From NCBI GenBank assembly GCA_964559835.1, contig CAZLJE010000013.1:54209-118208 (forward strand): a DNA stretch of 64,000 bases. The letters run 5' to 3'. A program made the translations under genes and the position numbers. Positions 1 through 64,000 of the stretch are shown one piece after another (the first letter of the stretch is position 1; the number at the start of each line of letters is the position of its first letter). The notes below the pieces were generated by a model, which ran no database searches, was not told where the DNA came from, and worked only from the letters and a program-made list of their open reading frames with translations. The stretch is from an uncultured Terriglobales bacterium (GTDB lineage Bacteria; Acidobacteriota; Terriglobia; Terriglobales; Acidobacteriaceae).

Positions 1-507
1 TCCTTGAAAGGCCGTGTCTTGGGCGGATGGCAGATCGCCGGCGTTTCGACATTCCAGTCGGGTCAGCGGCTATCCGTCACATATACGAACTCGACGAGCG
101 TTTACGGCATCGCCAACGACTTCCCCTTGGTTGTACCAGGTTGCACGAGTTACACCACCATCGGTCGTGTGGACCGCAAGCTGGGTAACTACATCAATGG
201 GACATGTTTCGCCAAGCCGGCTGTCATCGGTGCCGACGGGAGCGGGACTGACTTCGGCAACGCCCCGGTCGGCATCATCCACGGGCCGGACCAGCGGAAC
301 ACCGACATCGCGTTCATTAAGCGCACAGCGATCCGGTGGCCGAATGAAGCGGCGAACGTGGAATTCCGTACGGAGATGTTCAATGCGTTCAACACACCTC
401 AGTTCGCGAATCCGGGTACCGCGTTCTCGACTCCTGCCTTCGGACATATCTCGAGCACCGCAGTCAGCCCCCGCATCGTGCAGCTCGCGTTAAAGGTGAA
501 CTTCTGA
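1..507 (+). CDS. TonB-dependent receptor, C-terminal part (5' end lies off the window)
   Basis: Frame is open to the window edge. C-terminal barrel signature FNAFNTPQFANP and terminal RIVQLALKVNF. Same family as the full-length receptor at 31831-35331. Confidence 0.8.
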   Translation, partial: SLKGRVLGGWQIAGVSTFQSGQRLSVTYTNSTSVYGIANDFPLVVPGCTSYTTIGRVDRKLGNYINGTCFAKPAVIGADGSGTDFGNAPVGIIHGPDQRNTDIAFIKRTAIRWPNEAANVEFRTEMFNAFNTPQFANPGTAFSTPAFGHISSTAVSPRIVQLALKVNF

Positions 508-562
508 TTGTCATGAAAACGAAGCCGCAGGCGAACTTTATCGCCTGCGGCATTCCCCTTTT

Positions 563-3331
563 ATGGGAGGACAGGAGCTCATGCTCGTCCGTCGGTTTTG
601 TGCTGCGATCATCGCGGCAATTCTCGCCACCGCGACCTACGCCCAAGAATCATCTCCGGCGATCTATGACGTGGTCATTCGTCACGGCCGGGTGCTGGAT
701 GGAGCTGGGAATCCTCCGATCTTTGCGGACGTCGCGATTCGCGACGGACGATTTGTCCGTATTGGAGTGGTCACCGGACGTGGACGGCAGGAGATCGATG
801 CCGCCGGCAAGTACGTTTCGCCCGGCTGGATCGACATGATGGACCAGTCCGGCAGCGCACTACTGAAGAATGGACTCGCAGAGAACAAGCTCGAGGAAGG
901 TGTGACGACGGCAATTGCTGGCGAGGGAGGAACGCCCGTACCGGCGGACAAGATCGGCGAGTATTTCTCGACCCTGCAGCGACAAGGCATCAGCCTGAAT
1001 TTCGGAACGTATTTCAGCGAGACACAGGCGCGAATCGCGGTGCTGGGACAAGAGAGCCGCGCGCCGAATGCGGACGAACTCCAACGTATGAAGGCGATCA
1101 TGGAGCAGGCGATGAAGGCCGGCGCGATGGGAATGACCACCGCGCTTATCTACCCGCCGTCGAGCTTTGCTGCGACGCCGGAGCTGATCGAGGTGGCCAA
1201 ATCAGCGGCGAAGTACGGCGGCATCTACGCGAGCCATATGCGCGGTGAAGGCAAAGAAGTCGTGCAGGCGGTCGACGAGTTGATAGAGATCAGCGAGAAG
1301 GCCGGACTGCCCGCGGAGATCTTTCACCTGAAAGCTGCCTACAGTCCCGGTTGGGGCACGCTCATGAAGGAGGTCGGGGAGCACGTCGATGCGGCGCGTG
1401 CCCGCGGAGTCGATGTGGCCGGAGATTTGTACGTCTACACGGCAGGCGGTACGGGCCTGGAAGCCACGATTCCGTCGTGGGCACACGATGGCGGGCGAGA
1501 GGCGCTGCTCAAGCGTCTGGCCGATCCGCAAATCCGCGAGCGCCTCAAACGCGAGATCAAAGAGGGCTCGCCGGGGTGGTGGAACATTATCGAGGCGTCC
1601 GGCGGTTGGGATGGAGTTGTGCTCGTCAACGCGAGCAATCCCGATAACGCTCGTTACGAAGGAAAAAAGATGACGGAGGTCGCGCGCGAGATGGGGAAGG
1701 ATCCCGCCGACGCCGCGTTCGACCTGGTAGCGCAGGGAAAAGGGCGCGTTATGGCGCTGTATCACATGATGAGCGAGGACGACATTGAGACAGCCCTGCG
1801 CTTCCCCTGGACCAGCATAGGCAGCGACGCGGGCAGTGCGCTCGGACCGAACCAACCGGATGCGATCGGACTGCCGCATCCTCGCTCGTACGGGAACTTT
1901 CCGCGCGTTCTGGCCGAATACGTGCGACAGCGCCATGTGCTTACGTTACCCGAAGCCATCCGCAAGATGACCTCCTGGCCCGCGACCCGCATGCGGCTCA
2001 GCGATCGAGGAGTCATCCGCGAGGGCATGTGGGCGGATGTGACCGTTTTTGACTTCGATAAGATCCAGGACCGTTCCACCTATCAGAATCCCAATGTGTA
2101 CCCGGACGGCATCGACTGGGTGCTGGTGAATGGACAGGTCGTTATTGATCACGGTCGCCACACCGGCGCACGTCCCGGCAAAGTGCTGTACGGGCCGGGA
2201 CGCAGGATGGCGCAACTCCAGTCCGAAGCTGCGGCGCCGATCATTGCCGGTCCACTTGATGTTCGTGTGCCCGAGCCCCCTACACCCTTTCACGCCGACG
2301 GCAAGACGCACCTCGTGTACGAGTTGAATCTGACGAATCTTGGCGCCAGCGAGTGCGTGCTCGAAAACGTTGCGGTGCAGCCAGCCGGAAGCGATCAGCC
2401 GCTCGTGACCTACGAGGGGCAGCAGCTCGTCGACGCACTCTCCCGCCCCGGTATGCCCGACCTGCGTGGAACGTCAAAACTCTCGATCAGCCCCGGACAG
2501 CGCGCGGTGCTGTACGTGTGGGCATCGCTCGCAGACGGCGCGCCTGTACCAAGCGCTCTGTCGCACAAGGTCACGGTGCAGGTCGGGGAAGGGCGCCGCG
2601 AATTTTCTACCGGAACCGGACGAGTTGCCGTGCAGCGCAAGGCGAAAGTCATAGCTCCACCGCTCCATGGCGATGGTTGGCTCGCTGCCAACGGCCCGTC
2701 GAATACTTCCGGACACCGCCGCGGTGTCATAACCATCGACGGCCAGGCACGTATTCCGCAGCGCTTTGCGATCGATTGGTTACAGATACGGCCGGACGGA
2801 ACTACCCACCAGGGCGATGCCAAGGACAATAAGAACTACCGCGCTTACGGGCAGCCGGTCTATGCGGTCGCCGATGGCATCGTTTCTGAGGTAAAGGATG
2901 GTATCCCGGAAAACGTGCCTGGAGCGACGTCACGAGCCGTCCCGATCACACTCGAAACTGTTGCCGGCAATCACATCATGCTGAACGTCGGCGACGGCGT
3001 GTACGCGCTTTACGCCCACGTCCAGCCCGGCTCGATCAAAGTCAAAGTCGGTGACAAGATACGTCGCGGCCAGGTTCTTGCGCTGTTGGGCAACTCTGGA
3101 AACTCGACGGAGCCTCATTTGCATTTCCACCTCATCGACGAGAACTCCCCGCTCGGTGGCGAGGGCGTGCCGTATGTGTATCCCGCGTTTGAAGTAGAAG
3201 GACGCGTTGCCGCGCTCAGCGCATCCGGCATGAACTGGAAGCCGCTCGCTTCTCCCGAACAACACAACATGGAGATCCCGCTCGAAAACGAAGTGGTGAG
3301 CTTTGAGAGCGCGCCGGCTACCAAAAACTAA
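563..3331 (+). CDS. N-acyl-D-amino-acid deacylase-family amidohydrolase fused to a C-terminal M23 metallopeptidase domain; secreted
   Basis: Signal peptide MLVRRFCAAIIAAILATATYAQ (alternative start 581). N-terminal YDVVIRHGRVLDGAGNPP..DVAIRDGRF..SPGWID, YASHMRGEG and EIFHLKAAY are typical of D-aminoacylases. C-terminal GNSGNSTEPHLHFHL is the M23 HxH motif. Confidence 0.8.
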   Translation: MGGQELMLVRRFCAAIIAAILATATYAQESSPAIYDVVIRHGRVLDGAGNPPIFADVAIRDGRFVRIGVVTGRGRQEIDAAGKYVSPGWIDMMDQSGSALLKNGLAENKLEEGVTTAIAGEGGTPVPADKIGEYFSTLQRQGISLNFGTYFSETQARIAVLGQESRAPNADELQRMKAIMEQAMKAGAMGMTTALIYPPSSFAATPELIEVAKSAAKYGGIYASHMRGEGKEVVQAVDELIEISEKAGLPAEIFHLKAAYSPGWGTLMKEVGEHVDAARARGVDVAGDLYVYTAGGTGLEATIPSWAHDGGREALLKRLADPQIRERLKREIKEGSPGWWNIIEASGGWDGVVLVNASNPDNARYEGKKMTEVAREMGKDPADAAFDLVAQGKGRVMALYHMMSEDDIETALRFPWTSIGSDAGSALGPNQPDAIGLPHPRSYGNFPRVLAEYVRQRHVLTLPEAIRKMTSWPATRMRLSDRGVIREGMWADVTVFDFDKIQDRSTYQNPNVYPDGIDWVLVNGQVVIDHGRHTGARPGKVLYGPGRRMAQLQSEAAAPIIAGPLDVRVPEPPTPFHADGKTHLVYELNLTNLGASECVLENVAVQPAGSDQPLVTYEGQQLVDALSRPGMPDLRGTSKLSISPGQRAVLYVWASLADGAPVPSALSHKVTVQVGEGRREFSTGTGRVAVQRKAKVIAPPLHGDGWLAANGPSNTSGHRRGVITIDGQARIPQRFAIDWLQIRPDGTTHQGDAKDNKNYRAYGQPVYAVADGIVSEVKDGIPENVPGATSRAVPITLETVAGNHIMLNVGDGVYALYAHVQPGSIKVKVGDKIRRGQVLALLGNSGNSTEPHLHFHLIDENSPLGGEGVPYVYPAFEVEGRVAALSASGMNWKPLASPEQHNMEIPLENEVVSFESAPATKN

Positions 3332-3350
3332 CGCGATTCGGAGCGACGGC

Positions 3351-4256
3351 ATGCGAGACACTCCAAAAACCGCGACCGCGATGTACCTGCTGTTCACGTT
3401 GGCGTTCAGCGCGGTTCTGTGGGCTGTGATCATCTGGTCCGGTCACCTCGGAATGGGTTTCGGCATGGCGGTGATGTGCCTGATGTGGTGCCCGGCGCTG
3501 GCGGCATTTGTGACCTGTCGCCTGCTTGGCAGAAGTCTTCGATCGTTGCCTTGGCGCTGGCCGGCAGGCCGCTACGTTGCGGCTGGCTATTTCGTACCGC
3601 TCGCCTACGCGACGCTTGCGTATGGAGTCGTTTGGGTCCTGCGGCTCGGCGGCTGGAATGCGGATTTTGTCGCCACCGTCGTCCAGCGCTTTCAACTTAG
3701 GGGCTTGCCTGCGGAAGGCGCATTGGTTCTGTACATCTTATTCATGGCGACATCCGGGGTTATCCGCAGCTTGGCGTCGGCACTGGGTGAAGAGATCGGG
3801 TGGCGCGGCTTTCTGGTGCCGGAACTGGCGAAACAAATGTCATTCACCAAGCTCAGTCTACTGAGCGGCGTTATCTGGGCGGCGTGGCACAGCCCGTTGC
3901 TGCTCTTTGCCGATTACAACGCCGGCACTAACCGCTGGTACGCCCTCGGCTGCTTCAGCGTCATGGTGATCGCCCTGAGCTTCATCTTTGCGTGGCTCAG
4001 CCTCAAGTCCGGCAGTTTATGGACTGCCGCGTTACTCCATGCCAGTCACAACCTGTTTGTCCAAGCTATATTCGATAACCTGATGCGCAACACAGGGCGA
4101 ACCCTGTGGTACACGACGGAATTCGGAATCGCTCTGGCGCTCGTGGCGGTGGTGTTCGCCGTGTACTTCTGGTCGCGACGCAACGAAGTCAGCGAGACCC
4201 GGACAGCGTCATCGCGTGCGGCCAGCATTGCGGAAGGGCAGCGGTTTGTAGGCTGA
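3351..4256 (+). CDS. CPBP (CAAX) family intramembrane glutamic endopeptidase
   Basis: Multi-pass membrane protein with EEIGWRGFLVPEL and HASHN motifs. Start moved to MRDTPKT to avoid overlap with the upstream gene. Confidence 0.75.
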   Translation: MRDTPKTATAMYLLFTLAFSAVLWAVIIWSGHLGMGFGMAVMCLMWCPALAAFVTCRLLGRSLRSLPWRWPAGRYVAAGYFVPLAYATLAYGVVWVLRLGGWNADFVATVVQRFQLRGLPAEGALVLYILFMATSGVIRSLASALGEEIGWRGFLVPELAKQMSFTKLSLLSGVIWAAWHSPLLLFADYNAGTNRWYALGCFSVMVIALSFIFAWLSLKSGSLWTAALLHASHNLFVQAIFDNLMRNTGRTLWYTTEFGIALALVAVVFAVYFWSRRNEVSETRTASSRAASIAEGQRFVG

Positions 4257-4600
4257 AAGTGTAACGATCAAAAACTGTTCCAGGAGAGGGTCAGTCTATG
4301 GGAGTGTAGATAGAAATGTAGCTGCGAAAGCATCCAGTTTCAATCCGATCCAACAACGTTTCAAGAAGGCGGCCGCAAGCCGTTCCATCAGAAGCACTTC
4401 GACACCACAAATAACAACACGTTCGACAATGTCTTGTACCTGGTTCGGGACCGGGCACCTGGAATTACACGAGGTCGTTGTTAAGACTTTGCTTTGTCAG
4501 GCCACTGCGCAGAGGGGCGGACAGTGGGACGGCGGAAGACATGATCACGCCAGCGGCAGATCGGACGCGGTTCTTGCCCTATTCCTGCACCACACGTGGC

Positions 4601-5233
4601 TCATTGTCGCGCCGCGGAATAGATCAGTCGCTGCACATTCTCGACGTACGCCTTCGCCCACTGCCGGTTCGACCACCAACGGTCTCCGAACACACTTGGG
4701 TCCGGTACCGCCGCCACATACCAGGAGTACTCTGGCAGATGGCGTTCATAGAGCATTAACAACCGGCGGCTCTCTACCGCGGGAGTAACCAACAACACAG
4801 TATGGGCATGGAGCACCCCAAGGCATTTGTCTACGGAGCCGTATTCATCATTGTTTTCGGGGCATACGGAGACACTTTCTCGTTGCGTACCGGCCGTCGT
4901 TTCAATGAAGTTCTCAGCTTCGTCCGCCTCGGTGTCCGGGTGTTGTCCACTTGCGTCAGCGGGCAATAGAAGATGCCTCCCATAATTGCTGTGGAGCAAG
5001 TGCAATGCGTTGCGGTAGTACAAGTCATCGCGGTAGACGTCGCCAGTCGCCACGACGATGGCATCGGCACGCCGTGGATGGTTGAGAACCAACACACTGG
5101 CGGTTCGAGGCAAGCTCGCAATTCCAAGTGGTACTGCTATGAGCAAGGACGAAAACGCGAACACAAGAGAGCGCTGACGCGAGATATCGCCCCAAATACG
5201 CAGCGCTAGAGGGCGGCGCATCACGCCGTCCAT
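4601..5233 (-). CDS. DUF218/YdcF-like protein, divergent paralogue
   Basis: Colinear with the neighbouring DUF218 protein (ADAIVVATGD.., LLVTPAVESRRLLMLYERHLPEYSW) but lacks the SDFHxxR motif. Alternative start 5221 overlaps the upstream stop by 1 nt. Confidence 0.55.
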   Translation of the reverse strand: MDGVMRRPLALRIWGDISRQRSLVFAFSSLLIAVPLGIASLPRTASVLVLNHPRRADAIVVATGDVYRDDLYYRNALHLLHSNYGRHLLLPADASGQHPDTEADEAENFIETTAGTQRESVSVCPENNDEYGSVDKCLGVLHAHTVLLVTPAVESRRLLMLYERHLPEYSWYVAAVPDPSVFGDRWWSNRQWAKAYVENVQRLIYSAARQ

Positions 5234-5877
5234 CTCTCAACAGCTTCCCACCACACGAGTTTTTGCCACTCGTGCATCGTGGTGCAAAGCCATTGCACGT
5301 GCCGCCAAGATGGGGTGCCAAATGTATCTGGGTCCTCAACAGGAGCAACGGCCCACTGATAGCGTGGAAGTACATGGCGAAAGATTGAGAGAGCGCGACG
5401 TGTATGGAAGTCGGAGGTCACGATTGTGATCTTGGTAGCTGGAATAGGCTGAATACAGCGCTCCACCTCCTTCGCTTCCGTAAAAGTTGAAGTCGCAGCT
5501 GTCATCGCACAGACGTGAACGCGTGGAGCAACGTCGCCTCTCGAAGCAATCGAGGACGCAAGCCTCTCCGCTTCTGTGCGACCGAGCCAATGCTGCCTCG
5601 CATCGGCGTCAACGATGAGTTCTTTCCCAAAACTGCTGTTCAAAAGCTGCAGCCCTTTTTCGAGCCGGTTACCATTTTCACCGTCGAGAACGAGGATCAC
5701 GTCGCATGGCCGTGCGGTATCGACGACAAGCAATCTGCCTGCAAGGCTCAGGATCAAGAGGGCAGCAACTGAGACCAGGCCAAGTATGCAAAACGTGCGC
5801 AGCGGACGCGCGCGATGGGGGTATGAACTTGACCCTGGCTGCTGAGCAATCTTTCTAGCTTGCAGCCTAGTACCCAT
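5221..5877 (-). CDS. DUF218/YdcF (SanA/ElyC-like) domain protein
   Basis: N-terminal TM segment; CDVILVLDGENG and IVTSDFHTRRALSIF motifs. Confidence 0.7.
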   Translation of the reverse strand: MGTRLQARKIAQQPGSSSYPHRARPLRTFCILGLVSVAALLILSLAGRLLVVDTARPCDVILVLDGENGNRLEKGLQLLNSSFGKELIVDADARQHWLGRTEAERLASSIASRGDVAPRVHVCAMTAATSTFTEAKEVERCIQPIPATKITIVTSDFHTRRALSIFRHVLPRYQWAVAPVEDPDTFGTPSWRHVQWLCTTMHEWQKLVWWEAVERWTA

Positions 5878-5993
5878 GCTCGAATCCTAGGTTATTCGAG
5901 TCCGTTTGTATGTCAGGGGAATCCAGAGTTGATGTAGGGATATCTACGACGTGTGTAGGATAACGTCCTACGCATTCAGAGCAAGTATGACGA

Positions 5994-7028
5994 GTGCGTA
6001 GTGGCAAATCACTGGTCATTCGATTTTCGTCCGACACAGTGATGGTATGTATGCCGATTGTGCAACCTTGCTGCTGCCGTCATGCTTGGGATCTCAATCC
6101 ACACCTTTCCGGAAATGCTTTCGGCTACCGCACGCGAGGAGCAGAATTGATCAACGACCCTGGCGACAGCTCACGACGGGAGCTTAGTCGTGGCCTGGCT
6201 CAGATAACTCGGCGTGAGATCCATCTATGGTCCATGCTCCTGCTCACCTTCGCAGTGACCGCTGCCGCATTCTTGAGCATGGTTGTTCCGAATTTGACAT
6301 GGAAGTCGGAATCAGTTCGGATGGAGGCTCGTTATCTTCCGCAGCTGATCTTCGGTTTCATCGGCTTGATCGTTTTGTTCAATCTGTATGTCTTCGAGCA
6401 GAAGAGGAAACTCGATCGTGTCCGCGAGCAGCTCACGATACGGCTGGTGTGCCCAGACAGCGAAGACACCTGGGTGGCGGTAGATCCTCAGACCAAATTG
6501 TTCCCTCGAGAATTTGTGAGTGAGCTGCTATCGAAAGAGGCCCACCGTGCTGAACGCGCGCGCAGCCCCTTAACGGTCGTCGTGGCCGAGATCAAAGACT
6601 ACGAACAAATCACCCGGGAGCACGGCTCGCTGGCCGCCGACCACCTTTTGCTGGTCACAGCACGCATCCTGAAAACCACGTTTCGGGGATCGGATACCCT
6701 CTGCCGTTATGGACACCAGGAGTTCCTGGTGATATTGCCCGATACGACCCCCACCCTGGCTCAGTTCGCCATCGCGCGACTGGAACGCGCTGTCGAAGGA
6801 TGGAACAGCACGACGGAGTTTGGGTACAAGATCAAGTTGCTGATCGGTGTCGCAGCCCATACTCTGGAGATCCGGAGCGCACCGTGCGAGACGCCGCCGA
6901 TAAAGCGCGCAAAGACCGTCGCCTGCATGTGGTCACATCCAAGCCGTCGTGAAGGGCGCTCGCCCCGAATCAGTCGCCCGCAATGCTTAACGGGAAGTCA
7001 TCATCGCTGTTCGGGTTGTCTGCGGTGA
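5994..7028 (+). CDS. Membrane-anchored GGDEF-domain protein with degenerate active site (GHQEF); apparent frameshift near 6862
   Basis: TM helices, coiled linker, then RGSDTLCRYGHQEFLVILPDT. RxxD I-site is intact and GG(D/E)EF is degenerate. The expected C-terminus (GDPERTVRDAADKARKDRRLHVV) is in another frame and ends at TGA 6950-6952. True start is probably later (6042 or 6051). Confidence 0.65.
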   Translation: MRSGKSLVIRFSSDTVMVCMPIVQPCCCRHAWDLNPHLSGNAFGYRTRGAELINDPGDSSRRELSRGLAQITRREIHLWSMLLLTFAVTAAAFLSMVVPNLTWKSESVRMEARYLPQLIFGFIGLIVLFNLYVFEQKRKLDRVREQLTIRLVCPDSEDTWVAVDPQTKLFPREFVSELLSKEAHRAERARSPLTVVVAEIKDYEQITREHGSLAADHLLLVTARILKTTFRGSDTLCRYGHQEFLVILPDTTPTLAQFAIARLERAVEGWNSTTEFGYKIKLLIGVAAHTLEIRSAPCETPPIKRAKTVACMWSHPSRREGRSPRISRPQCLTGSHHRCSGCLR

Positions 7029-7647
7029 GCAGCCCGGTTGCAAGTGCATACTTGACGATCTCTGACCTGTCGCGCAATTGCAGCTTTGTGGCAATCCTGT
7101 GCCGGTATGTATCCACGGATTTTCTGCTGATTGAAAGTGCCTCCGCGATCTGCTGGTTGGTAAATCCGTACGCAAGCATCTTGAGCACCTGGCACTCACG
7201 TCCACTGAGAACCTCGGACCGTTCCTGTCCCGAGCGAGCCAGGACCTCGATCATCATGTCGTGCAGGGAGGCATCAATGTAGCGGTGGCCATGTACGACG
7301 AGGCGCAGCCCCGAAAACAAGTCTGCCGGATCGCCACTCATAAGCAAATACCCGCGGGCCCCTGCTGCCAAGCACGAGCGTACGTATGCCGGATGCCTCT
7401 GGCGGGTCAGAATACCCACGCGAGTAGAGGTGGCGACGGACTTTATTGTCGCGAGCGTGGCTCCATTTGGGCTCGCCGAATGGAGTAGCGCGATGTCGGG
7501 ACGTCTTTCTTCGACCTGGTACCTGGCATTCGCCAAGTCGCATTCGCCAACCACGACGAATGCGGGTGCAGTTCCTACCAGCAGACGGAGCGCGGAACGA
7601 GGGATTGCTTCGTCGGCGGCGATGATGACCTTTATCTCTCGTCTCAC
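6970..7647 (-). CDS. LuxR/NarL-family regulator with atypical (pseudo-)receiver domain
   Basis: REC-like N-terminus plus C-terminal LSGRECQVLKMLAYGFTNQQIAEALSISRKSVDTYRHRI HTH. Phospho-acceptor position reads LLHS (His, not Asp). Conserved Lys position reads YLLM. Confidence 0.8.
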   Translation of the reverse strand: MRREIKVIIAADEAIPRSALRLLVGTAPAFVVVGECDLANARYQVEERRPDIALLHSASPNGATLATIKSVATSTRVGILTRQRHPAYVRSCLAAGARGYLLMSGDPADLFSGLRLVVHGHRYIDASLHDMMIEVLARSGQERSEVLSGRECQVLKMLAYGFTNQQIAEALSISRKSVDTYRHRIATKLQLRDRSEIVKYALATGLLTADNPNSDDDFPLSIAGD

Positions 7648-7937
7648 GATTTAACGATACCTCAATCTCAAAAGGGACAACGTCAGGCGAATTTGCAATC
7701 GTCGTAGGGTGAATACGGGAATTCATGTAGGGAAAATCCTCCCAGTTCGTAACGGCCCCCCGTGATGGCCATAATGGGACAATGATCCTAACAAACCTTT
7801 GTGTTGGTTTTTTGGTTTCAAGTCAGAACACGCGCCGGCATCCGACCCCTTCCGTTCCGCCGTCCCCGGAACTTTCGTGTGCGCCGTGCCGGCCTACGTT
7901 GACGCAAAGGCCTGGGCGGTCGTCGGACAATGATCGC

Positions 7938-8201
7938 ATGCTCGCGCCGCTCAGTGAAAGAGAGGAGCAGGTGCTGAAGCAGATCGCGCTCGGTTACACG
8001 CATAAGGAGATCGCAGGGTTGCTGTCGATCAGCGAAAAGACCGTGGACACGTATCGCGCCCGCATTCTCGAGAAAACCAAGCTGCGCAGTCGGGCGGAGA
8101 TCGTGCGTTGTGCCATCGCCGTCGGGTCGTTCTGCGCACACCCCGATACACATGAGTGGTTCTCCGCGGCTTCGAAGGGACCGTTCAAGCCTCTCACGTG
8201 A
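7938..8201 (+). CDS. Stand-alone LuxR-type HTH protein
   Basis: LSEREEQVLKQIALGYTHKEIAGLLSISEKTVDTYRARILEKT. The ORF-track N-terminal extension (from 7782) is P/S/R-rich and looks non-coding. Confidence 0.55.
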   Translation: MLAPLSEREEQVLKQIALGYTHKEIAGLLSISEKTVDTYRARILEKTKLRSRAEIVRCAIAVGSFCAHPDTHEWFSAASKGPFKPLT

Positions 8202-8224
8202 AGGTGTCGTAGGAGTCTCTATGA

Positions 8225-10285
8225 CTAGGAGTAGTCGGCGCGAGCGATGTTGAGCCGCCGCATCTTGTTCTGGAGGGTTGTGCGCTTGAGGCCGAGATTT
8301 TCGGCCGCTCCGCCTGCCCCAGCAATCCTGCCGGAAGCAGTTTTTAAAGCATCGATGATGGCCTGCCGCTCGGCGTCGTGGAAGGTGGACCCGGAACTGT
8401 TCCGAGGCGCTCGCATCGCGTTCTTCAGTTGTGGAATCGGCACGTTCAACTCGCTGCCCTGCGTCAGGATCACGGCGCGTTCGATGAAGTTCTCCAACTC
8501 GCGCACGTTGCCCGGCCAGGACGCTGTCGCCAGAGCTTCCATTGCGTGTTTGGGAATCGTCTTGATGTTCTTTTGCATCCGGCGAGCGAGTCGCGACACA
8601 AAATAATGCACGAGGAGCGGAATGTCTCCGGGACGGTCGCGCAGCGGTGGGATCTCGATCGGGAAAACGTTCAGGCGGTAGAAGAGGTCTTCGCGAAATT
8701 GATTGTTGCGAATCATCGCGGCGATATCGCGATGAGTCGCTGCGATCATGCGAACGCTGACCTGGATGGTCCTCGTGCTGCCCAGCCGCTCGAACTCCTG
8801 TTCCTGGACCGCCCGCAACAACTTCGGCTGCAACTCCATACTGATGTCGCCGATCTCATCCATGAATAATGTGCCGCGGTCGGCAAGCTCGAACCGACCC
8901 TTTTTCTGCATCAATGCCCCGGTAAACGCGCCCTTCTCATGCCCGAACAGTTCGCTTTCGAGAAGACCAGACGGAATCGCGGCACAGTTGAGCTTGACGA
9001 AAGTCCGCTCCTTCCGTGGGCTGCCCATGTGGATTGCGCGCGCAAACAACTCCTTTCCGGTGCCCGTCTCGCCATGCAGCAGCACCGTGGAATCGGTCGG
9101 GGCCACGATTGCGACTTGCTTCATCACATGCTGGATGGCGGCGCTGTTACCGACAATATCTTCGAAGTTGAATTCGGAGAGGATCTCCGATTCCAGGTAC
9201 AAGCGCTCTTCCTTAAAGCGATCTCTGGCCTCCGCGACACGCCCATAGGCAATCGCATTTTCGACCGCCAACGCAATTTGGGTGCTGATCTGCGACAGGA
9301 GATCCAAGTCCTCTTGACCGAAACTGTCCGGCCGGCGGCCGCCCATGGTTAGAACGCCGATAGGACCGGTCGCAGTTACCAACGGAACCATTGCCAACGA
9401 CACGATGGATTCAGCTTTGAGGTTCTCAACGACTGACGGCGGAAGCTTCTCGAATTGTTCGGTCGACCACAGCTCAGGAGTTCGGGCGCGCAAATTGGCG
9501 TGATCGGCATCTGTAAGTTCGGACCGCGTGTCCGGTTTCAAGAAACCTTTGCCGCTGGGGAAATCCAGCAGGACGCATTCCACGTGGTTCGATTGTTTAT
9601 TGATAAGCCAGAATCCGGCGAAGTCGTTTTCGAAGTAATTGCGAAGCGATGCCGATGCAGACCGGAACAAATCGTTGATGTCCAGCTTGGAAACAATATA
9701 GTTGTTGATTTCCAGCAGAAGTCTCAGCCGGTCGCGCTCTTTAGCCACTTGTTGCTGGTAAAACTCCGCGGTGTGTCTGGCCACGGCGCACTCGAGCGCG
9801 ACGGCAACGTGCGATGCTACTGAACGTAGCAACTCGACGTCTTCGCGGACAAACTCCTGCCCCCGGTCTTTCGTCACGACGAGGATCCCGAATCGTTTCT
9901 GGGCGGTTGAGACCGGAAACACGTATGTGCTTCGGCCGACAGATTCGGCCGCGAATGGAGCCAACTCAGGATGTTTCAACATCTCCTGCGATACGTCCGG
10001 GAGAAAGACTGGTTCTTGGTCCTGAAGCACTCTCGCCGCCGCGCCAATGCGTGAGATCCTGGTTCCAGTGGCGATCGCGGGCGCGTCCGCTTCTCGATCG
10101 AACTCCAAAACGTGCAAGCTTTCTCCATCGTCGCTCAGGACGTAGAGGAAAGCTCCGTGGATCCTACAAGTGCTGGACAGAAAACCGCGCAGGCTGTGCA
10201 AGACAGCTTTTACCGTGGGTTGATCGGCCACGGCGCTGGACGCATCCAGCAATGTTCGATATCGGTCTTCGGCGGTCGTCATCAA
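8225..10285 (-). CDS. Sigma-54-dependent transcriptional activator, GAF-GAF-AAA+-HTH (FhlA-like)
   Basis: Two GAF-like N-terminal domains. GETGTGKE Walker [16 protein letters not shown], and a Fis-type HTH at the C-terminus. ATG at 10282 is the likely start. Confidence 0.9.
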   Translation of the reverse strand: MMTTAEDRYRTLLDASSAVADQPTVKAVLHSLRGFLSSTCRIHGAFLYVLSDDGESLHVLEFDREADAPAIATGTRISRIGAAARVLQDQEPVFLPDVSQEMLKHPELAPFAAESVGRSTYVFPVSTAQKRFGILVVTKDRGQEFVREDVELLRSVASHVAVALECAVARHTAEFYQQQVAKERDRLRLLLEINNYIVSKLDINDLFRSASASLRNYFENDFAGFWLINKQSNHVECVLLDFPSGKGFLKPDTRSELTDADHANLRARTPELWSTEQFEKLPPSVVENLKAESIVSLAMVPLVTATGPIGVLTMGGRRPDSFGQEDLDLLSQISTQIALAVENAIAYGRVAEARDRFKEERLYLESEILSEFNFEDIVGNSAAIQHVMKQVAIVAPTDSTVLLHGETGTGKELFARAIHMGSPRKERTFVKLNCAAIPSGLLESELFGHEKGAFTGALMQKKGRFELADRGTLFMDEIGDISMELQPKLLRAVQEQEFERLGSTRTIQVSVRMIAATHRDIAAMIRNNQFREDLFYRLNVFPIEIPPLRDRPGDIPLLVHYFVSRLARRMQKNIKTIPKHAMEALATASWPGNVRELENFIERAVILTQGSELNVPIPQLKNAMRAPRNSSGSTFHDAERQAIIDALKTASGRIAGAGGAAENLGLKRTTLQNKMRRLNIARADYS

Positions 10286-10413
10286 GGGGTAACCGGAACC
10301 CGTAGCAAAGGATCAAAAACTGGGAGCACATGCAGAGACCATAGTCAGCAGCCGTGCAATACCCTGGTTCGCGGGTTTGGCGTCCGTACAGTAATCAATT
10401 CCACGCAGCAATA
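10195..10413. repeat. Left arm of a ~215-bp inverted duplication (5' end and upstream region of the GAF-sigma54 regulator gene plus the last codons of the sigma-like gene)
   Basis: Reverse complement aligns by eye with 11133-11345 at roughly 85-90% identity, with small indels. Confidence 0.85.
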
Positions 10414-11048
10414 CCCGCATCCTGTTCCAAGTGAGCCTCGCAGTCGATCACCTCGAGCGATTCCAATGCCGCGCAGTATGCTCCTTCCACAGCAAGCGGG
10501 CTGATGCGGAGCCACCGGGCGGCTTCGACCCAACTGAATTTCTCGATACCACAAATGACCAGAACAAAGCGGCACAGGGTGTCGAGCCTGGACCGGATCA
10601 ACTCGGACTCCGCGACGATGAACTCAAGCGACTCAGGAGGCAGTAGCTCGTGAGCGGTATGGAAACAATCGCGGGCCTTGTAAATGTGCGAGAGCTCGGC
10701 GATCCGCGTCCGCTCAATCTCGAAGGAGCAGTCGATGACAGCAAACACCGGCGATACCGGCATAAAGGCCGGTGTTGGTTCGGACGACGCTTGCGTGAAT
10801 GCGCACGCATTAACGAGACACGCTTTCGCCATTTCGTGGTTTCCGGTAAGAAAAATCGCCAGCCACCTGAGCTCCTCCTGGTGTTCGGCGAATGTTCCGT
10901 GAGTTTCCTCAGCTGCTTTGGGAAGGTCCGAGTAGATGCCGCATTTTCCGGCGGTGATCATAACTGCCTCTACCCTGGAGTAGCAACTTCCGTTCCACAT
11001 CACGACTCCCGGCAAACTGTTGAGAAGGTTCGGATAATTACAAGCCAT
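10395..11048 (-). CDS. Hypothetical protein with sigma-70 region-4-like HTH (divergent ECF-like)
   Basis: LDTLCRFVLVICGIEKFSWVEAARWLRISPLAVEGAYCAALESL resembles sigma region 4.2. LRWLAIFLTGNHEMAKACL is a weak region-2-like stretch. Start is uncertain. Confidence 0.4.
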   Translation of the reverse strand: MACNYPNLLNSLPGVVMWNGSCYSRVEAVMITAGKCGIYSDLPKAAEETHGTFAEHQEELRWLAIFLTGNHEMAKACLVNACAFTQASSEPTPAFMPVSPVFAVIDCSFEIERTRIAELSHIYKARDCFHTAHELLPPESLEFIVAESELIRSRLDTLCRFVLVICGIEKFSWVEAARWLRISPLAVEGAYCAALESLEVIDCEAHLEQDAGIAAWN

Positions 11049-11132
11049 TCAAGTTGGTTACTGTGCCGATGCCCGTATGTGGGCACTCTGACATTTTACG
11101 CCGTAACACTTGGGAAACATGCCCGATCGCCA

Positions 11133-11345
11133 AATTGCAGCGTGGAATTGATTGCGCGCTCTACTGTACGGACGCCAGGCCGGTCCGCGATCGATGGTAT
11201 TGCACGGCTGGTGATAATGGTCACTGCATGTGCTGCCAGTTTTTGATACTTTGCTGAGCGTTCCGTTTACCCCTTGATGGTGACGCCGAAGACCGATATC
11301 GAACATTGCTGGATGCGTCCAGCGCCATGGCCGATCCACCACGGT
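11133..11345. repeat. Right arm of the inverted duplication
   Basis: Contains a copy of GCGTGGAATTGA (tail of the sigma-like gene), the intergenic region and the first ~70 nt of the regulator gene. Confidence 0.85.
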
Positions 11346-11400
11346 AAAAGCTGTCTTGCACAGCCGTCTGTTGGTGGGAATACTTACCGATCCACGGGGC
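11277..11400 (+). pseudogene. Decayed 5' remnant of a GAF-sigma54 regulator gene
   Basis: ATGGTGACGCCGAAGACCGATATCGAACATTGCTGGATGCG matches ATGACGACCGCCGAAGACCGATATCGAACATTGCTGGATGCG of the 8225-10285 gene. At least two 1-nt indels and a premature TAA. Confidence 0.75.
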
Positions 11401-11428
11401 GAACCGGGATGAAGTTGAGGAGGTAAAT

Positions 11429-12514
11429 ATGGCGCACGCAACGTTTGGATTTACGAATCCCGAAGGCCTTCCGGGAGCGGGTTTTGCTGTGCCGTGCGGG
11501 GCTGAGGGCCAGCAACTGTGCCCGGGCCCAGTAATGACCTCTCAGTCGCGCTTTCAAGGCATCATCGGCAAGAGCCCGGCCTTTCAGAAGGTGCTGGAAG
11601 AAGTCGAGATCGTTGCGCCGACAGATGCGACCGTCCTCCTGCATGGCGAGACGGGCACAGGGAAGGAGTTGATTGCACGAGCCATTCACAACCTGAGTCC
11701 AAGGCGCGACCGCACCTTTGTGCGTGTGAATTGCGCCGCTATTCCCTCGGGACTGTTGGAGAGTGAACTCTTCGGGCATGAAAAGGGAGCGTTCACCGGC
11801 GCCTTGATGCAAAAGAAAGGCAGGTTCGAGGTAGCGGATCGGGGTTCGCTCTTCCTGGACGAGATTGGCGACATCAGCCTGGAGCTACAGCCGAAATTGT
11901 TGCGGGCGCTGCAGGAGCGAGAGTTCGAACGCCTCGGAAGCGCCAAGACGATCCGCGTAGACGTACGCATTATTGCGGCGACCCACCGCGACCTTGAGAC
12001 GATGATCGAGGAGAAGACGTTTCGCGAGGATCTTTTCTATCGATTCAAAGTTTTTCCCATCGAGATCCCGCCGCTGCGCGAACGTCGCGAAGATATTCCG
12101 CTTCTCGTGCATTACTTCGCCTCGGTTGTGGCTCGCCGGATGCATAAGAACATTACGAACATACCGAAGCACGCGATGGAGGCCTTCGTGAATGCTTCGT
12201 GGCCGGGCAACGTGCGCGAACTCGAGAACTTCATCGAACGCGCGGTCATTCTCAGCCAAGGAAGTGAGTTGTGTGTCCCGATGCCGGAGCTGACGAATCT
12301 CGTCCGATCACCTCACACCACCTCCGTGTCCACATTTCACGATGCCGAGCGGCAGGCCATCGTCGGCGCTTTGAGAGCTGCCTCTGGACGCATTGCGGGC
12401 AGGGGAGGAGCCGCCGAACGGCTCGGACTGAAGCGTACGACTTTGCAAAACAAGATTCGCCGGCTTGGAATCACAAAAACAAATTGCCTGCAGTGGATGA
12501 GACAAAGCGCGTAG
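11429..12514 (+). CDS. Sigma-54-dependent activator lacking any sensory domain (AAA+-HTH only), paralogue of 8225-10285
   Basis: Strong RBS GAGGAGG before ATG 11429. About 80% identity by eye to the AAA+/HTH part of the neighbour ([33 protein letters not shown]). The first ~40 aa are unrelated. Confidence 0.9.
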
Positions 12515-12578
12515 CGTCGCGCTGAAGTGTTGGTGCGGGCAGAATGTCATGAGGTGGGCGTACTCCAGTTTGCTCAGC

Positions 12579-14717
12579 TCAATCTTGATGATCTTTGCTT
12601 GCAATCATTACCACCACGGACCGTGCGCCAGCGCGATAGGTTCCGCCCTTAACCGGCAGCGCGACTTTCCATTCACAAATGTCCTGCGGTGGGTCTAACG
12701 CAGTATCAATCCACCGCCGCCAGTTTTCCGTACCGTTCTCCACTTTCGGAAGTTCAAAATCGAGAGGTTCCCAATATGAATTGAGGATGAGGTGCAGCAA
12801 GAGTCCTTCACCCTTCAGTTCCGCACGCATGGCGAGGCTGTGCGACTCTGGTGACCAGTCCGGCTGATTGAGTTTGACGCCGTGCCAGGCATATTTCGCC
12901 TCGCGAAGAACCTGGCTTAGACTCACGCGCCGGCGCTCATGTTCAACATCCCGCATAACACGCCGCTGGATCAGCAGCTTCACAAAACGGAGGACGTCGG
13001 CGTGTCGGGACAGCAGCTTCCAGTCGAGCCAGCTGGTCTCATCGCCCTGGCAGTAGGCGTTATTATTGCCGCGCTGAGTACGCCGCACCTCGTCGCCCAT
13101 GGCAAACATGGGCACGCCTGCCGCAAGCATCGTCACCGTGAAGAAGTTCTTTACCTGCTGGTTGCGCAGCCTCTCGATCACGGGGTCATCTGTTGGACCT
13201 TCGAAGCCGCAGTTCCAGCTTCGGTTGTCATCGCGGCCGTCGCGGTTGCCTTCACCATTTTCTTCGTTGTGCTTGCGATCGTAGGTGACGACGTCGTTGA
13301 GGGTGAAGCCATCGTGGCAAGCAACAAAATTGACGCTCTCCTCGGCTTCGCGCTCCCGACGACCATAAATGCTCGGACTACCGAGCAGCCGGTCGGCCAT
13401 TCGCGTTACCGTATCATTCGAACCTCGGAAGAAGTCGCGGACATCGTCGCGAAAGCGATCGTTCCACTCCTTCCAGCTATCTCCCACGAAGCTGCCGACC
13501 TGATAGAGTCCTCCGGCATCCCAGGCTTCTGCAATCATCTTGGCGCCGGCTAGCGCCGGATCGGATTCGATGTCCCAGAGCACCGGTGGATTTGCCATAA
13601 CGGCTCCGGACGAATCGCGAGCGAGGATCGATGCCAGATCGAAACGGAAGCCATCCACATGCATTTCGTTCACCCAGTAACGGAGGCTGTCCACAATCAT
13701 GCGCCGTACTGCTGGATGATTTCCGTTCAGCGTGTTTCCTGTACCGGTGAAGTTCGCGTAGCGTGACCGGTCTTCACACAGGAGGTAGTAAGTCGGATTG
13801 TCGAGACCACGCAAGCACTGGGTTGGACCATCGTGTGCATTTTCCGCCGTGTGGTTGAACACGACATCGAGAATGACTTCGATGCCGGCCCGGTGGAGGG
13901 CCTTGACCATGTCCCGAAATTCATCCACCGCGCCCAGGGGGTCCTGACGCGAGCTATAGGCCTGGTGCGGTGCAAAAAATGAAACCGGTGAGTAGCCCCA
14001 GTAGTTCGTCCGGCCTGGGGGCGCGTCCTGCGGATCGAACTGAAATATGGGAAGCAGCTCGACGGCGGTGACGCCCAGTTGCTGAAGATAGGGAATCTTC
14101 TCGATGACCCCGGCGTATGTGCCACGTTTCGATTCCGCCAAACCAGAGCTGGGATGTGCCGTAAAACTGCGCACATGCATCTCGTAAATGATGGTGCGCG
14201 ACCAAGGCTGCTTCAGGGGCACGTCACCTTCCCAGTCATACGCGAGTAAGTTGCCCAAGGTGGCCGCGCCGTGCGGATCCGTAACCACGCTCTTCATGGC
14301 CGTCGCGGTGTTGTCGAAGCCTTTCAGGCGGGCTGCATCACGGCTATAGTTTTTCGGAACGACGACCGCACGCCCATATGGGTCGAGCAGTAACTTGGAC
14401 GGGTCGAACCTGAATCCCCTATCTGGCTCAAACGGCCCGTAGGCCCGGAATCCGTAGATTTGTCCCACCTCCACTCCGGGAACGAAAACGTGCCAATAGT
14501 GATAGGTGCGGTTCGCTAGCGGATCGATGGGAATGACGCGCGAAGGACGCGCATCCTCCACCCGATCGAAGAGCAGAAGTTCGATGCCGGCCGCGCTCCG
14601 GGAAAAGACTGAAAAGTTGGCGCCGCCCGGGACCAACGTAGCGCCTATAGGAAAGCTGCGGCCGGTTGCCGGGGCTGCAAGTGGCTTCAGTGTTGCCAAC
14701 ACGATTCGCGCAGTCAA
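12579..14717 (-). CDS. glgX: Glycogen debranching enzyme GlgX (isoamylase, GH13)
   Basis: VILDVVFNHTAE, VDGFRFDLASIL, IAEAWDAGG and FVACHDGFTLND motifs. TTG start preceded by GGAGGAGG. Confidence 0.92.
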   Translation of the reverse strand: MTARIVLATLKPLAAPATGRSFPIGATLVPGGANFSVFSRSAAGIELLLFDRVEDARPSRVIPIDPLANRTYHYWHVFVPGVEVGQIYGFRAYGPFEPDRGFRFDPSKLLLDPYGRAVVVPKNYSRDAARLKGFDNTATAMKSVVTDPHGAATLGNLLAYDWEGDVPLKQPWSRTIIYEMHVRSFTAHPSSGLAESKRGTYAGVIEKIPYLQQLGVTAVELLPIFQFDPQDAPPGRTNYWGYSPVSFFAPHQAYSSRQDPLGAVDEFRDMVKALHRAGIEVILDVVFNHTAENAHDGPTQCLRGLDNPTYYLLCEDRSRYANFTGTGNTLNGNHPAVRRMIVDSLRYWVNEMHVDGFRFDLASILARDSSGAVMANPPVLWDIESDPALAGAKMIAEAWDAGGLYQVGSFVGDSWKEWNDRFRDDVRDFFRGSNDTVTRMADRLLGSPSIYGRREREAEESVNFVACHDGFTLNDVVTYDRKHNEENGEGNRDGRDDNRSWNCGFEGPTDDPVIERLRNQQVKNFFTVTMLAAGVPMFAMGDEVRRTQRGNNNAYCQGDETSWLDWKLLSRHADVLRFVKLLIQRRVMRDVEHERRRVSLSQVLREAKYAWHGVKLNQPDWSPESHSLAMRAELKGEGLLLHLILNSYWEPLDFELPKVENGTENWRRWIDTALDPPQDICEWKVALPVKGGTYRAGARSVVVMIASKDHQD

Positions 14718-14735
14718 CCTGCGCCTCCTCCCGTC

Positions 14736-15278
14736 CTACTTATTTGGCTGAGGCGGATAATTCTTGAAAAGCTTGGACATGGCCTTTTGCAGGTTCTTGT
14801 AATTCTTATCCGGGTCTTTCTTGAGGTCGATAGTCTTGGTGGCATCTCCGCGCCAGATCAGCTGCTTTCTTCCGACGTCATATAGATCCACCAACAGTAT
14901 TCCGACGGGAATGGTCGAAGTCTGGCCCTGCACTGTACGTGTGCCAAGCCCGCCCCAGTCGCCCGGGCCGTCGCCCATGCTCGACAGGTTGACGCTTTTT
15001 TCCAGGTTGACCACAGCCTGGTAGCCGACGTAAAGGTCGGCATTCTTCTCCACCCTGGTCAGACCTTTTTGGGCGAGCTGCTCGTCGATTGCCCGCTTAA
15101 TGGCCTGGTCGATCAACTGATCCGGCACCGCGCCACCTGGGATGTCGACCCATTGATAGCTCTTGTAGGTCGCGAAGTTGGCGCCTCGGTCGTAGTTGTA
15201 GTGAGTATCCTGGCCGTAGGCGCAAGCGACCATGAACAAAAAAGCTGCCAGCAATGCCAGCTGTTTCGTGAGCGTCAT
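14736..15278 (-). CDS. DUF4136-type lipoprotein
   Basis: Lipobox-like LFMVACAYGQ. DTHYNYDRGANFATYKSYQW is typical of DUF4136. RBS AGGAAGG before ATG 15278. Confidence 0.65.
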   Translation of the reverse strand: MTLTKQLALLAAFLFMVACAYGQDTHYNYDRGANFATYKSYQWVDIPGGAVPDQLIDQAIKRAIDEQLAQKGLTRVEKNADLYVGYQAVVNLEKSVNLSSMGDGPGDWGGLGTRTVQGQTSTIPVGILLVDLYDVGRKQLIWRGDATKTIDLKKDPDKNYKNLQKAMSKLFKNYPPQPNK

Positions 15279-15329
15279 CGCAATTCCTTCCTGTTGGGCC
15301 GTCGTCCGTTCCACCGGAACAAAGCGCCC

Positions 15330-17831
15330 TTAAGCCCTGTCTGGCACCGGACATTGCTGCACGTTCCAGATTTCTGCCGCGTATTCGGCGATAGTGCGGT
15401 CGCTGGAGAACTTGCCCGAGCCCGCCACGTTCAGAATGGCCCTGCGCGCCCACTCATCGGGATCGGCGTACAGCGTGCGCAGCCGCTCGTCTGCTTCAAG
15501 GTAAGACTTCAGGTCCGCGAGGTGCATGTAGTGATCCGTCATTAACGTGTCGCGCAGCGGGGCGAAGACGTCCGGTTCGGTACGGCTGAAATGGTCCGAG
15601 AACATCAGGTCCAAAGCTTCGTGAGTCTCGGGCTCGTGTTCGTAATGCCAGCGCGGGTTGTACCAAGCGCGGCTGCCGGTCACCTCTTGCGCTGTCAAAC
15701 CAAAAAGGAAGAGATTCTCCTCGCCCGCCTCCTGTGCCATCTCGATGGTCGCACCGTCGCGCGTGCCGATGGTTAAGGCGCCGTTCATCATGAATTTCAT
15801 ATTGCTTGTGCCGCTCGCTTCATAGCCCGCAGTCGAGATCTGGTTGGAAACGTCACTGGCGGGAATCAGGTGCTCTGCAAGGGAGACGCAATACTCGGGC
15901 AGGAAAACCACCTTAAGCCGACCGCGTACTGCGGGGTCGCCGTCGATCGTGCCGGCAAGATTATTTATGAACTTGATAATCAGTTTGGCGAGGCGGTACG
16001 CAGGAGCAGCCTTGCCGGCGAAAAAGAAGGTCCGCGGATGCATATCCAGCCCAGGGTTCTCCCGCAGCCGGTTGTAAAGCACTATGATCCTCAACGCGTT
16101 CAGCAACTGACGTTTGTACTCGTGGATGCGTTTGATCTGACAATCGAAGATCGCATCCGGATCCAGGACCTGCCCGGTCGACCACTTGAGCCAATCGCAG
16201 AATTGCTGCTTGGCGTTTCGTTTGGCCTTGCGAAAGTCGTCGCGAAAACTTTTCTCGCCTGTGAATACCTTCAGTGTGCTTAATTTGCTCAGGTCACGTA
16301 TCCAGTCGTCACCGATCGCATCCGTGATCAATCTGGACAGCTCCGGATTGCACAGCAGCAGCCAGCGCCGGGGCGTAATTCCATTCGTCTTGTTGTTGAA
16401 TCGTTCGGGAAAGATCTCGGCCAGGTCTTTCAGGGTTGTCTCGCGCAGGAGATTCGAATGGATCGCAGCCACTCCATTGGTACTGTGGGAACCCACGACG
16501 GCGAGATTGGCCATTCGAACCTTTTTCCCGGGTCCCTCTTCGATGAGGCTCAGACGCTGAATCCGGCCTTCGTCTCCCGGAAACCGCCGGTGAACATCGC
16601 CTAGAAAACGGCGATTGATCTCATAGATAATCTCGAGCTGCCTTGGCAGCATGTCTTCGAAAAACCCCACCGGCCATTTTTCGAGGGCTTCCGGCAACAA
16701 CGTGTGGTTCGTGTACGCCAGCGTGTTTTGGGTGATTTGCCAAGCTTCGTCCCATCCGAGGCGCACCTGGTCAACCAGGATCCGCATGAGTTCCGGTACG
16801 GCCAGAGTCGGGTGCGTATCGTTCATCTGAATCGCCACTTTGTCTGCAAACAAACGCCAGTCCGAGTTGCCGCGTTGGAAGCGGCGCACCGCATCCGCCA
16901 GTGAGCAGGCGACAAGAAAGTACTCCTGCATCAGGCGCAGGCCTTGCCCGATGAATCTTGAATCATCCGGATAAAGTACCCGGGTCAGCGTTTCAGCCGA
17001 GAGGTTTTGAGTAAAAGCCTCTACAAAATCTCCATGAGAGAACTCTTCAAAGTTGAAGTAGTCGTGAGCGCCCGCGGCCCAGAGACGGAGCGTGTTGATC
17101 GTGGAACCACCGTATCCGATCACTGGGCGGTCAAATGGAATGCCGATCAGAGTTGATGGACGACCGGGTATGGGCCGCAGACTGCCTCCACTGAGCTCAA
17201 ATGAGCACCCTAAGCTGACTTCAACCTTCTCGTTCGGACGAGCGACCTCCCACGGATCGGGAGAACGGAGCCAGTTGTCCGGCATTTCCTGTTGCCAACC
17301 GTTGCGGATCGATTGCCTGAAGATGCCGTACTCGTATCGCAATCCGTAGCCCATTGCCGGCAGTTGCATGGTCGCGGCGGATTCCATGAAACAGGCCGCC
17401 AAACGTCCGAGTCCCCCGTTGCCCAGACCGGCATCGGGCTCCTGTTCCAAGATCTCGATGAGATCCAGTTTGTTGTCCTCGATAACCTCCTTCGCCAGCG
17501 GATTGAGCAGAAGATTTGTGACGTTGTTCGCGAGCGAGCGGCCGATGAGGAATTCCATCGAGAGGTAATAGAGTCTCTTCGGATTCTGTTGTGCGTAGGT
17601 CTTCTCGGTTAACAGCCATCGCTGAGACAAAATGTCGCGCACTGACCGGGCAAGCGCCTCGAAGCGGTCGCGCGCCGTCGCCGCCGCCAAATCAACCGCA
17701 CCATCGAACAGCAGGTGACGTTCGTACAGCGCCTCGCTTGTTCCTGAGAACTGCACTGGGCCACATCCATAGCGATTAATGAGTCTGGCAGCATCCAGGG
17801 TCTGTCGTTTTGCTGCAGCCTTTGTCATCAT
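15330..17831 (-). CDS. glgP: Glycogen/maltodextrin phosphorylase
   Basis: PLP-site EASGTSNMKFMMNGALTIGTRDGA; full-length GT35 layout. Start set to ATGATG 17831 with RBS AAGAGG. The ORF-track extension overlaps the DedA gene. Confidence 0.92.
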   Translation of the reverse strand: MMTKAAAKRQTLDAARLINRYGCGPVQFSGTSEALYERHLLFDGAVDLAAATARDRFEALARSVRDILSQRWLLTEKTYAQQNPKRLYYLSMEFLIGRSLANNVTNLLLNPLAKEVIEDNKLDLIEILEQEPDAGLGNGGLGRLAACFMESAATMQLPAMGYGLRYEYGIFRQSIRNGWQQEMPDNWLRSPDPWEVARPNEKVEVSLGCSFELSGGSLRPIPGRPSTLIGIPFDRPVIGYGGSTINTLRLWAAGAHDYFNFEEFSHGDFVEAFTQNLSAETLTRVLYPDDSRFIGQGLRLMQEYFLVACSLADAVRRFQRGNSDWRLFADKVAIQMNDTHPTLAVPELMRILVDQVRLGWDEAWQITQNTLAYTNHTLLPEALEKWPVGFFEDMLPRQLEIIYEINRRFLGDVHRRFPGDEGRIQRLSLIEEGPGKKVRMANLAVVGSHSTNGVAAIHSNLLRETTLKDLAEIFPERFNNKTNGITPRRWLLLCNPELSRLITDAIGDDWIRDLSKLSTLKVFTGEKSFRDDFRKAKRNAKQQFCDWLKWSTGQVLDPDAIFDCQIKRIHEYKRQLLNALRIIVLYNRLRENPGLDMHPRTFFFAGKAAPAYRLAKLIIKFINNLAGTIDGDPAVRGRLKVVFLPEYCVSLAEHLIPASDVSNQISTAGYEASGTSNMKFMMNGALTIGTRDGATIEMAQEAGEENLFLFGLTAQEVTGSRAWYNPRWHYEHEPETHEALDLMFSDHFSRTEPDVFAPLRDTLMTDHYMHLADLKSYLEADERLRTLYADPDEWARRAILNVAGSGKFSSDRTIAEYAAEIWNVQQCPVPDRA

Positions 17832-17833
17832 GA

Positions 17834-18481
17834 TCAAACCTCTTGAACGATCGTCGGATCCGCTGCTGTGACCTGCACGGTTCTCGACTCGCGTACATGG
17901 CGCTGAACCAGCCTGTGGACCACGTAAATACAGATTGAAACGACTGCAACACCTGCCAAGACGGTTCCTGCTCGGCGAGCGTAACCAGCCGCGCGGTCCA
18001 AGTCGTGACTGAAGACGTATCCCAGTCCCGTGTAGGCGCATGAATAAATGCCCGCGCCAAGCGCGTCACAAGCCAGGAAGCGGAGCCGGCTGGTTCGGGA
18101 AGTTCCAGCCAGGGGCGGCGCTACCGCGTCCAGTCCTGGGACGAATTTGGCAAGCACGAGCAGCGGAAGGCCAAACCGGGCGAACGTCTCTTTGGCCCTG
18201 CGATCGTGGGCGTCGGGGTTGCGTGAGAGGCGGTGAATGAAATGCAAGACCTTGTCCCCGCGCCGCCGGCCCGCCTCGTACCACACCCAGTCAGCCAGTA
18301 CACAGGCAATGACAGCCAGACAGATCGAGGCGGTCAGGCCCAATTTACCGGCGGCTGAGAGCGCGCCGGCGGCGAGCAGGAAAAGAGGTCCGGGTAACGG
18401 TAACCCTATCTGGTGCGCGAATAACGCAGCGAACAGGATGGCGTAGCCATGCTTCAGAACGAATTGGACAATCACATTCAT
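17834..18481 (-). CDS. DedA/VTT-domain membrane protein
   Basis: KHGYAILFAALFAHQIGLPLPGPLFLLAAG..RFGLPLLVLAKFVPGL. Confidence 0.8.
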   Translation of the reverse strand: MNVIVQFVLKHGYAILFAALFAHQIGLPLPGPLFLLAAGALSAAGKLGLTASICLAVIACVLADWVWYEAGRRRGDKVLHFIHRLSRNPDAHDRRAKETFARFGLPLLVLAKFVPGLDAVAPPLAGTSRTSRLRFLACDALGAGIYSCAYTGLGYVFSHDLDRAAGYARRAGTVLAGVAVVSICIYVVHRLVQRHVRESRTVQVTAADPTIVQEV

Positions 18482-19335
18482 ATTGAATTCAGCCTACGCA
18501 GCCAATCTCTACGGAGATCCGCGCTTTCCAGGTAGACATAAGGCACGCGTCTGGCCGAACGTCGATCCCGGCTAACTCATTGCGCAAATTGAGATTCAGG
18601 AACTGGATGCAGGAGCAGATACGAAAGTGACTGCCCGCGGAAGGGCAGTGTCGACCAGATCGGGTCAGGGATGGAAATCGGGTTTATACGGCGCGGGTAA
18701 TCGGCAATGCGCCAGCAACCTGCCCACATTCGGTCGAGTGTTCGCATGAGGTCAATTCATAGTTGGAACATGCTCGTAGTCCGCTGCTAACACCTCCGCT
18801 CACGATTGCAGGCGCTCGCAGGTCTGGCTGTGGAACGAACTTCTGCTTCGGCGAGCGATATGACTGACTTTGAGATCTACGCCGATCCTACCTGCATCGT
18901 CTGCTCGCCGGGCGACCAGCGGCCGTGCGTCACTGTCAGTATTTACGTCCGGAGCCGAACGGATCGCTCAGCCTCGAACGGAACGGCTGACGGCATTTCC
19001 GAGATCAAACATGTTCTCGCTGAGCTTGGCATTCGCGAGAGATAGCGAAGGAATGCGGACGACATGGCAATGGTCGGAACAACAGCAATATTTTTCACGG
19101 CCAGCAACAGCGCTGTCCCCTCCGGTTCGCTTGAGGAACGCTCACTGTCGCAGCCATTCTCCGCGTGGCCGGCCGGACACTTGCCGACGTCATTATTCTG
19201 GGAGTCTCGGAAAAAGAGTACCTGGCATTTTATCCGTCACGGGTCGATACAATCGAACTGATCTGCTAAGCAGGTTACGCGTAACCCGGCAGCACTCATG
19301 AGTTCGTGATAAGTCCGCGTGCAGAAGGAATCAAG

Positions 19336-19761
19336 ATGCCGAAGACTGCGTCCGAGCAAAACAAGGCCGTCGTGCTGGAAGCGTTCGACACCCTATTCAA
19401 CAAGCGCGACTATGCGGCGGCAGAGCGTTTTTGGTCGCCGGAATACATTCAACACAGCGCGCATATCGAACCCGGACGAGACGGGCTCTTCAACCTCATC
19501 AAGGCCGCGCCGTCGTCGCTCAAGTATGAGCCTGGATTGATTCTTGCAGAAGGTGACTACGTCATCGTTCATGGCCGGTTTTCGAACATCGGACTGCCCG
19601 TGAACTGGATCGCAGCAGACGTCGTTCGCTTGAAGGATGGAATTCTCGTCGAGCACTGGGATGTCATTCAGGACGAGGCGACCGAAGAGCAATCGAAGAG
19701 CAAGGCGCCGATGTTCGGGTCGTCGTTTCCCGTTTATGAGCGGGAGCAAACGATTAGATAA
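19336..19761 (+). CDS. SnoaL-like / NTF2-fold protein (predicted ester cyclase family)
   Basis: NKAVVLEAFDTLFNKRDYAAAERFWSPEYIQHS..HGRF..VEHWDV. RBS GAAGGA before ATG 19336. Confidence 0.7.
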   Translation: MPKTASEQNKAVVLEAFDTLFNKRDYAAAERFWSPEYIQHSAHIEPGRDGLFNLIKAAPSSLKYEPGLILAEGDYVIVHGRFSNIGLPVNWIAADVVRLKDGILVEHWDVIQDEATEEQSKSKAPMFGSSFPVYEREQTIR

Positions 19762-19858
19762 CTGCTCAATTTTGCGATTCTGACGTATGCAGATGGACGA
19801 ATGGGTAGCTAAAAAACGCATCGAAAGAAGAGCGTCGAGGACTGTTGGCTAAGCGGCT

Positions 19859-22009
19859 ATGGCAATCGAAGTAACCGTCGGCCCACTGCAGATCACCATC
19901 AACCGGGGGTACACGTTCGTCTTATCGCAGCCGGACGGCTCGGTCCAACCGTATACCGATGAAGGGTTCTATTCTCGGGACACCCGTTACGTTAGCAGCT
20001 ACAAACTGTATGCGGATGGCGAGCACTGGGTGCTCCAGAACTCTAGCGCAATCGCCTATTACGCCTCCCGCGCCTATCTCATCAACCCGCGCCTTCGGAC
20101 CGAGTACGGGGAAATTGAACGCTCAGCCCTCAGTCTCGTGTTCACTCGCGCCGTGTACGACGGCGTGATCGAGGAGTTCGAGGTCCGTAACTACGGCATC
20201 GAGCGCGCGCGGTTCAACTTTGAAATCGCCCTGCGTACCGATTTCGCGGATATCTTCGAAGTCAAGTCGAGGCAGGTCATCCGCAAGGGGCACGTCACCA
20301 CGGATTGGTCGCTCGATCAGTGTCAGCTGATCAGCAAATACGAGCACAACGGCTTTGTCCGGTCGCTGGTTTCGACTTTCGCCAAAACCAGCTCCGAACC
20401 CGTTTACAACAACGGTCGCATCAGCTTCGGCGTGGATATTCCGCCACGCGCGATGTGGCGGAGCGCGGTCGAACATGCGTTTGTCGAGGGCGAGCCGAAT
20501 TCGAGGCCGTCGCGCAACACTCATGCCGTGCACCAGTGCCAGAGCGCAGCCGAACGCGAAATGGAAGAATGGAAGAAGGCGACGACTTCCCTGACCAGTT
20601 CGAATGAAGACATTTATCGGCTTTTTAAGCAGTCGTTGGAGGACATGGCAGCGCTGAGATTGCCATACGGCACCAACTCGCCCAATGAAGCAATCCCGGC
20701 GGCGGGTGTCCCGTGGTTCGTCGCCGTGTTCGGGCGCGACAGCCTGATCGTCAGCCTGCAGAACATGATCGTGCATCCCGATTTTGGACGAGGTGCTCTC
20801 AAGGTGCTCGGCGAACTGCAAGCCTCCGAAGTTGACGACTACCGCGACGCTCAGCCCGGCAAGATCCTGCATGAGATCCGCGTCGGCGAATTCGCCGCTC
20901 GCAAAAAGATTCCGCACACGCCATATTACGGAACCGCTGATGCCACCGCCCTCTATCTGATCACGCTCCACGAGGCCTGGCGGTGGTTGGGAGACGACTT
21001 GCTGTTCCGCCGCCACGAAGAAACCGCGCGCCGCTGCCTGGAGTGGATTGACCGCTACGGTGACATGGATGGCGACGGACTGCAGGAATTCCAGACACGT
21101 TCGCCGGATGGCTACGAAAATATGGGGTGGAAAGACGCGGGCGATTCCAACGTCGCCCCCGACGGCACTATTTTCAAAGGTCCCAAGGCGCTATGCGAAT
21201 TACAGGGATACACCTACGACGCCTGGCTGCGCATGGCCGACGCATTCGCCTATTTCGGTGACGAGGCGCTCGCACGCGCATTGCGGCAGAAAGCCGCCGC
21301 ACTCCGTGAGAAGTTCGAAGAGCTGTTCTGGTGTGAGGACACCGGGTTCTACGCTTACGCGCTCGACGGCGACAAGCGGCCGGTGAAGACGATCGTATCG
21401 AATCCTGGCCACCTGCTTTTCAGCGGCATTGTCAGCCCTGAAAGAGCCGCACGCGTGGTCCAACGATTGATGCAGCCGGACATGTGGAGCGGTTGGGGCA
21501 TCCGCACCCTGTCGGCGGAGAACCCGGCCTACAATCCGTTCTCATATCAGAACGGATCCGTGTGGCCGCACGACAACGGCATCATCGCAATGGGATTCCG
21601 CCGTTACGGATTCGCCAAGGAAGCTGCCATGATCGCACGCGATATCAGCGAGGCGGCGAGCTACTTCGTGTTTTATCGCTTACCGGAACTTTACGGCGGC
21701 ATTCGCCGCGAGCCCGGGAGCTTCCCAGTCCAGTATCTCGGCGCCAACGTGCCGCAGGCCTGGGCTGCGGGCAGTGTCTTCCACTTGGTGCGCGCTATTC
21801 TCGGCCTTGAAGCCAACGCGCACGCGCGAACTCTTTATGTCGATCCTGTTCTTCCGCGTTGGTTGCCGGAAGTTACCTTGCATGATCTCCGGGTCAGTGA
21901 CAGTACTGCCACAATCCGTTTCTGGAGCGAGGGCAGCCGCAGCCGGTTCGAAGTCCTCTCGTGTGATGGCGAACTGCACATCGAGCAAGGACCACCCCAA
22001 GACGACTGA
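19859..22009 (+). CDS. Amylo-alpha-1,6-glucosidase (GDE_N/GDE_C type glycogen debranching enzyme)
   Basis: VPWFVAVFGRDSLI, GKILHEIR, YYGTADATALY and WGIRTLS..YNPFSYQNGSVWPHDN. Confidence 0.85.
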   Translation: MAIEVTVGPLQITINRGYTFVLSQPDGSVQPYTDEGFYSRDTRYVSSYKLYADGEHWVLQNSSAIAYYASRAYLINPRLRTEYGEIERSALSLVFTRAVYDGVIEEFEVRNYGIERARFNFEIALRTDFADIFEVKSRQVIRKGHVTTDWSLDQCQLISKYEHNGFVRSLVSTFAKTSSEPVYNNGRISFGVDIPPRAMWRSAVEHAFVEGEPNSRPSRNTHAVHQCQSAAEREMEEWKKATTSLTSSNEDIYRLFKQSLEDMAALRLPYGTNSPNEAIPAAGVPWFVAVFGRDSLIVSLQNMIVHPDFGRGALKVLGELQASEVDDYRDAQPGKILHEIRVGEFAARKKIPHTPYYGTADATALYLITLHEAWRWLGDDLLFRRHEETARRCLEWIDRYGDMDGDGLQEFQTRSPDGYENMGWKDAGDSNVAPDGTIFKGPKALCELQGYTYDAWLRMADAFAYFGDEALARALRQKAAALREKFEELFWCEDTGFYAYALDGDKRPVKTIVSNPGHLLFSGIVSPERAARVVQRLMQPDMWSGWGIRTLSAENPAYNPFSYQNGSVWPHDNGIIAMGFRRYGFAKEAAMIARDISEAASYFVFYRLPELYGGIRREPGSFPVQYLGANVPQAWAAGSVFHLVRAILGLEANAHARTLYVDPVLPRWLPEVTLHDLRVSDSTATIRFWSEGSRSRFEVLSCDGELHIEQGPPQDD

Positions 22010-22015
22010 GCCACG

Positions 22016-22306
22016 TTATTCAGGTATGACTTCGATCGCGTTGATGGACGGATAATTCACGACGGGCGTGAAGTAGATCTCGATCTTCCCCTGGGCGGTT
22101 GGCTGAATGTGGGGAAATGACCGGACGATCGGTGCAGAGTTGGCCTCGGCGAGGATATCGAAATTCTTCAGGATCACTGATCCATTACAAGAAACATCGA
22201 ACACGCGGCTGCCGACGCCATTGATGTTGCCGTTCTGAGATCCGAACCAATGTTCGCGGAAGTGCAGTTTCAGTGTGTATGTGTGTTGCGGCGCGACAGG
22301 GATCAC
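22016..22306 (-). pseudogene. C-terminal malectin-domain fragment of a larger protein
   Basis: GSRVFDVSCNGSVILKNFDILAEA..GKIEIYF..PSINAIEVIPE is the end of a malectin-like carbohydrate-binding domain. No upstream part exists in this frame. Confidence 0.6.
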
Positions 22307-23243
22307 ATAATGAAAATGGCCAATACTTGGCCTGTTTGTAAGTGAGTTGAGAGAAGGAGAATATTGCGTGGCCGCAGTTGGTCGAAGCCCACTGCAGGCG
22401 GAAGAGACGGGCTAGTTCGGGGTGGAGTTTCGCGCGGAAGATGCGGCGGGCATAGGCGGCGTAAGCGGCCTGGAGTTCGCGGACCGTCTTCTTGCCGACG
22501 CGGTTTTTGCCGAAGCTGCCGACCGCCGCGGCTTCGATGCGATCGATGGATACGGCTGTGGCCGGTTCGTCAGAGGTCGCGGCTTCGAGCGCCTTGAGTT
22601 CGCACTCGGTGATGATGGGGATGCCCCGGCGTTTGAGTTCTTCCTCAAGGCTTGGGGGTAGTTTGGCTCCTCCGGTTATGTGGACGTTTCTCATAATGAT
22701 CAGTTCCTCGTTTGAGCGATTTTCGAATTCGCTCTTGGGTTTATCTTCGTTCTTACTTCTTATTTCTTTATTAGGTCGGGGTTCACTCGGGGCAGCGCCG
22801 GGGTTCAGTCGGGGGACAGTCGCGTTAGCAGTCACGCGCTCGTATTCAGGCCTGCAAGCGGCCCCGTGTTTCCATGCGTTTAGCCGGTAACCGAACCACC
22901 TGCCCACAGTCGGCTCGTACTTATGAATAAGCATTTGATAGCCGCCTCTTGCACCAACGCCTCGTGGATAGTTGATGTAGCGCTTCTTTTTGAGGGAGGC
23001 GAGGACGGCTTGGACGTGTCTTTCGTCGCGGGGGTAGCCGATCTGGTGAGCGATTCCGAGCGCGGTACCCTTGTAAATGCCGGTTTCGAAGTTGGCGCGC
23101 ATGTGGAGCGACATGTAGACGAGGAATTGAAAGGCATTAAGCTTCCCGGTCTCCAGGTGCTCCGCTAGTCCGCGACGAATTTGGACAAAGCCTTCCATGC
23201 GCGCCGTCGCCACAACAGGTTGTGGAGCAGTGCAGGTGCGCAC
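22185..23243 (-). CDS. Hypothetical winged-helix protein, phage/plasmid-like (probably 3'-disrupted)
   Basis: MEGFVQIRRGLAEHLETGKLNAFQFLVYMSL..GIAHQIGYPRDERHVQAVLASLKKKRYINYP resembles wHTH replication/regulatory proteins of mobile elements. Low-complexity K/E/N linker. The C-terminus reads through into the malectin fragment. Likely start 23198. Confidence 0.45.
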   Translation of the reverse strand: MRTCTAPQPVVATARMEGFVQIRRGLAEHLETGKLNAFQFLVYMSLHMRANFETGIYKGTALGIAHQIGYPRDERHVQAVLASLKKKRYINYPRGVGARGGYQMLIHKYEPTVGRWFGYRLNAWKHGAACRPEYERVTANATVPRLNPGAAPSEPRPNKEIRSKNEDKPKSEFENRSNEELIIMRNVHITGGAKLPPSLEEELKRRGIPIITECELKALEAATSDEPATAVSIDRIEAAAVGSFGKNRVGKKTVRELQAAYAAYARRIFRAKLHPELARLFRLQWASTNCGHAIFSFSQLTYKQAKYWPFSLCDPCRAATHIHTETALPRTLVRISERQHQWRRQPRVRCFL

Positions 23244-23322
23244 AACCTGTCGTGCGAAGGGAGCACCTTAGAGGGGCGTGGCGAAGTAGTCAATAAGGCG
23301 CGCTTGACAATCGAAGATTTCT

Positions 23323-23826
23323 GTGGAAATCGTTCCCGCTTCGGGAATCGCGGGCGTTAAACTAGCGCGCGTGTTAGCAAACTGGCGGCGTGGTGGAATC
23401 CTGGAAAACGTATACGTACCGCACACAGGCATCAGCGCCGGTCGGCGGGCGATGCTTGTCCCGGGGCAGCCAACCGCGTTTAGCGGCACATGTACCAACC
23501 TGCACGCAATCTGCTGGGTTAATCCGAACGCCTTTACCGCCCCAACCCAACTCGGCGCCGGCAACGCTCCCATCAACAACATCATCGGACCGAATTTTTC
23601 TGCGGTGGACCTTTCATTGCGAAAGGCAATCATCTTGCCTTTCAGGGAAGGCATGCGCTTGCAGTTCCAGGCGGATGCGTTTAATGCTTTGAACCATGCC
23701 AATTGGAACAATCCCGGCGTCGGGAACGCCCCCAGTCCAGGAAGCGCCAGCACCTCTACGTTCGGGCAAATCACGAGTGCCGGTCCGGCGCGGGTCCTGC
23801 AGTTCGGAGGAAAGTTTGTCTTCTGA
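23323..23826 (+). pseudogene. 3' fragment of a TonB-dependent receptor gene
   Basis: Only the last ~130 residues are present (FQADAFNALNHANWNNP..ARVLQFGGKFVF), colinear with the C-terminus at 1-507. No plug or N-terminal barrel upstream. Confidence 0.75.
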
Positions 23827-23827
23827 T

Positions 23828-23864
23828 TGCTTGCGGCTCCTTTCCATCGAGTCGGAGCCGCAAG
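23828..23864 (+). terminator. Stem-loop after the receptor fragment (12-bp stem, no clear U-tract)
   Basis: GCTTGCGGCTCC-N13-GGAGCCGCAAGC starts 2 nt after the stop. Confidence 0.4.
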
Positions 23865-23975
23865 CTGCACTCCTATTCACTAACGATGTCGATCGCCGCG
23901 CCATTGTGCCCTAGGGCAGGGGACCGAAACGTAAAGTTAAGGCTTCGCGAACGGCGCTCGCTGTAAGGAAAATCG

Positions 23976-25826
23976 ATGCTCAAATGCTGGCGACTTCTCT
24001 TGACGCTCGGGATATGTGTGACGCTCCTGGATCTCCCCGTAGTTGCGCAGGTTGCGCCGCTGATCGCCAATATCGCTGCTCGTCGCACCACGAGTCTGGA
24101 CGGTCCCTGGCGGACCATTGTCGATCCTTACGACGTAGGTTCCCTCGACTATCGCGCTGAGCCCCTCCACAACAACAATGCGTTCTACAAAGACTACAAA
24201 CCGAAATCGAAATCCGAACTCGTTGAATACGACTTCGATCATGCCGCACAACTCACCGTCCCCGGTGATTGGAACACCCAGCGGGAGACGCTGTTCTTTT
24301 ATGAGGGGAGTGTTTGGTACAAGAATGCCTTTGACTATTCACTGAAACCCGGAAGCCGACTATTCGTGCATTTTGGAGCAGTCAATTACAAGGCCTCGGT
24401 CTACCTGAATGGTCAGAAGTTGGGAGAACACGAAGGCGGATTTACGCCGTTTGATTTCGAGATCACGGACAAGGTGCGTGCCCAGAACAACGTACTCGTC
24501 GTTCTGGTGAACAACGTCCGCAAACCGGAACAAGTCCCCACCACCAATACCGACTGGTGGAATTACGGCGGTATCACGCGGCCGGTGACCTTGGTCGAAA
24601 CCCCGGATACGTTCATTCAGGACTACCTGGTACAGCTTGCGAAAGGATCGCAGCGACAAGTGCGGGGCTGGGTGCAACTCAACGGACCGCGCCGTCAGCA
24701 ACAGGTTGTGCTGCGAATCCCGGAGGCCGGTGTGACCCAGACTGTCCAGACCGACGCCTCCGGCAGAGCCGAGTTTTCGATCCCGGCGAAACTCGAGCTT
24801 TGGTCGCCGGAAGAGCCAAAACTCTACGACGTAGAGATCGCGTCGGAGACCGACCGCGTCATCGACCATATCGGTTTTCGCACCATCGAAGTGCGCGGCA
24901 CAGACCTGTTGCTGAACGGAAAACCAGTTTTCCTGCGCGGCGTCAGCATGCACGAAGAGGCGCCATTCCGCGGAGGACGGGCCTGGAGCAATGAAGATGC
25001 GCGCACGCTCCTCACGTGGGCAAAAGACCTGGGCTGCAACTTCGTACGGCTCGCGCATTATCCCCACAATGAGGAGATGATGCGCGTTGCCGATCAACTT
25101 GGCTTGATGGTCTGGGAAGAAGTGCCTGTCTATTGGACCATTCAATGGGACAATCCGGACACCCTCGCAAACGCCGAGAACCAGTTGGATGAGGCGATTA
25201 CTCGGGACCGCAATCGCGCTGGCCTCATCATTTATTCAGTCGCGAACGAAACTCCAGTGACCGACGCGCGCAATCGCTTCTTGCGCGCACTCATCCACAA
25301 CATTCGCTCGCACGACGACACTCGATTGGTTTCCGCGGCCCTCCAGAATCACGAGACAACGGCACAAGGCCGCATCACCATACGCATCGATGATCCCGTC
25401 GGAAAAGATCTCGACGTGATCGGCGACAACGAGTACATCGGATGGTATGTCCACACGCCGGAAGATGCCGATCGCGTCGATTGGGTGTCAGACGTCGGCA
25501 AGCCGCTGGTTATGAGCGAATTCGGCGCGGATGCGCTGTTTGGCTATCACGGCGACGCCGCCACGCGCTGGACCGAGGAATATCAGGAAAATGTCTTCCA
25601 GCATCAAATCGCGATGCTGAAGCGCGTCCCGTTTTTGCGCGGCATGTCTCCGTGGGTGCTGAAGGATTTTCGCAGCCCGCGGCGTACCCTCCCACATTTT
25701 CAGGACTATTTCAACCGGAAGGGCCTTTTGACTAATAATGGCGAAAAGAAAAAAGCTTATTTTGTCCTGCAGGACTTTTACCGCCACATGCAAACCAGCG
25801 AGCATGCAACGGCGATCCATCCGTAA
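23976..25826 (+). CDS. Glycoside hydrolase family 2 (beta-glucuronidase/beta-galactosidase-like), secreted
   Basis: Signal peptide. DWWNYGGITRPVTLV, NFVRLAHYPHNEEM, SVANETP (acid/base) and VMSEFGAD (nucleophile). Confidence 0.85.
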   Translation: MLKCWRLLLTLGICVTLLDLPVVAQVAPLIANIAARRTTSLDGPWRTIVDPYDVGSLDYRAEPLHNNNAFYKDYKPKSKSELVEYDFDHAAQLTVPGDWNTQRETLFFYEGSVWYKNAFDYSLKPGSRLFVHFGAVNYKASVYLNGQKLGEHEGGFTPFDFEITDKVRAQNNVLVVLVNNVRKPEQVPTTNTDWWNYGGITRPVTLVETPDTFIQDYLVQLAKGSQRQVRGWVQLNGPRRQQQVVLRIPEAGVTQTVQTDASGRAEFSIPAKLELWSPEEPKLYDVEIASETDRVIDHIGFRTIEVRGTDLLLNGKPVFLRGVSMHEEAPFRGGRAWSNEDARTLLTWAKDLGCNFVRLAHYPHNEEMMRVADQLGLMVWEEVPVYWTIQWDNPDTLANAENQLDEAITRDRNRAGLIIYSVANETPVTDARNRFLRALIHNIRSHDDTRLVSAALQNHETTAQGRITIRIDDPVGKDLDVIGDNEYIGWYVHTPEDADRVDWVSDVGKPLVMSEFGADALFGYHGDAATRWTEEYQENVFQHQIAMLKRVPFLRGMSPWVLKDFRSPRRTLPHFQDYFNRKGLLTNNGEKKKAYFVLQDFYRHMQTSEHATAIHP

Positions 25827-25834
25827 CGGTGACG

Positions 25835-28120
25835 TTATCTGATCTTGAGTTCCGCCGGCGTCCCCTCGTCGGAGCTCCCGGCGATCCAGATGCTCACATC
25901 GGAAGGTTCGACTACTTTCTTCATGTCGATATTCCAGAACGCAAGTTCGTTATTTCCAAGCGAAAATTCGACGCGCTGGGATTCCCCCGGGTTCAACAAT
26001 ACTTTGCGGAAGCCTTTCAACTCGCGCACCGGTCGAGCAACACTCGTTCCGCGTTCGCGGATGTACACCTGCACGATCTCCTCTCCTGCGACGGACCCGG
26101 TATTTTTCACTTCCGCGCTCAATTGCAAAGTCGTTTTGCCCGCGTTGAGGTCGGCAGCGGACAGCGATGTTGCTGAGAGTGACGGGGGCGAGTACTGGAA
26201 AGTCGTATAGGAGAGGCCGTAGCCGAACGGAAACAGCGGTGTGACCTTCTGGTCGATGTAACGGGAATGATATTTTTCAGTTTCGCCGCGGGGCGGCCGG
26301 GAATCGTCGACTGCGCCGAGCGGGCGACCGGTGTTGAGTTGGCTGTAATAAAGAGGTTCCTGTCCCACTGACCTGGGAAAGGTGACGGTCAGCTTGCCCG
26401 ACGGGTTGTTTTCACCAAATAGGGTCCGCACCAGGGCTGGTCCTGCTTGTACTCCCGGGTGCCACGCTTCGATGATTGCGGAGATGTTCTCGGCCGGCCA
26501 GTCCAGAACGAGGGGACGCCCGCTGAAAACGATCAGCACGACAGGTTTCCCGGTCGAAGCTACGGCTTTTAAGAGATCAAGTTGACGCCCGGGCAAGCCG
26601 AGATCTACGCGCGATGCGGCCTCACCCGTCATCTCCATAGCATCTTCGCCGAGAGCGACAACGGCAACGTCGGCTTGCTGAGCGGCGCGTACGGCTCCTG
26701 AGATCTCATCGACGCCGGTATCGAGCACATCGGTCCCTTTGACATAGACGACGTTAGCACCGAGCCGATGTTGGAGCGCCGAACGTAACGTGACGACATC
26801 TGTCGGATTTCCTTGGGCCTTCCAGCAACCCAGCATGTCATCCGCGCTGTCGGCCAGCGGACCGATCAGTGCTACGCGCTTCTTTCCCTTTAACGGGAGT
26901 ACCCCATCGTTTTTCAAAAGAACGAACGATTTTTCCGCTACGGTTCGGGCAAGCTGAAGCGAGTCCGCCGATGGAGTCGGTTTGGACGCGCCGGTCGAAT
27001 ATGGGTGGTCGAATAAGCCGAGCGCGAACTTCACACGGAGGATGCGCCGCACGGCGTCATCAACTACCGATACCGGAACCTGGCCGCTCTTCACCTGGTC
27101 CTCCAGCGTGGAAACGTAGAGGCTGGATTCCATATCCATATCCACCCCGGCCATGATCGCTTTCCGGGCCGCGGTGCCGCCGTCCAGAGCGATGCCATGC
27201 GGGATCAATTCCTCTATCGATGTCCAGTCGCTGACGACGAAACCCTGGAAGGCCCATTCCTTGCGCAGCACCTGGCCGAGCGTGAAGGAATTCGCGGTTG
27301 CGGAAACGCCGTTCACAGCGTTGAACGCACTCATGAACGTCGCCGCTCCTTCGTTCTTCGCCGCATGGAAAGGCGGCAGGTAAACCTGGCGCAACAAGCG
27401 CTCGGGAATCTCGGTCGTGTTGTAATCCCGCCCACCCTCGGCGGCGCCGTAGCCGACATAGTGTTTCGCACATGCGGCGACAGACGTCGGTTCGCCGAGC
27501 GATTTGCCCTGGTATCCGCGAACGTACGCGCGGGCAATGGCGGAGCCGAGGAACGGATCCTCGCCCGCGCCTTCGACGACCCTGCCCCAACGCGCGTCTC
27601 GAGCAATGTCCACCATCGGCGAGAACGTCCAGCGGACACCATCGGAACTCGCCTCGGTGGCCGCTACCCTTGCCGCCTGTTCGATCAGTCGAATATCCCA
27701 AGTCGCCGACATGGCCAGCGGGGTGGGGAAGATCGTTCGGTACCCGTGGATGACATCAAGACCGAAGATCAGCGGGATCTTGAGCCGAGACTGCTCCACG
27801 GCGATCTTCTGCAATGCATCCACGCGCGGGCCGGTGACGTTGAACAGCGACCCGACCTGCCCGTTGCGGACCATCTCTTCATAGTTGCGTCCATGCTCCC
27901 TCGGCCCGGTGAGAGTCCCCGCAGAGTACTGGTTCAACTGCCCGATTTTTTCCTCCAATGTCATTTGCTGTAGGAGGGAGTCGATGCGGGCCTCGATGTT
28001 GGGATCGTTTGCCCAGGATTGTGCCAGGGCAGCCGGCACGAGCAGGACCAACGCTACGAGTGAACCAACATATCGCTGGAGTCTTCTGCGGCAGATGGAA
28101 CGCGAATCGTAAGAAGGCAT
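25835..28120 (-). CDS. bglX: Glycoside hydrolase family 3 beta-glucosidase
   Basis: GH3 N-terminal, C-terminal and Fn3-like layout; GFVVSDW nucleophile motif; signal peptide. ATG 28120 has RBS AAGGTGA. Confidence 0.9.
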   Translation of the reverse strand: MPSYDSRSICRRRLQRYVGSLVALVLLVPAALAQSWANDPNIEARIDSLLQQMTLEEKIGQLNQYSAGTLTGPREHGRNYEEMVRNGQVGSLFNVTGPRVDALQKIAVEQSRLKIPLIFGLDVIHGYRTIFPTPLAMSATWDIRLIEQAARVAATEASSDGVRWTFSPMVDIARDARWGRVVEGAGEDPFLGSAIARAYVRGYQGKSLGEPTSVAACAKHYVGYGAAEGGRDYNTTEIPERLLRQVYLPPFHAAKNEGAATFMSAFNAVNGVSATANSFTLGQVLRKEWAFQGFVVSDWTSIEELIPHGIALDGGTAARKAIMAGVDMDMESSLYVSTLEDQVKSGQVPVSVVDDAVRRILRVKFALGLFDHPYSTGASKPTPSADSLQLARTVAEKSFVLLKNDGVLPLKGKKRVALIGPLADSADDMLGCWKAQGNPTDVVTLRSALQHRLGANVVYVKGTDVLDTGVDEISGAVRAAQQADVAVVALGEDAMEMTGEAASRVDLGLPGRQLDLLKAVASTGKPVVLIVFSGRPLVLDWPAENISAIIEAWHPGVQAGPALVRTLFGENNPSGKLTVTFPRSVGQEPLYYSQLNTGRPLGAVDDSRPPRGETEKYHSRYIDQKVTPLFPFGYGLSYTTFQYSPPSLSATSLSAADLNAGKTTLQLSAEVKNTGSVAGEEIVQVYIRERGTSVARPVRELKGFRKVLLNPGESQRVEFSLGNNELAFWNIDMKKVVEPSDVSIWIAGSSDEGTPAELKIR

Positions 28121-28152
28121 TTGTCTGTCACCTTTCAAGTTGCCACGTAACC

Positions 28153-28208
28153 GAGGCGCAGGGCTCAGGGCGTAGGAAGCCCTAAGCCTTGTGCCCTACG
28201 CCCTAAGC
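28153..28208. repeat. Inverted array of degenerate heptads (AGGnnnC x4 / CCTnnGC x4)
   Basis: gaggcgc agggctc agggcgt aggaagc | cctaagc cttgtgc cctacgc cctaagc. AGGGCGTAGG (28167-28176) pairs with CCTACGCCCT (28195-28204). Confidence 0.65.
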
Positions 28209-28330
28209 CCCGACGGATAAAACTCTCACGGGGCGGCTGTACAAGTCGTTTATCATGCAGCGGTGGGCCCCTCTGTCAGCCGCAAGTTCATGATCTTTGT
28301 ACCGATTCCTTTCGCGATGCGAGCGACACG

Positions 28331-29527
28331 GTGAAGATTCGCATCGCCGTCATTCACCTCGGATTTGCTCTTACCGGCGTGGTGACCACGCTCCTGGGTC
28401 CCATCCTTCCTCTTCTCTCCTCGCAATGGAACCTGAACGATGCGCAAGCGGGAAGCCTGTTCACGGCGCAGTTCGTATCGGCGGTCGCCGGATCCTTCGT
28501 GGCCAGCCGAGTGCTTGCTCGTTGGGGGACCGGCTGGACGGTGGCAATTGGAATGTTTTCAATCGCCGCCGGAGTTTCCGCGTTAGGGCTCGGCAATCCA
28601 TCGCTCGGTGTCGCCGGGATCTGTCTGTTTGGCGTCGGCTTGGGATTCGCACTTCCGGCCACAAACCTGCTCATTGTCGAGTTAATGCCCGAGCAAAGGG
28701 TCGCCGCCCTCAACATCCTGAACTTTTCCTGGACGGTCGGCGCGTGGAGCGGACCTCTCATGATCGCTTCCGCCCAGGCGTCGATCGGTTTGCGAAAGTT
28801 CTCTTTCGTGCTCGCTGCCGCCTTTGTCGTCATTTCCATCTTCGAATTCGCGGTGCTACCCAACGCCAAGGGAACCATGATAGGGACGAGGGGCGCGGGA
28901 CGAGGGGCGCGGCAAACCAACCCCCCCACGCCGACCCAGGCCGGAAACCTTCCGGCAGAGAAGCGGCTTGTTTTCGCGGTGCTCACGTGCCTGTTCCTCA
29001 TGCTTTATGTCGGTGTCGAGAATGGTTTCTCGGGGTGGTTATCGGTCCTGACTGGCCGGATCCATCAGGGTTCCCCCCACACGATGGCTTTTGTGCAATC
29101 AAGTTTTTGGGGCGCCCTGCTCGTCGGCCGCCTGCTCGCGCCTGCCGTCGTTCGCTTGCTGCAGCCGGGTAAATTGATGATTGCAGGACTCGCGGGCGCT
29201 GCAGCCGGCGTCGCCGGTACCATTGTTTCGAGCGGAGTGGTCACGCTGGAAATGGCAGTCCTGCTCTGCGGACTGGGTATGGCCCCTCTGTTTCCGACGG
29301 CGGTGGCGATCTTCACGGAGGGGTACGGAACGGGCGCGGGAGGGAGCATAGTCCTCGGGCTCTGCGGAATCGGCGGTGCTACGATTCCATCGCTCGTGGG
29401 GCTTGTCGCCGCGTATTCGAACAGCCTGAGGACCGGCTTCATGGTGACGTTGTGCTGCGTAATGTTCGCGCTACTTACATTCGGGCGGCTGCAGGACCTG
29501 GCGCGCTCAGAATCACGATCTGCATGA
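28331..29527 (+). CDS. MFS transporter (sugar importer candidate)
   Basis: 12-TM pattern in two 6-TM halves with a central hydrophilic loop; located in a glycan locus. Confidence 0.8.
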   Translation: MKIRIAVIHLGFALTGVVTTLLGPILPLLSSQWNLNDAQAGSLFTAQFVSAVAGSFVASRVLARWGTGWTVAIGMFSIAAGVSALGLGNPSLGVAGICLFGVGLGFALPATNLLIVELMPEQRVAALNILNFSWTVGAWSGPLMIASAQASIGLRKFSFVLAAAFVVISIFEFAVLPNAKGTMIGTRGAGRGARQTNPPTPTQAGNLPAEKRLVFAVLTCLFLMLYVGVENGFSGWLSVLTGRIHQGSPHTMAFVQSSFWGALLVGRLLAPAVVRLLQPGKLMIAGLAGAAAGVAGTIVSSGVVTLEMAVLLCGLGMAPLFPTAVAIFTEGYGTGAGGSIVLGLCGIGGATIPSLVGLVAAYSNSLRTGFMVTLCCVMFALLTFGRLQDLARSESRSA

Positions 29528-30610
29528 GCCGGCAATGTTACGGCGCACGCGGGCAGTAGATTCTCGAACGATCAATTCCGCATGGACCCTGATGTTCTTC
29601 TGCGATTGTTCGGGATTCGCTATCCGTTTCAATAATGTCATTGCGGCTAACTCGCCCATTCGACGCATGGGCTGACGCACGGTAGTAAGCCGAGGATTCT
29701 GGAACGATGCCGCCTGGATATCATCGAAGCCGACTACCGAAATGTCCTGCGGCACCCGGAAGCCGTGGTCCTGAAAAGCCCGGACGGCTCCAATCGCTGA
29801 CATGTCATTGAAGGCGACGAGTGCGGTGAAAGGCTTCTTCCGGTCGAGAAGTTTCTGCCCGTATAGATAACCCTCATCGGGAGTGGAGGGTTCTTCACCG
29901 CCATGGTTGCCCTGCAACTGGATCGTCAATTCCGACAGTACTTGGATGCCAAGGTTGTGCGCGGCTTTACAGATCCCCTCCCAACGCTGCTCCGTATCGA
30001 CGCTGGATGGGTGTCCTTTGAAGAAAGCAATGCGTTTGTGCCCCAGGGCGACCAGGTGCTCGAGCGCGAGTTTGACGGCTTTACGATTGTCCACTGAAAC
30101 CGTGGTGATGCCGGCAATGTTGGTTTCGCCCGAAACGGCGACGACGGGCACAGGCAAAGGAGTACTGACGGGTGTATTGACGCAGATCAGGCCTTCGACG
30201 CCGCGCTCGATGAGCAGGCGGGAATACTCGTCGATCAAATCCTTTTTGCCGCGGTGGCTGACCACGAAATAGAAATAGCCTTCGCTAAGAAGGCGGTCTT
30301 CAATGCCGCGCATGATCGAAGCGGCGTACCCTTCGCTGATCTCAGGCAGCACCATCCCAACCATGAAGCTGCGCTGCTGGCGTAGCGAACGCGCGAAAAA
30401 GTTGGGCCTGTAGTTGAGCTCCTGCGCTGCTTTTAGGATCCTGTCCTTGGTTTCCTGGGAGATCGCCTGGGCGGCCGGTGCGTCGTTGACCACTACGGAA
30501 ATGGTGGTCGTAGAAATGCCCAGGTGCTTGGCGATGGACTTGAGACTCACGCGCTGCCGAGAGCGCGAAGTGCTTTCAACCTTAACGGTCCTGATCGCCG
30601 TCGTCTCCAT
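29513..30610 (-). CDS. LacI-family transcriptional repressor
   Basis: VSLKSIAKHLGISTTTISVVVN HTH plus a periplasmic-binding-fold sugar domain. ATG 30610 preferred over TTG 30631. Confidence 0.88.
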   Translation of the reverse strand: METTAIRTVKVESTSRSRQRVSLKSIAKHLGISTTTISVVVNDAPAAQAISQETKDRILKAAQELNYRPNFFARSLRQQRSFMVGMVLPEISEGYAASIMRGIEDRLLSEGYFYFVVSHRGKKDLIDEYSRLLIERGVEGLICVNTPVSTPLPVPVVAVSGETNIAGITTVSVDNRKAVKLALEHLVALGHKRIAFFKGHPSSVDTEQRWEGICKAAHNLGIQVLSELTIQLQGNHGGEEPSTPDEGYLYGQKLLDRKKPFTALVAFNDMSAIGAVRAFQDHGFRVPQDISVVGFDDIQAASFQNPRLTTVRQPMRRMGELAAMTLLKRIANPEQSQKNIRVHAELIVRESTARVRRNIAGSCRS

Positions 30611-30694
30611 CCACCTGCCTGCCGATCGCAAAAACCTAAGAATTGTAATTTTCTGTTGACAATCCTTAACCCGTAGCTCACACTGCGTGAGATT

Positions 30695-30712
30695 TACAGA
30701 AACGTTTCTGTA
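30695..30712. promoter_or_regulatory. LacI-type operator, perfect 18-bp palindrome TACAGAAACGTTTCTGTA
   Basis: Central CG and AAACGTTT core typical of LacI/GalR operators. Lies in the divergent LacI-GH16 intergenic region. An imperfect second copy ACAGAAACGATTCTT follows at ~30716-30730. Confidence 0.7.
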
Positions 30713-30819
30713 TGGAACAGAAACGATTCTTCCACAAAAGGCTCAAAGAAGCCAGCGTTTTTTGCTCCTTTGTTCCACTGCCGGCGAGCAACGGCTGTAA
30801 CACGAGAACGCGGTCCATC

Positions 30820-31671
30820 ATGGGAAGCATTCTAATCGTCGCACTGCTGTCGAGCATCTGTGCCTTCTGCGCGGGTCCGCTTCCGCAGTCTGGCGCGGCT
30901 CCCTCTCCGTCGGCGCGGAGCGCCGATCGTTGGACTTTGACGTGGAGCGATGAGTTCAACGGACCTGATGGTTCACCGCCCGACACGGCCAAGTGGATCA
31001 TTGAAACAGGCGGTGGCGGATGGGGCAATAACGAACTCGAGTACTACACCGCCCGGTCAAAGAACGTCTACCAGCAAAATGGGAACCTGGTCATAGAGGC
31101 CCTGAAAGAAACATTTACAGGTCCCGACAAAGTGACACGCTCGTACACCTCCGCGCGTCTGAAGACCGCGGGTGTATTCACGCAGGCGTATGGACGATTC
31201 GAGGCCCGGATCAAGATTCCTTACGGGCAAGGGATATGGCCTGCTTTTTGGATGCTCGGCGATGATATCTCCACTGTCGGGTGGCCCAAGTGCGGCGAGA
31301 TCGACATCATGGAGAACATCGGCGCTGAGCCGAACAAAGTTCATGGCAGCCTCCACGGTCCAGGCTACTCCGGCGAACATCCTCTGACCGGCGAATACGC
31401 CCTGCCCTCGGGTCGATTCGCCGATGACTTTCACGTCTTCGCCGTCGAATGGGAGCCGAGCGCGATCCGGTTTTACGTGGATGATGTCCTCTACGAAACG
31501 CGCGCGCCTGCGGACCTGCCTCCGGGAACACGATGGGTCTATGACCATCCTTTCTTTCTCATCCTGAACGTCGCTGTTGGCGGGAATTGGCCTGGGAATC
31601 CCGATGCTTCCTTGAAATTCCCCCAGCGGATGTTGGTGGATTACGTTCGGGCGTATTCGCGCAAGCCGTAA
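30820..31671 (+). CDS. Glycoside hydrolase family 16 (laminarinase/beta-1,3(4)-glucanase), secreted
   Basis: GEIDIMENIG (ExDxxE catalytic motif), WPAFWMLG; signal peptide MGSILIVALLSSICAFCAG. Confidence 0.88.
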   Translation: MGSILIVALLSSICAFCAGPLPQSGAAPSPSARSADRWTLTWSDEFNGPDGSPPDTAKWIIETGGGGWGNNELEYYTARSKNVYQQNGNLVIEALKETFTGPDKVTRSYTSARLKTAGVFTQAYGRFEARIKIPYGQGIWPAFWMLGDDISTVGWPKCGEIDIMENIGAEPNKVHGSLHGPGYSGEHPLTGEYALPSGRFADDFHVFAVEWEPSAIRFYVDDVLYETRAPADLPPGTRWVYDHPFFLILNVAVGGNWPGNPDASLKFPQRMLVDYVRAYSRKP

Positions 31672-31830
31672 TGACTGTCAAGATTTGCGGTTGGGCCCCC
31701 AAGAGTCGTTCAAAAGTCCTGTACACGTGGTGAAGCGTGCCCCGGTTTCGAATTGTTTCCCGGCTGCCGTGGTTGAAAGCAATGACGACTCAGCTTTCGA
31801 GTCCGGATAAGGCGGGGATATAGGAGCTTT

Positions 31831-34800
31831 ATGAAGATTCAAATTACTCTCACTCTTATCGTTCTTCTACTGGCAGGAACCATGTTTGCGCAATCGGACC
31901 GCGCCTCGATCACCGGTACGGTGAAGGACACGACAGGCGCCGTTGTGCCGGGAGTGTCAGTCACCGTCACGAACGTGGGAACCAATGAACAGACCAGCAC
32001 GACGACCAATGCCCTGGGCCTGTTTACCGTACTGAATCTCCCTATTGGCGAGTACAAGGTACTGGCCAGCAAAGATGGGTTTGGCACGTCTGAACGCAAA
32101 GGGATCAATCTCGCGATCAGCCAGGTCGCGGAGATCAACTTCCAGTTGCGGGTTGGCGCCACCGCTGAAACCGTCACGGTATCCGAAGACGCTCCACTGC
32201 TGGATACGCAGACATCATCAGTCTCGACCAACCTGCACAATGCCGCCGTTAATGAGCTTCCGTTGAATGTCCAGGGTGGCCGCAATCTCTCGAACTTCAT
32301 GTTTGCCTATGTCCCGGGGGTCGAGGGATCTGATTACGACTCTCACATCGGCGGCAGTATGAGCAAAACGAAAGAGGTCATGATCGATGGCACTTCTGCC
32401 GTGGCGCAGATCGGCGGCTATTTGAGCGAATCGAGCCCGCCCATGGAGGCGGTCGAAGAATTCCAGGTCAGCACCAGCGGGTTGCGTGCCGATGAAGGCC
32501 GCAGCGGTGGTGGCGTCTTCCGTTACAACATGAAGTCGGGCACCAATAGCTGGCATGGCAGCGGCGTTTATTTCATGCACGATGCTGCGTTCAACGCCAC
32601 GGCATGGGATAAGAAGTACAACAGCGTCCTGTGCGTGAAAAACGCCGGCTCCAACAGCGCCCAGGCAGCTGCGTGTGGACGCGTGTTCGGCAAACCCGAC
32701 GACAGTCTGTTCGATTACGGCGGGAGCGTCGGCGGAGCCATTGTGAAGAACAAGTTGTTCTTTACTGCCGCCTGGGAACGTTACACCTTCGCCAATTACG
32801 GACTCGGCGGGCTTAATTCTACCGTCCCGACAACCGCGTTCCTTAACGGCGACTTCAGTTCCTTGCTGGATAAAACCAAGATCCTGGGCGTGGACAGCGC
32901 CGGCAGGACCGTATACAAGGGAGCGATCATCGATCCCAACACGGGCAATGCGTTTCCAGGGAACATCATTCCTACGGCACGCATCAGCTCCGTCGCGCAG
33001 AAGATCGCGGCCCTTTATAAGCAGTACTATGCGCCACTCTCTTCCAACCTTACCAACAACAACGCTATGCCTCTGAACAACCCAGCGACGTGGTATCAGA
33101 GCAACCAGTACAGCGTCAAAATCGATTACCTCCTCTCTCAAAAGCATCACCTGAATGGGTCGTTCATCTACGCCTACATTACGCGCCTTCTTTCCGACCA
33201 GGGCGGAATCTGGTCGCCAGGTTCGAAGGATGGCGGACCGATGGCCAACGCGTACGACCACAACACTACGGCGCCGTCGGTGCGGTTGAGCGATTCATGG
33301 ACCATCTCTAACACCGTGCTCAATGTCTTCAACGTGACGTTCAACCGCTTCCACAACCCCAGTTCTGCCCGGTCTCAACAGGGGAACTGGTCTAAGACTC
33401 TGGGCCTGGGTGACTTTGGCGCGGGCAACTTCCCGATCATCAAGTTCCAGGGTGTGAACGGCGATCAGCACACGAAGGTAAACGGGAAGAATATCGACGA
33501 AAGTTCGCTGGGAAGCCAATTCAACGACTTCTATACCGCCAACACTTACGTTTTTAACGACAACCTTTCCTGGGTGAAGGGGCGGCATACCTACAAGTTC
33601 GGCGGCGATCTGCGCATCATGCAGTTCAACTCGCACGGCGATTACGGTGTTCCGACTATCACCTTCGATCCTGCGCAGACAGCGGGCTCTTACGGCAGCG
33701 GCAACGCGGGTTTCGGATTTGCCAGCTTCATGCTGGGCGCGGCGAACCAGGGGTCGGTAAGTGTCCCGAACAACACGTATGGACGGCGGAAGGCGCTGTC
33801 GCTCTATGCCCTGGACGACATCAAAGTCACTTCGAAGCTCACACTGAACCTCGACCTGCGGTGGGACTTCAACGGCCGCTACCACGAGAAGTTTGGTCAC
33901 TGGTCGAACTTCAATACGACCAAGATCAATCCGGCAACGGGTAAGGCTGGCGCGCTGGAGTTTGCGACCGGGGGCGGCGACTCGTTCGAGCGGAATCAGA
34001 ACTACCACAACTTCTCCGGGCATATAGGCGTGGCGTACCAAGTCACTCCGAAGACGGTGGCGCGCGCGTCGTTTGGCGTCTTTTATGTGCCGCTGAACCT
34101 GAACACGTGGGGCGCGATTCCTTACGGGTTCAATCCTGGATTCGTGGCCAACAACCAGGTGTTGACGTCCTTTAAGGTGGATAGCGGATATCCGGGGAAA
34201 CCGGTCGATGTGGGCAAAGACCCGAACTTCACAAGATGGGGCATGGTGTCGATCGATCCCCGCAGCCTGGAGCTCGGCAACGTTCAGCAGTGGTCGGTGG
34301 GCGTTGAGCGCGAGTTGAGCCGTGATCTGGTGCTGAACGTCGATTTCATGCAGAACCACGGGTACCATCTGGAAAGCGGATACCTGGCCGCGAACCAGCC
34401 GAAGTTGCCGGCGTACAGCGCCATGTCGGACGCCGGACAGATGTGGAACTGGATCTCGTCGCCAACATTCAACGGCTTTGGTTGGGCGGCGGTTGCGCCC
34501 TTCCCGAATGTTGCCATGACTTGGGGACCGCTGTTCTATGTGGGGTCACCCCTGGGCAATTCCGATTACCACTCGTTGCAGTTCACGGTGAAGAAGCGGG
34601 CGTCGCATGGCCTGTCTCTGTTGGCCAGCTACAATCTGTCGTCTTCGCACGGTGACACCGACAACGCCTTCCAGGAACTTTGGTGGGCCGGGCCGCTGCA
34701 GGATGTCTATAACTTGCAGCAGGAGCGCAACACCATCTCCCCGTTCGACCAGAAGCACATCGTGAAGGGATACATCGTGTACGACCTGCCATTCGGCAAG

Positions 34801-35331
34801 GGGCGCGCGTTCCTGGCGAATGGCGGTTCCGCTCTGAATGCCATGGTCGGCGGATGGAGTCTCAGCACGGGGTTCCACTACAACTCGGGTACGCCGATGC
34901 GCATTACGGCAAACACCTGGTACCCCGGTATCACCAACGTCTATTCGAACATTGCTCCGAATTGCAGCTTTAGTCAGACCAACACCAGTGCGGTCGGTGG
35001 AACGTATTTCAATACTGCCTGCTTCTCCAACCCCGCTTACGGCCATTTCGGCAATGCTCCCGGTTACCTCGCTGACCTGCGTTGGCGTGGGTTCGCGACG
35101 GAGGACATGGGCATAAACAAGGCCATCCAGTTTGGCGAGCGCTTCAACCTGAGTCTGAAATTCCAGATGTTCAACGTGTTCAATCGTCGCGGATTGGGCG
35201 GTCCGAACACCGGTATCGGTAATCCGGAATTTGGCAAGGTTGGAACTCCTGACGGCAACGGAAACTTCTACGCCGTTGGGGGCGCTCCCGGACCTCGGAT
35301 CGGACAATTCGGCTTAAGGTTCACGTTCTAG
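31831..35331 (+). CDS. TonB-dependent receptor with N-terminal CarboxypepD_reg-like domain
   Basis: Signal peptide. ASITGTVKDTTGAVVPGVSVTVTN..GLFTVLNLPIGEYKV, then plug, a long barrel and terminal RIGQFGLRFTF. RBS AGGAG. Confidence 0.9.
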   Translation: MKIQITLTLIVLLLAGTMFAQSDRASITGTVKDTTGAVVPGVSVTVTNVGTNEQTSTTTNALGLFTVLNLPIGEYKVLASKDGFGTSERKGINLAISQVAEINFQLRVGATAETVTVSEDAPLLDTQTSSVSTNLHNAAVNELPLNVQGGRNLSNFMFAYVPGVEGSDYDSHIGGSMSKTKEVMIDGTSAVAQIGGYLSESSPPMEAVEEFQVSTSGLRADEGRSGGGVFRYNMKSGTNSWHGSGVYFMHDAAFNATAWDKKYNSVLCVKNAGSNSAQAAACGRVFGKPDDSLFDYGGSVGGAIVKNKLFFTAAWERYTFANYGLGGLNSTVPTTAFLNGDFSSLLDKTKILGVDSAGRTVYKGAIIDPNTGNAFPGNIIPTARISSVAQKIAALYKQYYAPLSSNLTNNNAMPLNNPATWYQSNQYSVKIDYLLSQKHHLNGSFIYAYITRLLSDQGGIWSPGSKDGGPMANAYDHNTTAPSVRLSDSWTISNTVLNVFNVTFNRFHNPSSARSQQGNWSKTLGLGDFGAGNFPIIKFQGVNGDQHTKVNGKNIDESSLGSQFNDFYTANTYVFNDNLSWVKGRHTYKFGGDLRIMQFNSHGDYGVPTITFDPAQTAGSYGSGNAGFGFASFMLGAANQGSVSVPNNTYGRRKALSLYALDDIKVTSKLTLNLDLRWDFNGRYHEKFGHWSNFNTTKINPATGKAGALEFATGGGDSFERNQNYHNFSGHIGVAYQVTPKTVARASFGVFYVPLNLNTWGAIPYGFNPGFVANNQVLTSFKVDSGYPGKPVDVGKDPNFTRWGMVSIDPRSLELGNVQQWSVGVERELSRDLVLNVDFMQNHGYHLESGYLAANQPKLPAYSAMSDAGQMWNWISSPTFNGFGWAAVAPFPNVAMTWGPLFYVGSPLGNSDYHSLQFTVKKRASHGLSLLASYNLSSSHGDTDNAFQELWWAGPLQDVYNLQQERNTISPFDQKHIVKGYIVYDLPFGKGRAFLANGGSALNAMVGGWSLSTGFHYNSGTPMRITANTWYPGITNVYSNIAPNCSFSQTNTSAVGGTYFNTACFSNPAYGHFGNAPGYLADLRWRGFATEDMGINKAIQFGERFNLSLKFQMFNVFNRRGLGGPNTGIGNPEFGKVGTPDGNGNFYAVGGAPGPRIGQFGLRFTF

Positions 35332-35355
35332 AACGGCCGATCGTGCGAAATCCCC

Positions 35356-35387
35356 CAGGGCAGCTCGCCAAGAGCTGCCCTGTTTTC
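35356..35387 (+). terminator. Rho-independent terminator
   Basis: CAGGGCAGCTC-GCCAA-GAGCTGCCCTG followed by TTTTC. Confidence 0.8.
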
Positions 35388-35413
35388 ACTCCGGACAGCT
35401 ACAGGACCGATCG

Positions 35414-36103
35414 CTAGAACACCGCTTGCGAACTGGTGCCGACGGCTGCGAATACGTTGTTGCGTTCTTGTTCGGCGATGGGAATGAAGATGTTCACGAT
35501 CTCCGTGTCGAACTGCGTGCCGGAGCCGGCGAGGAGGCGGCGTACCGCCTCCTCATGAGGCAGTCCCTTGCGATAGCAACGGTTCGATGTCATCGCGTCG
35601 TAGGAATCGATGACGGAGACGATCCGCGACACCGTCGGGATCTCGGTTGCCTTCAGGCCGGCGGGATAACCCTTCCCGTCGAAAGCTTCGTGGTGGTGCA
35701 GAGCGTAAAGGCTGGCGGGTTGAAATCCCGGGAACAGGCGCAGGATCGACCAACTGTATTCCGGATGTTTGTTGATCACCGCGCGTTCATCCGGCGTCAG
35801 CGGCCCGTTCTTCTTCAGGATGGCGTCGGGTACACCGATCTTGCCGATATCATGGAGGAGGGCGGCGACTTCCACCTGGTACATGTGCTCCTCGCCGATG
35901 CCGAGCTTCCGCGCCACACGCAACGCCCATTCCGCCAGCCGCGTACTGTGCACGCCGGTGTTCATGTCCTTCAGGTCCAAAAGTTGGTTGAAGGCGCAGA
36001 TCAGCGAGGTCCGTAAGGTCGCCTGCTGCTCTTCCAGTTCCTTCACCTGGAATTGGGCCGGCGACCAGGACGCGGCCAGCGGATTGTTGAGCGATGCGAG
36101 CAT
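35414..36103 (-). CDS. Stand-alone HD-GYP domain protein (c-di-GMP phosphodiesterase family)
   Basis: LLHDIGKIGVPDAIL and HHEAFDGKGYPAGL motifs. Confidence 0.85.
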   Translation of the reverse strand: MLASLNNPLAASWSPAQFQVKELEEQQATLRTSLICAFNQLLDLKDMNTGVHSTRLAEWALRVARKLGIGEEHMYQVEVAALLHDIGKIGVPDAILKKNGPLTPDERAVINKHPEYSWSILRLFPGFQPASLYALHHHEAFDGKGYPAGLKATEIPTVSRIVSVIDSYDAMTSNRCYRKGLPHEEAVRRLLAGSGTQFDTEIVNIFIPIAEQERNNVFAAVGTSSQAVF

Positions 36104-36125
36104 GGAGTTATCTTTCTACTTCGCC

Positions 36126-37451
36126 TTATTGCCGGCAGTACTGAACTGCCTGGTAGGTGTCAACGCGAAGGTTGTTCAGGTTCGCGTTGCCGATCCAAAC
36201 AGCCTTGGACAGCCCGGTTGAGACTTCACTCGCCAAACAAGTGCCGTTCTGACCGAGCATGATGGCAGCAGTGCCCGCCACCAGCGGCGTGCTGAACGAC
36301 GTTCCCCAAGCCGCGGCGTAAGTGCCCCACGGATACGGCGCCATGATCGCTTCGCCCGGCGCAGCCAGTTTCACCGGCGGTGCTCCGTAATTCGTGAAGG
36401 ACGACTGCACGTCGTAGTTATTGGTAGACGCAACGTCAACGACGCCAGGGAGTGCGGCAGGATAGACCGCCACATTCTTGCCGTCGTTTCCCGCAGACGC
36501 GACGCAAATAACACCCTGTTTCTGGGCATAGCTGACTGCATTTGCCAGTTCGCCAGAGCTGCTGGTGAAGCTAAAACTCATGTTGAGTACGTCCGCGCCG
36601 TTCTTGACGGAGTAATAAATGGCGCGCAGAACGTCCGACTCATAACCCGTGCCGTCCGCGCCGAAGGCCTTGAGCGGCATGATCTGCGCCGTCGGGGCGA
36701 CGAGGTGCACCAGGCCCGCAGTCATCGTGCCGTGACCGAAGGCAGCATAGCTGCCACTCCCATCGAGCAAGGCGACGGTGGATTGATCCAAAAGGGCGAC
36801 CGTGGATTGGTTTACCTGTCCAGGCTGGGCGTTGCTCAGATTCGGCGAAGTGCTTACGTCGTTCTTTTCCGAACCGCCATTCGTATTCCGGGTGAAGTCA
36901 TAGCCGGAGGTAAGAACGCCTTGCAACGCGGGATGCGTCGGGTCCACACCGGTATCGATGACGGCAACGATGACGCCGGATCCGGCAGCGTTGAACGTGG
37001 AATGAGCCTGGTCGATGCGGATCTTCGAATAGGCGGGTTGCGCCAGGAAACCGTGCCACACCGTCGTGCCATAGTAGTTGACCGGCGTCTTGTCGGTGAG
37101 GTACGACGGCACCGGGCCAACAGTCGCGCCTGCCGTTCTGACTTTCTGGTCAATCTCAACATCGAGAATGCCGGTTTGCAGGCTGAGAGTAAGCGGGCTG
37201 AGCAGCGATCCCGTGGGAAGCGTGACCAGGAACAACTGTCCTTGGGGGTCGCCCAGGCTGTAATTGACCTTACAACCGAGCAGGAGACAGGTCAGGTTCA
37301 GACCGCTCAAGCCGAGTGAATCGCGCACGATCAACCGCGTCTGGGCCTGTGCGGCGGGCGCGAATAAGCTCGCCAGCAGGATCACCGCAACGGCCAGGAA
37401 GCTGCTGCGCCCCTTCGCCGAAGAAATCATATTTTCAGTAGTGTTTCTCAT
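36126..37451 (-). CDS. Secreted S8 (subtilisin-like) serine peptidase
   Basis: Signal peptide. Catalytic triad contexts VAVIDTGVD, FGHGTMTAG and WGTSFSTP. Confidence 0.9.
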   Translation of the reverse strand: MRNTTENMISSAKGRSSFLAVAVILLASLFAPAAQAQTRLIVRDSLGLSGLNLTCLLLGCKVNYSLGDPQGQLFLVTLPTGSLLSPLTLSLQTGILDVEIDQKVRTAGATVGPVPSYLTDKTPVNYYGTTVWHGFLAQPAYSKIRIDQAHSTFNAAGSGVIVAVIDTGVDPTHPALQGVLTSGYDFTRNTNGGSEKNDVSTSPNLSNAQPGQVNQSTVALLDQSTVALLDGSGSYAAFGHGTMTAGLVHLVAPTAQIMPLKAFGADGTGYESDVLRAIYYSVKNGADVLNMSFSFTSSSGELANAVSYAQKQGVICVASAGNDGKNVAVYPAALPGVVDVASTNNYDVQSSFTNYGAPPVKLAAPGEAIMAPYPWGTYAAAWGTSFSTPLVAGTAAIMLGQNGTCLASEVSTGLSKAVWIGNANLNNLRVDTYQAVQYCRQ

Positions 37452-37554
37452 TCCATCCTCTCCTGGAGCCGTTCCAGGTTTCCCACGTGTTGGGGAGTTT
37501 AGTGTCAGTTCTGGAACTGGCCAAATTACGTCGGTAACAAAAATGTTAGGGTCC

Positions 37555-38172
37555 TTATTTTGTTAAGAGTTTCGGGTCTCCCAGGGGTACCTGGACTCGT
37601 TTTGTCGATGTCAATTCCAGCGACAAGCGCAAGCGTTCGCGAATATCGCACTCAAACTGAAATTCACCAAAATCGGTGGTCATGGTTTCCAACACCGCGG
37701 CGCCGTTCTCGTTGAACAGGATCACCGGTACCGGCATCGGATAGTGGTTCTTGTTTTCGAGCACTTGCCCGACGACGATCAGGCGCTGCGGCGGTTGGAA
37801 TTCGAACCGCATGTCGATGGTGACCCCATTCGCCTCGTAGAGAAGCTGACGGGCATTGCTCGCGGCCGCGGCACGAATGCCGAGGGGCGCTGCTTGCGCG
37901 AAGCTGTCGAATACGAGGCTTGCGAGCAAGGTTTCTTTCTTTTCTGCCTTGGGATACTTGATCTCAAACTCCTGTTTCAACATGCGCACCAAATCTGCCG
38001 GCGGGTCGTACGTACGGTCCTGACTGGCTGAGGATCGCATCCACTGCCAGGTCGCGAATGCCTGTCGGCACTCGACGCAGCCCGTTTGCAGGTGCTTTTC
38101 CACTTCGGCCTTCGTGGCCTGGTCGACTGTTCCTCGAACCAGGTTCACCCAAACTTCGTCTTCGAAATGCAT
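37555..38172 (-). CDS. Soluble anti-sigma-like protein: N-terminal zf-HC2-like motif plus C-terminal CarboxypepD_reg-like beta-sandwich
   Basis: EKHLQTGCVECRQAF (HxxxxCxxC, one residue longer than the canonical HxxxCxxC). No TM segment. C-terminal VGQVLENKNHYPMPVPVILFNENGAAVLETMTTDFGEFQFE. RBS GAGGAA before ATG 38172. Confidence 0.45.
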   Translation of the reverse strand: MHFEDEVWVNLVRGTVDQATKAEVEKHLQTGCVECRQAFATWQWMRSSASQDRTYDPPADLVRMLKQEFEIKYPKAEKKETLLASLVFDSFAQAAPLGIRAAAASNARQLLYEANGVTIDMRFEFQPPQRLIVVGQVLENKNHYPMPVPVILFNENGAAVLETMTTDFGEFQFECDIRERLRLSLELTSTKRVQVPLGDPKLLTK

Positions 38173-38296
38173 GTTTTCCTCGCTTGGGGATAGCGGGGCG
38201 CTTTCCGCGCCGTTGAGTCGACGGCCAATTTCACCGTCATCTGGAGCAAAAGGGAGTCGAGGCGAGGGAAAAATATAGGCGGGAAGAAAAAAAGTT

Positions 38297-41158
38297 CTAA
38301 AGCCGTCCGACGAGCACAAATGGCGCCCAATGATAGGGATGCGGATATTCTGCCCGTAGTTCGGTCATTGCGTCCCGCAGGGCTTCCGCTTTCGGGGCGC
38401 CCGACTGGAGGCGGCGGTAGAAGGCGACCATGAATCCGGCAGTAGTGCGGTCATGAACATCCCACAAACTGAGGACGAGCGACTGGGCTCCAGCCTGCAG
38501 CAGCCCACGGACCATGCCCATCAATTCATCGCCCGCGGTAACCACATTCAAGCCGGTTGCACATCCGCTCAGGACCACAAGTTCGGCCGGGAGCCTCAAT
38601 TGATAAAGGTCGTACAGGCTGAGATAGGAATCCGCGAGGCGGATCGACGAGAACATCGGATTGTCCTGGCGGAATTGCCCGTGCGTTGCAATGTGCACGA
38701 TGCGGCTGTCCGGCCCATGCCGCCGAAGCGCGCTTTCGGTGGCATCGCTGCCCAGGCAGGTCACCGGGTTGGGCAGGATCGATTTCAGCGCTTCGACCTC
38801 CTCGCCGATCGACGGAGCCGCCGCATCAGGAATGCCCATCAATAGCGAAGTGTCCGAACTAGATGCGGGGAGCCGCTGGCAAAGCGTGAAGATGCTTGCG
38901 CTCGGGGCATAAGAAACCGTGAACCGGTCGATCAAGTGGCGCTCACCATCGAACAGCGCCTGGAACGGAACGTGATGCAGCACTCCATGAGGAACGAAGA
39001 TCAGGTGATCGGCCCGCAAGCGTGGTTCCAGGGGAGCGATCAATTCGGCGTAAAGTTGCTGGAGATGGGACTGCGTGGCCTGCATGATCGGTCCCTGAAA
39101 GGCTTCCAGGTAACCGCTATCGAGCCGGAACTTCGACATCTGGAATTGAACCAGGCGCAACAGCGACTCGATCCGCGACTGGAAGGTGACAGGGGCGATC
39201 TCGACTGAATCGTGGGTGACGACGCAAGCTACGAACCGGTCTTTGACCGCGAAGTATTCGACCAGAGCAGCCTCGGCGGGGAGCGACTGCCGAATCTCGT
39301 CCAAGGGCAGATGCGTTGGCAATTGAATGCCGGCCTGGCTTGCCTCGGAAAGGCTCGCTTCCTGCAGGACACGCAGCAGGTCCGTTTCGCGCGCGCGTAC
39401 CTGGCGTTCGAGGAGGTCGACGCGCTGCTGGGATTTTTCCTCCGGACGAAGTTGCTCGCGCTCGATCAGGTTGTAGTACCAGTTCAACTCCTCGCGCAGA
39501 TTGCGGATGTTCCGGACGAGTTCACTCTGGCCGGATCCGTCCTCCGCCTGGCGCTGGATAGGCTGCAGTAGCATGTCCATCAGGCTGCGCGACTTGGCCT
39601 GTTCGATGAGCCCGAACGCCTCCTCGGCCTTGCCTGGATTCTGGACTTCTCGCAGACACGCGATCACCAGGTTTTCGTACACTTCCAGCTTGTTCTTGAA
39701 AAACGAGATTTTCAGCTCTTCGCCGCGCAGGTTGCCTCGTAGCGTTTCCAGCGCCTGTTGCGCGGACAGATAACTTTTGTATGCGCTCGAAACGTCGCCC
39801 ATGGCGTCATACACCTGGCCGCTGACGAATTCTGCCTGGTAGATAAGCACCGGCAATTGCAGTTCTTGCGCGCCCGCCAGCGCGGAACGGCAGTGCTCCT
39901 GCGCCGCAGGCAGGTCGCCCATGCTCAGCGTTACTCGTGCCAGGAGAAGTTGCGCCAGCACGGCCTTGCTGCGGAACGACGACCGAAACGCCTCATAAGC
40001 GGCGTTGGCCAGGCGTCGAGCCTCGAACAACCGGCCTTCATTGAAAAGGACCAGTGCCTGGTAGAGGTCGATCAGTGAGGGCCAGACCAGGTTGTTCTCA
40101 CGCAGGAACACCTCGCGTGCCTTGCCGAACCGTTCGACAGCCTGGAACGGCTGTCCCATTTGGCTGAGCGCAATCGCAGAAAAAGCAAAAGCCTTCGCAC
40201 TCTCATAGGCCATTCCCAGTGCTTCAAACCCGGCATGGGCTGCGTCGGCGAGTTCAGTGGCCTCGGCGTGGAGATTCAACTCGAGATAGATCTCGGACAG
40301 GTCGAGGTTGCACAACGCGCCGTGGTACGCGTCGTTCAAATCTTTTGCCTTGATGCGCGCCGCCCGCAGCATCTCGATTGCACGGCCGTATTCGCCGCGC
40401 AGAAAATAGAGGTAGGCGATGTTGTAATCGGCCTGCACGACCAGGAGCGGCATCTGGTGCGTATCGCTGAAGGCACGCGCGTCTTCATAGTTGGCCAGCG
40501 CTTCAGTGAAGTGATTGAGGCTGATGTTGCAGACGGCGAGATTGCTCAGGGCGCCGGCAATACCTTCCGCGTCATCGTGCTTCAACAGTTCGACGTACGC
40601 GCGCTGGTAGGCTTCGAGCGCGTCCTGAAATCGGTCCTGGCGATAAAAAATGTTGCCAATGTTGAAGTCGACGCGCGCGATTCGCCAGAGATTGCCTTCT
40701 TCGCGAAAGATCTGCCGCGCGCGTTCGCCGGCGGCCAACGCTCGCTCGTAGCTGCCCAACAACAGCAGCGGCTGGATCGACGTGCTCAACGTACGCGCAA
40801 GCTCGTGCCGGTCTCCGGCCTGTTCGAATAGTTCAGCCGCGCGCAAGTGCAGGTCGGCAGCGGCACCGTTCTGGCCACTTGCAGACAGAGCGTTTGCCTT
40901 GGACCGCAACCCTTCTGCCAGAGCGGCCGGCGTATTCAGCGACTCGGCTATGGTCACGGCCGCTTCGGCGAAGCGTAACGCGTCCGCCGTACTCACTCGG
41001 ATCTGTCGCAAAACGCGGGTCGTCAACGAGGACAATATATCCGCGTCGCTCAGACAAGGATGTGATTGCACGAAGGCGCGCCGCTCTTCCGCCGAATCTA
41101 AGGCGCACAATCGCTCGACGAGTGCGTCGCGGTCGGCAATGGGGGCGGGGGCGCTCAT
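38297..41158 (-). CDS. TPR-repeat / CHAT-domain (caspase-like) protease
   Basis: About 600 aa of TPR-like repeats, then CHAT with HIATHGQF (His) and VVLSGCATG (Cys). Start ATG 41158 overlaps the sigma stop (ATGA). The ORF-track N-terminal extension is the Arg/Gly-rich out-of-frame shadow of the sigma gene. Confidence 0.88.
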   Translation of the reverse strand: MSAPAPIADRDALVERLCALDSAEERRAFVQSHPCLSDADILSSLTTRVLRQIRVSTADALRFAEAAVTIAESLNTPAALAEGLRSKANALSASGQNGAAADLHLRAAELFEQAGDRHELARTLSTSIQPLLLLGSYERALAAGERARQIFREEGNLWRIARVDFNIGNIFYRQDRFQDALEAYQRAYVELLKHDDAEGIAGALSNLAVCNISLNHFTEALANYEDARAFSDTHQMPLLVVQADYNIAYLYFLRGEYGRAIEMLRAARIKAKDLNDAYHGALCNLDLSEIYLELNLHAEATELADAAHAGFEALGMAYESAKAFAFSAIALSQMGQPFQAVERFGKAREVFLRENNLVWPSLIDLYQALVLFNEGRLFEARRLANAAYEAFRSSFRSKAVLAQLLLARVTLSMGDLPAAQEHCRSALAGAQELQLPVLIYQAEFVSGQVYDAMGDVSSAYKSYLSAQQALETLRGNLRGEELKISFFKNKLEVYENLVIACLREVQNPGKAEEAFGLIEQAKSRSLMDMLLQPIQRQAEDGSGQSELVRNIRNLREELNWYYNLIEREQLRPEEKSQQRVDLLERQVRARETDLLRVLQEASLSEASQAGIQLPTHLPLDEIRQSLPAEAALVEYFAVKDRFVACVVTHDSVEIAPVTFQSRIESLLRLVQFQMSKFRLDSGYLEAFQGPIMQATQSHLQQLYAELIAPLEPRLRADHLIFVPHGVLHHVPFQALFDGERHLIDRFTVSYAPSASIFTLCQRLPASSSDTSLLMGIPDAAAPSIGEEVEALKSILPNPVTCLGSDATESALRRHGPDSRIVHIATHGQFRQDNPMFSSIRLADSYLSLYDLYQLRLPAELVVLSGCATGLNVVTAGDELMGMVRGLLQAGAQSLVLSLWDVHDRTTAGFMVAFYRRLQSGAPKAEALRDAMTELRAEYPHPYHWAPFVLVGRL

Positions 41159-41736
41159 CGGTTCCTTATCTTTTCGAGTTGCTTGCGCAGTTTCTGCAGG
41201 CAACGTCCCCGAATAAATCCGATCGAACCACTGGCAAGATTCAACTTCTGCGCGACCTCGTCGTAACTGCGGGGCGGGTCTTCGTAAAAGAGCATTTGCA
41301 CCATGCGCCGGCAGCGCTCCGGGAGCTCTCGGACGGCATTGCGCACTGCCTCTTCCTCCTCCAGTTCCGCCAGCATGTCCTCCGGAACCGCCGGTTCGAC
41401 ACCGATCGGAAGCTCGTCGTCTTCGACGTCCACGTGCCGTTCCGCGCGCCGCTGGACAGCCAGACACTTGTGATAGCAAGTCTGGATCAGCCACTTCGGC
41501 AACGCCTTGGGCTCTCGCAGGCCCGCAAGTCCCGAAAGCAAGTCAAGGCACACCGACTGAAAAATATCGTTGGCGTCCTGGTGCAGGCCCAGCCGGACCG
41601 GAATGGAATAAATGAGCTTCTTATAGCGATCGATCAATACGGCCCAGGCTTCACTGTCGTGCTTCAGGCAGGCGGCAACCAACCGCTCATCCGACCATTC
41701 TGCGGACTGGGCTGGGGCGGGTGCGGGTGCGGTCAT
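41155..41736 (-). CDS. ECF-type sigma-70 family RNA polymerase sigma factor
   Basis: Region 2 (AWAVLIDRYKKLIYSIPVRL..DIFQSVCLDLL) and region 4 (LPERCRRMVQMLFYEDPPRSYDEVAQKLNLASGSIGFIRGRCLQKL). Start ATG 41736 shares 1 nt with the upstream TAA. Confidence 0.88.
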   Translation of the reverse strand: MTAPAPAPAQSAEWSDERLVAACLKHDSEAWAVLIDRYKKLIYSIPVRLGLHQDANDIFQSVCLDLLSGLAGLREPKALPKWLIQTCYHKCLAVQRRAERHVDVEDDELPIGVEPAVPEDMLAELEEEEAVRNAVRELPERCRRMVQMLFYEDPPRSYDEVAQKLNLASGSIGFIRGRCLQKLRKQLEKIRNR

Positions 41737-43493
41737 TAACGACCTCGCAGGGAAGCGTCGCGCCAGTACAGTTCCTCGGCATTCCACAGCGTGTAATGAT
41801 CGAGGACTGCGGGATGGAAATTGCCGAGCTGGGATTTTGCCGCCGATAGCACGTTCGGAGTTGCGATGAAAACGAAGGGCAAGTCCTCGGCGATCAGCTG
41901 CTGGGCACGGTCATAAATCTTCTTGCGGTCCTTATAGCTGGTGGTGACCATCTGCTGCTGCATCAATCGGTCGAGTTCCCGCTCCCAATCCGGAGCGCCC
42001 GTGGTCTCGCCGAGATGCCACAGGTGCATGGTCCCCGAATTTGTCCAGACATTCACCTCAGGGTTGGGGTCCGCGTCGCCTCCGCCGAAGCCCATGATCG
42101 CGGCGTCGTAATCGTACGTTTGCAGTAAGCGGTCGAGCATGGAACGGAAGTCCATGGGCACAACGTTGACCTTCATCCCGATCTGCTTGAGGTCTTCCTG
42201 GAGCAGCGTAGCCATTTTGGTGCGTTGCGTGTTCGAAGAACTGGTCAGGATCGAGAACTCGACCGGATTGCCACCACGGTCGAGCAGCGTACCGTCGCCG
42301 GACCAGCGGAATCCCGCGCCCCGCAGCAGCGTACGTGCTTCGTCCGGCGATCTCGCCGGGTGTGGCAGCGCACCGTTCAACCACATCTTGTTTCCCGGAC
42401 TGACATTCCCCCACAGGGGCGTTCCATATCCGCCGTAGACCAAGCGCACAATGCCGGCCCGGTCGATTGCGTCGGACACCGCTTTGCGGAATGCAAGCTC
42501 TCGAAACCAGGCCTGCTTGCGTGCGACCTGCTCCAGTTTCCGCCCGCTCACGTCGTTCTGGTTGAACACGAGGAAGTTGTATTCGAGACTCGGGCCAAGG
42601 TCGGAAAGCTGGTAGCTCTTGCTCTGCGCTGATTTTGACAGGAGCGCGTAGTTCTCCGCGCCGAGGCGGCTGATCATATCCGTTTCACCGGCTTGGAAGC
42701 GGATCAGTTGGGCGTCCTCGCTGCCGACGAACAGGAAGGTAATCTCGTCCAGGTAAGGCAACCTGTGTTTCTGCGAGTCCGCCTTCCAATAATACGGATT
42801 GCGCTCCAGCACCAGCCGCTGGCCCGCGACGTATTGCTTGACGCGGAACGGTCCCAGCCCGGCTACGTCCTGCGCCGCCAGTCCCCACATCTGGGCGAAC
42901 CGGCCATCGCGATAGGGCTTCTCCAGGATGTGCTTCGGCATGATCGCCAGGCTGTCGAATATCCGCTCCGCGGCGGCGTACGGCTGAGGAAGAGTGAACC
43001 GGACGGTGTACGCGTCCACTTTCGCGACCGTCATGGGTTTTCCGCCGATCACGAGCAGATCGCGCTGAGGCGAGTGGACCTGCTCGTCCAGGTACACCTG
43101 GTAAGAGAACACGACATCATCGGCATCGAACGGCCGGCCGTCGGAAAAACGAATGCCGCGCCGAAGCTGCAGCGTGAAGGTTCGGCCGTCGGGGGAAAGC
43201 TTCCAGCTCTTGGCGAGCGCGGGTTCGGTCTGTTGGGAGGCGCGGTTGATATGGACCAGGTCCGCCATGACCCTGCCGATCACTTCGCGAGACGCAGCGT
43301 CGGCGGACAGCACGGGATTCAGGGTCTTCGGTTCGGCACGCTGTCCCACCGTCAGGCGGCCGCCGTACGCTCCCTGCACGGAGCTGACCAGCACTTCTTC
43401 CCCGCGTTGCACCGGTTCCGCAGAGGGCCCAGTTGCCCACGCTTGCGACAAGACACACAGAACCAAAGAGCCGACAACGAGAAAGCGTCTCAA
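41736..43493 (-). CDS. ABC transporter substrate-binding protein, family 5 (peptide/nickel type)
   Basis: Signal peptide; DppA/OppA-like length and layout (LTVGQRAEPKTLNP.., NPYYWK). Confidence 0.85.
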   Translation of the reverse strand: MRRFLVVGSLVLCVLSQAWATGPSAEPVQRGEEVLVSSVQGAYGGRLTVGQRAEPKTLNPVLSADAASREVIGRVMADLVHINRASQQTEPALAKSWKLSPDGRTFTLQLRRGIRFSDGRPFDADDVVFSYQVYLDEQVHSPQRDLLVIGGKPMTVAKVDAYTVRFTLPQPYAAAERIFDSLAIMPKHILEKPYRDGRFAQMWGLAAQDVAGLGPFRVKQYVAGQRLVLERNPYYWKADSQKHRLPYLDEITFLFVGSEDAQLIRFQAGETDMISRLGAENYALLSKSAQSKSYQLSDLGPSLEYNFLVFNQNDVSGRKLEQVARKQAWFRELAFRKAVSDAIDRAGIVRLVYGGYGTPLWGNVSPGNKMWLNGALPHPARSPDEARTLLRGAGFRWSGDGTLLDRGGNPVEFSILTSSSNTQRTKMATLLQEDLKQIGMKVNVVPMDFRSMLDRLLQTYDYDAAIMGFGGGDADPNPEVNVWTNSGTMHLWHLGETTGAPDWERELDRLMQQQMVTTSYKDRKKIYDRAQQLIAEDLPFVFIATPNVLSAAKSQLGNFHPAVLDHYTLWNAEELYWRDASLRGR

Positions 43494-43527
43494 CAGAATC
43501 TCCCCACAAGCGATTTTCAGGTCAGGG

Positions 43528-44538
43528 TTAGCGGGATTGTAACCGCGTTTGCAGCGCGTCGGCGAGAAAACAATAGGTGATCGAAATCGTGATCAGCGCC
43601 ACGGCGGGGCCGAGCATCCACCAATACGACGTGAGCACTTGATATTGCTGTAGCGCCGCGAGCATGTTGCCCCAGCTCGGAGTGGGTTCATTCACGCCGA
43701 GAGCGAAAAAAGATAGACTCACCTCGGCGGCAACGTATTGTGGGACCAGCAGCGCCGCCTGCGTGAGCAGGACCGCGAATACAGACGGCAGAACATGCCG
43801 GCGAACCAGGTAGAACTCCGACGCGCCGAACCCTCGCGCGGCGGCAACGTAGTTCTGCGTCTTCGCGCTCAGCACGACGCCGCGCACCAGCCGAGCCGGC
43901 CGTGCCCATCCCAGCAGCGAAACCACACATACGATCAGCAGAAACGACTGGGCCGCGCCCAGATGTAACGGCAGCGCGGCGCGTAATGCCAACAGCAGGT
44001 AAAGCCAGGGCAACGTGAGCAGCAACTCAGAAGAGCCCATCAGGACCTCGTCCGCCCACCCGCCTCGATAACCCGCGATCAAGCCGATCAACAGCCCGAC
44101 TGCGAGCGAGATGCCCGTCGCCAGCAATCCCGCGCCGAGGGAAATTTGGCCGCCGTAAAGCAGTCTTGAGAATACATCGCGGCCGTAGCCATCCGTTCCG
44201 AGCAAAGAAATGCGTACAGCAGTATCGGTACAAAACAGGCGCCGCCGCGACCGGAAAACTCCCATGAAGGAATAATCCGCTCCCTTACAGAAGAATCGCA
44301 CCGGGGCGATCGTGCCTGGGTCTTCTTCATACACGCCGAAATCGACGGATCGAAGGTCGCGGACAAACGGACGGAGGTGATAACCGGACGCATCGCGGAA
44401 ATGCACCCGGGTGGGTGGCGCATAAGCGTGCATGCGATCCTGCTCGCCGGGATCGTAGGGAGCAAGGAACCCGGCGCCCATAACGGCCACATGCGCCGCC
44501 AGCAGGAAAGCACCGGCGATCCACAGAGTCCTACGCAT
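43528..44538 (-). CDS. ABC transporter permease (DppC/OppC-like)
   Basis: Six-TM permease; GTDGYGRDVFSRLLYG N-terminal motif. Confidence 0.85.
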   Translation of the reverse strand: MRRTLWIAGAFLLAAHVAVMGAGFLAPYDPGEQDRMHAYAPPTRVHFRDASGYHLRPFVRDLRSVDFGVYEEDPGTIAPVRFFCKGADYSFMGVFRSRRRLFCTDTAVRISLLGTDGYGRDVFSRLLYGGQISLGAGLLATGISLAVGLLIGLIAGYRGGWADEVLMGSSELLLTLPWLYLLLALRAALPLHLGAAQSFLLIVCVVSLLGWARPARLVRGVVLSAKTQNYVAAARGFGASEFYLVRRHVLPSVFAVLLTQAALLVPQYVAAEVSLSFFALGVNEPTPSWGNMLAALQQYQVLTSYWWMLGPAVALITISITYCFLADALQTRLQSR

Positions 44539-45505
44539 GCGCGCTCCTCGTAGTGATGCGCGGGTCGAACGCGAGCAGAAGCAAGTCAGCGAGCAGAGTT
44601 CCCATGGTCACCATCACGGCGGACAACATCACGGCCCCGATGACCACGTAAGGATCGCGCGCCAGCGTCGCCTCCAGAACGAGTGGGCCGAGGCCAGGCC
44701 AACCGGTAATGACTTCGACCGTCAGAGAACCGCTTAACAGCACCGAAAGAGAAAGCCCGAATAAAGAAATCGCCGGATTGGCCGCTGCCGGCAGCACGTG
44801 CCGTAGCAGCAAACGTGCTGTGTGGATCCCATTGCCGCGGACCGCCTGGATGTAAGGGCTTTCCAGCACCTCCGCCATGCTCGACCGCACATGTCTTACT
44901 ACGATCGCCACGATCCCGAGGGCGAGTACGCTCGCCGGGATCACGAGGTGTGCGGCGATGTCGCGCACCTGACCCCACCACGTAAGCCCCTCGAACGAGG
45001 AAGAAGTCAGTCCGCCGACCGGCAGCATCCGAGTGCGGACGGCGAAGGCCAGGACCGCCAGCACTACGGCAATCTCAGGCACGGACAGCATGAACGAACT
45101 CGCGACGGTGACTACACGGTCGATCCAGCCTCCGCGACGCAGCGCGGTCCACGCCCCCAGCGGGACGGCCAGCAACCACGCGAGCAATGTTGCGGAAAGG
45201 GTCAGCAGCAGCGTATTGCGGGCGCGCGCCAGCAGCAGTGGGCGCACCGGCGCGTTGTATGCGAACGAGTATCCAACATCTCCACGCGCCGCCGAACTCA
45301 ACCAGAGCCAATATCTCGCGGGCAGAGGCCGGTCCATCCCATACTGCGCACGAAGGCCGGCGATCGTCTGCGGCGACACCTGCGGATTCAAGCGCAGTTC
45401 GTCGAAATAAGAACCGGGCACGATATCGCTCAGGACGAAGCAAAAAACTGATGTCGCCAGGAGCACCAGGATGGCCCGGGCAAAGCGTCGAAACGCGTAA
45501 CTCAT
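44531..45505 (-). CDS. ABC transporter permease (DppB/OppB-like)
   Basis: Six-TM permease with an EAA-like loop; 8-nt overlap with the downstream permease. Confidence 0.85.
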   Translation of the reverse strand: MSYAFRRFARAILVLLATSVFCFVLSDIVPGSYFDELRLNPQVSPQTIAGLRAQYGMDRPLPARYWLWLSSAARGDVGYSFAYNAPVRPLLLARARNTLLLTLSATLLAWLLAVPLGAWTALRRGGWIDRVVTVASSFMLSVPEIAVVLAVLAFAVRTRMLPVGGLTSSSFEGLTWWGQVRDIAAHLVIPASVLALGIVAIVVRHVRSSMAEVLESPYIQAVRGNGIHTARLLLRHVLPAAANPAISLFGLSLSVLLSGSLTVEVITGWPGLGPLVLEATLARDPYVVIGAVMLSAVMVTMGTLLADLLLLAFDPRITTRSAHA

Positions 45506-46344
45506 ACGCCCTCCCCGGCAGCACGTGCGAACAGGCGGTTACCCGCTTCGGCCGCATCCAGCAGCACCCGGGTGGCATGCGCTTGCGGAGCATCGAACAC
45601 GCGGCGGATGGGGCCGCTCTCTACCACGCTTCCGCCGGAAACCACCGCGATCTCGTCGGCGAATTGCGCGGTGAGGGCGATGTCGTGAGAAATGACGATG
45701 TACGTAAGATCGAGTGCGGCGCGAAGATCAAGTAACAGATTGGCGATCTGCGCGGCTGTCGAGAGATCGAGTCCGGTGAACGCTTCGTCGAGGATCAGCA
45801 GGCGTGGCTCGATCGCCAGTGCGCGCGCGATCGCAATCCGCTGCAACTGTCCGCCGCTAAACTGTGAGGGCCGCCGGCGTCTCCAGTCCGGCGAGAGACC
45901 AACCTGGCGCATCAGCCGGACCACTATTTCAGCGCGCGAGTCGCGCGTGCCGCGATTCTGTACGACGAGAGGTTCGGCGATCAGCTCTTCTGCCGTAAGC
46001 CGTGGATTGAGCGCCGTCGATGGGTCTTGAAATATGAGCTGTATCCTGGGGCGCACTCGCCGGAGGTCGCTACCGGAGAGCCGCGTCAAATCGACGTCAT
46101 CCAAGAAGATGGATCCGGAATCGACCTTCTCCATGCCGGCGATGCAGCGAGCGAGCGTGGTTTTGCCGCCTCCGGAATCGCCGACAACCGCCAGGATCGA
46201 GCCGCGGCGAACCGCAAGGGCAACATCGTGCAGGGCGACAACCTCACGAGTGCGCCAGCCCTCGCGTCTCGAATAACGCTTTTCCAGCGATTGAACGCGG
46301 AGCAGAACTGGATTGCTCTGCCAGCTTTCCCCGATGCTATTCAT
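45502..46344 (-). CDS. ABC transporter ATP-binding protein (DppF/OppF-like)
   Basis: GDSGGGKTT Walker A, FSGGQLQRIAIARAL signature, LILDEAFTGLD Walker B. Start trimmed to MNSIGES. Confidence 0.85.
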   Translation of the reverse strand: MNSIGESWQSNPVLLRVQSLEKRYSRREGWRTREVVALHDVALAVRRGSILAVVGDSGGGKTTLARCIAGMEKVDSGSIFLDDVDLTRLSGSDLRRVRPRIQLIFQDPSTALNPRLTAEELIAEPLVVQNRGTRDSRAEIVVRLMRQVGLSPDWRRRRPSQFSGGQLQRIAIARALAIEPRLLILDEAFTGLDLSTAAQIANLLLDLRAALDLTYIVISHDIALTAQFADEIAVVSGGSVVESGPIRRVFDAPQAHATRVLLDAAEAGNRLFARAAGEGV

Positions 46345-47317
46345 AGATGAGGCAGCGGACGTCGTGCCCGGCATACTGGCTAACGATGGGGTGACGCGCG
46401 GCGCATGCAGCCATGCGTTTTGCACAGCGGCGCTCGAAATAGCAGCAATCTTCGAACTGCGCAACGCTGGCCTCGCCTTCAATGACGGTAAAACGTCTCG
46501 AGTTCTTTCCGCTGTGGATCGCGCTGCGCTCGCGCGCGAGCTGGACTAGCGCCTGGGTGTAAGGGTGGAGCGGTTCGCGCAGCACGGATGCAGTCGGCCC
46601 TGTTTCCACGATCTCGCCGGCGTACATGACAATCAGCCGCTGAGTCACAGCGGCAACGGCACCCGGTTCATGCGAGATAAAGAGAAGAGCCATACCGTAC
46701 TGCGCGCGCAAAGCGCCGAACAATTCCAGCAATTCCGATTTCAGCCGCACGTCCAGCTTCGAGGTGGCCTCGTCGGCGATCAGCAACGCCGGACGACACG
46801 CAATTGCCTGCGCGATCGCGGCGCGCTGTCTCTCGCCGCCGCTGAGCTGGTGAGCGTAACGGCGGCTGATCGTTTCGGGATTGGAGAACCCGACACTTCG
46901 CAAGGTCTCGATCGCGCGGAGGCTTCGTTCCGCACCCGGTAATCGAACGTGACTGCGAAGTACTTCGGCAACCTGCACACCGATCGTGAGGACTGGATTC
47001 AGAGATTGGGCAGGGTCTTGGGAAATGAGAGCAATCTGCCCTCCGCGGATCGAGCAAAGCTCGTCTTCGGTTGCGGAGGTCAGTTCCTTGTCTTGAAAGC
47101 GGATCCTACCTTCCGCATGCGCGCCGGGAGGAAGCAGGCCAAGGATCGTCCGGGCGAGAGTCGATTTTCCGCAGCCCGATTCGCCGAGAAGCCCAACCGC
47201 CTCTCCAGGGTAGATTGTGAACGAAGTTGTGGAAACCGCCTGGACTGCAACCGGCGCTCCTCCATAACGGACGGACACCTCGCAAAGTTGCAGCAATGCC
47301 TGCCCTGGATTCCCCAC
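46337..47317 (-). CDS. ABC transporter ATP-binding protein (DppD/OppD-like) with Cys-rich C-terminal extension
   Basis: GESGCGKST, LSGGERQRAAIAQAI and LIADEATSKLD. C-terminal FEDCCYFERRCAKRMAACAARHP. Confidence 0.85.
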   Translation of the reverse strand: MGNPGQALLQLCEVSVRYGGAPVAVQAVSTTSFTIYPGEAVGLLGESGCGKSTLARTILGLLPPGAHAEGRIRFQDKELTSATEDELCSIRGGQIALISQDPAQSLNPVLTIGVQVAEVLRSHVRLPGAERSLRAIETLRSVGFSNPETISRRYAHQLSGGERQRAAIAQAIACRPALLIADEATSKLDVRLKSELLELFGALRAQYGMALLFISHEPGAVAAVTQRLIVMYAGEIVETGPTASVLREPLHPYTQALVQLARERSAIHSGKNSRRFTVIEGEASVAQFEDCCYFERRCAKRMAACAARHPIVSQYAGHDVRCLIYE

Positions 47318-47467
47318 ACCTGTCCCCGATAGCGCAGACCATATAACAGCCCCCGCTCATCATTCAAGCGGTATCTGCTGTTGACCCATACTTGCTCCGC
47401 GCGGCGTTGCATTCGAATTAACGGGCGGGTAGGCTTCGGATTGCGCAAGCTCGTCCTGCGCTGTCAC

Positions 47468-48565
47468 ATGCCGCTCGAGCACAACAGTTCGGACGCGATC
47501 CATGGTTCGGTCCTCGCGATGGTCCTCTACGACGTTGGCGAGGAGATCCGTGTCGACGATCTCCTCGCCCTCCTGTCTGCCGACCGGCAGCGTCCAGCGC
47601 TAAAACATCCCGCCGCCCAGCAGGTCCGTATCGAGCGTCCGCCGGCTGTCGAATATCTCGGCGCAGTCGAGTCGGGAGACGGAGACTCGTTCGACACCCA
47701 CATCAAGTACTACGACTATGGCGTGGTGAGTGTCATTTTTCAGCGCGCCTTCCAAGGAAGTTGGGACGACCTGATCCGGCTCTCGGCAACGTGGATCGCC
47801 GCGCCTCAGTTGGAGCAGTTGGCGCATTCTCTGGCCGACAAGAGGCTCGCGCGGGTGCGATCGGCGATGGTCAAGCCTTACAAGCAGTGGCTCAGCGAGG
47901 ACTACTTCATTTTTGTGGTCGATTCGCCTCACGATGGCGCCGATGCAAGCACTCTTATCACGCGATATGGCAGCGAGATCGCTCAAGTCGTGCGCGGCGA
48001 AACCTCGGTCCTCTCCAACAGCGAGCAGCAAGAGGTCCTGCAGTCCGCGATCTCCTACTATCCCGTCGATATCGCCGTTATCGGCTGGAACGCTGCATTT
48101 GTCTACGACACTCCCACGGGCGCGACGACGGCGATCCAACTGCTCGAATATGCAAACTCGCAGTTGCTGGAGTTCCGTCACTACGACGAGTTCCTCACGC
48201 GCGAGTTGAACGCCGCGCACGACCTGGTGGAGCGCGGAACGGGTATGGCGGCACGATGGAGATTGGCCAGGGCAGCATCCCGCTTGCAAGACGTTGCGCT
48301 TGAGGTAACCAGCCTGGCAGAGCGGGTGGACAATGCGATCAAATTCCTCAGTGATATGTTTTCCGCCCGCCTGTACCGGCTCGCCGCCGTCAAAGTCGGC
48401 GTTCCGGATTACAAGAACCTGGTGGACGAAAAACTAGCTACCGCGCGCGAACTCTACGGCTACATGATCGAAGAGTTTCACCAGGGTCGAGCTTTTGTCC
48501 TGGAGCTCATCGTGGTCATCATCCTCGTCATCGAACTGGTATTTCTCTTCCGCGGCAGGTCGTGA
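47468..48565 (+). CDS. Hypothetical protein, possibly RMD1/DUF155-like, C-terminal TM anchor
   Basis: YYDYGVVSVIFQRAF resembles the DUF155 core. Terminal hydrophobic helix LELIVVIILVIELVFLF. Weak assignment. Confidence 0.4.
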   Translation: MPLEHNSSDAIHGSVLAMVLYDVGEEIRVDDLLALLSADRQRPALKHPAAQQVRIERPPAVEYLGAVESGDGDSFDTHIKYYDYGVVSVIFQRAFQGSWDDLIRLSATWIAAPQLEQLAHSLADKRLARVRSAMVKPYKQWLSEDYFIFVVDSPHDGADASTLITRYGSEIAQVVRGETSVLSNSEQQEVLQSAISYYPVDIAVIGWNAAFVYDTPTGATTAIQLLEYANSQLLEFRHYDEFLTRELNAAHDLVERGTGMAARWRLARAASRLQDVALEVTSLAERVDNAIKFLSDMFSARLYRLAAVKVGVPDYKNLVDEKLATARELYGYMIEEFHQGRAFVLELIVVIILVIELVFLFRGRS

Positions 48566-48642
48566 CCGTTCCGACGCAGCCATCTTTCCTGGGAGCGTTC
48601 GGCATCTCCTGAGCATCTGTAGACACGACACGCCGGGAGGAT

Positions 48643-49458
48643 TTGGGAAGCGTGCACGAAACCGTCGCACAACTCGCGAAGCACGGCTACGTCGTACTAT
48701 TCGCGTGGGTCGCGGCCGAGCAGCTGGGGCTGCCTATCCCCGCCGTTCCGGTCCTTATCGCCGCCGGCGTGTTGTCCGCGCTGGGGCAACTCACGCTGCC
48801 GGGCGCGTTTGCCCTCGGTGTGCTGGCTTGCGTCATCGGTGATAGCGCGTGGTACGGAATCGGCAAGTGGAAGGGAACCGCGGTCCTTCAGACGCTCTGC
48901 CGGATGTCGCTCGAGCCTGAGTCGTGTGTGCGTCAGAGTTCGAACTTCATCTCGCGTCATGGCGCGCGCGCGCTGACGATCGCAAAGTTCATCCCCGGCA
49001 TCGGCGCAATGGCCGTTCCGCTGGCCGCGAATTCCAATGTCGCGCTTGTATCTTTTATCCTGTACGACCTCCTCGGCTGCGTGGCTTACGTCGGCGGGTA
49101 TCTGGTGCTCGGCCGGCTGCTCGGAGATAAGATCGACCAGCTCGACGTAGTCGCGGGATCGTTGAAGACCGCGACGGCAGGTTTCGCCGTACTCGGAACT
49201 GTGGCCATCCTCGGTTGGAGATACCGGCAGCGCCGAAAATTTCTCAGCGACCTGCGCATGTCGCGCATCCAGCCCGAGCAACTCATGGAGATGCTCGATC
49301 GCGGAGAGAACCCGTACATCGTCGATCTGCGGCATCCGCTGGATTTCCTGCCCGACCCGCGCGTGATTCCCGGCGCCGTCCGCATGTCTCCCGACGAAGT
49401 GACCGCCCGCCAGCAGGAGATTCCGCGCGATCGCGAGATCATTCTCTATTGCACTTGA
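48643..49458 (+). CDS. DedA/VTT-domain membrane protein fused to a rhodanese domain; ends at an in-frame TGA inside the rhodanese active-site loop (frame continues to 49617)
   Basis: KHGYVVLFAWVAAEQLGLPIPAVPVLIAAG (DedA); C-terminal IVDLRHP..EIILYCT-TGA. The next 52 in-frame codons encode the rest of the rhodanese fold. Confidence 0.8.
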   Translation: MGSVHETVAQLAKHGYVVLFAWVAAEQLGLPIPAVPVLIAAGVLSALGQLTLPGAFALGVLACVIGDSAWYGIGKWKGTAVLQTLCRMSLEPESCVRQSSNFISRHGARALTIAKFIPGIGAMAVPLAANSNVALVSFILYDLLGCVAYVGGYLVLGRLLGDKIDQLDVVAGSLKTATAGFAVLGTVAILGWRYRQRRKFLSDLRMSRIQPEQLMEMLDRGENPYIVDLRHPLDFLPDPRVIPGAVRMSPDEVTARQQEIPRDREIILYCT

Positions 49459-49463
49459 CCCAG

Positions 49464-49499
49464 CGAAGCCTCGAGCGCCAGTCTGGCGCTCAAACTTCG
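49464..49499 (+). other. SECIS-like stem-loop directly 3' of the in-frame TGA
   Basis: CGAAG/CTTCG lower stem, internal loop, GAGCGCCA/TGGCGCTC upper stem, apical loop GTC (49481-49483). Confidence 0.45.
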
Positions 49500-49644
49500 G
49501 AAGATGGGGGTCGTTCGCGTGCGGCCGCTGCTGGGCGGATTCAAGGAATGGAAAAAGCGCGGTTATCCGCTGAAAGAGACGCTATACGCCGTCGAAGCGC
49601 AATCCAGCGCGAAATAAGAAATAAAGCCTGAGCGATGAGGGCTG

Positions 49645-50535
49645 CTATTTGCTCGCGAGCGCTGCCTCTACCCGTTTGGCCTGCACGATCCCCGCAGCGT
49701 ACGCTCCCGCCAGCGCGACCAGGCATGCATGCCCCAGTTGCCAGTACCGATGGATCAGGACGTAGACGGTCCATCCATACAAGGTGGTTAATTGCATCAT
49801 GTCGCTGGGCCCGCGCTCGTCGGTGTCTTCGAGGAATTGGGAGATGTTCTCGAACCCGCCGGCCCAGCGCGAGTACACGCTCCAGAACGCCATCCCGCCC
49901 AGTATCAACAGTCCCCACCGAACCTGGTTACGCGAGATCGGACTGTCCGGACGCGCGTAGAAAGTCATCATCAGCAGAGTTGAGAGCACGTAGGCTCCGC
50001 CATCGCCCCAAAACGTAAAAAGCATCCTGGAATGAAAATCCGTTTGCAGGTTTCCGGCGATGATGAGGACGAGGACGACAGCGCTGACCCCCACCCAAAA
50101 CCAGCGCTCCATGCGGAACGCAACGTATCCGCCGGCGATCAATATCGCGCCCAGGATCACGCTGATCCAGCGGCTGCGTTCGCCGATGATCGTGAACCAT
50201 GCGGTAGGGAAGGCGTTATAGCCGCAGAACCATGCCGAAATGGCGTGCCCGCTTTCATGCACCCACATCGCCAGGAACGCCGTCATCGTGGGCATCGCCA
50301 GATTGACCACCCACCCGAACAACAACGCTCCTGGCACTGCAAACACTCGGCAGAGGAACTCAGTGTGCGCCTTTCGTTGTTCGATGGCGATGTCCACGGG
50401 CGATCGTTCCGGCGTGACGTCGCGCACTGCCGCCACCGCTTCCTGAAACGCCAGGTATTTGGAGAAGATGACACCGCACTTCAGACATTCATCCACTTGC
50501 TGCGGATGATCGAACTGACATTTCGGACATTGCAT
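49645..50535 (-). CDS. Zinc-ribbon plus polytopic membrane protein with HExxH motif (putative intramembrane metalloprotease)
   Basis: N-terminal CPKCQFDHPQQVDECLKCG, then several TM helices, one carrying WVHESGHAISAW. Confidence 0.5.
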   Translation of the reverse strand: MQCPKCQFDHPQQVDECLKCGVIFSKYLAFQEAVAAVRDVTPERSPVDIAIEQRKAHTEFLCRVFAVPGALLFGWVVNLAMPTMTAFLAMWVHESGHAISAWFCGYNAFPTAWFTIIGERSRWISVILGAILIAGGYVAFRMERWFWVGVSAVVLVLIIAGNLQTDFHSRMLFTFWGDGGAYVLSTLLMMTFYARPDSPISRNQVRWGLLILGGMAFWSVYSRWAGGFENISQFLEDTDERGPSDMMQLTTLYGWTVYVLIHRYWQLGHACLVALAGAYAAGIVQAKRVEAALASK

Positions 50536-50701
50536 GGGGGTCGGGCGGATTTTATCGCAACCAATACGGAGGAACCCAACGGATCCACGGCGAGAGAGAT
50601 TCCAACCGTGTCCGTCAGGTTCCCCGGCCGGGCGCCGCCGCCTTGCGCTGCGGAGACGCCCGGCTTCCCTACATCTCGAAGCGGGTTACGCGCCCGCAAA
50701 C

Positions 50702-51019
50702 TTACCAGGGTGCATCGTCGCTGTTCTGCACCCGGGGAAAGTCTTTGCAGTCATGCGCGGCGTAACGTTCGTGCGCCAGGTCCACTTCGCGCCGCGACAG
50801 CGTTCCATCGGGCTCGCTGCTCGTGAACACGTGGAACCAATCGCAGGAACTGCACGCAAATCCATCGACGCTCGTCGTCCCTGGCTCGAAATGTAAAACG
50901 ATGGATCGCATGTCCTTGTCGTCCCTGACGTCTCCTGCCGCTGGTCGGAACTGCTCGCGTCTGATTGGCAGGACCCAGTGCATAACCGCGTACTCCCCTC
51001 CGCCGGCGAGGTCTGACAT
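50702..51019 (-). CDS. Hypothetical small protein (weak call)
   Basis: Only plausible frame in a 700-bp gap. Cys/His-containing (CSSCDWFH..HERYAAHDC). No recognisable family. Confidence 0.25.
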   Translation of the reverse strand: MSDLAGGGEYAVMHWVLPIRREQFRPAAGDVRDDKDMRSIVLHFEPGTTSVDGFACSSCDWFHVFTSSEPDGTLSRREVDLAHERYAAHDCKDFPRVQNSDDAPW

Positions 51020-51242
51020 ATACTCGGTTGCCCTCGACCGTCGTTCGTAGTTGTCCAAATGCAATGCGCTCGCCAAACATGAAGTGGCGCTAAGCTGCTG
51101 ATTCTTCGTAGGCTGAGGTGAAAAAGGTTTGGCGCACAGCGACACTGTGTCGCTCGAAGCCGTCCGCTTGCGACAAGTTGTCACCCTGGCGTGCCGGTGC
51201 TGCCATTGACAGTGGCGCTAAATAGGAAACAATGTCGTTTAC

Positions 51243-52667
51243 TTGAAGGAGAGTTGTACGGCTACCCCGGACGTGATTCACGTGCATGACCAGCAGGCGG
51301 TCATCTCCAGCGAGCCCATGCGCAAGCTCATGGCGATGGTGGACCGTGTCGCCACCGGCGCCGCATCGGTTCTGATCACCGGCGAGACCGGCAGTGGCAA
51401 GGAAGTCGTTGCTCGTGCCATCCACGCCCGCAGCCTGCGCGCGAACAAACCCTGGGTAGACATCAACTGCGCCGCGTTACCCGAGCACCTGGTCGAGAGC
51501 GAACTCTTCGGTTACGAAAAAGGTGCGTTCAGCGGCGCCGACGCGGTCAAGCCCGGCATGTTCGAACTCGCCGACCAGGGAACGTTGTTCCTCGACGAGG
51601 TCGGAGAACTCGACCCCAAGATCCAGGTCAAGCTGCTGCGCGTACTCGACGGAGCTCCGTACTACCGGCTGGGCGGCAGCCGCAAGGTCGCTTTCGACGT
51701 CCGCATCGTCGCCGCCACCAACCAGCCGCTGGAGGACGCGGTCAAGAGCGGACGTTTCCGTAGCGATCTCTTCCATCGCCTGAGCCAGCTCCAGCTCCGG
51801 GTGCCCCCGTTGCGCGAGCGGCCGGACGACATCGTCGCCCTGGCGCGGTTCTACCTGGAGCAGGCGCGGCCCGGCGCATCGTTTATGCCGGACGTTCTCG
51901 ATGTACTCGCCGGGCAGGCTTGGCCGGGAAACATCCGCGAGCTGCGAAATGTTGTGATGCAGGCCGCGACCATGGCCGCGACGAACAAGATTGCCATCGC
52001 CGATCTTCCCGAAGATCTCCAGCGGGGTGCCCCAGTGGGTGCCCTGGGTAAGCCCCGTGTTGGCTTACCCGGGGACGTTTCCAGCCCCTACGCCCCCCCT
52101 ACCGCCCTCGACGATATGGAGAAACAGGCGATCCTTCGCGCGCTGGCCGCGTGCAACGGCCACCAGGGACTCGCCGCCGAACAACTGGGCATCTCTCGCC
52201 GCACCTTGAGCCGCAAGCTGAAGCAATTCCGCATCGAGTCCGGCTCCGACAGTAGCGCTGGCGTCTCGTCCGACCCTGCGCCCTCCGCCCTCCGCCCTAC
52301 CCCCCTCGGCAAACTCAGCTTCCAGCAGCACGAGTGTTTCCGCGCCTCCGTCGAACTGCCGGTGCGCGTACACGCCGAATCCGGCTTCTTCACCCTCAAG
52401 ACGCTCAATATCAGCGTTGGCGGCATGGCCCTGGAGGGCATCTCGGAACCGTACCGTCTCTCCGGTGATCTGAAGGTCGAATTTCATCTGCCGGCCGGAT
52501 TCGGATTCATCGTCGCCCGTGCACGACTGGTGTGGGCCGACGCACACGGCAAGGCCGGCGTGCGCTTCAACGATCTGCCGCCGGAGTGCCGCACCGCACT
52601 GAACCAATGGCTCGTCGAAGTGGAGCGGCAGGAAGGCTGGACCGTCGAGGAGACGGCCAACCGCTAG
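51243..52667 (+). CDS. Sigma-54-dependent activator with AAA+-HTH-PilZ architecture (no N-terminal sensor)
   Basis: [23 protein letters not shown], and a Fis-type HTH ([19 protein letters not shown]). C-terminal ~105 aa are PilZ-like ([31 protein letters not shown]). Exact start is uncertain. Confidence 0.85.
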
Positions 52668-52692
52668 CCGCACGTCGTGTACCAGTCGTGTA

Positions 52693-53748
52693 CTAGCCAG
52701 ACTTGCCTGGCGGCGTGGTGTTAGGCTGAAGACGTTTCTCTGCGAGATGGTCGGCTGCCGCAGCGGGCGTCAGCCCTTCTTGTGCGGCGATATCGAAGAT
52801 GGCGACGATCGTGTCGTGGATCGCATCCACTTTCTTCAGTGTGCGCTCGCGGTCCCATCCCAGCCGCTCGACGCAGCAGCCCCAGATCACTCCTCCGGCA
52901 TTGGCGGCGTAGTCGGGGGCATAAAGGATGTTGCGTGTCTGCAGCGCATCGGCATGGCGCGCTTCCGGCAGTTGATTATTCGCGGCGCCGGCCACGATCT
53001 CGACCGTGAGTTGCGGGATGGTGGAATCGTTCAGCACCGCTCCTAACGCGCAGGGTGCGAAGATGTCGGCGTTGGCGGCATAGATACTTTCGCTCGCAAC
53101 CGCCGTAGCGCCGAAGTCGGACACGGTCTTGCGAACGCGTGCTTCATCGACATCGCTGACGATCAACTTCGCGCCCGCCTTGTGCAGCCATTCCGCCAGG
53201 TGATATCCGACGTGCCCGCAACCTTGAATGGCAACCGTCTTTCCCGCCAGATCCTCCGTCCCCCAGCGCAATCTCGCGGCTGCCTGCATCGCCCGGTACA
53301 CCCCGCGAGCGGTGATCGGCGACGGATCTCCCGATTTCCCCGCCAAACCTCCGACATGTTTTGTTTCCATCAGGACGAAATTCATGTCCGCGGTGTTCGT
53401 GCCGACGTCCTCGGCAGTGATGTACTTGCCGCCGAGCGATTCGACTAACCGCCCGTGCGCGCGGAAGACCGCCTCGCGGTCGATGCGTTTGTTATCGCCG
53501 ATGATGACCGACTTGCCTCCGCCGAACGGCAGTTCGGCAAGCGCATTCTTGTATGTCATCCCGCGCGCCAGGCGAAGAGCGTCTGTCAGCGCGAGTCCTT
53601 CGCTCTCGTAATTCCAGAAACGCGTACCGCCCACCGCCGGACCAAGGACGGTGCTGTGCACGGCGATAATGCCGCGGTAACCGGCGGCGATGTCCGAGCC
53701 GAAGACAACACCCTCGAACCCTGGGACTGTCTTTTCGTGGATCTGCAC
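52693..53748 (-). CDS. Leu/Phe/Val dehydrogenase (Glu/Leu/Phe/Val dehydrogenase family)
   Basis: IIAVHSTVLGPAVGGTRFW..RLARGMTYKNALAELPFGGGKSVIIGD and Rossmann GCGHVGYHLA. Confidence 0.88.
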   Translation of the reverse strand: MQIHEKTVPGFEGVVFGSDIAAGYRGIIAVHSTVLGPAVGGTRFWNYESEGLALTDALRLARGMTYKNALAELPFGGGKSVIIGDNKRIDREAVFRAHGRLVESLGGKYITAEDVGTNTADMNFVLMETKHVGGLAGKSGDPSPITARGVYRAMQAAARLRWGTEDLAGKTVAIQGCGHVGYHLAEWLHKAGAKLIVSDVDEARVRKTVSDFGATAVASESIYAANADIFAPCALGAVLNDSTIPQLTVEIVAGAANNQLPEARHADALQTRNILYAPDYAANAGGVIWGCCVERLGWDRERTLKKVDAIHDTIVAIFDIAAQEGLTPAAAADHLAEKRLQPNTTPPGKSG

Positions 53749-53770
53749 GGGCGGGATTATGACACGAGAT

Positions 53771-54286
53771 CTAACTGGCTCGGCTGACCGGCGTCCATGC
53801 GCGGCCGATCGACCAGAGTTTCACCGTCAGGCGATCGTAGGAATCGACCACGCTGCCGGCCGACACAGCGGCGCCGGGAAAGAGGACGCCAACGTATGCC
53901 TGGATGAGCGCTAATAGGCAATAGAGTCGTACCGCGGCAGCGGCGGACGCGAGTTCGGTGCCTTGCGATGCGACGGAGGGTTCATGGCTCGCGGACGCCG
54001 CCTCACCTAGCCGCGTCATGATACTGGCGTTAGCCGCAACGCACCGGAGGTACTCGGCAATGGCGAGGTAGCGCGCGCGCTGCACGCGGCGAAAATCGCC
54101 TGGCGAAAGCCGTTCGCGCAAGAAACGTTCCTGCTGTACGTCGATCAGATTCCGGAATGCCTCCAGGTCGACGGGAACAATCGCCTGCTCGGCCGCTCTC
54201 ATATCGTCCACGTGGCCCGCTCGGCCGCGCACCAACATCCAGAGAAGAAGCAGCACTAAGCCGGTGATGGAGAATACGATATACAC
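53771..54286 (-). CDS. Hypothetical protein with N-terminal TM anchor
   Basis: MYIVFSITGLVLLLLWMLV helix, then a helical soluble part. Tightly packed between neighbours. Confidence 0.5.
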   Translation of the reverse strand: MYIVFSITGLVLLLLWMLVRGRAGHVDDMRAAEQAIVPVDLEAFRNLIDVQQERFLRERLSPGDFRRVQRARYLAIAEYLRCVAANASIMTRLGEAASASHEPSVASQGTELASAAAAVRLYCLLALIQAYVGVLFPGAAVSAGSVVDSYDRLTVKLWSIGRAWTPVSRAS

Positions 54287-54287
54287 G

Positions 54288-55043
54288 TTAACGATTCAGG
54301 AACTGGAGTACGGCTTGATTCCATTCTTCGAGCTGAGGATTGCGAAAACTTGCATCGCGGACTGTTTGCTCCGCCCGATAGAAGTAGACTGTCCAGATAG
54401 CCGCCGTTATTACGCCCAGGATAGGTTGCGTCGCAGAGTGTAGCTCCGCCACCTCGTTGCCGAAATGTGTCAGTAAGCTCATGCCTGCCAGCGCCGTACT
54501 GCAATAGAAACACGTGCCTACGGCAATGCCGAAAACACATTCGCGCCAACCCAGCGCAAGGGTCTTTGCAAAAATGAACAACAGAACAATGAGCCCGAAC
54601 TCCACGATACGTGCGCTGTAGTTGACCTTCAAAATGCTGCTGTATACCCAGTCTCGGTCCGCCATGGGAGATGCAAGCGCGGTCGAGATCGCCACGACCA
54701 CCAGCAGCATGAAGGCCCACCGAAAGATCATGCTGCTGAGCGTGCGCAGGCCCTCGTACCGATACAGCACGGTTGCATAGATCTCCTGGATGACAAAGAA
54801 CATCAGCGTAATCTGGACTGGGAATTCTAACCAGTAGGTCAAGAAGTACGGCACCGAACGGAATCCGAAATGGTTAAGGACCGCGACCTGGGAGATGCTC
54901 TGACACAGTGTGAATGCCGTGTAGGCGAAGAACATCCGGAACTCGCGGGCGAGACCCTTGTTTTGCATACGAACCAGTATGGCGACCTGGAGACTCCATG
55001 TCACGAAAGCAAGAACGTTAAATAGCGTTGGCTGATTCAGCAT
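54288..55043 (-). CDS. Hypothetical polytopic (about 7-TM) membrane protein
   Basis: Alternating hydrophobic helices throughout. Its stop abuts the next gene's start. Confidence 0.6.
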   Translation of the reverse strand: MLNQPTLFNVLAFVTWSLQVAILVRMQNKGLAREFRMFFAYTAFTLCQSISQVAVLNHFGFRSVPYFLTYWLEFPVQITLMFFVIQEIYATVLYRYEGLRTLSSMIFRWAFMLLVVVAISTALASPMADRDWVYSSILKVNYSARIVEFGLIVLLFIFAKTLALGWRECVFGIAVGTCFYCSTALAGMSLLTHFGNEVAELHSATQPILGVITAAIWTVYFYRAEQTVRDASFRNPQLEEWNQAVLQFLNR

Positions 55044-55090
55044 AGGCTGAGCGGGAAAGCAGAATAACTCTCGTACCGCCAGCCTTCAAG

Positions 55091-55237
55091 CTATTTTACG
55101 GTCGGCTTGCACTGAGGGTCCGTAATGGGATTACAGGTCGGTTGCGGACCGTCGCCGAACGATGCCGTAGTGATCGCGCGGGCGGAAGCGAGCAACATCA
55201 CGATCGTTACGATGGTAAGCAGAAGTCTCTTTTTCAC
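55091..55237 (-). CDS. Unannotated small secreted peptide (48 aa, two Cys in the mature part)
   Basis: GTG 55237 preceded by AGGAGAG. VKKRLLLTIVTIVMLLASARA signal peptide, then ITTASFGDGPQPTCNPITDPQCKPTVK. Below the 60-aa ORF-track cutoff. Confidence 0.5.
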   Translation of the reverse strand: MKKRLLLTIVTIVMLLASARAITTASFGDGPQPTCNPITDPQCKPTVK

Positions 55238-55344
55238 GGTGTCTCTCCTTCTTCTTGCTGTCACACCGTGCTAATCTGCTACCCATTCCGGCCCGGGAAA
55301 CTACACCCTGTGGGTATTCCGGATTCCGGAAATTGGAACAAGCG

Positions 55345-55752
55345 ATGAATTTCTTATCCGCCCGCGAGGATTTGTGCTATCGCACCCTGGGAGTGTTCGA
55401 AGGGGCGTTGGAGAAAGTCGCCTATCTCGCCAGCCTTCGCAATGAACCCGGCGCGTACTGTCACTGGGGCATGAACAAGACTTTCGGTGAGACTCAAGCG
55501 GCGGCCGCGATGGCCGAAGTGCACACCCAGGTTTGGATCGAGGTGTTGCGCACACCTATTCCCGATCTATTGCGCCAGATGAGCCGGATGGAACCGACTA
55601 CTCGGAGGAAGGTGATCGAGGAAGTCAGGAACTATCGAGCTTTGTCCTGTCCCTCGGACCGTTCCGGCGGCGGGATACAGCACTTCAATTCAATTCTTTT
55701 GGCGTTGGAGAGCCTTTGCCGGTCAATGGACGCCACTCGCCCAGCCGCATAG
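55345..55752 (+). CDS. Hypothetical protein
   Basis: Coherent protein-like composition from MNFLSAREDLCYRTLGVFEG. No family recognised. Confidence 0.45.
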   Translation: MNFLSAREDLCYRTLGVFEGALEKVAYLASLRNEPGAYCHWGMNKTFGETQAAAAMAEVHTQVWIEVLRTPIPDLLRQMSRMEPTTRRKVIEEVRNYRALSCPSDRSGGGIQHFNSILLALESLCRSMDATRPAA

Positions 55753-56500
55753 CCAGACCCACTACTTGTCCGATCACTTCCGCCTCGCGCGAATATTTCA
55801 GGATGCGCGGAGCTACCGGCGACAAAGGATGCGGTTGCAGAACCAGCTGGTCGTCCTTCAAGGAACACCAGGAGCAGATGTGTCCCTCCCGCGTCTCGAC
55901 AAAGTAGATGGGCCGTTCGTACTCCGATCGCCACGCTTTTTCGATGATCTTGTTCCTGTGCTCGTCTACCTGGATGAAAGACCCGGGTACGATCAACGGG
56001 TACATCGTGAAGTCTTCCGTGCCGATGTATCCATACGTGAATTCCGAGTCTGCCATCCGTTCTAGAAAGGCGAACGGGAGCGCGCCCCATTTCTCGATCA
56101 AACGGCCCAGGTCCGAAGTCTTCGCCAGCTTGAACGCGGGGTCCATCTTTACCGGCATCTCGACCGCCCGCAGCGCCAGCTTCGCCGGAACGATGCGCGT
56201 TTTCGGCCGCGGCAGCACGTCGTTTTCGAAGGCGGCATTGTCCGGGTCCACCCCGTAGAGCGCCACCAGTTCGTAAAAGCTCACGCCGTAGATGGCGGCC
56301 ATGGAGTACAGTTTAAAGATGTTCGGAACTATTCCCTTGGTCTCGAAGTCCGACAGCCGGGCCACCGGGATAAAGAAGTCTTCATTGTCGTACTTGGTGG
56401 CCAGGCGCAAACTCGCCGCCTCGACTTCGCGCAGATTGAGGTTGTTCTGCTCGCGCAGAGTGCGCAGTCGGTGGCCGGTGGCAAGCCGTGGCTGTTCCAT
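55685..56500 (-). CDS. XRE-family HTH regulator with C-terminal CI/LexA-like beta domain
   Basis: GHRLRTLREQNNLNLREVEAAS..SDFETKG HTH_3-like N-terminus. C-terminal PLIVPGSFIQVDEH..IYFVETREGHICSW. Confidence 0.65.
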   Translation of the reverse strand: MEQPRLATGHRLRTLREQNNLNLREVEAASLRLATKYDNEDFFIPVARLSDFETKGIVPNIFKLYSMAAIYGVSFYELVALYGVDPDNAAFENDVLPRPKTRIVPAKLALRAVEMPVKMDPAFKLAKTSDLGRLIEKWGALPFAFLERMADSEFTYGYIGTEDFTMYPLIVPGSFIQVDEHRNKIIEKAWRSEYERPIYFVETREGHICSWCSLKDDQLVLQPHPLSPVAPRILKYSREAEVIGQVVGLAMRLGEWRPLTGKGSPTPKELN

Positions 56501-56580
56501 GTGTTGCGCCGATTGTATTCAGGGAATCGCAAAAAGAGAAGAGTCGCCAATCCCGCCATGCTAAAGCTGGTGTGCTCGGC

Positions 56581-56669
56581 GAATGAAGAGGTAAGAACTC
56601 AGGAGGAAGAACGACCCGACTCCACGCTTCGTTTTTCATTCTTCATTCTGACTTCTTCATTCTTCATTT
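56581..56669. repeat. Inverted array of degenerate heptads (GAATGAA-type x5 / TTCATTC-type x5), AT-rich
   Basis: gaatgaa gaggtaa gaactca ggaggaa gaacgac ...spacer... ttcattc ttcattc tgacttc ttcattc ttcattt. The 13-mer TTCATTCTTCATT occurs at 56635 and 56656. Confidence 0.65.
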
Positions 56670-56706
56670 TTAATACTCATGGACTTAGACAGCTACATAG
56701 GATTTA

Positions 56707-56970
56707 ATGGTTGGGCTGTTTCACTTGCGTACTAACTTGCGAACGGAGACTATTGTGACCATCGACAAAATCATTTCGGAGCTACGAGCAGAACGTGACC
56801 GGTTAGACCAGGCAATCTCAGCACTGGAGGGACAGGGCGGCCGAGGGCGAAGAGGTCCGCATGTGGGTGGTCCGCGCCGCCGGCGCCGGATGTCTCCCGA
56901 CGCCCGCCGCCGCATTTCGGAAATGATGAAGAAACGCTGGGCGGAACGGAAACGCAAGAAATCGGCGTAG
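56707..56970 (+). CDS. Small, highly basic hypothetical protein
   Basis: Coiled N-terminus (IISELRAERDRLDQAISALEG), then an Arg/Lys-rich tail. Followed by a clean terminator. Alternative GTG start 56755. Confidence 0.5.
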   Translation: MVGLFHLRTNLRTETIVTIDKIISELRAERDRLDQAISALEGQGGRGRRGPHVGGPRRRRRMSPDARRRISEMMKKRWAERKRKKSA

Positions 56971-57000
56971 ACTTCCCTCCGCTTTGCGAAACAGAACCAG

Positions 57001-57030
57001 GACCCCGGTTGCGCGCGGGGTCTTTCTTCT
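57001..57030 (+). terminator. Rho-independent terminator
   Basis: GACCCCG-N8-CGGGGTC followed by TTTCTTCT. Confidence 0.8.
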
Positions 57031-57077
57031 ACTGGTCGCGAAATGTGCGTGCATCGCATCACTTCGCACCCGATCGT

Positions 57078-57159
57078 AGGTCGTGCGTCGTAGGTCGCAA
57101 GTGCAGCGTCGTTTTTCACGTTTCCGACCTACGACCTACCGCCTACGACTTACGCGCGC
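57078..57159. repeat. Inverted array of degenerate heptads (AGGTCGT-type x5 / ACGACCT-type x5)
   Basis: aggtcgt gcgtcgt aggtcgc aagtgca gcgtcgt - ttttcacgtttc - cgaccta cgaccta ccgccta cgactta cgcgcgc. Perfect 10-bp core 57088-57097 / 57125-57134. Confidence 0.65.
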
Positions 57160-57177
57160 GTGCATCCAATCCGACTT

Positions 57178-58494
57178 ATGAAAAAGCGCCTTCGCACTCC
57201 ATTCATGTCTCTGGTTGTGTTCTTCGCAGTAGCCACAGCCTTCGCACAGCAATCCAATTCCGGCGGTGCCTCTGTCAGCTATGACCAGCAGCAGCCCGGC
57301 CGTACGCACCACATCACGGTGGCCGACCTTCCTGCGCCGTACGCTACGCCTTCCGTCGACAACGGTTCGCGCGTGGTCCCCCGTCCCGCGGATGCTTGGC
57401 CCAAGGCGCCCGCTGGTTTCAAAGTCCAGCTATACGCGGACGGCTTGGTTAATCCCCGCCTCATTCGCACCGCTCCCAACGGTGACGTCTTTCTCGCCGA
57501 GAGCCGCAGCGGCGAGATCAAGGTGTTCCGCGGCATTACGCCCGACGGCAGGGCCCAGCAAACTTCCGTATTCGCGACCGGACTCGATCAGCCGTTCGGC
57601 ATCGCCTTTTATCCGCCCGGCCCGAACCCGCAATGGGTCTACGTCGGAAACACAGGTTCGGTCGTGCGTTTTCCGTACGCGAATGGCGACCTGAAGGCGC
57701 GCGGCGCCGAGCAGCACATTGCCGATCTGCCCGGCGGTGGACGCCTGCGCGGCGGCGGCCATTGGACCCGCGATATCGCATTCTCGCTCGACGGCAAGAA
57801 GATGTTCGTCTCCGTCGGATCGCATTCCAACGTCGACGATACCGACAATAACCCGTCCGAATTCCACCGCGCCGACGTTCTCGAATTCACGCCCGACGGA
57901 AAGAACGAACGCGTCTACGCCTCCGGCATCCGCAATTGCGTCGGCATTGCCGTACATCCGAAGACGGGCGAAGTGTGGTGCTCGGTCAACGAGCGCGACG
58001 AACTTGGCAACAACCTCGTGCCCGACTACATCACCCATGTCAGCGACGGCGGCTTCTACGGCTGGCCCTGGTACTACATCGGCGGCCACCAGGACCCGAG
58101 GCACAAGGGGAAGCACCCCGAGTTGAAAGACAAGGTCATCGTTCCCGACGTCCTGTTGCAGTCGCATTACGCGTCGTTAGAGATGACCTTTTATAACGGC
58201 TCGCAGTTCCCGAAGGAGTACTCGGGGAACATCTTCGCCGCCGAGCACGGATCCTGGAACCGCAGCCCCATCACCGGCTACGAGGTCATTCGCGTCCGGC
58301 TCGATGCCGCGGGCCGCGCCAACGGTGAGTACGAGGACTTTCTCACCGGGTTCGTCACCCCGGACGGAAAGGTCTGGGGACGCCCGGTCGGCGTCACGGT
58401 CGCGAAAGACGGCTCGCTGCTCGTCTCCGACGATGGTTCACGATCGATCTGGAGGGTGAGCTACGCGGGAACTCCGGCGCCGGATAAGCGGTAA
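57178..58494 (+). CDS. PQQ-dependent sugar (glucose/sorbosone) dehydrogenase, beta-propeller
   Basis: Signal peptide. GIRNCVGIAVHPKTGEVWCSVNERDELG..PDYITHV..GGFYGWPWYY. Confidence 0.8.
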   Translation: MKKRLRTPFMSLVVFFAVATAFAQQSNSGGASVSYDQQQPGRTHHITVADLPAPYATPSVDNGSRVVPRPADAWPKAPAGFKVQLYADGLVNPRLIRTAPNGDVFLAESRSGEIKVFRGITPDGRAQQTSVFATGLDQPFGIAFYPPGPNPQWVYVGNTGSVVRFPYANGDLKARGAEQHIADLPGGGRLRGGGHWTRDIAFSLDGKKMFVSVGSHSNVDDTDNNPSEFHRADVLEFTPDGKNERVYASGIRNCVGIAVHPKTGEVWCSVNERDELGNNLVPDYITHVSDGGFYGWPWYYIGGHQDPRHKGKHPELKDKVIVPDVLLQSHYASLEMTFYNGSQFPKEYSGNIFAAEHGSWNRSPITGYEVIRVRLDAAGRANGEYEDFLTGFVTPDGKVWGRPVGVTVAKDGSLLVSDDGSRSIWRVSYAGTPAPDKR

Positions 58495-58552
58495 GAGCGG
58501 GGTCGCTGTTTGCCCCGCCGCCCGCCGCCGGGGCTTATAATGCTCTCCAGCG

Positions 58553-59101
58553 ATGGACCCGCAGCAATACGCTATCGTCGCTTACCTTCGCGACCCGGCT
58601 GGACAATTTGTCGAGGCCCTGCGCGCCGAGATGCATCCCAAGCATGCGCATCTGCCCGCGCACATCAGCATTCTTCCGCCGCGCCCGTTGCGCGGAACCG
58701 AAGCGGAAGCGCTCGAAGCCCTGGAATACGTCTGCCAAAGCATCGAGCCGTTTGAGATCACGCTCGGCGAAGTAGCCACCTTCCTGCCTACGACGCCAAC
58801 AGTATTCATTCGGGTCGCGCATGCCGCGTACCGGATGCGCGAGCTACACGACCGCTTGAACATCGGCCCGTTGCACGCGGACGAGCCTTGGCCGTACATG
58901 CCTCACCTGACCATCGCCAAGATGGATAGTTCCGAGCAGGCGATGAAAGTGTACGAGGAAGCGCGCCGCCGATGGCAGGACTGCCCGTGCACCCGTCGCG
59001 TCCTGATCGACCAGCTCACGTTTGTGCGTCAGGCCGGGACCGATCGCTGGGACGACATCGCACCGGTTCCGCTGGGCCGCCGCCTCGCCCCAACGCCTTA
59101 G
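58553..59101 (+). CDS. 2H phosphoesterase superfamily protein (LigT / 2'-5' RNA ligase-like)
   Basis: Two HxS/Tx motifs: PAHISILPP and MPHLTIAK. Confidence 0.7.
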   Translation: MDPQQYAIVAYLRDPAGQFVEALRAEMHPKHAHLPAHISILPPRPLRGTEAEALEALEYVCQSIEPFEITLGEVATFLPTTPTVFIRVAHAAYRMRELHDRLNIGPLHADEPWPYMPHLTIAKMDSSEQAMKVYEEARRRWQDCPCTRRVLIDQLTFVRQAGTDRWDDIAPVPLGRRLAPTP

Positions 59102-59174
59102 AGCAGCGCTCCTACTGTATAATCGAAGCTTCGGGCCCCGGCCGAACGCCGGTTTTGCGTTCGACTGGGCAGGT

Positions 59175-59250
59175 GGTGCCCGTAGTTCAGCGGTAGAACC
59201 CCGGACTGTGGCTCCGGTTGTCGTGAGTTCGAATCTCACCGGGCACCCCA
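59175..59250 (+). tRNA. tRNA-His (GTG), with encoded G-1 and 3' CCA
   Basis: Manual cloverleaf: G-1 + GTGCCCG acceptor / CGGGCAC; D stem GTTC/GAAC; anticodon arm CCGGA-CTGTGGC-TCCGG; T arm GTGAG-TTCGAAT-CTCAC; discriminator C; CCA. Confidence 0.92.
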
Positions 59251-59260
59251 AAGCAATCCC

Positions 59261-59289
59261 AGCCTCCCGCGCGGAGGCTTTCGTTTTTG
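59261..59289. terminator. Bidirectional terminator between tRNA-His and the convergent BON gene
   Basis: AGCCTCC-CGCGC-GGAGGCT followed by TTCGTTTTTG. Confidence 0.75.
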
Positions 59290-59293
59290 CGCC

Positions 59294-59674
59294 TCAGTAC
59301 TTTTCTTTCACACGGACGTTGTCCACGATCTTTCGCGGTCCCGCATACGACTCCGCGATGCGGCGCACTGCCGTGTGTTGCGACTCGTCAGCCACCGTTC
59401 CGGTCAGTACGACCGTCGAATTGGTGACCTTCGCCTTCAGGGCTGCGTCGGCCAGCCCCGGTTCGTTGTCCATCTTGTCCTGGATCTGCTGTTGGATCTC
59501 CGCCGTCGACGGCGCCTTGGCCCGAGTATCGGGCGGCATCGCCCGGCCGACATCCTTATCCGGCTGCGGAAAGGTTGGGGGCGTCGCAGTCGGCGGCCCC
59601 TGCGGCGTGCTCTGTTGCTGGCCGGCCGCGGTCAACGCAAACGCAATCAAAAGTCCTGCCCATAGGAGTTTCAT
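59294..59674 (-). CDS. BON-domain periplasmic protein
   Basis: Signal peptide. KVTNSTVVLTGTVADESQHTAVRRIAESYAGPRKIVDNVRV. Confidence 0.75.
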   Translation of the reverse strand: MKLLWAGLLIAFALTAAGQQQSTPQGPPTATPPTFPQPDKDVGRAMPPDTRAKAPSTAEIQQQIQDKMDNEPGLADAALKAKVTNSTVVLTGTVADESQHTAVRRIAESYAGPRKIVDNVRVKEKY

Positions 59675-59778
59675 ACCTGTGCCCTCTCCTATGTGCGATG
59701 CCTCCGTTCGAGAGCTGGGTACCGGATTCCCACCTCAATTCGAGAGTACCTGGCGTGCTGAGTACCGAGTTGTGGGAC

Positions 59779-60792
59779 CTATTGGCCGCTGCCCATGTAC
59801 CCTCTGCGCCAGTAGAGTTGAAGGGGCGCCTCTTTGTCGCGGGGCGTAACCTGCACTTTGATCTTCCTCCATCCCGATCCCTGCCCGCTCTCGGGCGCGT
59901 AACCCAATACGTACTGGTTGCGCAGTTCCGTACTGATGGATCCGGCAGCGTTCGGAAGCTCGCGAGGATTGTTGACCGTCACCGTGTGACCGCCGGTCGC
60001 TTCGGTGATCTGCGTCAGCAGGCGTTTCCCCGACCACTCCTCCGGCGAGTGGAAGATCTTGCTGTAAATGCCGATACCATAGATCTGGACGTCGCTCTCC
60101 ATCACCATGTGCTTTAATTCGGCGGACGTGAACCGGCTGTGATTGTCGCCGCCGTCCGAGATCACGAGCAAAGCCTTGCGGTGATATCGCGCCGATCGCA
60201 ATTTGTGCATTCCCATGTAGATCGCGTCCAACAGCGCCGTGTGGCCGAAGGGTTTGACATCGGCGAGCTTGGCTCGGATGGTGCCCACCGATGTAGTCGC
60301 GTCCGCCAGGACATCGGGACGGTCCGAGAATGTGATCACGAAATAGTCGTCGGCTGGATTTGCGTTCTCAAAGAATTCCCCAAGCGCGGCGCGGGCCAGG
60401 TCGATCTTGTCCGTCATGCTCCGGCTGACATCGAGCAGCACGCCGATCGACAGCGGCGCGTCTTCCGAGGAGAAATACCGGATGTCGCGCACCGAGTCGC
60501 CTTCGAGCAGCTTGAAGTCCTCTTTGCCAAGTCCCAGCACCGGGCGGTTCATTGAGTCCGTGACCGTTACCGGCACCAGCACGATGTCCACGTTCACCCG
60601 CAGGGGCGCAACGTGAAGCGAAAGCTGGTCGGGTGCATGTGAATCCGGGCTCCGGGCCGCGCTCGTAGTTTGACGCGGCTCCACGTGAACATCCTGGGCA
60701 AGCGCCTGGCAGGGACAAAAGGCCAGCACGCCGGCGATCAGAAAGGGAAGCGTGTCCCCGATGTGACGGGGACTGAAAACGGGAGCTGCCAT
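59779..60792 (-). CDS. VWFA-related domain protein (acidobacterial type)
   Basis: VDIVLVPVTVTDSMNRPVLGLGKEDFKLLEGD..FSSEDAPLSIGVLLDVSRSM (MIDAS DxSxS). Confidence 0.8.
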   Translation of the reverse strand: MAAPVFSPRHIGDTLPFLIAGVLAFCPCQALAQDVHVEPRQTTSAARSPDSHAPDQLSLHVAPLRVNVDIVLVPVTVTDSMNRPVLGLGKEDFKLLEGDSVRDIRYFSSEDAPLSIGVLLDVSRSMTDKIDLARAALGEFFENANPADDYFVITFSDRPDVLADATTSVGTIRAKLADVKPFGHTALLDAIYMGMHKLRSARYHRKALLVISDGGDNHSRFTSAELKHMVMESDVQIYGIGIYSKIFHSPEEWSGKRLLTQITEATGGHTVTVNNPRELPNAAGSISTELRNQYVLGYAPESGQGSGWRKIKVQVTPRDKEAPLQLYWRRGYMGSGQ

Positions 60793-60948
60793 GGATACAG
60801 CCGCGGATCAACCGCGTGCGCGGGATGGTATCACAGCCTGCAGCTCCGCATGCGACCTAACGAATTACGAGCGCGCGGCTCGAAAGCGGCTTGCATCCAC
60901 CGTTTCGAGCCGGCATGCTCGTCAGTCCTCAGGCCCTAACCCGCACGG

Positions 60949-61578
60949 CTACCAGCGAAACTGCGGGCCGAAGCGGACAGTCAGGTTGTGCTGCACGCCG
61001 CCGCCGAAAGTCGTGCCGGCGTTGTCAGTGAACTTACCCTGCCAGTACATCGTGTCACCGGCCTCGGCGCGGATGCCGAACTTTTTGGCGAAGAACCATT
61101 CGATGCCGCCCGACGGGAACAGCGAGAAGTGTGTATCGCCGCTGGGTACATTCGAGACAGCGTTAGCGAACCCCGTTGCTACACCATTGTTCGTGAGTCC
61201 GAAGTTTTCAAAGCCCGGCTTAATCGCGATAAAGGCCTTGAAGGGGCCGACGCCCGTCTGGAACTTCGGACCGAAGTAGCCGTTCAGAATCCGGAATTTC
61301 GTGTTTTGGAAGCTACCGGTCGTACCCAAGGTGGTGCTCCCGGCGGTCACGAAATTGCGTTCGAAGTTATACGCCATCGTGCCTTCGAGCTGCACGTGCT
61401 TCCCGAGGTTGAAGCCTAATATGGCACCGGCGCCCCAGAAGTTTTGGTTGTTCAGATTGTGGAATCGGGTGTAATCGGCGAAGACGCCGAACTCACCATG
61501 CTCTTCCTGCGCCATCACGGCTGGTGCTAGCAGCGCCAAGGCCAGTATTGCGATTGCACCTCTCGCGATCCATTTCAT
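60949..61578 (-). CDS. Outer-membrane beta-barrel protein (OmpA-like barrel/OmpW-like size)
   Basis: Signal peptide MKWIARGAIAILALALLAPAVMAQ, alternating beta-strand pattern, terminal FGPQFRW. Confidence 0.7.
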   Translation of the reverse strand: MKWIARGAIAILALALLAPAVMAQEEHGEFGVFADYTRFHNLNNQNFWGAGAILGFNLGKHVQLEGTMAYNFERNFVTAGSTTLGTTGSFQNTKFRILNGYFGPKFQTGVGPFKAFIAIKPGFENFGLTNNGVATGFANAVSNVPSGDTHFSLFPSGGIEWFFAKKFGIRAEAGDTMYWQGKFTDNAGTTFGGGVQHNLTVRFGPQFRW

Positions 61579-61788
61579 CCTAGTCTCTCCCATCGTCTGG
61601 TTTTTGCAGTCACGCGGTTAGCGCTCTCGGGCGCTATCGCCTGAGGCCAGCTTGACTGAGGGGAACTGTTGCTAGGTCGGATGCCCGCAGGGTAGCGCGG
61701 GTGCGCTGGAATCGAGAGTTGCTGGCGCGTTGTGCCGCTTCTTCTGTGAGACAACCCTTTAACTCTACGGTTGCGCTACGATAGTGCC

Positions 61789-62538
61789 ATGCGACGCCTT
61801 CTCCTCGTTCCCGCAGTTTTCCTTTTCTTCGCCATCGCCGGTCTAGGTCAGGATAAGACCGACGCATCCCGCCAGTCCTTCCACATCACCCCGCTCAAAC
61901 CGGTCGAGGAACTCCGGCGCGAGGCCCTCCAGGCGCAACCTCCCGCCGAACAGGGGAAGAAGAAGTCGGAGCTGGTGGAAGTGACGAAGCTGGATCCGTC
62001 GATCAAGCTCGACATCCGCTATGCGTCCGACAACAATTTCATGGCGACGCCGTTCTATTCGCAGGCGCGCGCCTTCCTGCAACGTCCGGCAGCGCTGTCT
62101 TTGGCCACCGTGGACCGCGAGCTGCACAAGCGCGGCTACGGCATCCTCATCCACGACGCCTACCGCCCGTGGTATGTCACCAAGATGTTCTGGGACGCCA
62201 CCCCGGATGATAAGAAGAAGTTCGTCGCCGATCCGTCGAAGGGTTCCATGCATAACCGCGGCTGCGCGGCCGACGTATCGCTCTACGATACGAAGACGGG
62301 TAAGGAACTTCCCATGCCCAGCGGGTACGACGAGATGTCCGACCGCGCTTACCCGAGTTATTCCGGAGGCTCCGCCGACGAGCGCGCCCGGCGCGACCTG
62401 CTACGCGAAATGATGGAGAAGAACAACTTCACCGTTTACGAATTCGAATGGTGGCACTTCGATTACAAGGATTGCACGAGCTGGCCCATCGGCAACGTGC
62501 CCTTCGAGAAGCTGAACACTACTTCCGCCGCACGCTGA
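61789..62538 (+). CDS. ddpX: D-alanyl-D-alanine dipeptidase (VanX/DdpX, peptidase M15D), with signal peptide
   Basis: IHDAYRPW, SMHNRGCAADVSLYD and EWWHFDY motifs. Confidence 0.88.
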   Translation: MRRLLLVPAVFLFFAIAGLGQDKTDASRQSFHITPLKPVEELRREALQAQPPAEQGKKKSELVEVTKLDPSIKLDIRYASDNNFMATPFYSQARAFLQRPAALSLATVDRELHKRGYGILIHDAYRPWYVTKMFWDATPDDKKKFVADPSKGSMHNRGCAADVSLYDTKTGKELPMPSGYDEMSDRAYPSYSGGSADERARRDLLREMMEKNNFTVYEFEWWHFDYKDCTSWPIGNVPFEKLNTTSAAR

Positions 62539-63112
62539 CGATCGCCACCGGGGGTATCAGTTCCTCGCCTTTTGCAGGTCCCATATGGATCGCGCGCACT
62601 ACCTCCATCCCGCGCACGACGCGCCCAAACGCCGCAAACCCTTGCTTGTCGGCATTGCGCGCGCCGCCGTAGTCGAGCTCGGGCTGGTCGCCGATGCAGA
62701 CGAAGAAGCTCGATGTCGCGGTATCCGGACCATCCCGCGCCATCGAGATCTCGCCGTCCTTATGCTTAAGTCCGGTCTGGTTCGTCCGCTCCAGTGGGAT
62801 GGCGGCGAAGACCTGTCTCTGCTTTTCTTGCGAGCCGTCGCCCTGGATGACTGCGATCGGTACCTTCTTCTCTTTCTGGTTATCCGGCCGGACTGTGCGG
62901 TAGAACGACCCGCCATCGTAGAACTTCGAGTCCACGTAACGCAGAAAATTCGCTGCCGTCACCGGCGCGTGCTGCGTGTCGACTTCGATCTCGATCTCGC
63001 CCTTGTCAGTCTGAATGACAACATGCGACCTCTTCGCACTCTGACCGCTTGCTATCGCAGCAATCACGAGAATCAGAAACGCCGCGATAATCTGTTTTCT
63101 CATAAATGGCAA
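62519..63112 (-). CDS. Cyclophilin-type peptidyl-prolyl cis-trans isomerase, secreted
   Basis: FYRTV..GEISMARDGPDTATSSFFVCIGDQPELD..FAAFGRVVRGMEVV. Confidence 0.88.
   Translation of the reverse strand: MPFMRKQIIAAFLILVIAAIASGQSAKRSHVVIQTDKGEIEIEVDTQHAPVTAANFLRYVDSKFYDGGSFYRTVRPDNQKEKKVPIAVIQGDGSQEKQRQVFAAIPLERTNQTGLKHKDGEISMARDGPDTATSSFFVCIGDQPELDYGGARNADKQGFAAFGRVVRGMEVVRAIHMGPAKGEELIPPVAIVSVRRK

Positions 63113-64000: not shown

Follow-up and report, generated by a model that had tools for sequence, protein, structure and literature searches.

A decayed inverted repeat between two sigma-54 activator genes of an uncultured Terriglobales bacterium as the probable scar of a local rearrangement

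In a 64,000-nucleotide stretch of DNA from an uncultured Terriglobales bacterium (the window), two sigma-54 activator genes lie on opposite strands with a sigma-like gene between them, and two inverted arms of about 260 nt each bracket the segment 10413-11133. Is this arrangement a working DNA switch, the footprint of a gene duplication from which the second activator was made, or the remnant of something simpler? We regard the repeat as the decayed scar of one lineage-specific local rearrangement, a reading to which we assign a probability of about 0.7; such a scar would carry no programmed function.

The inverted repeat itself is real. A computed repeat search found five collinear inverted blocks (Table 1), bearing out the inverted duplication that an earlier note on this DNA had claimed, and a genome-wide search returned exactly two copies, both at this locus. 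The gapped alignment of the arm core has 234 columns, with 199 matches, 20 mismatches and 15 gap columns (4 indels), giving an identity of 90.9% without gaps and 85% with gaps, in keeping with the 85-90% or so estimated by eye; the longest runs identical between the arms are 43 and 27 nt. The reported content of the duplicated segment also held. The left arm contains the last 18 nt of the sigma-like gene (6 codons, IAAWN*), the 112 nt of spacer at 10283-10394 and ~44 codons from the start of the GAF-GAF activator gene, and the right arm is a decayed copy of these, with the two activators head to head. The right copy had been placed at 11133-11345; the repeat is there, but it does not end at 11345. 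It continues to 11365 and, beyond a scrambled patch at 11366-11388, homology picks up again at GATCCACGG(A/G)GC (10152-10163 and 11389-11400). The other lesions of the right arm are a 9-nt insertion at 11153-11161 (put at 8-9 nt before), a 4-nt insertion at ~11180 within the diverged patch already noticed there, which we locate around 11175-11198, and two 1-nt deletions. As claimed, the start of the copied regulator is kept, at 11277 (ATGGTGACGCCGAAGACC), yet broken: a 1-nt deletion shifts the frame, and the native frame meets a TAA at 11345-11347. In total, the copied gene start has decayed by two frameshifts, one stop and the scrambled patch.

A chimeric join or fold-back in this metagenome-assembled genome could imitate such a repeat, given that it is a draft of 88 contigs and that assemblers err at repeats. 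However, the copies differ by the 20 substitutions and 4 indels above, which is not expected of a fold-back, so the repeat is not one. Moreover, coherent genes stand on both flanks, G+C is even (0.57 in the region against 0.59 in the window) and the locus sits in a 137-kb contig. An assembly artefact is thus very improbable.

Table 1. Features of the locus and blocks of the inverted repeat, in window positions
Feature	Position	Strand	Basis or detail
GAF-GAF sigma-54 activator gene, 685 aa from ATG 10282	8225..10282	-	Pfam
Left arm, source copy	10152..10412	-	repeat search, alignment; continuous with the gene order that relatives share
Weaker version of the spacer hairpin, then a U5 run	10322..10363	-	fold, alignment
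ECF-sigma-like gene, 188 aa	10395..10961	-	same MIT... start in homologues of 186-190 aa
Predicted sigma-54 promoter, TGGAAC-N5-TTGCT, TGGAACGGAAGTTGCT	10982..10997	-	consensus scan
Palindromic enhancer-like site TGCCCACATACGGGCA (TGCCC-N6-GGGCA)	11070..11085	.	conserved in relatives
Right arm, inverted decayed copy of the left arm	11134..11400	+	repeat search, alignment
Spacer hairpin, stronger version, then AGTTTTTGAT	11196..11247	+	fold; 17 pairs at 11196-11237
Decayed activator gene start	11274..11426	+	ORF list, translations; out-of-frame 50-codon ORF (TTG 11274 / ATG 11277)
Sensor-less sigma-54 activator gene, 361 aa	11429..12514	+	Pfam, homologues, tree
Repeat block 1	10192-10218 / 11339-11365	inverted	27 nt, 100%
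Repeat block 2	10218-10274 / 11284-11340	inverted	57 nt, 96%
Repeat block 3	10275-10374 / 11185-11284	inverted	100 nt, 85%
Repeat block 4	10378-10393 / 11162-11177	inverted	16 nt, 100%
Repeat block 5	10393-10412 / 11134-11153	inverted	20 nt, 95%

The neighbourhood suggests which arm is the original. The left activator has two GAF domains, an AAA+ sigma-54 interaction domain, a lid and HTH_8 (Pfam), and its best NCBIfam match, an FhlA-type model, stayed below cut-off. It is the orthologue of a 702-aa activator at the related locus L006 (82.7% amino acid identity), with which it groups at 100/98 in a maximum-likelihood tree, within a GAF clade at 96/92. A sigma-like gene followed on the same strand by a GAF-GAF activator gene was found at the metagenome loci L006-L010 (at L011 the sequence breaks off shortly after the next gene begins), as well as in the named Terriglobia genomes L023, L025, L038 and L041. 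Because this order recurs in related Terriglobia, the left arm is, judged from gene order, the native and ancestral junction.

The most likely start of the sigma-like gene is ATG 10961, in agreement with all its homologues, and not 11048. The limits 10395-11048 given in the earlier note were therefore too wide at the start; the 217-aa ORF reaching 11048 is an over-extension across the gene's own predicted promoter. The protein itself has no Pfam or NCBIfam match even at E<=10 and E<=1, and a precomputed PF08281 match is present in 2 of 27 homologues. Its AlphaFold2 model (pLDDT 78.7, pTM 0.75) has SigW, SigL, RpoE, CnrH and the PhyR sigma-like domain as top Foldseek matches, with a probability of ~1.0, yet with E only ~1e-3 and TM 0.45-0.5; it might bind core RNA polymerase and DNA, or else be a decoy in the manner of the PhyR domain. 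The predicted sigma-54 promoter precedes the start codon by ~20 nt, with an SD-like GAGG in the gap, and it is one of only two 1-mismatch matches in the window. The element is conserved in position at L006 (TGGCATGGCAGTTGCT), L007 (TGGAATGGCAGTTGCT) and L008 (TGGCATGAATGTTGCT). The enhancer-like palindrome stands 73-88 nt further upstream, at the same place in these three relatives, and it appears 3-4 times in the intergenic gaps of the locus in L006 and L007, including ahead of the OMP_b-brl and Usp genes. Seven sites in the genome fall within one mismatch of the palindrome pattern, and only the one in Table 1 has the CATA(C/T) centre of the relatives. The locus thus shows what is expected of a sigma-54 promoter with an enhancer, namely GG-N10-GC with consensus flanks, a conserved position and a palindrome within the range of ~70-150 nt upstream. 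Both activators would presumably act on this same palindrome.

The right arm, in turn, is young by comparison of its spacer. Between the arms, 15 of the 112 aligned spacer sites carry substitutions (87% alike, 13% divergence; 0.15 substitutions per site), whereas no alignment to the orthologous spacers of L006, L007 and L008 is possible. Since the spacer is 87% alike between the arms yet unalignable between species, we take the right arm for a young copy. At E<=1e-5, all 23 related genome loci examined were free of such a repeat, genome and metagenome contig collections returned no further strain for exact 35-40-mers of the locus, and the region is absent from two same-genus genomes (72-73% complete). 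Where the present genome has the right arm, the sigma-like gene of relatives is preceded by a STAS-like ORF, and the short activator gene of relatives by a 128-131-aa membrane protein gene, often but not always together with ORFs of 53 aa and 58-60 aa. A tblastn search of the present genome for these small neighbour genes gave only a weak STAS-like match (28% identity, contig C10). Homology to the short-activator loci starts only at the SD, with a ribosome-binding region homologous to that of L012-L014. The DUF4136 gene on the right flank is syntenic and has been kept.

The right activator consists of a ~44-aa family-specific N-terminal extension, AAA+ with GAFTGA, a lid and HTH_8. Pfam recognises PF00158 (E=9e-74), AAA_lid_14 and HTH_8 and no domain N-terminal of residue 45; Walker A, Walker B and GAFTGA are visible in the sequence. 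This is the layout of a sensor-less bacterial enhancer-binding protein of the PspF or HrpR/S kind, as a match of architecture only. As a PspF orthologue the protein was rejected, scoring 287.7 bits against the 443.55-bit cut-off of the PspF equivalog model. The DNA-reading helix is nearly identical in the sensor-less and the GAF-GAF activators.

Where did this gene come from? The earlier note implied a duplication plus deletion. Spelled out, the whole GAF-GAF gene would have been duplicated in inverted orientation and both GAF domains then deleted, so that the 361-aa activator would be a trimmed copy of its 685-aa neighbour. Such an origin would account for why a stub of the left gene's start immediately precedes the right gene, and for the left gene being the closest paralogue of the right gene within the genome (75% amino acid identity; others <=63%). 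It is contradicted by the N-terminus, the tree and the age of the bodies. More than 100 proteins of 353-364 aa from other genomes are 70-76% identical to the right activator over 97-98% of its length and share its first ~45 residues, for which the left gene has no equivalent. In the tree the right activator falls inside the short clade (98/92), sister to P0031/P0032 (99/93), on a long branch (0.20) and with a placement that rests partly on N-terminal homology. Its identity to the left gene (75%) does not exceed that to the L006 activator (75%), while left and L006 share 82.7%. The bodies of the two genes differ at dS ~2.0 (pS 0.70, saturated), whereas the arm spacer has 0.15 substitutions per site; for comparison, dS is 1.15 between left and L006 and 1.06 between right and L012. 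Judged on these sequence comparisons, the right activator is a member of an old and widespread sensor-less family of 353-364 aa with a descent separate from the left gene, and a trimmed duplicate is hardly credible.

The main value of the analysis lies in this correction: the sensor-less activator here was not made by gene duplication and sensor deletion, but belongs to an old Terriglobia family that merely gained a copy of its neighbour's gene start. A young repeat beside old paralogues can mimic a recent gene duplication.

For the rearrangement itself, we would start from an ancestral unit of enhancer palindrome, sigma-54 promoter, ECF-sigma-like gene, a spacer of ~100-150 nt and GAF-GAF activator gene, with a small STAS-like gene upstream. 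Of the junction where the sigma-like gene meets the activator gene, about 260 nt would have been copied in inverted orientation and placed ~50 nt past the enhancer, at the position of the relatives' STAS gene, so that the copy came to adjoin the ribosome-binding site of the sensor-less activator gene of the old separate family. The copying would have come well after the lineage parted from its nearest relatives in the sample, with decay since. One possible route is a single templated inverted insertion made while a break was repaired or replication switched templates, and another is a larger inverted duplication trimmed by deletions. We infer the direction of copying, left to right, and the mechanism by parsimony, since no sampled outgroup shows how this very lineage looked before the rearrangement. 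Break repair or replication template switching can leave behind inverted segmental duplications and templated inverted insertions as scars. The present locus resembles such scars in that a short nearby piece is inverted at a novel junction, the native sequence of the target is lost and decay looks neutral; it differs in that its mechanism is deduced. In Salmonella, tufA and tufB are reportedly whole genes from one duplication, kept nearly identical by gene conversion. As with tufA/tufB, the inverted repeated segment here is far more alike than the rest of both genes. Unlike them, the bodies are ancient separate lineages, the younger arms are drifting apart (9%), and evidence for a conversion tract is at most marginal (p=0.05). 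This last value comes from the former coding stub, which has fewer substitutions for its length than the spacer (4/89 against 15/112, Fisher test); a later gene-conversion tract, or constraint on the stub reflecting activity beyond a dead scar, could each explain it.

Such constraint would fit a role that concerns present function and is compatible with a rearrangement scar as origin, namely that the copied spacer and gene start were kept as a captured leader or promoter, bringing the sensor-less activator under the local control of the GAF-GAF activator. The control could run through an operator common to both genes (GTGAC-N4-GTCAC), through an attenuator or through a leader ORF with coupling to the start codon. 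The spacer hairpin has as its core a degenerate GTGAC-N4-GTCAC palindrome, which the L006 and L008 spacers contain as well and which the right arm has kept better than the left one. A GATAAT has arisen in the right copy at 11213-11218, where the left arm has GACTAT at the equivalent site, and the right-arm hairpin, as folded, looks like an intrinsic terminator or attenuator, though a simple terminator scan made no call there. Moreover, the 50-codon ORF ends with a TAA two bases ahead of the short activator's ATG, right on its SD (GGAGG, 11419-11423). The short activator gene is intact, with dN/dS of 0.13 against L012 and L013, that is, purifying selection over the whole branch. A consensus scan of its strand at 11049-11428 found neither a sigma-70-type nor a sigma-54-type promoter. 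Because the ORF is intact and under purifying selection, the gene must be transcribed from somewhere, and the right arm may carry an unrecognised promoter for it. Against a captured leader speak the frameshifts, the stop and the scrambled patch, which indicate no selection on the copied coding part, spacers that fold no better than shuffled controls in either copy (z +1.3 and -1.0), no match to Rfam families in the region and the lack of a predicted promoter; furthermore, each functional point in its favour is a small-sample observation. We consider this role doubtful, and the right arm today would be at most the 5' leader of the short activator.

A more ambitious function is the switch that the inverted arms bring to mind. 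RecA-dependent crossing-over between the arms would invert 10413-11133, with its enhancer, sigma-54 promoter and sigma-like gene. The sigma-like gene would then share a transcript with one of the two activators, the signal-gated GAF-GAF one as oriented now and the sensor-less one after a flip. If true, operon feedback would pass through a ligand-gated activator in one orientation and a constitutively active one in the other; a flip would set a heritable locked-ON state of the regulon, and the locus would be a switch of an unusual kind, one that goes between gated and constitutive feedback without a recombinase. Counted for this are an in-silico flip that leaves the sigma-like ORF letter-perfect, with both arms encoding IAAWN-stop, and that brings promoter and gene to 265 nt ahead of the ATG of the short activator, as well as the want of a recognised promoter of its own for the short activator in the present orientation. 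Also counted are the two longest identical runs, which reach the length that RecA requires for efficient pairing. However, frequent exchange would homogenise the arms, as it reportedly does for tufA/tufB, and they are in fact 9% diverged with four indels; the 17-bp hairpin and U5 run of the right arm would tend to block read-through into the short activator, and the arrangement is unique among the sampled relatives. Known invertons have mostly short, near-identical repeats. Like the fim, hin and hsdS shufflon invertons, the locus has inverted repeats that bracket a promoter and a gene, and a flip would re-wire downstream expression with the gene intact. In contrast to them, its arms are ~260 nt long, 91% identical and interrupted by indels, and no recombinase gene is found on the contig. 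Thus, of the marks of an inverton, the flanking inverted repeats are present, and near-identity of the repeats and a recombinase in or near the locus are not. The serine recombinase (resolvase/invertase) domain PF00239 had no match in the whole genome; tyrosine recombinases (PF00589) are encoded by five genes on contigs C1, C62, C9 and C8, none of them on C13, the contig of the locus. Programmed inversions depend on a site-specific recombinase that is usually encoded nearby (PMC9881135). The missing recombinase weakens the switch without excluding it, because some programmed inversions have no recombinase gene nearby (PMC9881135), a point that we counted in its favour. Nothing found at the locus favours flipping by a recombinase-free route. 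Overall, with circumstantial evidence against it, a working switch, even as a rare RecA-type flip, is unlikely.

Setting the decayed scar aside, the native unit is of modest interest for the regulation of soil Acidobacteriota, with a predicted sigma-54 promoter and enhancer that would drive an ECF-sigma-like gene and its own GAF-GAF activator. In Pseudomonas syringae, HrpR/HrpS activate the sigma-54 promoter of hrpL, an ECF sigma gene, and PspF of E. coli is likewise sensor-less. The present locus shares with these systems a sensor-less activator of AAA+ plus HTH and, with the former, a (here predicted) sigma-54 promoter ahead of an ECF-type sigma gene. It differs in showing no sequence relationship past shared domains, in a sigma-like protein without a Pfam sigma match, in a GAF-GAF activator within the same operon and in regulatory links that are predicted. 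Small proteins are encoded alongside HrpS and PspF (HrpV/HrpG and PspA), as they are in relatives of the present locus, and the sensor-less activator of the present genome has lost the small companion genes found elsewhere.

A repeat finder paired 10192-10412 with 11134-11365 through five collinear inverted blocks, and gapped alignment of the two arms gave 234 columns (199 matches, 20 mismatches and 15 gap columns), with an identity of 90.9% without gaps and 85% with them; the inverted duplication claimed in the earlier note is therefore borne out by computation. The right arm carries a 9-nt insertion (11153-11161), one 4-nt insertion and two single-base deletions. A scrambled patch follows (10164-10191 against 11366-11388), and since homology picks up again beyond it for 12 nt with one mismatch (10152-10163 and 11389-11400), the full arms are 10152-10412 and 11134-11400. 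The earlier description of the locus holds overall, except that its right-hand limit is 11365 or 11400 rather than 11345 and that its start for the middle gene was wrong. We consider the finding real and the correction useful, while the thing itself is ordinary. Across the whole genome (5.2 Mb, 88 contigs) these are the only two copies, and because the arms differ by substitutions and indels, a fold-back assembly artefact can be ruled out as a serious option. An inverted repeat is absent from 23 of 23 related genome loci. The phenomenon is the scar of an inverted segmental duplication.

The arms bracket a sigma-like gene that lies between two genes for sigma-54 activators: a left one with two GAF domains and a right one that is sensor-less, 361 aa long and called here the short activator. 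The middle gene had been read as a 217-aa ORF starting at 11048, which overruns its own putative promoter and palindrome; its homologues are all of 186-190 aa and start at the methionine encoded at 10961, which we take as the real start. The middle protein has no Pfam or NCBIfam match, but two of its homologues match Sigma70_r4_2. When an AlphaFold2 model built from 23 sequences (pLDDT 78.7) was searched against the PDB, the top matches were all ECF sigma factors or PhyR sigma-like domains, at modest scores (E ~1e-3, TM 0.45-0.5); because of these scores, "sigma-like" seems a fair name for the modelled protein, and membership in the ECF family would go beyond the evidence. Identity to the nearest protein-database homologue is no more than 63%. 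Several cysteines of the family are near-invariant and its C-terminal AWN is conserved, and in relatives its gene comes after a STAS-like gene; rather than a true sigma factor, it could be a PhyR-like decoy or form a partner-switching module.

Coordinates of the features at the locus (window positions) and in related loci (L numbers, homologous loci in other genomes)
Feature	Position	Strand	Remarks
Left gene, GAF-GAF / AAA+ / HTH_8 sigma-54 activator	8225-10282	minus	Pfam domains
Sigma-like gene	10395-10961		start ATG 10961, from homologue starts
Right gene, AAA+ domain, lid and HTH_8 only, after a 44-residue N-terminal extension	11429-12514	plus	Pfam domains
Putative sigma-54 promoter of sigma-like gene	10982-10997		TGGAACGGAAGTTGCT; position equivalent to relatives
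Enhancer-like palindrome TGCCC-N6-GGGCA	11070-11085		TGCCCACATACGGGCA; place equivalent to relatives
Spacer hairpin and U5 run, left arm	10312-10363		weaker version
Spacer hairpin and U5 run, right arm	11196-11247		17-bp stem
Palindrome copies in relatives	L006 2096-2111, 3956-3971, 6875-6890; L007 2653, 4511, 5026, 6877
Short activators and the small genes before them	L012 2749-3102; L013 5617-5969; L014 5625-5972
Variant gene sets	L020 5001-8195; L012 3132-5979; L022 5001-8857

The left arm lies at a native junction. In relatives a large gene comes 93-153 nt after the sigma-like gene on the same strand; in L006 this large gene is a complete 702-aa GAF-GAF activator, 82.7% identical to the left gene product. 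The contigs of L007-L010 end within the large gene, which matches this activator wherever the two were compared, and that of L011 barely reaches into it; the same order is found in the named Terriglobia genomes of L023, L025, L038 and L041. Because this junction of sigma-like 3′ end, spacer and activator is ancestral, the 720-bp segment between the arms is not the inverted piece, and a staggered-break inversion, which would leave duplications at both ends of the inverted segment, was rejected.

Upstream of the sigma-like gene, these related loci carry a STAS-like ORF of 96-119 aa, and between the two a palindrome, TGCCCA(C/T)ATA(T/C)GGGC(A/G), is conserved. The correct spacing is N4 between hexamers, equivalent to TGCCC-N6-GGGCA; a pattern with N6 between TGCCCA half-sites gave zero matches. 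About 75 nt beyond the palindrome lies a sigma-54 promoter (TGGCATGGCAGTTGCT in L006, TGGAATGGCAGTTGCT in L007, TGGCATGAATGTTGCT in L008), and its counterpart here is one of only two 1-mismatch matches in a scan of the 64-kb window. Enhancer, sigma-54 promoter, sigma-like gene, spacer and GAF-GAF activator would thus form one unit, from which we infer an autoregulated operon. Judged from sequence, promoter and palindrome imply a cascade from sigma-54 to an ECF-like sigma, with the GAF-GAF activator in the same operon. Since the HTH segments of both activators are nearly identical, as they are in related families, both can probably act on this palindrome. In relatives the palindrome occurs 3-4 times per locus, in intergenic gaps before OMP_b-brl and Usp genes and beside an outer-membrane efflux (OEP) gene, and a second sigma-54 promoter stands ahead of a 79-aa/Usp pair. 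In this genome only the site listed in the table has the CATA(C/T) centre that relatives show, and this points to a much reduced palindrome regulon here.

The right gene could be taken for a duplicate of the left gene minus both GAF domains, but this is contradicted by its N-terminus, its place in the tree, the identities and the synonymous divergence. A database search with the 361-aa protein returned more than 100 proteins of 353-364 aa, 70-76% identical over 97-98% of its length, whose N-termini (e.g. MGHAGLALTDGRGLAGISFP..., MAHAAIAFTDLGDFAGAGFP...) are plainly homologous to its own; the left gene has no counterpart of this extension. A maximum-likelihood tree built from the AAA+/HTH region of 45 sequences places the right gene within the short-activator clade (98/92) as sister to the short activators P0031/P0032 (99/93), and groups the left gene with the L006 activator (100/98) within the GAF clade (96/92). 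Identity of the right protein to the left one is 75%, and to the L006 activator it is likewise 75%. Synonymous divergence between the left and right bodies is saturated (pS 0.70, dS ~2.0), against dS values of 1.15 for left and L006 and 1.06 for right and L012. The two activators are old paralogues. The short sensor-less activators, with a conserved N-terminal extension of ~45 aa, make up a large Terriglobia family. The terminal branch of the right gene is long (0.20 against 0.05-0.09 in its sisters), possibly because constraint was relaxed or changed once its usual neighbours had been lost.

In other genomes a gene for a 128-131-aa membrane protein usually precedes the short activator (L020, L022 and L047 included), and in L012-L014 two tiny conserved ORFs of 53 and 58-60 aa do so as well; by tblastn, none of the three was found in this genome, and the only STAS gene candidate is one weak STAS-like match (28% identity, contig C10). 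The tiny ORFs could encode trans-acting partners, by analogy with HrpV/HrpG for HrpS and PspA for PspF. Similarity to L012-L014 upstream of the short-activator start codon begins only at the Shine-Dalgarno sequence. Because the DUF4136 gene on its right is syntenic with L013, the short activator seems to be still in its old neighbourhood, with the break on its upstream side. The sigma-like control region is ancestral up to at least ~11090 and the short-activator RBS from ~11410, and the right arm fills the gap between these two ancestral sequences, which makes the junction chimeric.

Comparison with related genomes, proposed earlier as a way to time the duplication, shows that the arm is young. 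The arms differ in their spacers by 15 substitutions at 112 aligned sites, whereas between this locus and L006, L007 and L008 the orthologous spacers defy alignment beyond a short hairpin core; for this reason the copy was made long after this lineage had separated from them, and the gene bodies had split far earlier still.

The copied start of the left gene in the right arm (the stub) is broken by a 1-nt deletion right after the ATG, by another that creates a native-frame TAA (11345-11347) and by the scrambled patch. What remains is an out-of-frame 50-codon ORF (11274-11426), stopping two bases before the short-activator ATG. The native frame of the stub (IHGA; 11389-11431) is in phase with this ATG, with no stop after the patch, and the original junction may have been an in-frame N-terminal fusion, later broken by frameshifts; we give this idea no weight because such a phase is expected by chance in about one case in five.

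Most likely, the right arm does nothing programmed and is a scar in decay, now acting as 5′ leader for the short activator. The ORF of this activator is intact, with all AAA+ motifs kept and a dN/dS of 0.13 against its orthologues. A functional capture of this leader, through a shared operator or hairpin or through GATAAT (11213-11218) gained in the right copy, is unlikely; we keep it in view because the short activator is intact and, presumably, expressed, although promoter scans of its strand, one for the sigma-70 type among them, recognised none. Such a capture is compatible with the proposed scar origin. The right-arm hairpin is the stronger one, three substitutions improving its stem, and its core GTGAC-N4-GTCAC recurs in the spacers of L008 (N4 spacing) and L006 (N9 spacing). 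The hairpin may be an operator, or else an attenuator setting the sigma:activator ratio. A structured RNA or riboswitch in the arm was rejected, as there was no Rfam match at E<=1 and neither spacer folds better than shuffles. A sigma-54 promoter within the spacer was likewise rejected on inspection by eye: GG-N10-GC spacing is present in the left copy, with six mismatches to the consensus, and in the right copy the spacing is wrong. The system around the arms is similar, in architecture only, both to the HrpR/S, sigma-54, hrpL (ECF sigma) logic and to PspF-type sensor-less activators.

The earlier note had also claimed that recombination between the arms would invert the sigma-like gene and place it upstream of the other activator, and geometrically this is sound. 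An in-silico flip with the crossover in a 43-nt identical run leaves the sigma-like ORF unchanged, since both arms encode IAAWN-stop, and brings this gene, together with the sigma-54 promoter, to a position 265 nt upstream of the short activator. That the arms act as a recombinational switch is nevertheless very improbable. They are 9% diverged with four indels, and frequently recombining repeats look different; no serine recombinase is encoded in the genome, and the five tyrosine recombinase genes it does have all lie on other contigs; the right-arm hairpin and U5 run would hinder read-through into the short activator; and the 23 related loci lack the repeat. A weak hint of exchange comes from the stub, which has diverged less than the spacer (4/89 substitutions compared with 15/112, p=0.05), although protein-coding constraint on the left stub would by itself produce roughly half of the difference. 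By the criteria tested, the locus is not an inverton. It differs as well from a tufA/tufB-type concerted pair, the activator bodies here not being from the same duplication.

Exact 35-40-mers of the locus had zero matches in the genome and metagenome contigs searched for other strains, and same-genus genomes (both only ~72% complete) gave no match to 9700-11700 and no sigma-like gene. In L020/L021, an ORF of 210/245 aa that points away from the short activator was rejected as a sigma-like gene, having no similarity to the sigma-like protein; it reads as a low-complexity spurious frame overlapping the membrane-protein gene on the other strand. The neighbourhood is a rearrangement-prone regulatory region. 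Genes for the short activator, GAF-GAF activator, sigma-like, STAS and Usp proteins recur together in an order and orientation that vary by lineage: in L020 the activators stand tail to tail, L012/L013 have a sigma-like paralogue in convergent orientation, and in L022 a transposase lies in between.

Follow-up and report, generated by a model that had tools for sequence, protein, structure and literature searches.

Organization of the locus

A block of ten genes, comprising five for an ABC importer followed by those for an ECF-type sigma factor, a TPR-CHAT protease, a 205-aa protein (the small protein), an S8 protease, and an HD-GYP protein, was identified in the window, that is, the whole 64-kb stretch of DNA analyzed (Table 1). 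The five genes named in a preliminary description of this DNA were all re-found on the minus strand at the coordinates given there, and the public annotation of the contig has identical product lengths (193, 953, 205, and 441 aa). The block is larger than first described, with five co-directional ABC-importer genes (41736-47317) preceding the sigma gene. Read directly from the sequence, the sigma stop overlaps the TPR-CHAT start in ATGA (41158-41155), as had been reported, and the binding-protein stop overlaps the sigma ATG in TAATG (41738-41734), while gaps of 124, 103, and 22 nt separate CHAT from the small gene, the small gene from S8, and S8 from HD-GYP, respectively. Between the convergent genes for HD-GYP and an outer-membrane protein, a GC-rich hairpin is likely a bidirectional terminator closing the block.

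Table 1. Features of the ten-gene block and its flanks (window coordinates)
Feature	Position	Strand	Basis or remark
Weak sigma-70-like promoter candidate, ABC-sigma-CHAT unit	47338..47365	-	TTGAAT-16-TATATG, read from sequence
ABC transporter ATPase 1, OppD/DppD-like, oligopeptide C-terminal region	46337..47317	-	First gene of block; NCBIfam dipeptide/oligopeptide ATPase models
ABC transporter ATPase 2, OppF/DppF/NikE-like	45502..46482	-	Listed start TTG
ABC permease, OppB/NikB-like	44531..45505	-	
ABC permease, OppC/NikC-like	43528..44538	-	
Periplasmic substrate-binding protein (peptide/nickel/opine class)	41736..43493	-	SBP_bac_5, 1.6e-83; signal peptide
ECF-type sigma factor, 193 aa	41155..41736	-	sigma2 + sigma4; TIGR02937
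TPR-CHAT caspase-like protease, 953 aa, cytoplasmic	38297..41158	-	CHAT 3.3e-67, TPR_12 2e-19; catalytic His826 + Cys866
Conserved promoter-like element	38248..38293	-	75 nt upstream of small-gene ATG
Soluble 205-aa protein (small protein)	37555..38172	-	N-terminal four-helix H/H/C/C domain, linker, C-terminal beta-sandwich
Secreted S8 protease, subtilisin/thermitase-like	36126..37451	-	Peptidase_S8 7.5e-35
Stand-alone HD-GYP phosphodiesterase domain protein, 229 aa	35414..36103	-	HD_5 7.6e-39
GC-rich 11-bp hairpin	35356..35382	.	11 pairs, 8 GC; between convergent genes

The survey of gene neighborhoods proposed in the preliminary description found sigma, CHAT, and the small protein together in 80/80 related Terriglobia species loci, contrary to the loss of synteny named there as a refutation, and in these 80 closest loci the order sigma-CHAT-small protein-S8-HD-GYP is retained to the contig limits, with CHAT never lost. 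The same order extends beyond close relatives to metagenome contigs in which the small protein shares 33-35% identity. Regions flanking the block are not conserved among the 80 loci. A five-gene Opp/Dpp/Nik-type importer lies directly upstream of sigma in approximately 74 of the 77 assessable loci (~96%) and is absent from the other three. The binding protein/sigma overlap is -4 nt in 66/77 loci, and the sigma/CHAT junction is -4, -1, or 0 nt in 65/77. The block is a conserved ten-gene unit with translational coupling from the binding protein through sigma to CHAT.

ATPase 1 matched the NCBIfam dipeptide/oligopeptide ATPase models at 2e-70, all under the curated cut-offs, and the best NCBIfam match of the binding protein, Opp4A (3e-42), also fell under its cut-off; by these models, a peptide substrate is indistinguishable from nickel or opine. 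The listed ORF of ATPase 2 extends 146 nt into that of ATPase 1, so its true start probably lies downstream of the TTG given; called orthologues of ATPase 2 are 249-289 aa long. The layout first described had missed this peptide/nickel-type importer translationally coupled to sigma, and the likely input of the system therefore changes. At the place matching the weak promoter candidate upstream of the first ABC gene, many orthologous loci carry TTGCGA-17-TAAGAT/TAATAT, and the box B/C motif described below was not found there in the orthologous loci. Judging from these sequences, an ordinary sigma-70-type promoter appears to serve the ABC-sigma-CHAT unit.

Sigma factor, proteases, and the CRISPR question

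The sigma factor exceeded the cut-off of the TIGR02937 ECF model (78 bits; cut-off, 42.9), confirming its earlier assignment. Its start is conserved in orthologues as MT(G/A), with a variable N-terminal extension, and it has five conserved cysteines. No signal peptide or transmembrane segment was found in the TPR-CHAT protein, and H826 (ATHG) and C866 (LSGCATG), the dyad whose loss in orthologues had been named beforehand as a refutation, do not vary even in orthologues of 47% identity. These features indicate a catalytically intact CHAT protease without an export signal. The S8 protein has a hydrophobic N-terminal signal segment, and an insertion of tandem octapeptides is conserved between its catalytic Asp and His; HDIGK and HHE..GYP are visible in the HD-GYP translation; the first reading of both as a signal-peptide S8 protease and a stand-alone HD-GYP was accurate.

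Neither a tandem repeat nor a CRISPR array was found in the window, and its other 45 long ORFs included no member of a cas or defense family, as the preliminary description had noted for Cas genes and arrays. A Craspase homologue was ruled out: CHAT scored 42.7 bits against the Csx29 model (cut-off, 300), and the small protein had no NCBIfam or PADLOC match. PDB TPR-CHAT chains matched the CHAT protein at E values of 1.6e-5 to 3e-4. The likeness to Craspase that had been proposed survives as an analogy of circuit logic and not as homology.

The reading closest to Craspase is a CRISPR-independent anti-phage or abortive-infection module, in which the TPR array would recognize a phage protein, CHAT would fire, and sigma, S8, and HD-GYP would respond. 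CHAT proteases do act in type III-E and III-B defense, the DdvA/DdvS pair controls a defense island, and weak PADLOC matches link CHAT to BovA (7.5e-7) and S8 to subtilase/IetS models. We nevertheless consider such a role very improbable: the block is near-universal, single, and vertically conserved in the 80 Terriglobia species loci rather than a patchy island, it has no defense or cas genes nearby, no relatives were found on viral contigs, nor any of the small protein on plasmids, and its coupling is to an importer of nutrient type and to a secreted protease.

The small protein as a candidate anti-sigma factor

The small protein carries the motif H2...H27-x4-C32-x2-C35, whose four residues are invariant in 78/78 orthologues (28-58% identity), and none of its 19-residue windows exceeds a Kyte-Doolittle value of 1.6, in line with its earlier description as lacking a transmembrane segment. 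These properties indicate a soluble protein with an invariant H/H/C/C site. The AlphaFold2 model (pLDDT, 78.6) begins with four helices and ends in a beta-sandwich, the two joined by a disordered linker; the low-pLDDT linker residues 92-104 contain the invariant G98 and R100 of a conserved linker motif, LVFDS...G98-x-R100. The family comprises 3420 clusters at 50% identity, and all 10 clusters checked by name proved unnamed or "hypothetical." Full-length paralogues are always preceded by a paralogous sigma gene, and those without the N-terminal domain have no adjoining sigma gene.

The first description of this protein as anti-sigma-like stood in part, with the invariant HxxxxCxxC motif on one side and non-identifying searches on the other. 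Pfam and NCBIfam gave nothing at E≤0.01 for the 205-aa protein, the comparison with known families that had been suggested gave zero NCBIfam or PADLOC matches, and Pfam zf-HC2 was sub-threshold in 9/18 family members (best E, 0.0074). The alignment with ChrR in hhalign reached only P=0.0044 but placed all four ligands in register with the ChrR zinc ligands, with a spacing of H-x4-C-x2-C as opposed to the canonical H-x3-C-x2-C. No anti-sigma factor was found in PDB profile searches of the small protein or in a fold search of its N-domain (single-sequence model; pLDDT, 76). Homology to anti-sigma factors is therefore sub-threshold and not established.

The small protein could be an RsrA/ChrR-type redox- or zinc-sensing soluble anti-sigma factor that releases sigma by itself upon thiol or metal stress, leaving TPR-CHAT a separate role, for example as a scaffold or in the processing of peptides brought in from outside or of other cytoplasmic substrates. 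The invariant site in register with ChrR is consistent with this, as are the paralogous sigma/small pairs without an adjoining CHAT gene; these pairs keep an identical linker motif, and the linker may therefore serve another purpose than cleavage. ECF11, ECF12, and ECF14 have established soluble ZAS proteins that work through a conformational change, and the acidobacterial group ECF270 is listed with soluble ZAS partners (PMC8999054). The resemblance covers an N-terminal helical H/C...H-x(n)-C-x2-C domain and a C-terminal beta-rich domain (a cupin in ChrR) in ChrR, RsrA, and RshA, although the motif of our protein is one residue longer and sequence and fold tests were not significant. Yet a CHAT unrelated to the sigma/small pair is hard to explain, because its gene lies between the two, overlaps the sigma stop, and is kept in all 80 loci. 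The small gene also differs from soluble ZAS genes in being separated from sigma by a protease gene and in having its own promoter-like element. The conserved linker residues likewise fall within a predicted disordered segment. On balance, we regard self-release as rather unlikely.

Still less probable, in our judgment, is a role of the small protein as a target or accessory factor instead of an inhibitor. Its anti-sigma homology is unproven, sigma itself is translationally coupled to CHAT and has five conserved cysteines as well as an N-terminal extension that varies, and PMC8999054 describes the gene context of ECF54 together with proteolytic control proposed for it. This reading does not account for the co-occurrence of the N-terminal H/H/C/C domain with an adjoining sigma gene across paralogues; moreover, no conserved candidate cleavage site was identified in sigma, and S8, because it is exported, cannot meet the cytoplasmic sigma factor.

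A family-specific element upstream of the small gene

The promoter-like element consists of a T-run (38293-38287), box B (CCTATATTTTT, 38279-38269), and box C (CCCTTTT, 38254-38248), with a spacer of exactly 16 nt between the two boxes. The corresponding bipartite consensus, TATATTT-N16-CCCTTAT, was present in 80/80 CHAT/small-gene intergenic regions and matched elsewhere only three times in 1.8 Mb; the 16-nt spacer was kept in all regex-matched cases (76/76). Where DNA has been inserted after CHAT (locus L012), the motif remains with the small gene. The motif also marks small-gene paralogues and is therefore probably the target promoter of sigma. This family-specific motif fronts the small gene-S8-HD-GYP unit, which lends support to the earlier proposal that S8 and HD-GYP are outputs.

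Box B alone is readable as the sigma-70 -10 hexamer TATATT, and the element could be a sigma-70-type promoter with box C as a downstream operator, bound by another regulator or by the small protein's own zinc domain. A consensus scan identified TTTAGA-18-TATATT as the only sigma-70-like site in 12.4 kb, and box B/C has neither the AAC-type -35 nor the CGT-type -10 that are common in ECF promoters. However, the -35 of this site would fall around the CHAT stop codon, where no TTGACA-like sequence is conserved, the conserved T-run is in its spacer, the exact 16-nt spacing of two conserved blocks fits ECF geometry, and the motif is restricted to the small-gene family. We regard this sigma-70-type reading as rather unlikely.

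Proposed mechanism and comparison with known systems

The block is probably an uncharacterized protease-gated gene switch of soil Terriglobia, unconnected with CRISPR. Its more specific form, an ECF sigma switch built of separate cytoplasmic parts and physically coupled to a peptide-class ABC importer, is held tentatively, with somewhat less than even confidence. Sigma would be held inactive by the N-terminal zinc domain of the small protein, and the TPR array of the CHAT protein would sense a cytoplasmic cue, most simply a peptide or other ligand taken up by the co-expressed importer. Activated CHAT would then cleave the small protein, with the conserved disordered linker near G98/R100 as the probable site, and the freed sigma would read the TATATTT-N16-CCCTTAT promoter. 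Levels of the anti-sigma (negative feedback), of the secreted S8 (more extracellular proteolysis and a possible positive loop via peptide import), and of the HD-GYP enzyme (lower c-di-GMP) would rise as a result. One point against this switch is that an anti-sigma gene would usually share a transcript with its sigma, which is not the arrangement of this candidate.

Precedents for the release of an ECF sigma by a protease are Craspase-Csx30-RpoE (PMC10028731), DdvA (PMC11506125), and CalpL-CalpT-CalpS, which is described along with Craspase in bioRxiv 10.1101/2023.06.23.546230. In type III-E Craspase, gRAMP-Csx29 (TPR-CHAT) cleaves Csx30 and frees the ECF sigma RpoE (PMC10028731). Both loci encode together a cytoplasmic TPR-CHAT protease, a soluble (putative) sigma-sequestering substrate, and an ECF sigma. 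The Terriglobia block, in contrast, has no gRAMP, cas gene, or array, its activator cannot be a target RNA, and its resemblance to Csx29 does not go beyond the CHAT fold.

The preliminary view that no CHAT-gated ECF pathway of this layout had been characterized is qualified by two precedents, the ECF54 context (as described in PMC8999054) and the characterized ECF pair DdvA/DdvS, in which TPR-CHAT is part of the anti-sigma factor (PMC11506125). DdvA/DdvS of Myxococcus xanthus likewise unites an ECF sigma, a zinc-type helical sigma-binding candidate (CHCC in DdvA, HHCC in the small protein), and a TPR-CHAT module with a His/Cys dyad in one regulatory unit, with CHAT-mediated sigma release as the proposed trigger. 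DdvA, however, spans the membrane as one protein whose TPR-CHAT lies in the periplasm, and it is proposed to cleave itself before RseP proteolysis (PMC11506125). The Terriglobia block divides the zinc domain and TPR-CHAT between two soluble proteins of the cytoplasm, adds an ABC importer, and would have a protease and HD-GYP as its output in place of a CBASS/CRISPR island. Next to ECF54 sigma genes, carboxypeptidase(-regulatory-like), subtilase, and CHAT genes are conserved, with proteolytic control proposed (Huang et al. 2015, via PMC8999054 and PMC7826278). In these summaries ECF54 is actinobacterial and described without an anti-sigma factor, and they mention neither an ABC importer nor HD-GYP, both found in our block; the likeness is one of described gene context only.

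RRNPP signaling of Firmicutes (PMC10569065) likewise combines Opp-class import with a secreted subtilisin-type protease and a TPR protein in the cytoplasm. The TPR similarity is generic (AimR model, 3.6e-5, far under cut-off), and a search for a propeptide gene for such signaling found none. Unlike RRNPP hosts, the host here has an outer membrane, and the output would run through CHAT via a sigma/anti-sigma pair instead of an HTH or phosphatase domain.

Anatomy and conservation of the gene block

All five minus-strand open reading frames (ORFs) that the preliminary description had assigned to an ECF sigma factor, a TPR-CHAT protease, a small anti-sigma-like protein, an S8 protease and an HD-GYP protein were present, and the public source of the contig gives the same lengths (193, 953, 205 and 441 aa). 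The reported overlap of the sigma stop with the CHAT start was also seen, and the remaining gaps in this five-gene part are 124 nt (CHAT to small gene), 103 nt (small gene to S8) and 22 nt (S8 to HD-GYP). The block proved larger than first noted, because genes for two ABC ATPases, two permeases and an SBP_bac_5 binding protein lie directly upstream on the same strand, with the binding-protein stop overlapping the sigma ATG (TAATG). The longest ORF of ATPase 2 overlaps ATPase 1 by 146 nt; since orthologs are called at 249-289 aa, translation probably begins at an internal codon close to 46340. Consistent with the earlier claim that the 64 kb hold neither a Cas gene nor an array, we found no repeat array and no cas or defense family among the other 45 long ORFs, which encode carbohydrate enzymes, sigma-54 activators and similar proteins. 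An Rfam scan of the 64-kb window returned one tRNA only and no match inside the block.

Positions of the block genes and associated features in the window
Feature	Position	Strand	Remark
Importer genes (five)	41736-47317	-	Two ATPases, two permeases, binding protein
ATPase 1	46337-47317	-	
ATPase 2	45502-46482	-	Longest ORF
ECF sigma	41155-41736	-	193 aa
Sigma stop/CHAT start	41158-41155	-	ATGA
Box B/C element	38293-38248		Between CHAT and small genes
Small protein	37555-38172	-	205 aa
S8 insertion	36760-36810		Residues about 214-230
GC-rich hairpin, 11 bp	35356-35382		Between HD-GYP and barrel genes
Outer-membrane beta-barrel protein	31831-35331	+	1166 aa; N-terminal CarboxypepD_reg (TonB-dependent-receptor-like); converges on HD-GYP gene

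A scan of one genome per species yielded 316 relatives of the CHAT protein, and the best 80 of these are full-length (53-84% identity), all with Terriglobia/Acidobacteriota titles. ORF calling combined with phmmer recovered the order ATPase-ATPase-permease-permease-binding protein-sigma-CHAT-small-S8-HD-GYP in essentially every locus of sufficient length, with an insertion between CHAT and the small gene in two; the synteny of sigma, CHAT and small protein, on which the preliminary description had staked its proposal, is thus kept across related Terriglobia loci. The same order recurs in metagenome contigs picked via the small protein, down to 33% identity. The junctions are equally tight, with an overlap of -4 nt between the binding-protein and sigma genes in 66 of 77 loci and of -4, -1 or 0 nt between sigma and CHAT in 65 of the 77. 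No conserved gene family was found in the flanks across loci, so the ten genes constitute a discrete unit.

Proteins of the block

The sigma protein scored 78 bits against the ECF superfamily model TIGR02937 (cut-off, 42.9), with matches to Sigma70_r2 (E = 1.7e-4) and Sigma70_r4 (E = 3.2e-6). Having sigma2 and sigma4 regions only and a score over the cut-off, it is classed by sequence in the ECF (group 4) sigma-70 family. The top 120 homologs were all from Terriglobales, the profile search being saturated by orthologs. Five cysteines (C23, C63, C91, C142 and C179) are invariant or nearly so across the orthologs and a paralog; such a set is unusual among ECF sigmas, a hint that the sigma factor itself may be redox- or metal-sensitive.

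The 953-aa protein carries a full CHAT domain (PF12770; 3.3e-67; 227 bits against a cut-off of 24) behind TPR repeats and is predicted to be cytoplasmic, with neither a transmembrane (TM) segment nor a signal peptide. Its catalytic His/Cys dyad is retained as first described, with H826 and C866 invariant in the orthologs. Relatives on plasmids of cyanobacteria, Burkholderiaceae, Azospirillum and Streptomyces have no sigma neighbor, so generic CHAT genes lack this context.

The claimed S8 protease and stand-alone HD-GYP protein were both borne out, the former by an above-threshold Peptidase_S8 match (121 bits) with conserved DTGVD, HGT and GTSFSTP motifs, and the latter by an HD_5 match of 133.6 bits, with HDIGK and HHHEAFDGKGYP in its translation. 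The solved structures nearest to the S8 protease are AK.1 protease and thermitase, both of which lack an insertion found here between the catalytic Asp and His. In the window this insertion contains a perfectly tandem octapeptide, QSTVALLD-QSTVALLD, and Q(R/S)TVAVLD occurs twice in 68 of 78 orthologs (loci L011-L090 of those compared); conservation of the repeat far exceeds that of the variable loop in which it sits. The repeat could be structural, could be a site of processing or, speculatively, could supply a signaling peptide. The five importer proteins fall in the NCBIfam class Opp/Dpp/Nik/opine with scores under every equivalog cut-off, so the substrate can be described as peptide-class and no finer.

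A small protein with invariant candidate zinc ligands

The 205-aa protein matched no family at E <= 0.01 in the Pfam, NCBIfam and PADLOC models, and the ten clusters that we looked up are nameless or annotated as "hypothetical protein." The family is nevertheless large: an exhaustive HMM search gave 3420 clusters at 50% identity, 283 of them at E <= 1e-30, overturning the 23 clusters suggested by a word-indexed search. A word-indexed homolog search with the N-domain profile returned only long-read assembly pieces of the same cluster, disrupted by frameshifts, and several of the "short" database homologs that might pass for truncated genes are frameshift artifacts of the same kind. An AlphaFold2 model built from 18 homologs (pLDDT, 78.6) shows four N-terminal helices, a disordered stretch at residues 92-104 and a beta-sandwich. 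There is no hydrophobic segment, in agreement with the earlier statement that the protein lacks a TM segment. The CarboxypepD_reg-like C terminus proposed earlier holds as far as a beta-sandwich is predicted; CarboxypepD_reg itself was matched weakly, by 1 of 18 members (E = 0.019), and a fold search with the whole model gave mostly weak Ig/MG-like beta-sandwich matches (E >= 3e-3).

The HxxxxCxxC motif of the preliminary description is real: H27-x4-C32-x2-C35, together with H2, is invariant in 78 of 78 orthologs (28-58% identity). Also invariant are F88, G98 and R100, which lie in or beside the linker modeled with low confidence, and the GQ and GEF residues of the sandwich. The anti-sigma homology attached to that motif is sub-threshold. 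The window protein scored 12.2 bits against zf-HC2, under the Pfam gathering threshold of 22.2, and 9 of 18 members matched the model, likewise sub-threshold (best E, 0.0074). The spacing exceeds that of the ZAS motif (H-x3-C-x2-C) by one residue, and hhalign placed all four ligands in register with those of ChrR (H6/H31/C35/C38) across one inserted residue, in a weak alignment (P = 0.0044; probability, 7.8%). PDB profile searches with the whole protein and with the N-domain gave chance-level matches only, none to an anti-sigma factor, and a Foldseek search of the isolated N-domain against the PDB gave nothing at E < 1, a test limited by its single-sequence model (pLDDT, 76). Since even ChrR and RslA, both genuine ZAS proteins, match each other at no better than E = 0.29, these negatives carry little weight. 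ECF270, an acidobacterial example, is listed with soluble ZAS partners in a review (PMC8999054). An unlikely alternative is that the small protein is a self-sufficient redox or zinc anti-sigma factor and that CHAT has another task.

Paralogs of the small protein

Some genomes contain another sigma gene (42% identical), directly followed by one for a full-length paralog of the small protein, which is 33% identical and retains both the H/H/C/C ligands and LVFDS...G-x-R. Truncated paralogs of 167 aa (L102-L112; for example, L104 5849-6459) comprise the linker (LVFDS...G-I-R) and the sandwich without the H/H/C/C domain and have no adjacent sigma gene. Because the full-length paralogs always follow a sigma gene and the truncated ones do not, the N-domain travels with a sigma gene, a pattern that lends independent support to the candidate anti-sigma assignment.

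The paralogous sigma/small pairs stand alone near the main block, without a CHAT gene (L096/L097 234-1613, minus strand; L098 5245-6618; L100; L101), and a motif variant, TGTATTT-N16-C(A/T)CTT..., lies between the two genes. The truncated paralogs run divergently from the ABC operon, with a strong copy of the box B/C element described below about 100 nt upstream; their role may be that of decoy substrates or of modulators.

A promoter-like element upstream of the small gene

The CHAT/small-gene intergenic region contains a T-run, CCTATATTTTT, an exact 16-nt spacer and CCCTTaT, and the two halves of the resulting motif (TATATTT-N16-CCCTTAT) are referred to as box B and box C. In most loci, the small gene starts 57-122 nt downstream of the element. 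A position-weight scan found it in all 80 intergenic regions, with three further matches in 1.8 Mb. It precedes full-length and truncated small-protein paralogs alike and, in L012 and L080, is found directly upstream of the small gene despite an insertion after CHAT. The possibility that the T-run is a mere terminator of CHAT was rejected, as no hairpin was found there in the window and the insertion in L012 parts the element from CHAT and leaves it next to the small gene. Many loci have a different motif before the first ABC gene, a candidate sigma-70-type promoter (TTGCGA-17-TAAGAT). We read this arrangement as two putative transcription units, namely, a sensing unit (importer-sigma-CHAT) and a unit with a dedicated promoter (small gene-S8-HD-GYP), and the latter promoter would most simply be the ECF sigma's own target. 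Box B can be read instead as a sigma-70 -10 hexamer, and a consensus scan flagged it as such.

Proposed mechanism and relation to known systems

We tentatively propose, as the reading with the best support, a four-step model, at somewhat less than an even chance. The zinc domain of the small protein would sequester the sigma factor; TPR-CHAT would sense a cytoplasmic cue, plausibly a substance brought in by the co-translated importer; CHAT would then cut the small protein, probably in its conserved linker; and the freed sigma would induce the anti-sigma (feedback), the secreted subtilase and HD-GYP. The anatomy, conservation and motif of the block are observations, whereas every step from sequestration onward is one that we infer.

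The preliminary description had cast the block as a CRISPR-free analog of the Craspase-RpoE circuit. The logic of that analogy is right, with a putative mechanism and with homology that ends at the CHAT fold: Craspase PDB chains match the CHAT protein in the CHAT domain only (E, 1.6e-5 to 3e-4), and its score against the type III-E Csx29 model NF041237 (42.7 bits; cut-off, 300) is confined to the same domain. Orthology with Csx29 was rejected on this score and because the block has no array, cas genes or gRAMP/Cas7-11 association. The closest characterized relative in logic is DdvA/DdvS, in which a zinc domain, a TM helix and a periplasmic TPR-CHAT are fused in one protein (PMC11506125). Unlike in the single DdvA polypeptide, the zinc-type domain and TPR-CHAT of the block are encoded by separate genes, neither with a TM segment or signal peptide. 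A defense module is extremely improbable, given the near-universal vertical conservation of the block and its nutrient-type partners; moreover, we found no relatives of the CHAT protein on viral contigs and no matches to the small protein on plasmids.

In Actinobacteria, carboxypeptidase, subtilase and CHAT genes are conserved neighbors of ECF54 sigma genes, and proteolytic regulation has been proposed for them (PMC8999054). CHAT and S8 likewise occur in every block locus long enough, a likeness of gene neighbors; because ECF54 has the same neighbor domain set, with proteolysis proposed, the idea of a protease-controlled ECF sigma is not new, although uncharacterized in ECF54. The two nevertheless differ in taxonomy, the 80 block loci being all Acidobacteriota/Terriglobia by record title, and ECF54 is described as lacking an anti-sigma (PMC8999054). 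That CHAT acts on the sigma factor itself, as in the ECF54 proposal, is very unlikely here.

The block may also resemble the RRNPP paradigm, in which Opp import is combined with a cytoplasmic TPR sensor (PMC10569065), in that it pairs an Opp/Dpp/Nik/opine-class importer with a predicted cytoplasmic TPR protein as candidate sensor. It differs in having no adjacent secreted-propeptide gene: no propeptide or conserved small ORF was found within 450-500 nt of either block end in about 78 loci. An extension of our model that we consider quite unlikely is a cytoplasmic peptide-sensing pathway of Terriglobia with the RRNPP logic of Gram-positive bacteria and different hardware. Here, the secreted subtilase would release peptides either from protein in the environment or from a signal encoded by the cell itself, for which the tandem octapeptide loop of the subtilase is a possibility; Opp-type import and TPR binding would follow, and CHAT would cut the zinc anti-sigma, turning the ECF regulon on and c-di-GMP down.

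Terriglobia are among the most abundant soil bacterial classes, and to our knowledge, almost nothing is known of their signal transduction. We know of ECF sigma release triggered by caspase-like CHAT proteases so far only in CRISPR or defense contexts (Craspase, DdvA). The block is strongly conserved, with ten genes and a new promoter-like motif, and is partly anticipated by the literature. If the four-step model is true, the same protease-release principle would serve as a chromosomal, lineage-wide housekeeping signaling device. If the peptide-sensing extension is also true, the block would be the first ligand-gated, CRISPR-independent TPR-CHAT/ECF switch and the first case of import-dependent peptide sensing or quorum sensing of an RRNPP-like type in a diderm phylum. 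As a system, the block is small and testable: besides the sigma factor and a sharp promoter motif, it comprises a protease whose dyad is defined and a 205-aa candidate substrate that has a candidate cleavage loop. It ties extracellular proteolysis, peptide-class import and c-di-GMP turnover together, which bears on organic-nitrogen sensing and use by Acidobacteria, and it may account for the unexplained ECF54-type gene context in ECF sigma classifications.

Variation among loci

Three of about 77 loci (L039, L065 and L082) have no ABC importer before the sigma gene, with sigma-CHAT-small-S8-HD-GYP intact; the region upstream of sigma in L082 resembles a transposase (IS200/IS605 OrfB-like) remnant, suggesting rearrangement. 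Frameshifts break up the whole block in L091 and L092, which come from long-read assemblies and have their CHAT, S8 and permease calls in pieces. The CHAT and small genes are separated by insertions in L012 (12883-15259), L022 (4242-5409) and L080; in the 2.4-kb insert of L012, the encoded products are a 283-aa secreted protein, one with a heavy-metal-associated (HMA)-like domain and a small membrane protein. At the downstream end, the outer-membrane beta-barrel gene of the window is absent as a conserved neighbor from other loci, and the hairpin that separates it from the HD-GYP gene looks like a shared bidirectional terminator. At the upstream end, genes for a response-regulator receiver protein and a PilZ (c-di-GMP-binding) protein immediately precede the ABC operon in one lineage (L096/L097 2774-4097), and a receiver gene is likewise found upstream of the block in L001, a possible further tie of the block to c-di-GMP signaling.

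Follow-up and report, generated by a model that had tools for sequence, protein, structure and literature searches.

Among the catalogued selenoproteins are rhodaneses, one of them a CxU form represented by the NCBIfam model NF041203 (rhodanese_LYCAU; representative TKB26178.1), and the fusion of a rhodanese to a DedA membrane domain is mentioned in the DedA literature, where its connection to UndP is termed 'unclear'. Acidobacteria are on record as users of selenocysteine (Sec): the cultured Terriglobales species Occallatibacter riparius has AhpD-like, deiodinase-like and FdhA selenoproteins, and Acidobacteriota and Methylomirabilota carry Sec-type hydrogenases. Acidobacteria have also been reported to contain allo-tRNAs with 8/4 and 9/3 structures, which are possible missense or nonsense suppressors; these allo-tRNAs leave a small chance of other UGA decoding. 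The bSECIS model of bacterial SECIS elements, in the form quoted in PMC13188914, specifies an apical loop of 3–9 nt on an upper stem of 4–16 bp, a G at loop position 1 or 2, as a rule with G or U after it, a spacing of 16–37 nt between UGA and apical loop, and a minimum free energy (MFE) of −7.5 kcal/mol or lower.

The window (the whole 64-kb stretch of DNA analysed here; all features of the gene described below lie on its forward strand) contains a DedA(VTT)-rhodanese gene with an in-frame TGA at 49456–49458. The rhodanese domain read across this codon was matched best, among NCBIfam models, by NF041203 (83.7 bits, E = 7.9e-24, below the curated equivalog cut-off of 115) and aligned with TKB26178.1 at 33% identity over 103 residues, gapless through the motif and with Sec in the same column. 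The two proteins share the signature LYC-x-U-P-x-E, LYCTUPSE in the window and LYCAUPNE in TKB26178.1, and the sequence around it (IILYCTUPSEASSASLA and IVLYCAUPNEYTSARLA, respectively). The remark in the initial annotation that Sec forms occur among rhodanese-like sulfurtransferases agrees with a catalogued CxU family. From sequence comparison, TGA 49456–49458 of this DedA-rhodanese gene is interpreted here as encoding selenocysteine, with a hairpin of the bSECIS type, at a probability of about 0.9. The predicted protein is a membrane-fused relative of the known CxU rhodanese selenoprotein and is undescribed in annotation or accessible literature. No paper combining DedA with a selenoprotein or selenocysteine in this sense was found in the searchable literature, the 2026 selenoprotein catalogue contained no DedA, VTT or SNARE entry, and among database entries none was annotated with U at this site, a search with the domain alone returning mostly Cys-type protein fragments.

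Reading frame across the TGA and the corresponding column in relatives

The annotated ORF (48643–49458) ends with ...REIILYCT-TGA; past the TGA the same frame reads PSEASSASLALKLRKMGVVRVRPLLGGFKEWKKRGYPLKE... for 52 codons (49459–49614) up to a TAA at 49615–49617, and the coordinates given in the initial annotation were all confirmed. The full-length read-through gene (48643–49617) has 324 codons from TTG 48643, a start that fits the consensus N-terminus MGxxH of the homologues; from the alternative start GTG 48652, used in the database entry P0001, the product has 321 aa, and the earlier figure of 323 residues is replaced by these two values. Pfam searches of the read-through protein returned a DedA/VTT membrane domain (PF09335; residues 32–158, 48736–49116; 44.4 bits, cut-off 33.9) and a rhodanese domain that spans the TGA (PF00581; residues 211–305, 49273–49557; 48.5 bits, gathering threshold 22.2), the latter found also with NF041203 and, for the model of a Cys homologue, with Foldseek. 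The codons after the TGA therefore complete the rhodanese domain, and the proposal that they encode the missing last third of this fold holds. Of the 46 genes predicted in the window, 17 end at TGA as an ordinary stop; the genetic code is therefore standard. A search of the window for a second selenoprotein gene gave 17 TGA-joined frames with high GC3, all but one of which lay under stronger genes in other frames; the remaining one (18048–18443) had a low-complexity R/S/A-rich translation and was rejected.

For comparison at the DNA level, 80 related loci, each from a species-representative genome, were picked by similarity to the Sec-type query. The column carried TGA in 73/80 and TGC or TGT in 7/80, a ratio that is inflated because the loci were selected in this way. 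In all 80 loci the frame continued for 39–63 codons past the column and encoded PNEA[S/T]SAR...RPL.GG..W. The genomes belong mostly to Terriglobia and other Acidobacteriota, and some to Methylomirabilota/Rokubacteria. At the protein level, 111 of the 120 closest database entries (100% to ~55% identity) stop exactly at ...LYC[T/S], most of them at 271 aa, and the other nine are full-length and read LYCT-C-P[N/S/G]E, in agreement with the Cys motif YC(S/T)CPNE of the initial annotation. An exhaustive search at the level of 50% identity gave, among 150 representatives, ~54 truncations at this site and 48 Cys read-throughs, so that TGA is used in about one half of a family that is both large and diverse. 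The TGA, the open frame behind it and the hairpin are found again in dozens of divergent genomes and therefore lie far beyond chance. The identical TGA was also present in two independent Logan assemblies from different sequencing runs (SRR12266076 and SRR12266071), which upholds the base call at 49458 and excludes an error of assembly.

The seven Cys forms were scattered singly among Sec forms in a neighbour-joining tree, two of them (loci L004 and L059) adjoining Sec sisters. This distribution suggests several independent replacements of Sec by Cys, followed by SECIS decay.

The codons after the TGA bear the marks of translated sequence. Over codons +12 to +37, entropy in 74 distinct TGA genes was 0.68/0.65/1.50 bits at codon positions 1/2/3, compared with 0.82/0.53/1.42 bits over 40 upstream codons. 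The residues P, E, A, G, RPL, GG and W are invariant downstream, and third positions are free at the invariant Gly +51, Pro +69 and Gly-Gly +78/+81. Variation is thus mostly confined to third positions, with the same periodicity as upstream, which indicates purifying selection on the translated sequence. No conserved internal start codon was found downstream of the TGA in the aligned loci, and the ATG at 49504 of the window is not kept in the other aligned sequences.

Hairpin downstream of the TGA

The core of the hairpin (49473–49491) consists of an 8-bp stem, GAGCGCCA/UGGCGCUC, closed by the apical loop GUC at 49481–49483, which starts 22 nt past the UGA; its ΔG is −13.2 kcal/mol. RNAfold of 49456–49515 gave an MFE of −27.3 kcal/mol (z = −2.96), and 1/200 dinucleotide shuffles folded equally well. 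The hairpin of the initial annotation was reproduced by RNAfold exactly as described there, including a lower stem (49464–49468/49495–49499) that extends it to 49464–49499; this lower stem, however, falls outside the conserved element and is confined to the clade of the window, its pairs 10–43 and 11–42 forming in just 16/69 and 7/69 sequences. What is conserved is the core AGCGCC-N5-GGCGCU, which in almost all TGA genes occupies +18 to +34, counted from the first base of the TGA.

The published bSECIS model was coded and run on the TGA genes, the Cys genes and control windows from the same genes. All four criteria were passed by 69/71 distinct TGA genes, by 2/7 Cys genes and by 7.1% of the control windows; the two failing TGA genes (L073 and L074) have a bulged stem and were recovered by RNAfold. 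The window has a 3-nt loop on an 8-bp stem (the family mostly a 5-nt loop on 6–7 bp), the loop sequence GUC (family loops are CGUGU, CGGGU, CGUGC and GUC), a spacing of 22 nt (21 nt in 61/69 passing genes) and an upper hairpin of −13.2 kcal/mol, so that the element earlier called SECIS-like is recognised by the model on every count. The loop G at +25 (T of TGA = 0; alignment column 26) is invariant in 73/73 genes.

Within the stem, codon choice in the TGA genes is almost fixed: Ala +21 is GCC in 73/73, Ala +30 is GCG in 71/73 and Ser +18 is AGC in 71/73, and codon +27 ends in G (NNG) in 73/73 though its residue varies between Val, Ala and Leu. Elsewhere, third positions of invariant residues carry 1.0–1.9 bits. 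Two of the stem pairs join third codon positions, and because these synonymous sites are frozen in the TGA genes, the conserved peptide does not account for the hairpin. The seven Cys genes vary at the frozen sites (Fisher p = 4e-4 and 3e-4, values that ignore kinship and are indicative only, since the sequences are phylogenetically related and independence is overstated). The closing pair of the stem, 18–36, covaries (CG 24, GC 21, GU/UG 3; p = 1.5e-5); the GC-rich core being invariant, covariation rests on this one pair and on the bulged variant in L073/L074, and RNAalifold alone returned just the five invariant base pairs of the core, its covariation term being close to nil.

As a further control, the peptide of each gene was recoded synonymously 300 times and the resulting sequences were folded. 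The TGA genes reached −12.2 kcal/mol against −6.7 kcal/mol for the recodings (mean z −1.9), whereas 5/7 Cys genes lay at expectation (z −0.06 to −0.41) and L004 and L059 keep the hairpin. The hairpin therefore tracks the TGA, being kept in TGA genes and decayed in most Cys genes, and this bears on the objection that it might be incidental to the codons that form it. Taken together, the freezing of synonymous sites, the outcome of the recoding and the difference that separates TGA genes from Cys genes indicate that the hairpin RNA is itself under selection. It is a predicted bSECIS-type element, for which binding of SelB would be expected.

Decoding of the TGA and alternative readings

With E. 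coli queries in tblastn, SelD, SelA and SelB were found neither in the 64-kb window nor in the flanks of 82 related loci, a negative that says little about a genome of several Mb; ARAGORN and Rfam found no tRNA-Sec in the window, tRNA-His being the only tRNA there. Conserved neighbours of the gene amounted to local synteny among close relatives, and none was selenium-related or pointed to a pathway. That the Sec machinery did not turn up in the window and locus flanks would also be compatible with a UGA read through by a suppressor-type tRNA inserting Cys, Ser or another residue, the hairpin merely slowing termination; candidates are the acidobacterial allo-tRNAs, whose 8/4 and 9/3 forms have been reported as possible suppressors, or a selC*-like tRNA-Cys. 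Such decoding is very unlikely here. In 69/71 genes the hairpin fits the SelB-type bSECIS as regards the size of the loop, the place of its G-U and the spacing, the column alternates with Cys alone, which is the classic Sec/Cys signature, and a homologous domain that has Sec in this column is on record as a selenoprotein; a general suppressor would moreover be costly, TGA being the normal stop of other genes in the window. Less probable again is that the TGA is a true stop, the 271-aa product with its DedA domain and partial rhodanese being functional and the downstream sequence and hairpin serving another role, for instance as a terminator or regulatory element. All gene callers and NCBI annotate the gene in this way ('VTT domain-containing protein'), and genuine selenoprotein genes, too, should show some termination at UGA; but 39–63 downstream codons keep the frame and the rhodanese C-terminus, with third-position variation, across 73 species, the gene has no conserved downstream start from which they could be read (ATG 49504 is not conserved), the Cys-type homologues are contiguous full-length proteins, and a rhodanese cut after its central strand would, judging from the structure model, lose the active-site helix.

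The initial annotation had offered two outcomes, a membrane-anchored Sec-rhodanese and a very recent pseudogenisation. For a fresh nonsense mutation a single TGC-to-TGA change suffices, and a very recent event would leave the downstream codons intact; a base-call or assembly error at 49458 was considered with it. Both can practically be dismissed: the same TGA occurs in 73 species at 40–76% protein identity and in ~54 clusters at 50% identity, it is present in two independent read sets, and the downstream codons are under purifying selection. Recent pseudogenisation is thus refuted by the conservation of the TGA and by this selection, and the selenocysteine outcome is the one supported, by the conserved TGA/Cys column, by purifying selection downstream and by a bSECIS-type hairpin conserved specifically in the TGA genes.

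Under the selenocysteine reading, the coding-region hairpin with its loop 22 nt downstream of the TGA would act as a bacterial SECIS and would recruit SelB with Sec-tRNA(Sec); the ribosome would insert Sec at the TGA (residue U272) and translate 52 further codons. The product of ~324 aa would comprise an N-terminal polytopic DedA/VTT domain, a basic linker (WRYRQRRKF) and the rhodanese domain with the active-site motif LYC-T-U-P-S-E, in which Sec would stand two residues after an invariant Cys (Cys270, codon TGC 49450–49452; 81/81 sequences) and at the Cys position of the homologues.

Predicted product and comparison with known systems

The active site was read from the AlphaFold model of a Cys homologue (P0016; 62% identical, mean pLDDT 79.7), in which the strand IILY (258–261) is followed by the turn C262-T263-C264 and by a helix from P265. 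As the helix starts right after C264, the Sec-equivalent residue would lie at the helix N-cap. Foldseek searches with this model gave rhodaneses for all top matches, single-domain proteins from persulfide-handling enzymes and YgaP. The HMM and sequence alignments were ambiguous as to the catalytic Cys, which aligned with C270 in some and with U272 in others; compared with the cradle-loop pattern CX4-5[R/T], the loop U-P-S-E-A-S-S has no Arg. The C-x-U pair is likely redox-active or chalcogen-carrying; at the membrane, it could form either a selenenylsulfide or a persulfide/perselenide.

In the DedA domain, alignment with E. coli YghB showed that of the essential residues E39, D51, R130 and R136 the first is kept, D51 is replaced by V, A or M, R130 by K and R136 by G, so that the essential set is incomplete in the window family; the NCBIfam UptA equivalog model gave 52.6 bits, with a cut-off of 250. 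Given the lost YghB residues and a score far below the UptA models, a role as canonical undecaprenyl-phosphate flippase appears unlikely. The domain contains a CX8C motif (C86 and C95, in LCRMSLEPESC; 48898–48927), of which both Cys are present in 81/81 sequences and which is absent from E. coli YghB. N-terminally short homologues on long contigs (P0125 and P0128) suggested that the DedA domain might have a Sec site of its own; this was rejected, these being frameshifts because the upstream VTT fragment lies in a different frame. The basic linker WRYRQRRKF follows the last helix and, by the positive-inside rule, would place the rhodanese domain on the cytoplasmic side; the CX8C loop is probably cytoplasmic as well, and the invariant pair may serve as a relay partner of the C-x-U site. 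A transport-coupled chalcogen relay, in which a non-canonical DedA domain that has lost the residues with which UndP flippases bind protons and phosphate would move a sulfur or selenium species (selenite, thiosulfate or polysulfide, for example) across the membrane and pass it via the cytoplasmic CX8C to the rhodanese C-x-U, is a speculative proposal and rather doubtful; if true, DedA-rhodanese fusions would have a biochemical role for the first time, and it could be explained how DedA is tied to the uptake of selenite or resistance to it, an association long known from genetics.

If the TGA is decoded as Sec, a widespread selenoprotein family has been shortened by automatic annotation to a 271-aa 'VTT domain-containing protein', the name that NCBI gives to the truncated products, and many truncated gene models in soil and peat Acidobacteriota and in some Methylomirabilota would be corrected. 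Few selenoproteins are recorded for Acidobacteriota; the DedA-rhodanese would add a membrane-anchored member to the bacterial selenoproteome and would indicate a need for selenium in these abundant soil bacteria. It would also mark the rhodanese site as catalytically important in a fusion whose purpose the DedA literature calls 'unclear'. With its invariant CX8C and its paired Sec and Cys forms, the family offers concrete targets for mutation, and the repeated Sec-to-Cys switches with SECIS decay would make a clean natural example of the loss of a Sec site.

Among known systems, NF041203 is alike in its rhodanese fold and in having both Sec and Cys forms. The known form is, however, a stand-alone protein of ~126–150 aa (the model has 126 positions), whereas the rhodanese described here is fused behind a DedA domain of ~200 aa, has the extra invariant CX8C motif and, from its basic linker, is probably cytoplasmic; TKB26178.1, with 150 aa, has an N-terminal twin-arginine-like signal peptide (TRRNLMKR) and is therefore probably exported. 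With SECIS elements of the E. coli fdhF type the hairpin shares its place in the coding region just 3′ of the UGA, a small G-U loop, a GC-rich upper stem and a spacing within 16–37 nt. It differs in the position of the G-U, at nucleotides 26–27 from the U of the UGA (23–24 in fdhF), and is without an evident conserved bulged U. E. coli YgaP and YeeE/YeeD offer an analogy, in that a sulfurtransferase is tethered to the inner membrane or works together with a transporter that has conserved Cys. The rhodanese domain of YgaP was a structural match to the model of the Cys homologue in Foldseek; the membrane parts of both systems are without homology to DedA, and YgaP and YeeD use Cys, not Sec. The Cys-form DedA (COG0586)-rhodanese fusions ('DedA family protein/thiosulfate sulfurtransferase GlpE') are direct homologues of the same architecture with 48–62% identity and Cys at the Sec column; the gene described here, like about every second member of the family, differs from them in its TGA, the predicted Sec codon, and in the SECIS hairpin that accompanies it.

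Cys-type and TGA-type copies in other genomes

In two loci of the Cys-type, i.e. with a Cys codon in place of TGA at the Sec column (L004 and L059), the SECIS-like hairpin was still intact, with z-scores against synonymous recodings of −3.6 and −2.0, respectively; both genes have apparently undergone a recent conversion from Sec to Cys. Two further Cys-type homologues, L085 (2227–3178) and L086 (2067–3022), were each called as a pair of overlapping genes in different frames. As the halves do not share a frame, these splits were rejected as additional Sec sites; indel errors or genuine pseudogenes are the probable explanation. Both loci lie on long contigs from records named contig_NNNNN.

Two TGA-type copies on different contigs were found in each of two MAGs, DATDHE01 (L033 and L034) and DATLVZ01 (L039 and L046), and these pairs are either paralogues or within-bin strain mixtures. 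The contig of locus L054 (DATMKS010000045.1) is labelled Verrucomicrobiia. Its gene copy nests tightly within the 'Candidatus Acidoferrum' clade, which suggests that the contig was mis-binned rather than that the family occurs in Verrucomicrobia.

Other genes in the window

Convergent with the selenoprotein gene is a 296-aa ORF (49645–50535, minus strand), with a zinc-ribbon-like CPKC...CLKC motif at its N-terminus and several hydrophobic helices after it. The ORF had no match in Pfam, and its conservation was limited to the closest relative, L001. A sigma-54 enhancer-binding protein with AAA+, HTH_8 and C-terminal PilZ domains is encoded at 51243–52667 (plus strand); it lacks an N-terminal receiver domain and could be a c-di-GMP-responsive sigma-54 activator. 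A tRNA-His (GTG) at 59176–59250 (plus strand) was the only tRNA or Rfam match in the window.

DedA domain compared with E. coli YghB

A DedA-domain loop (48898–48927, plus strand) carries a CX8C motif (C86...C95) with the family consensus C[KR]xx[LI]EP[DE][ST]C. Both cysteines were invariant (81/81 family sequences), whereas E. coli YghB lacks the motif. In P0067, a distant Cys-type homologue, the two cysteines are missing together, which suggests that they act as a pair.

When residues of the DedA domain (48643–49240, plus strand) were compared with those of YghB, the equivalent of E39 was retained and R130 was replaced by Lys, while D51 was replaced by Val, Ala or Met and R136 by Gly. D51 and R136 of YghB are reported to be essential for UndP flipping. 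This DedA domain probably has a different substrate from the canonical DedA proteins of COG0586.
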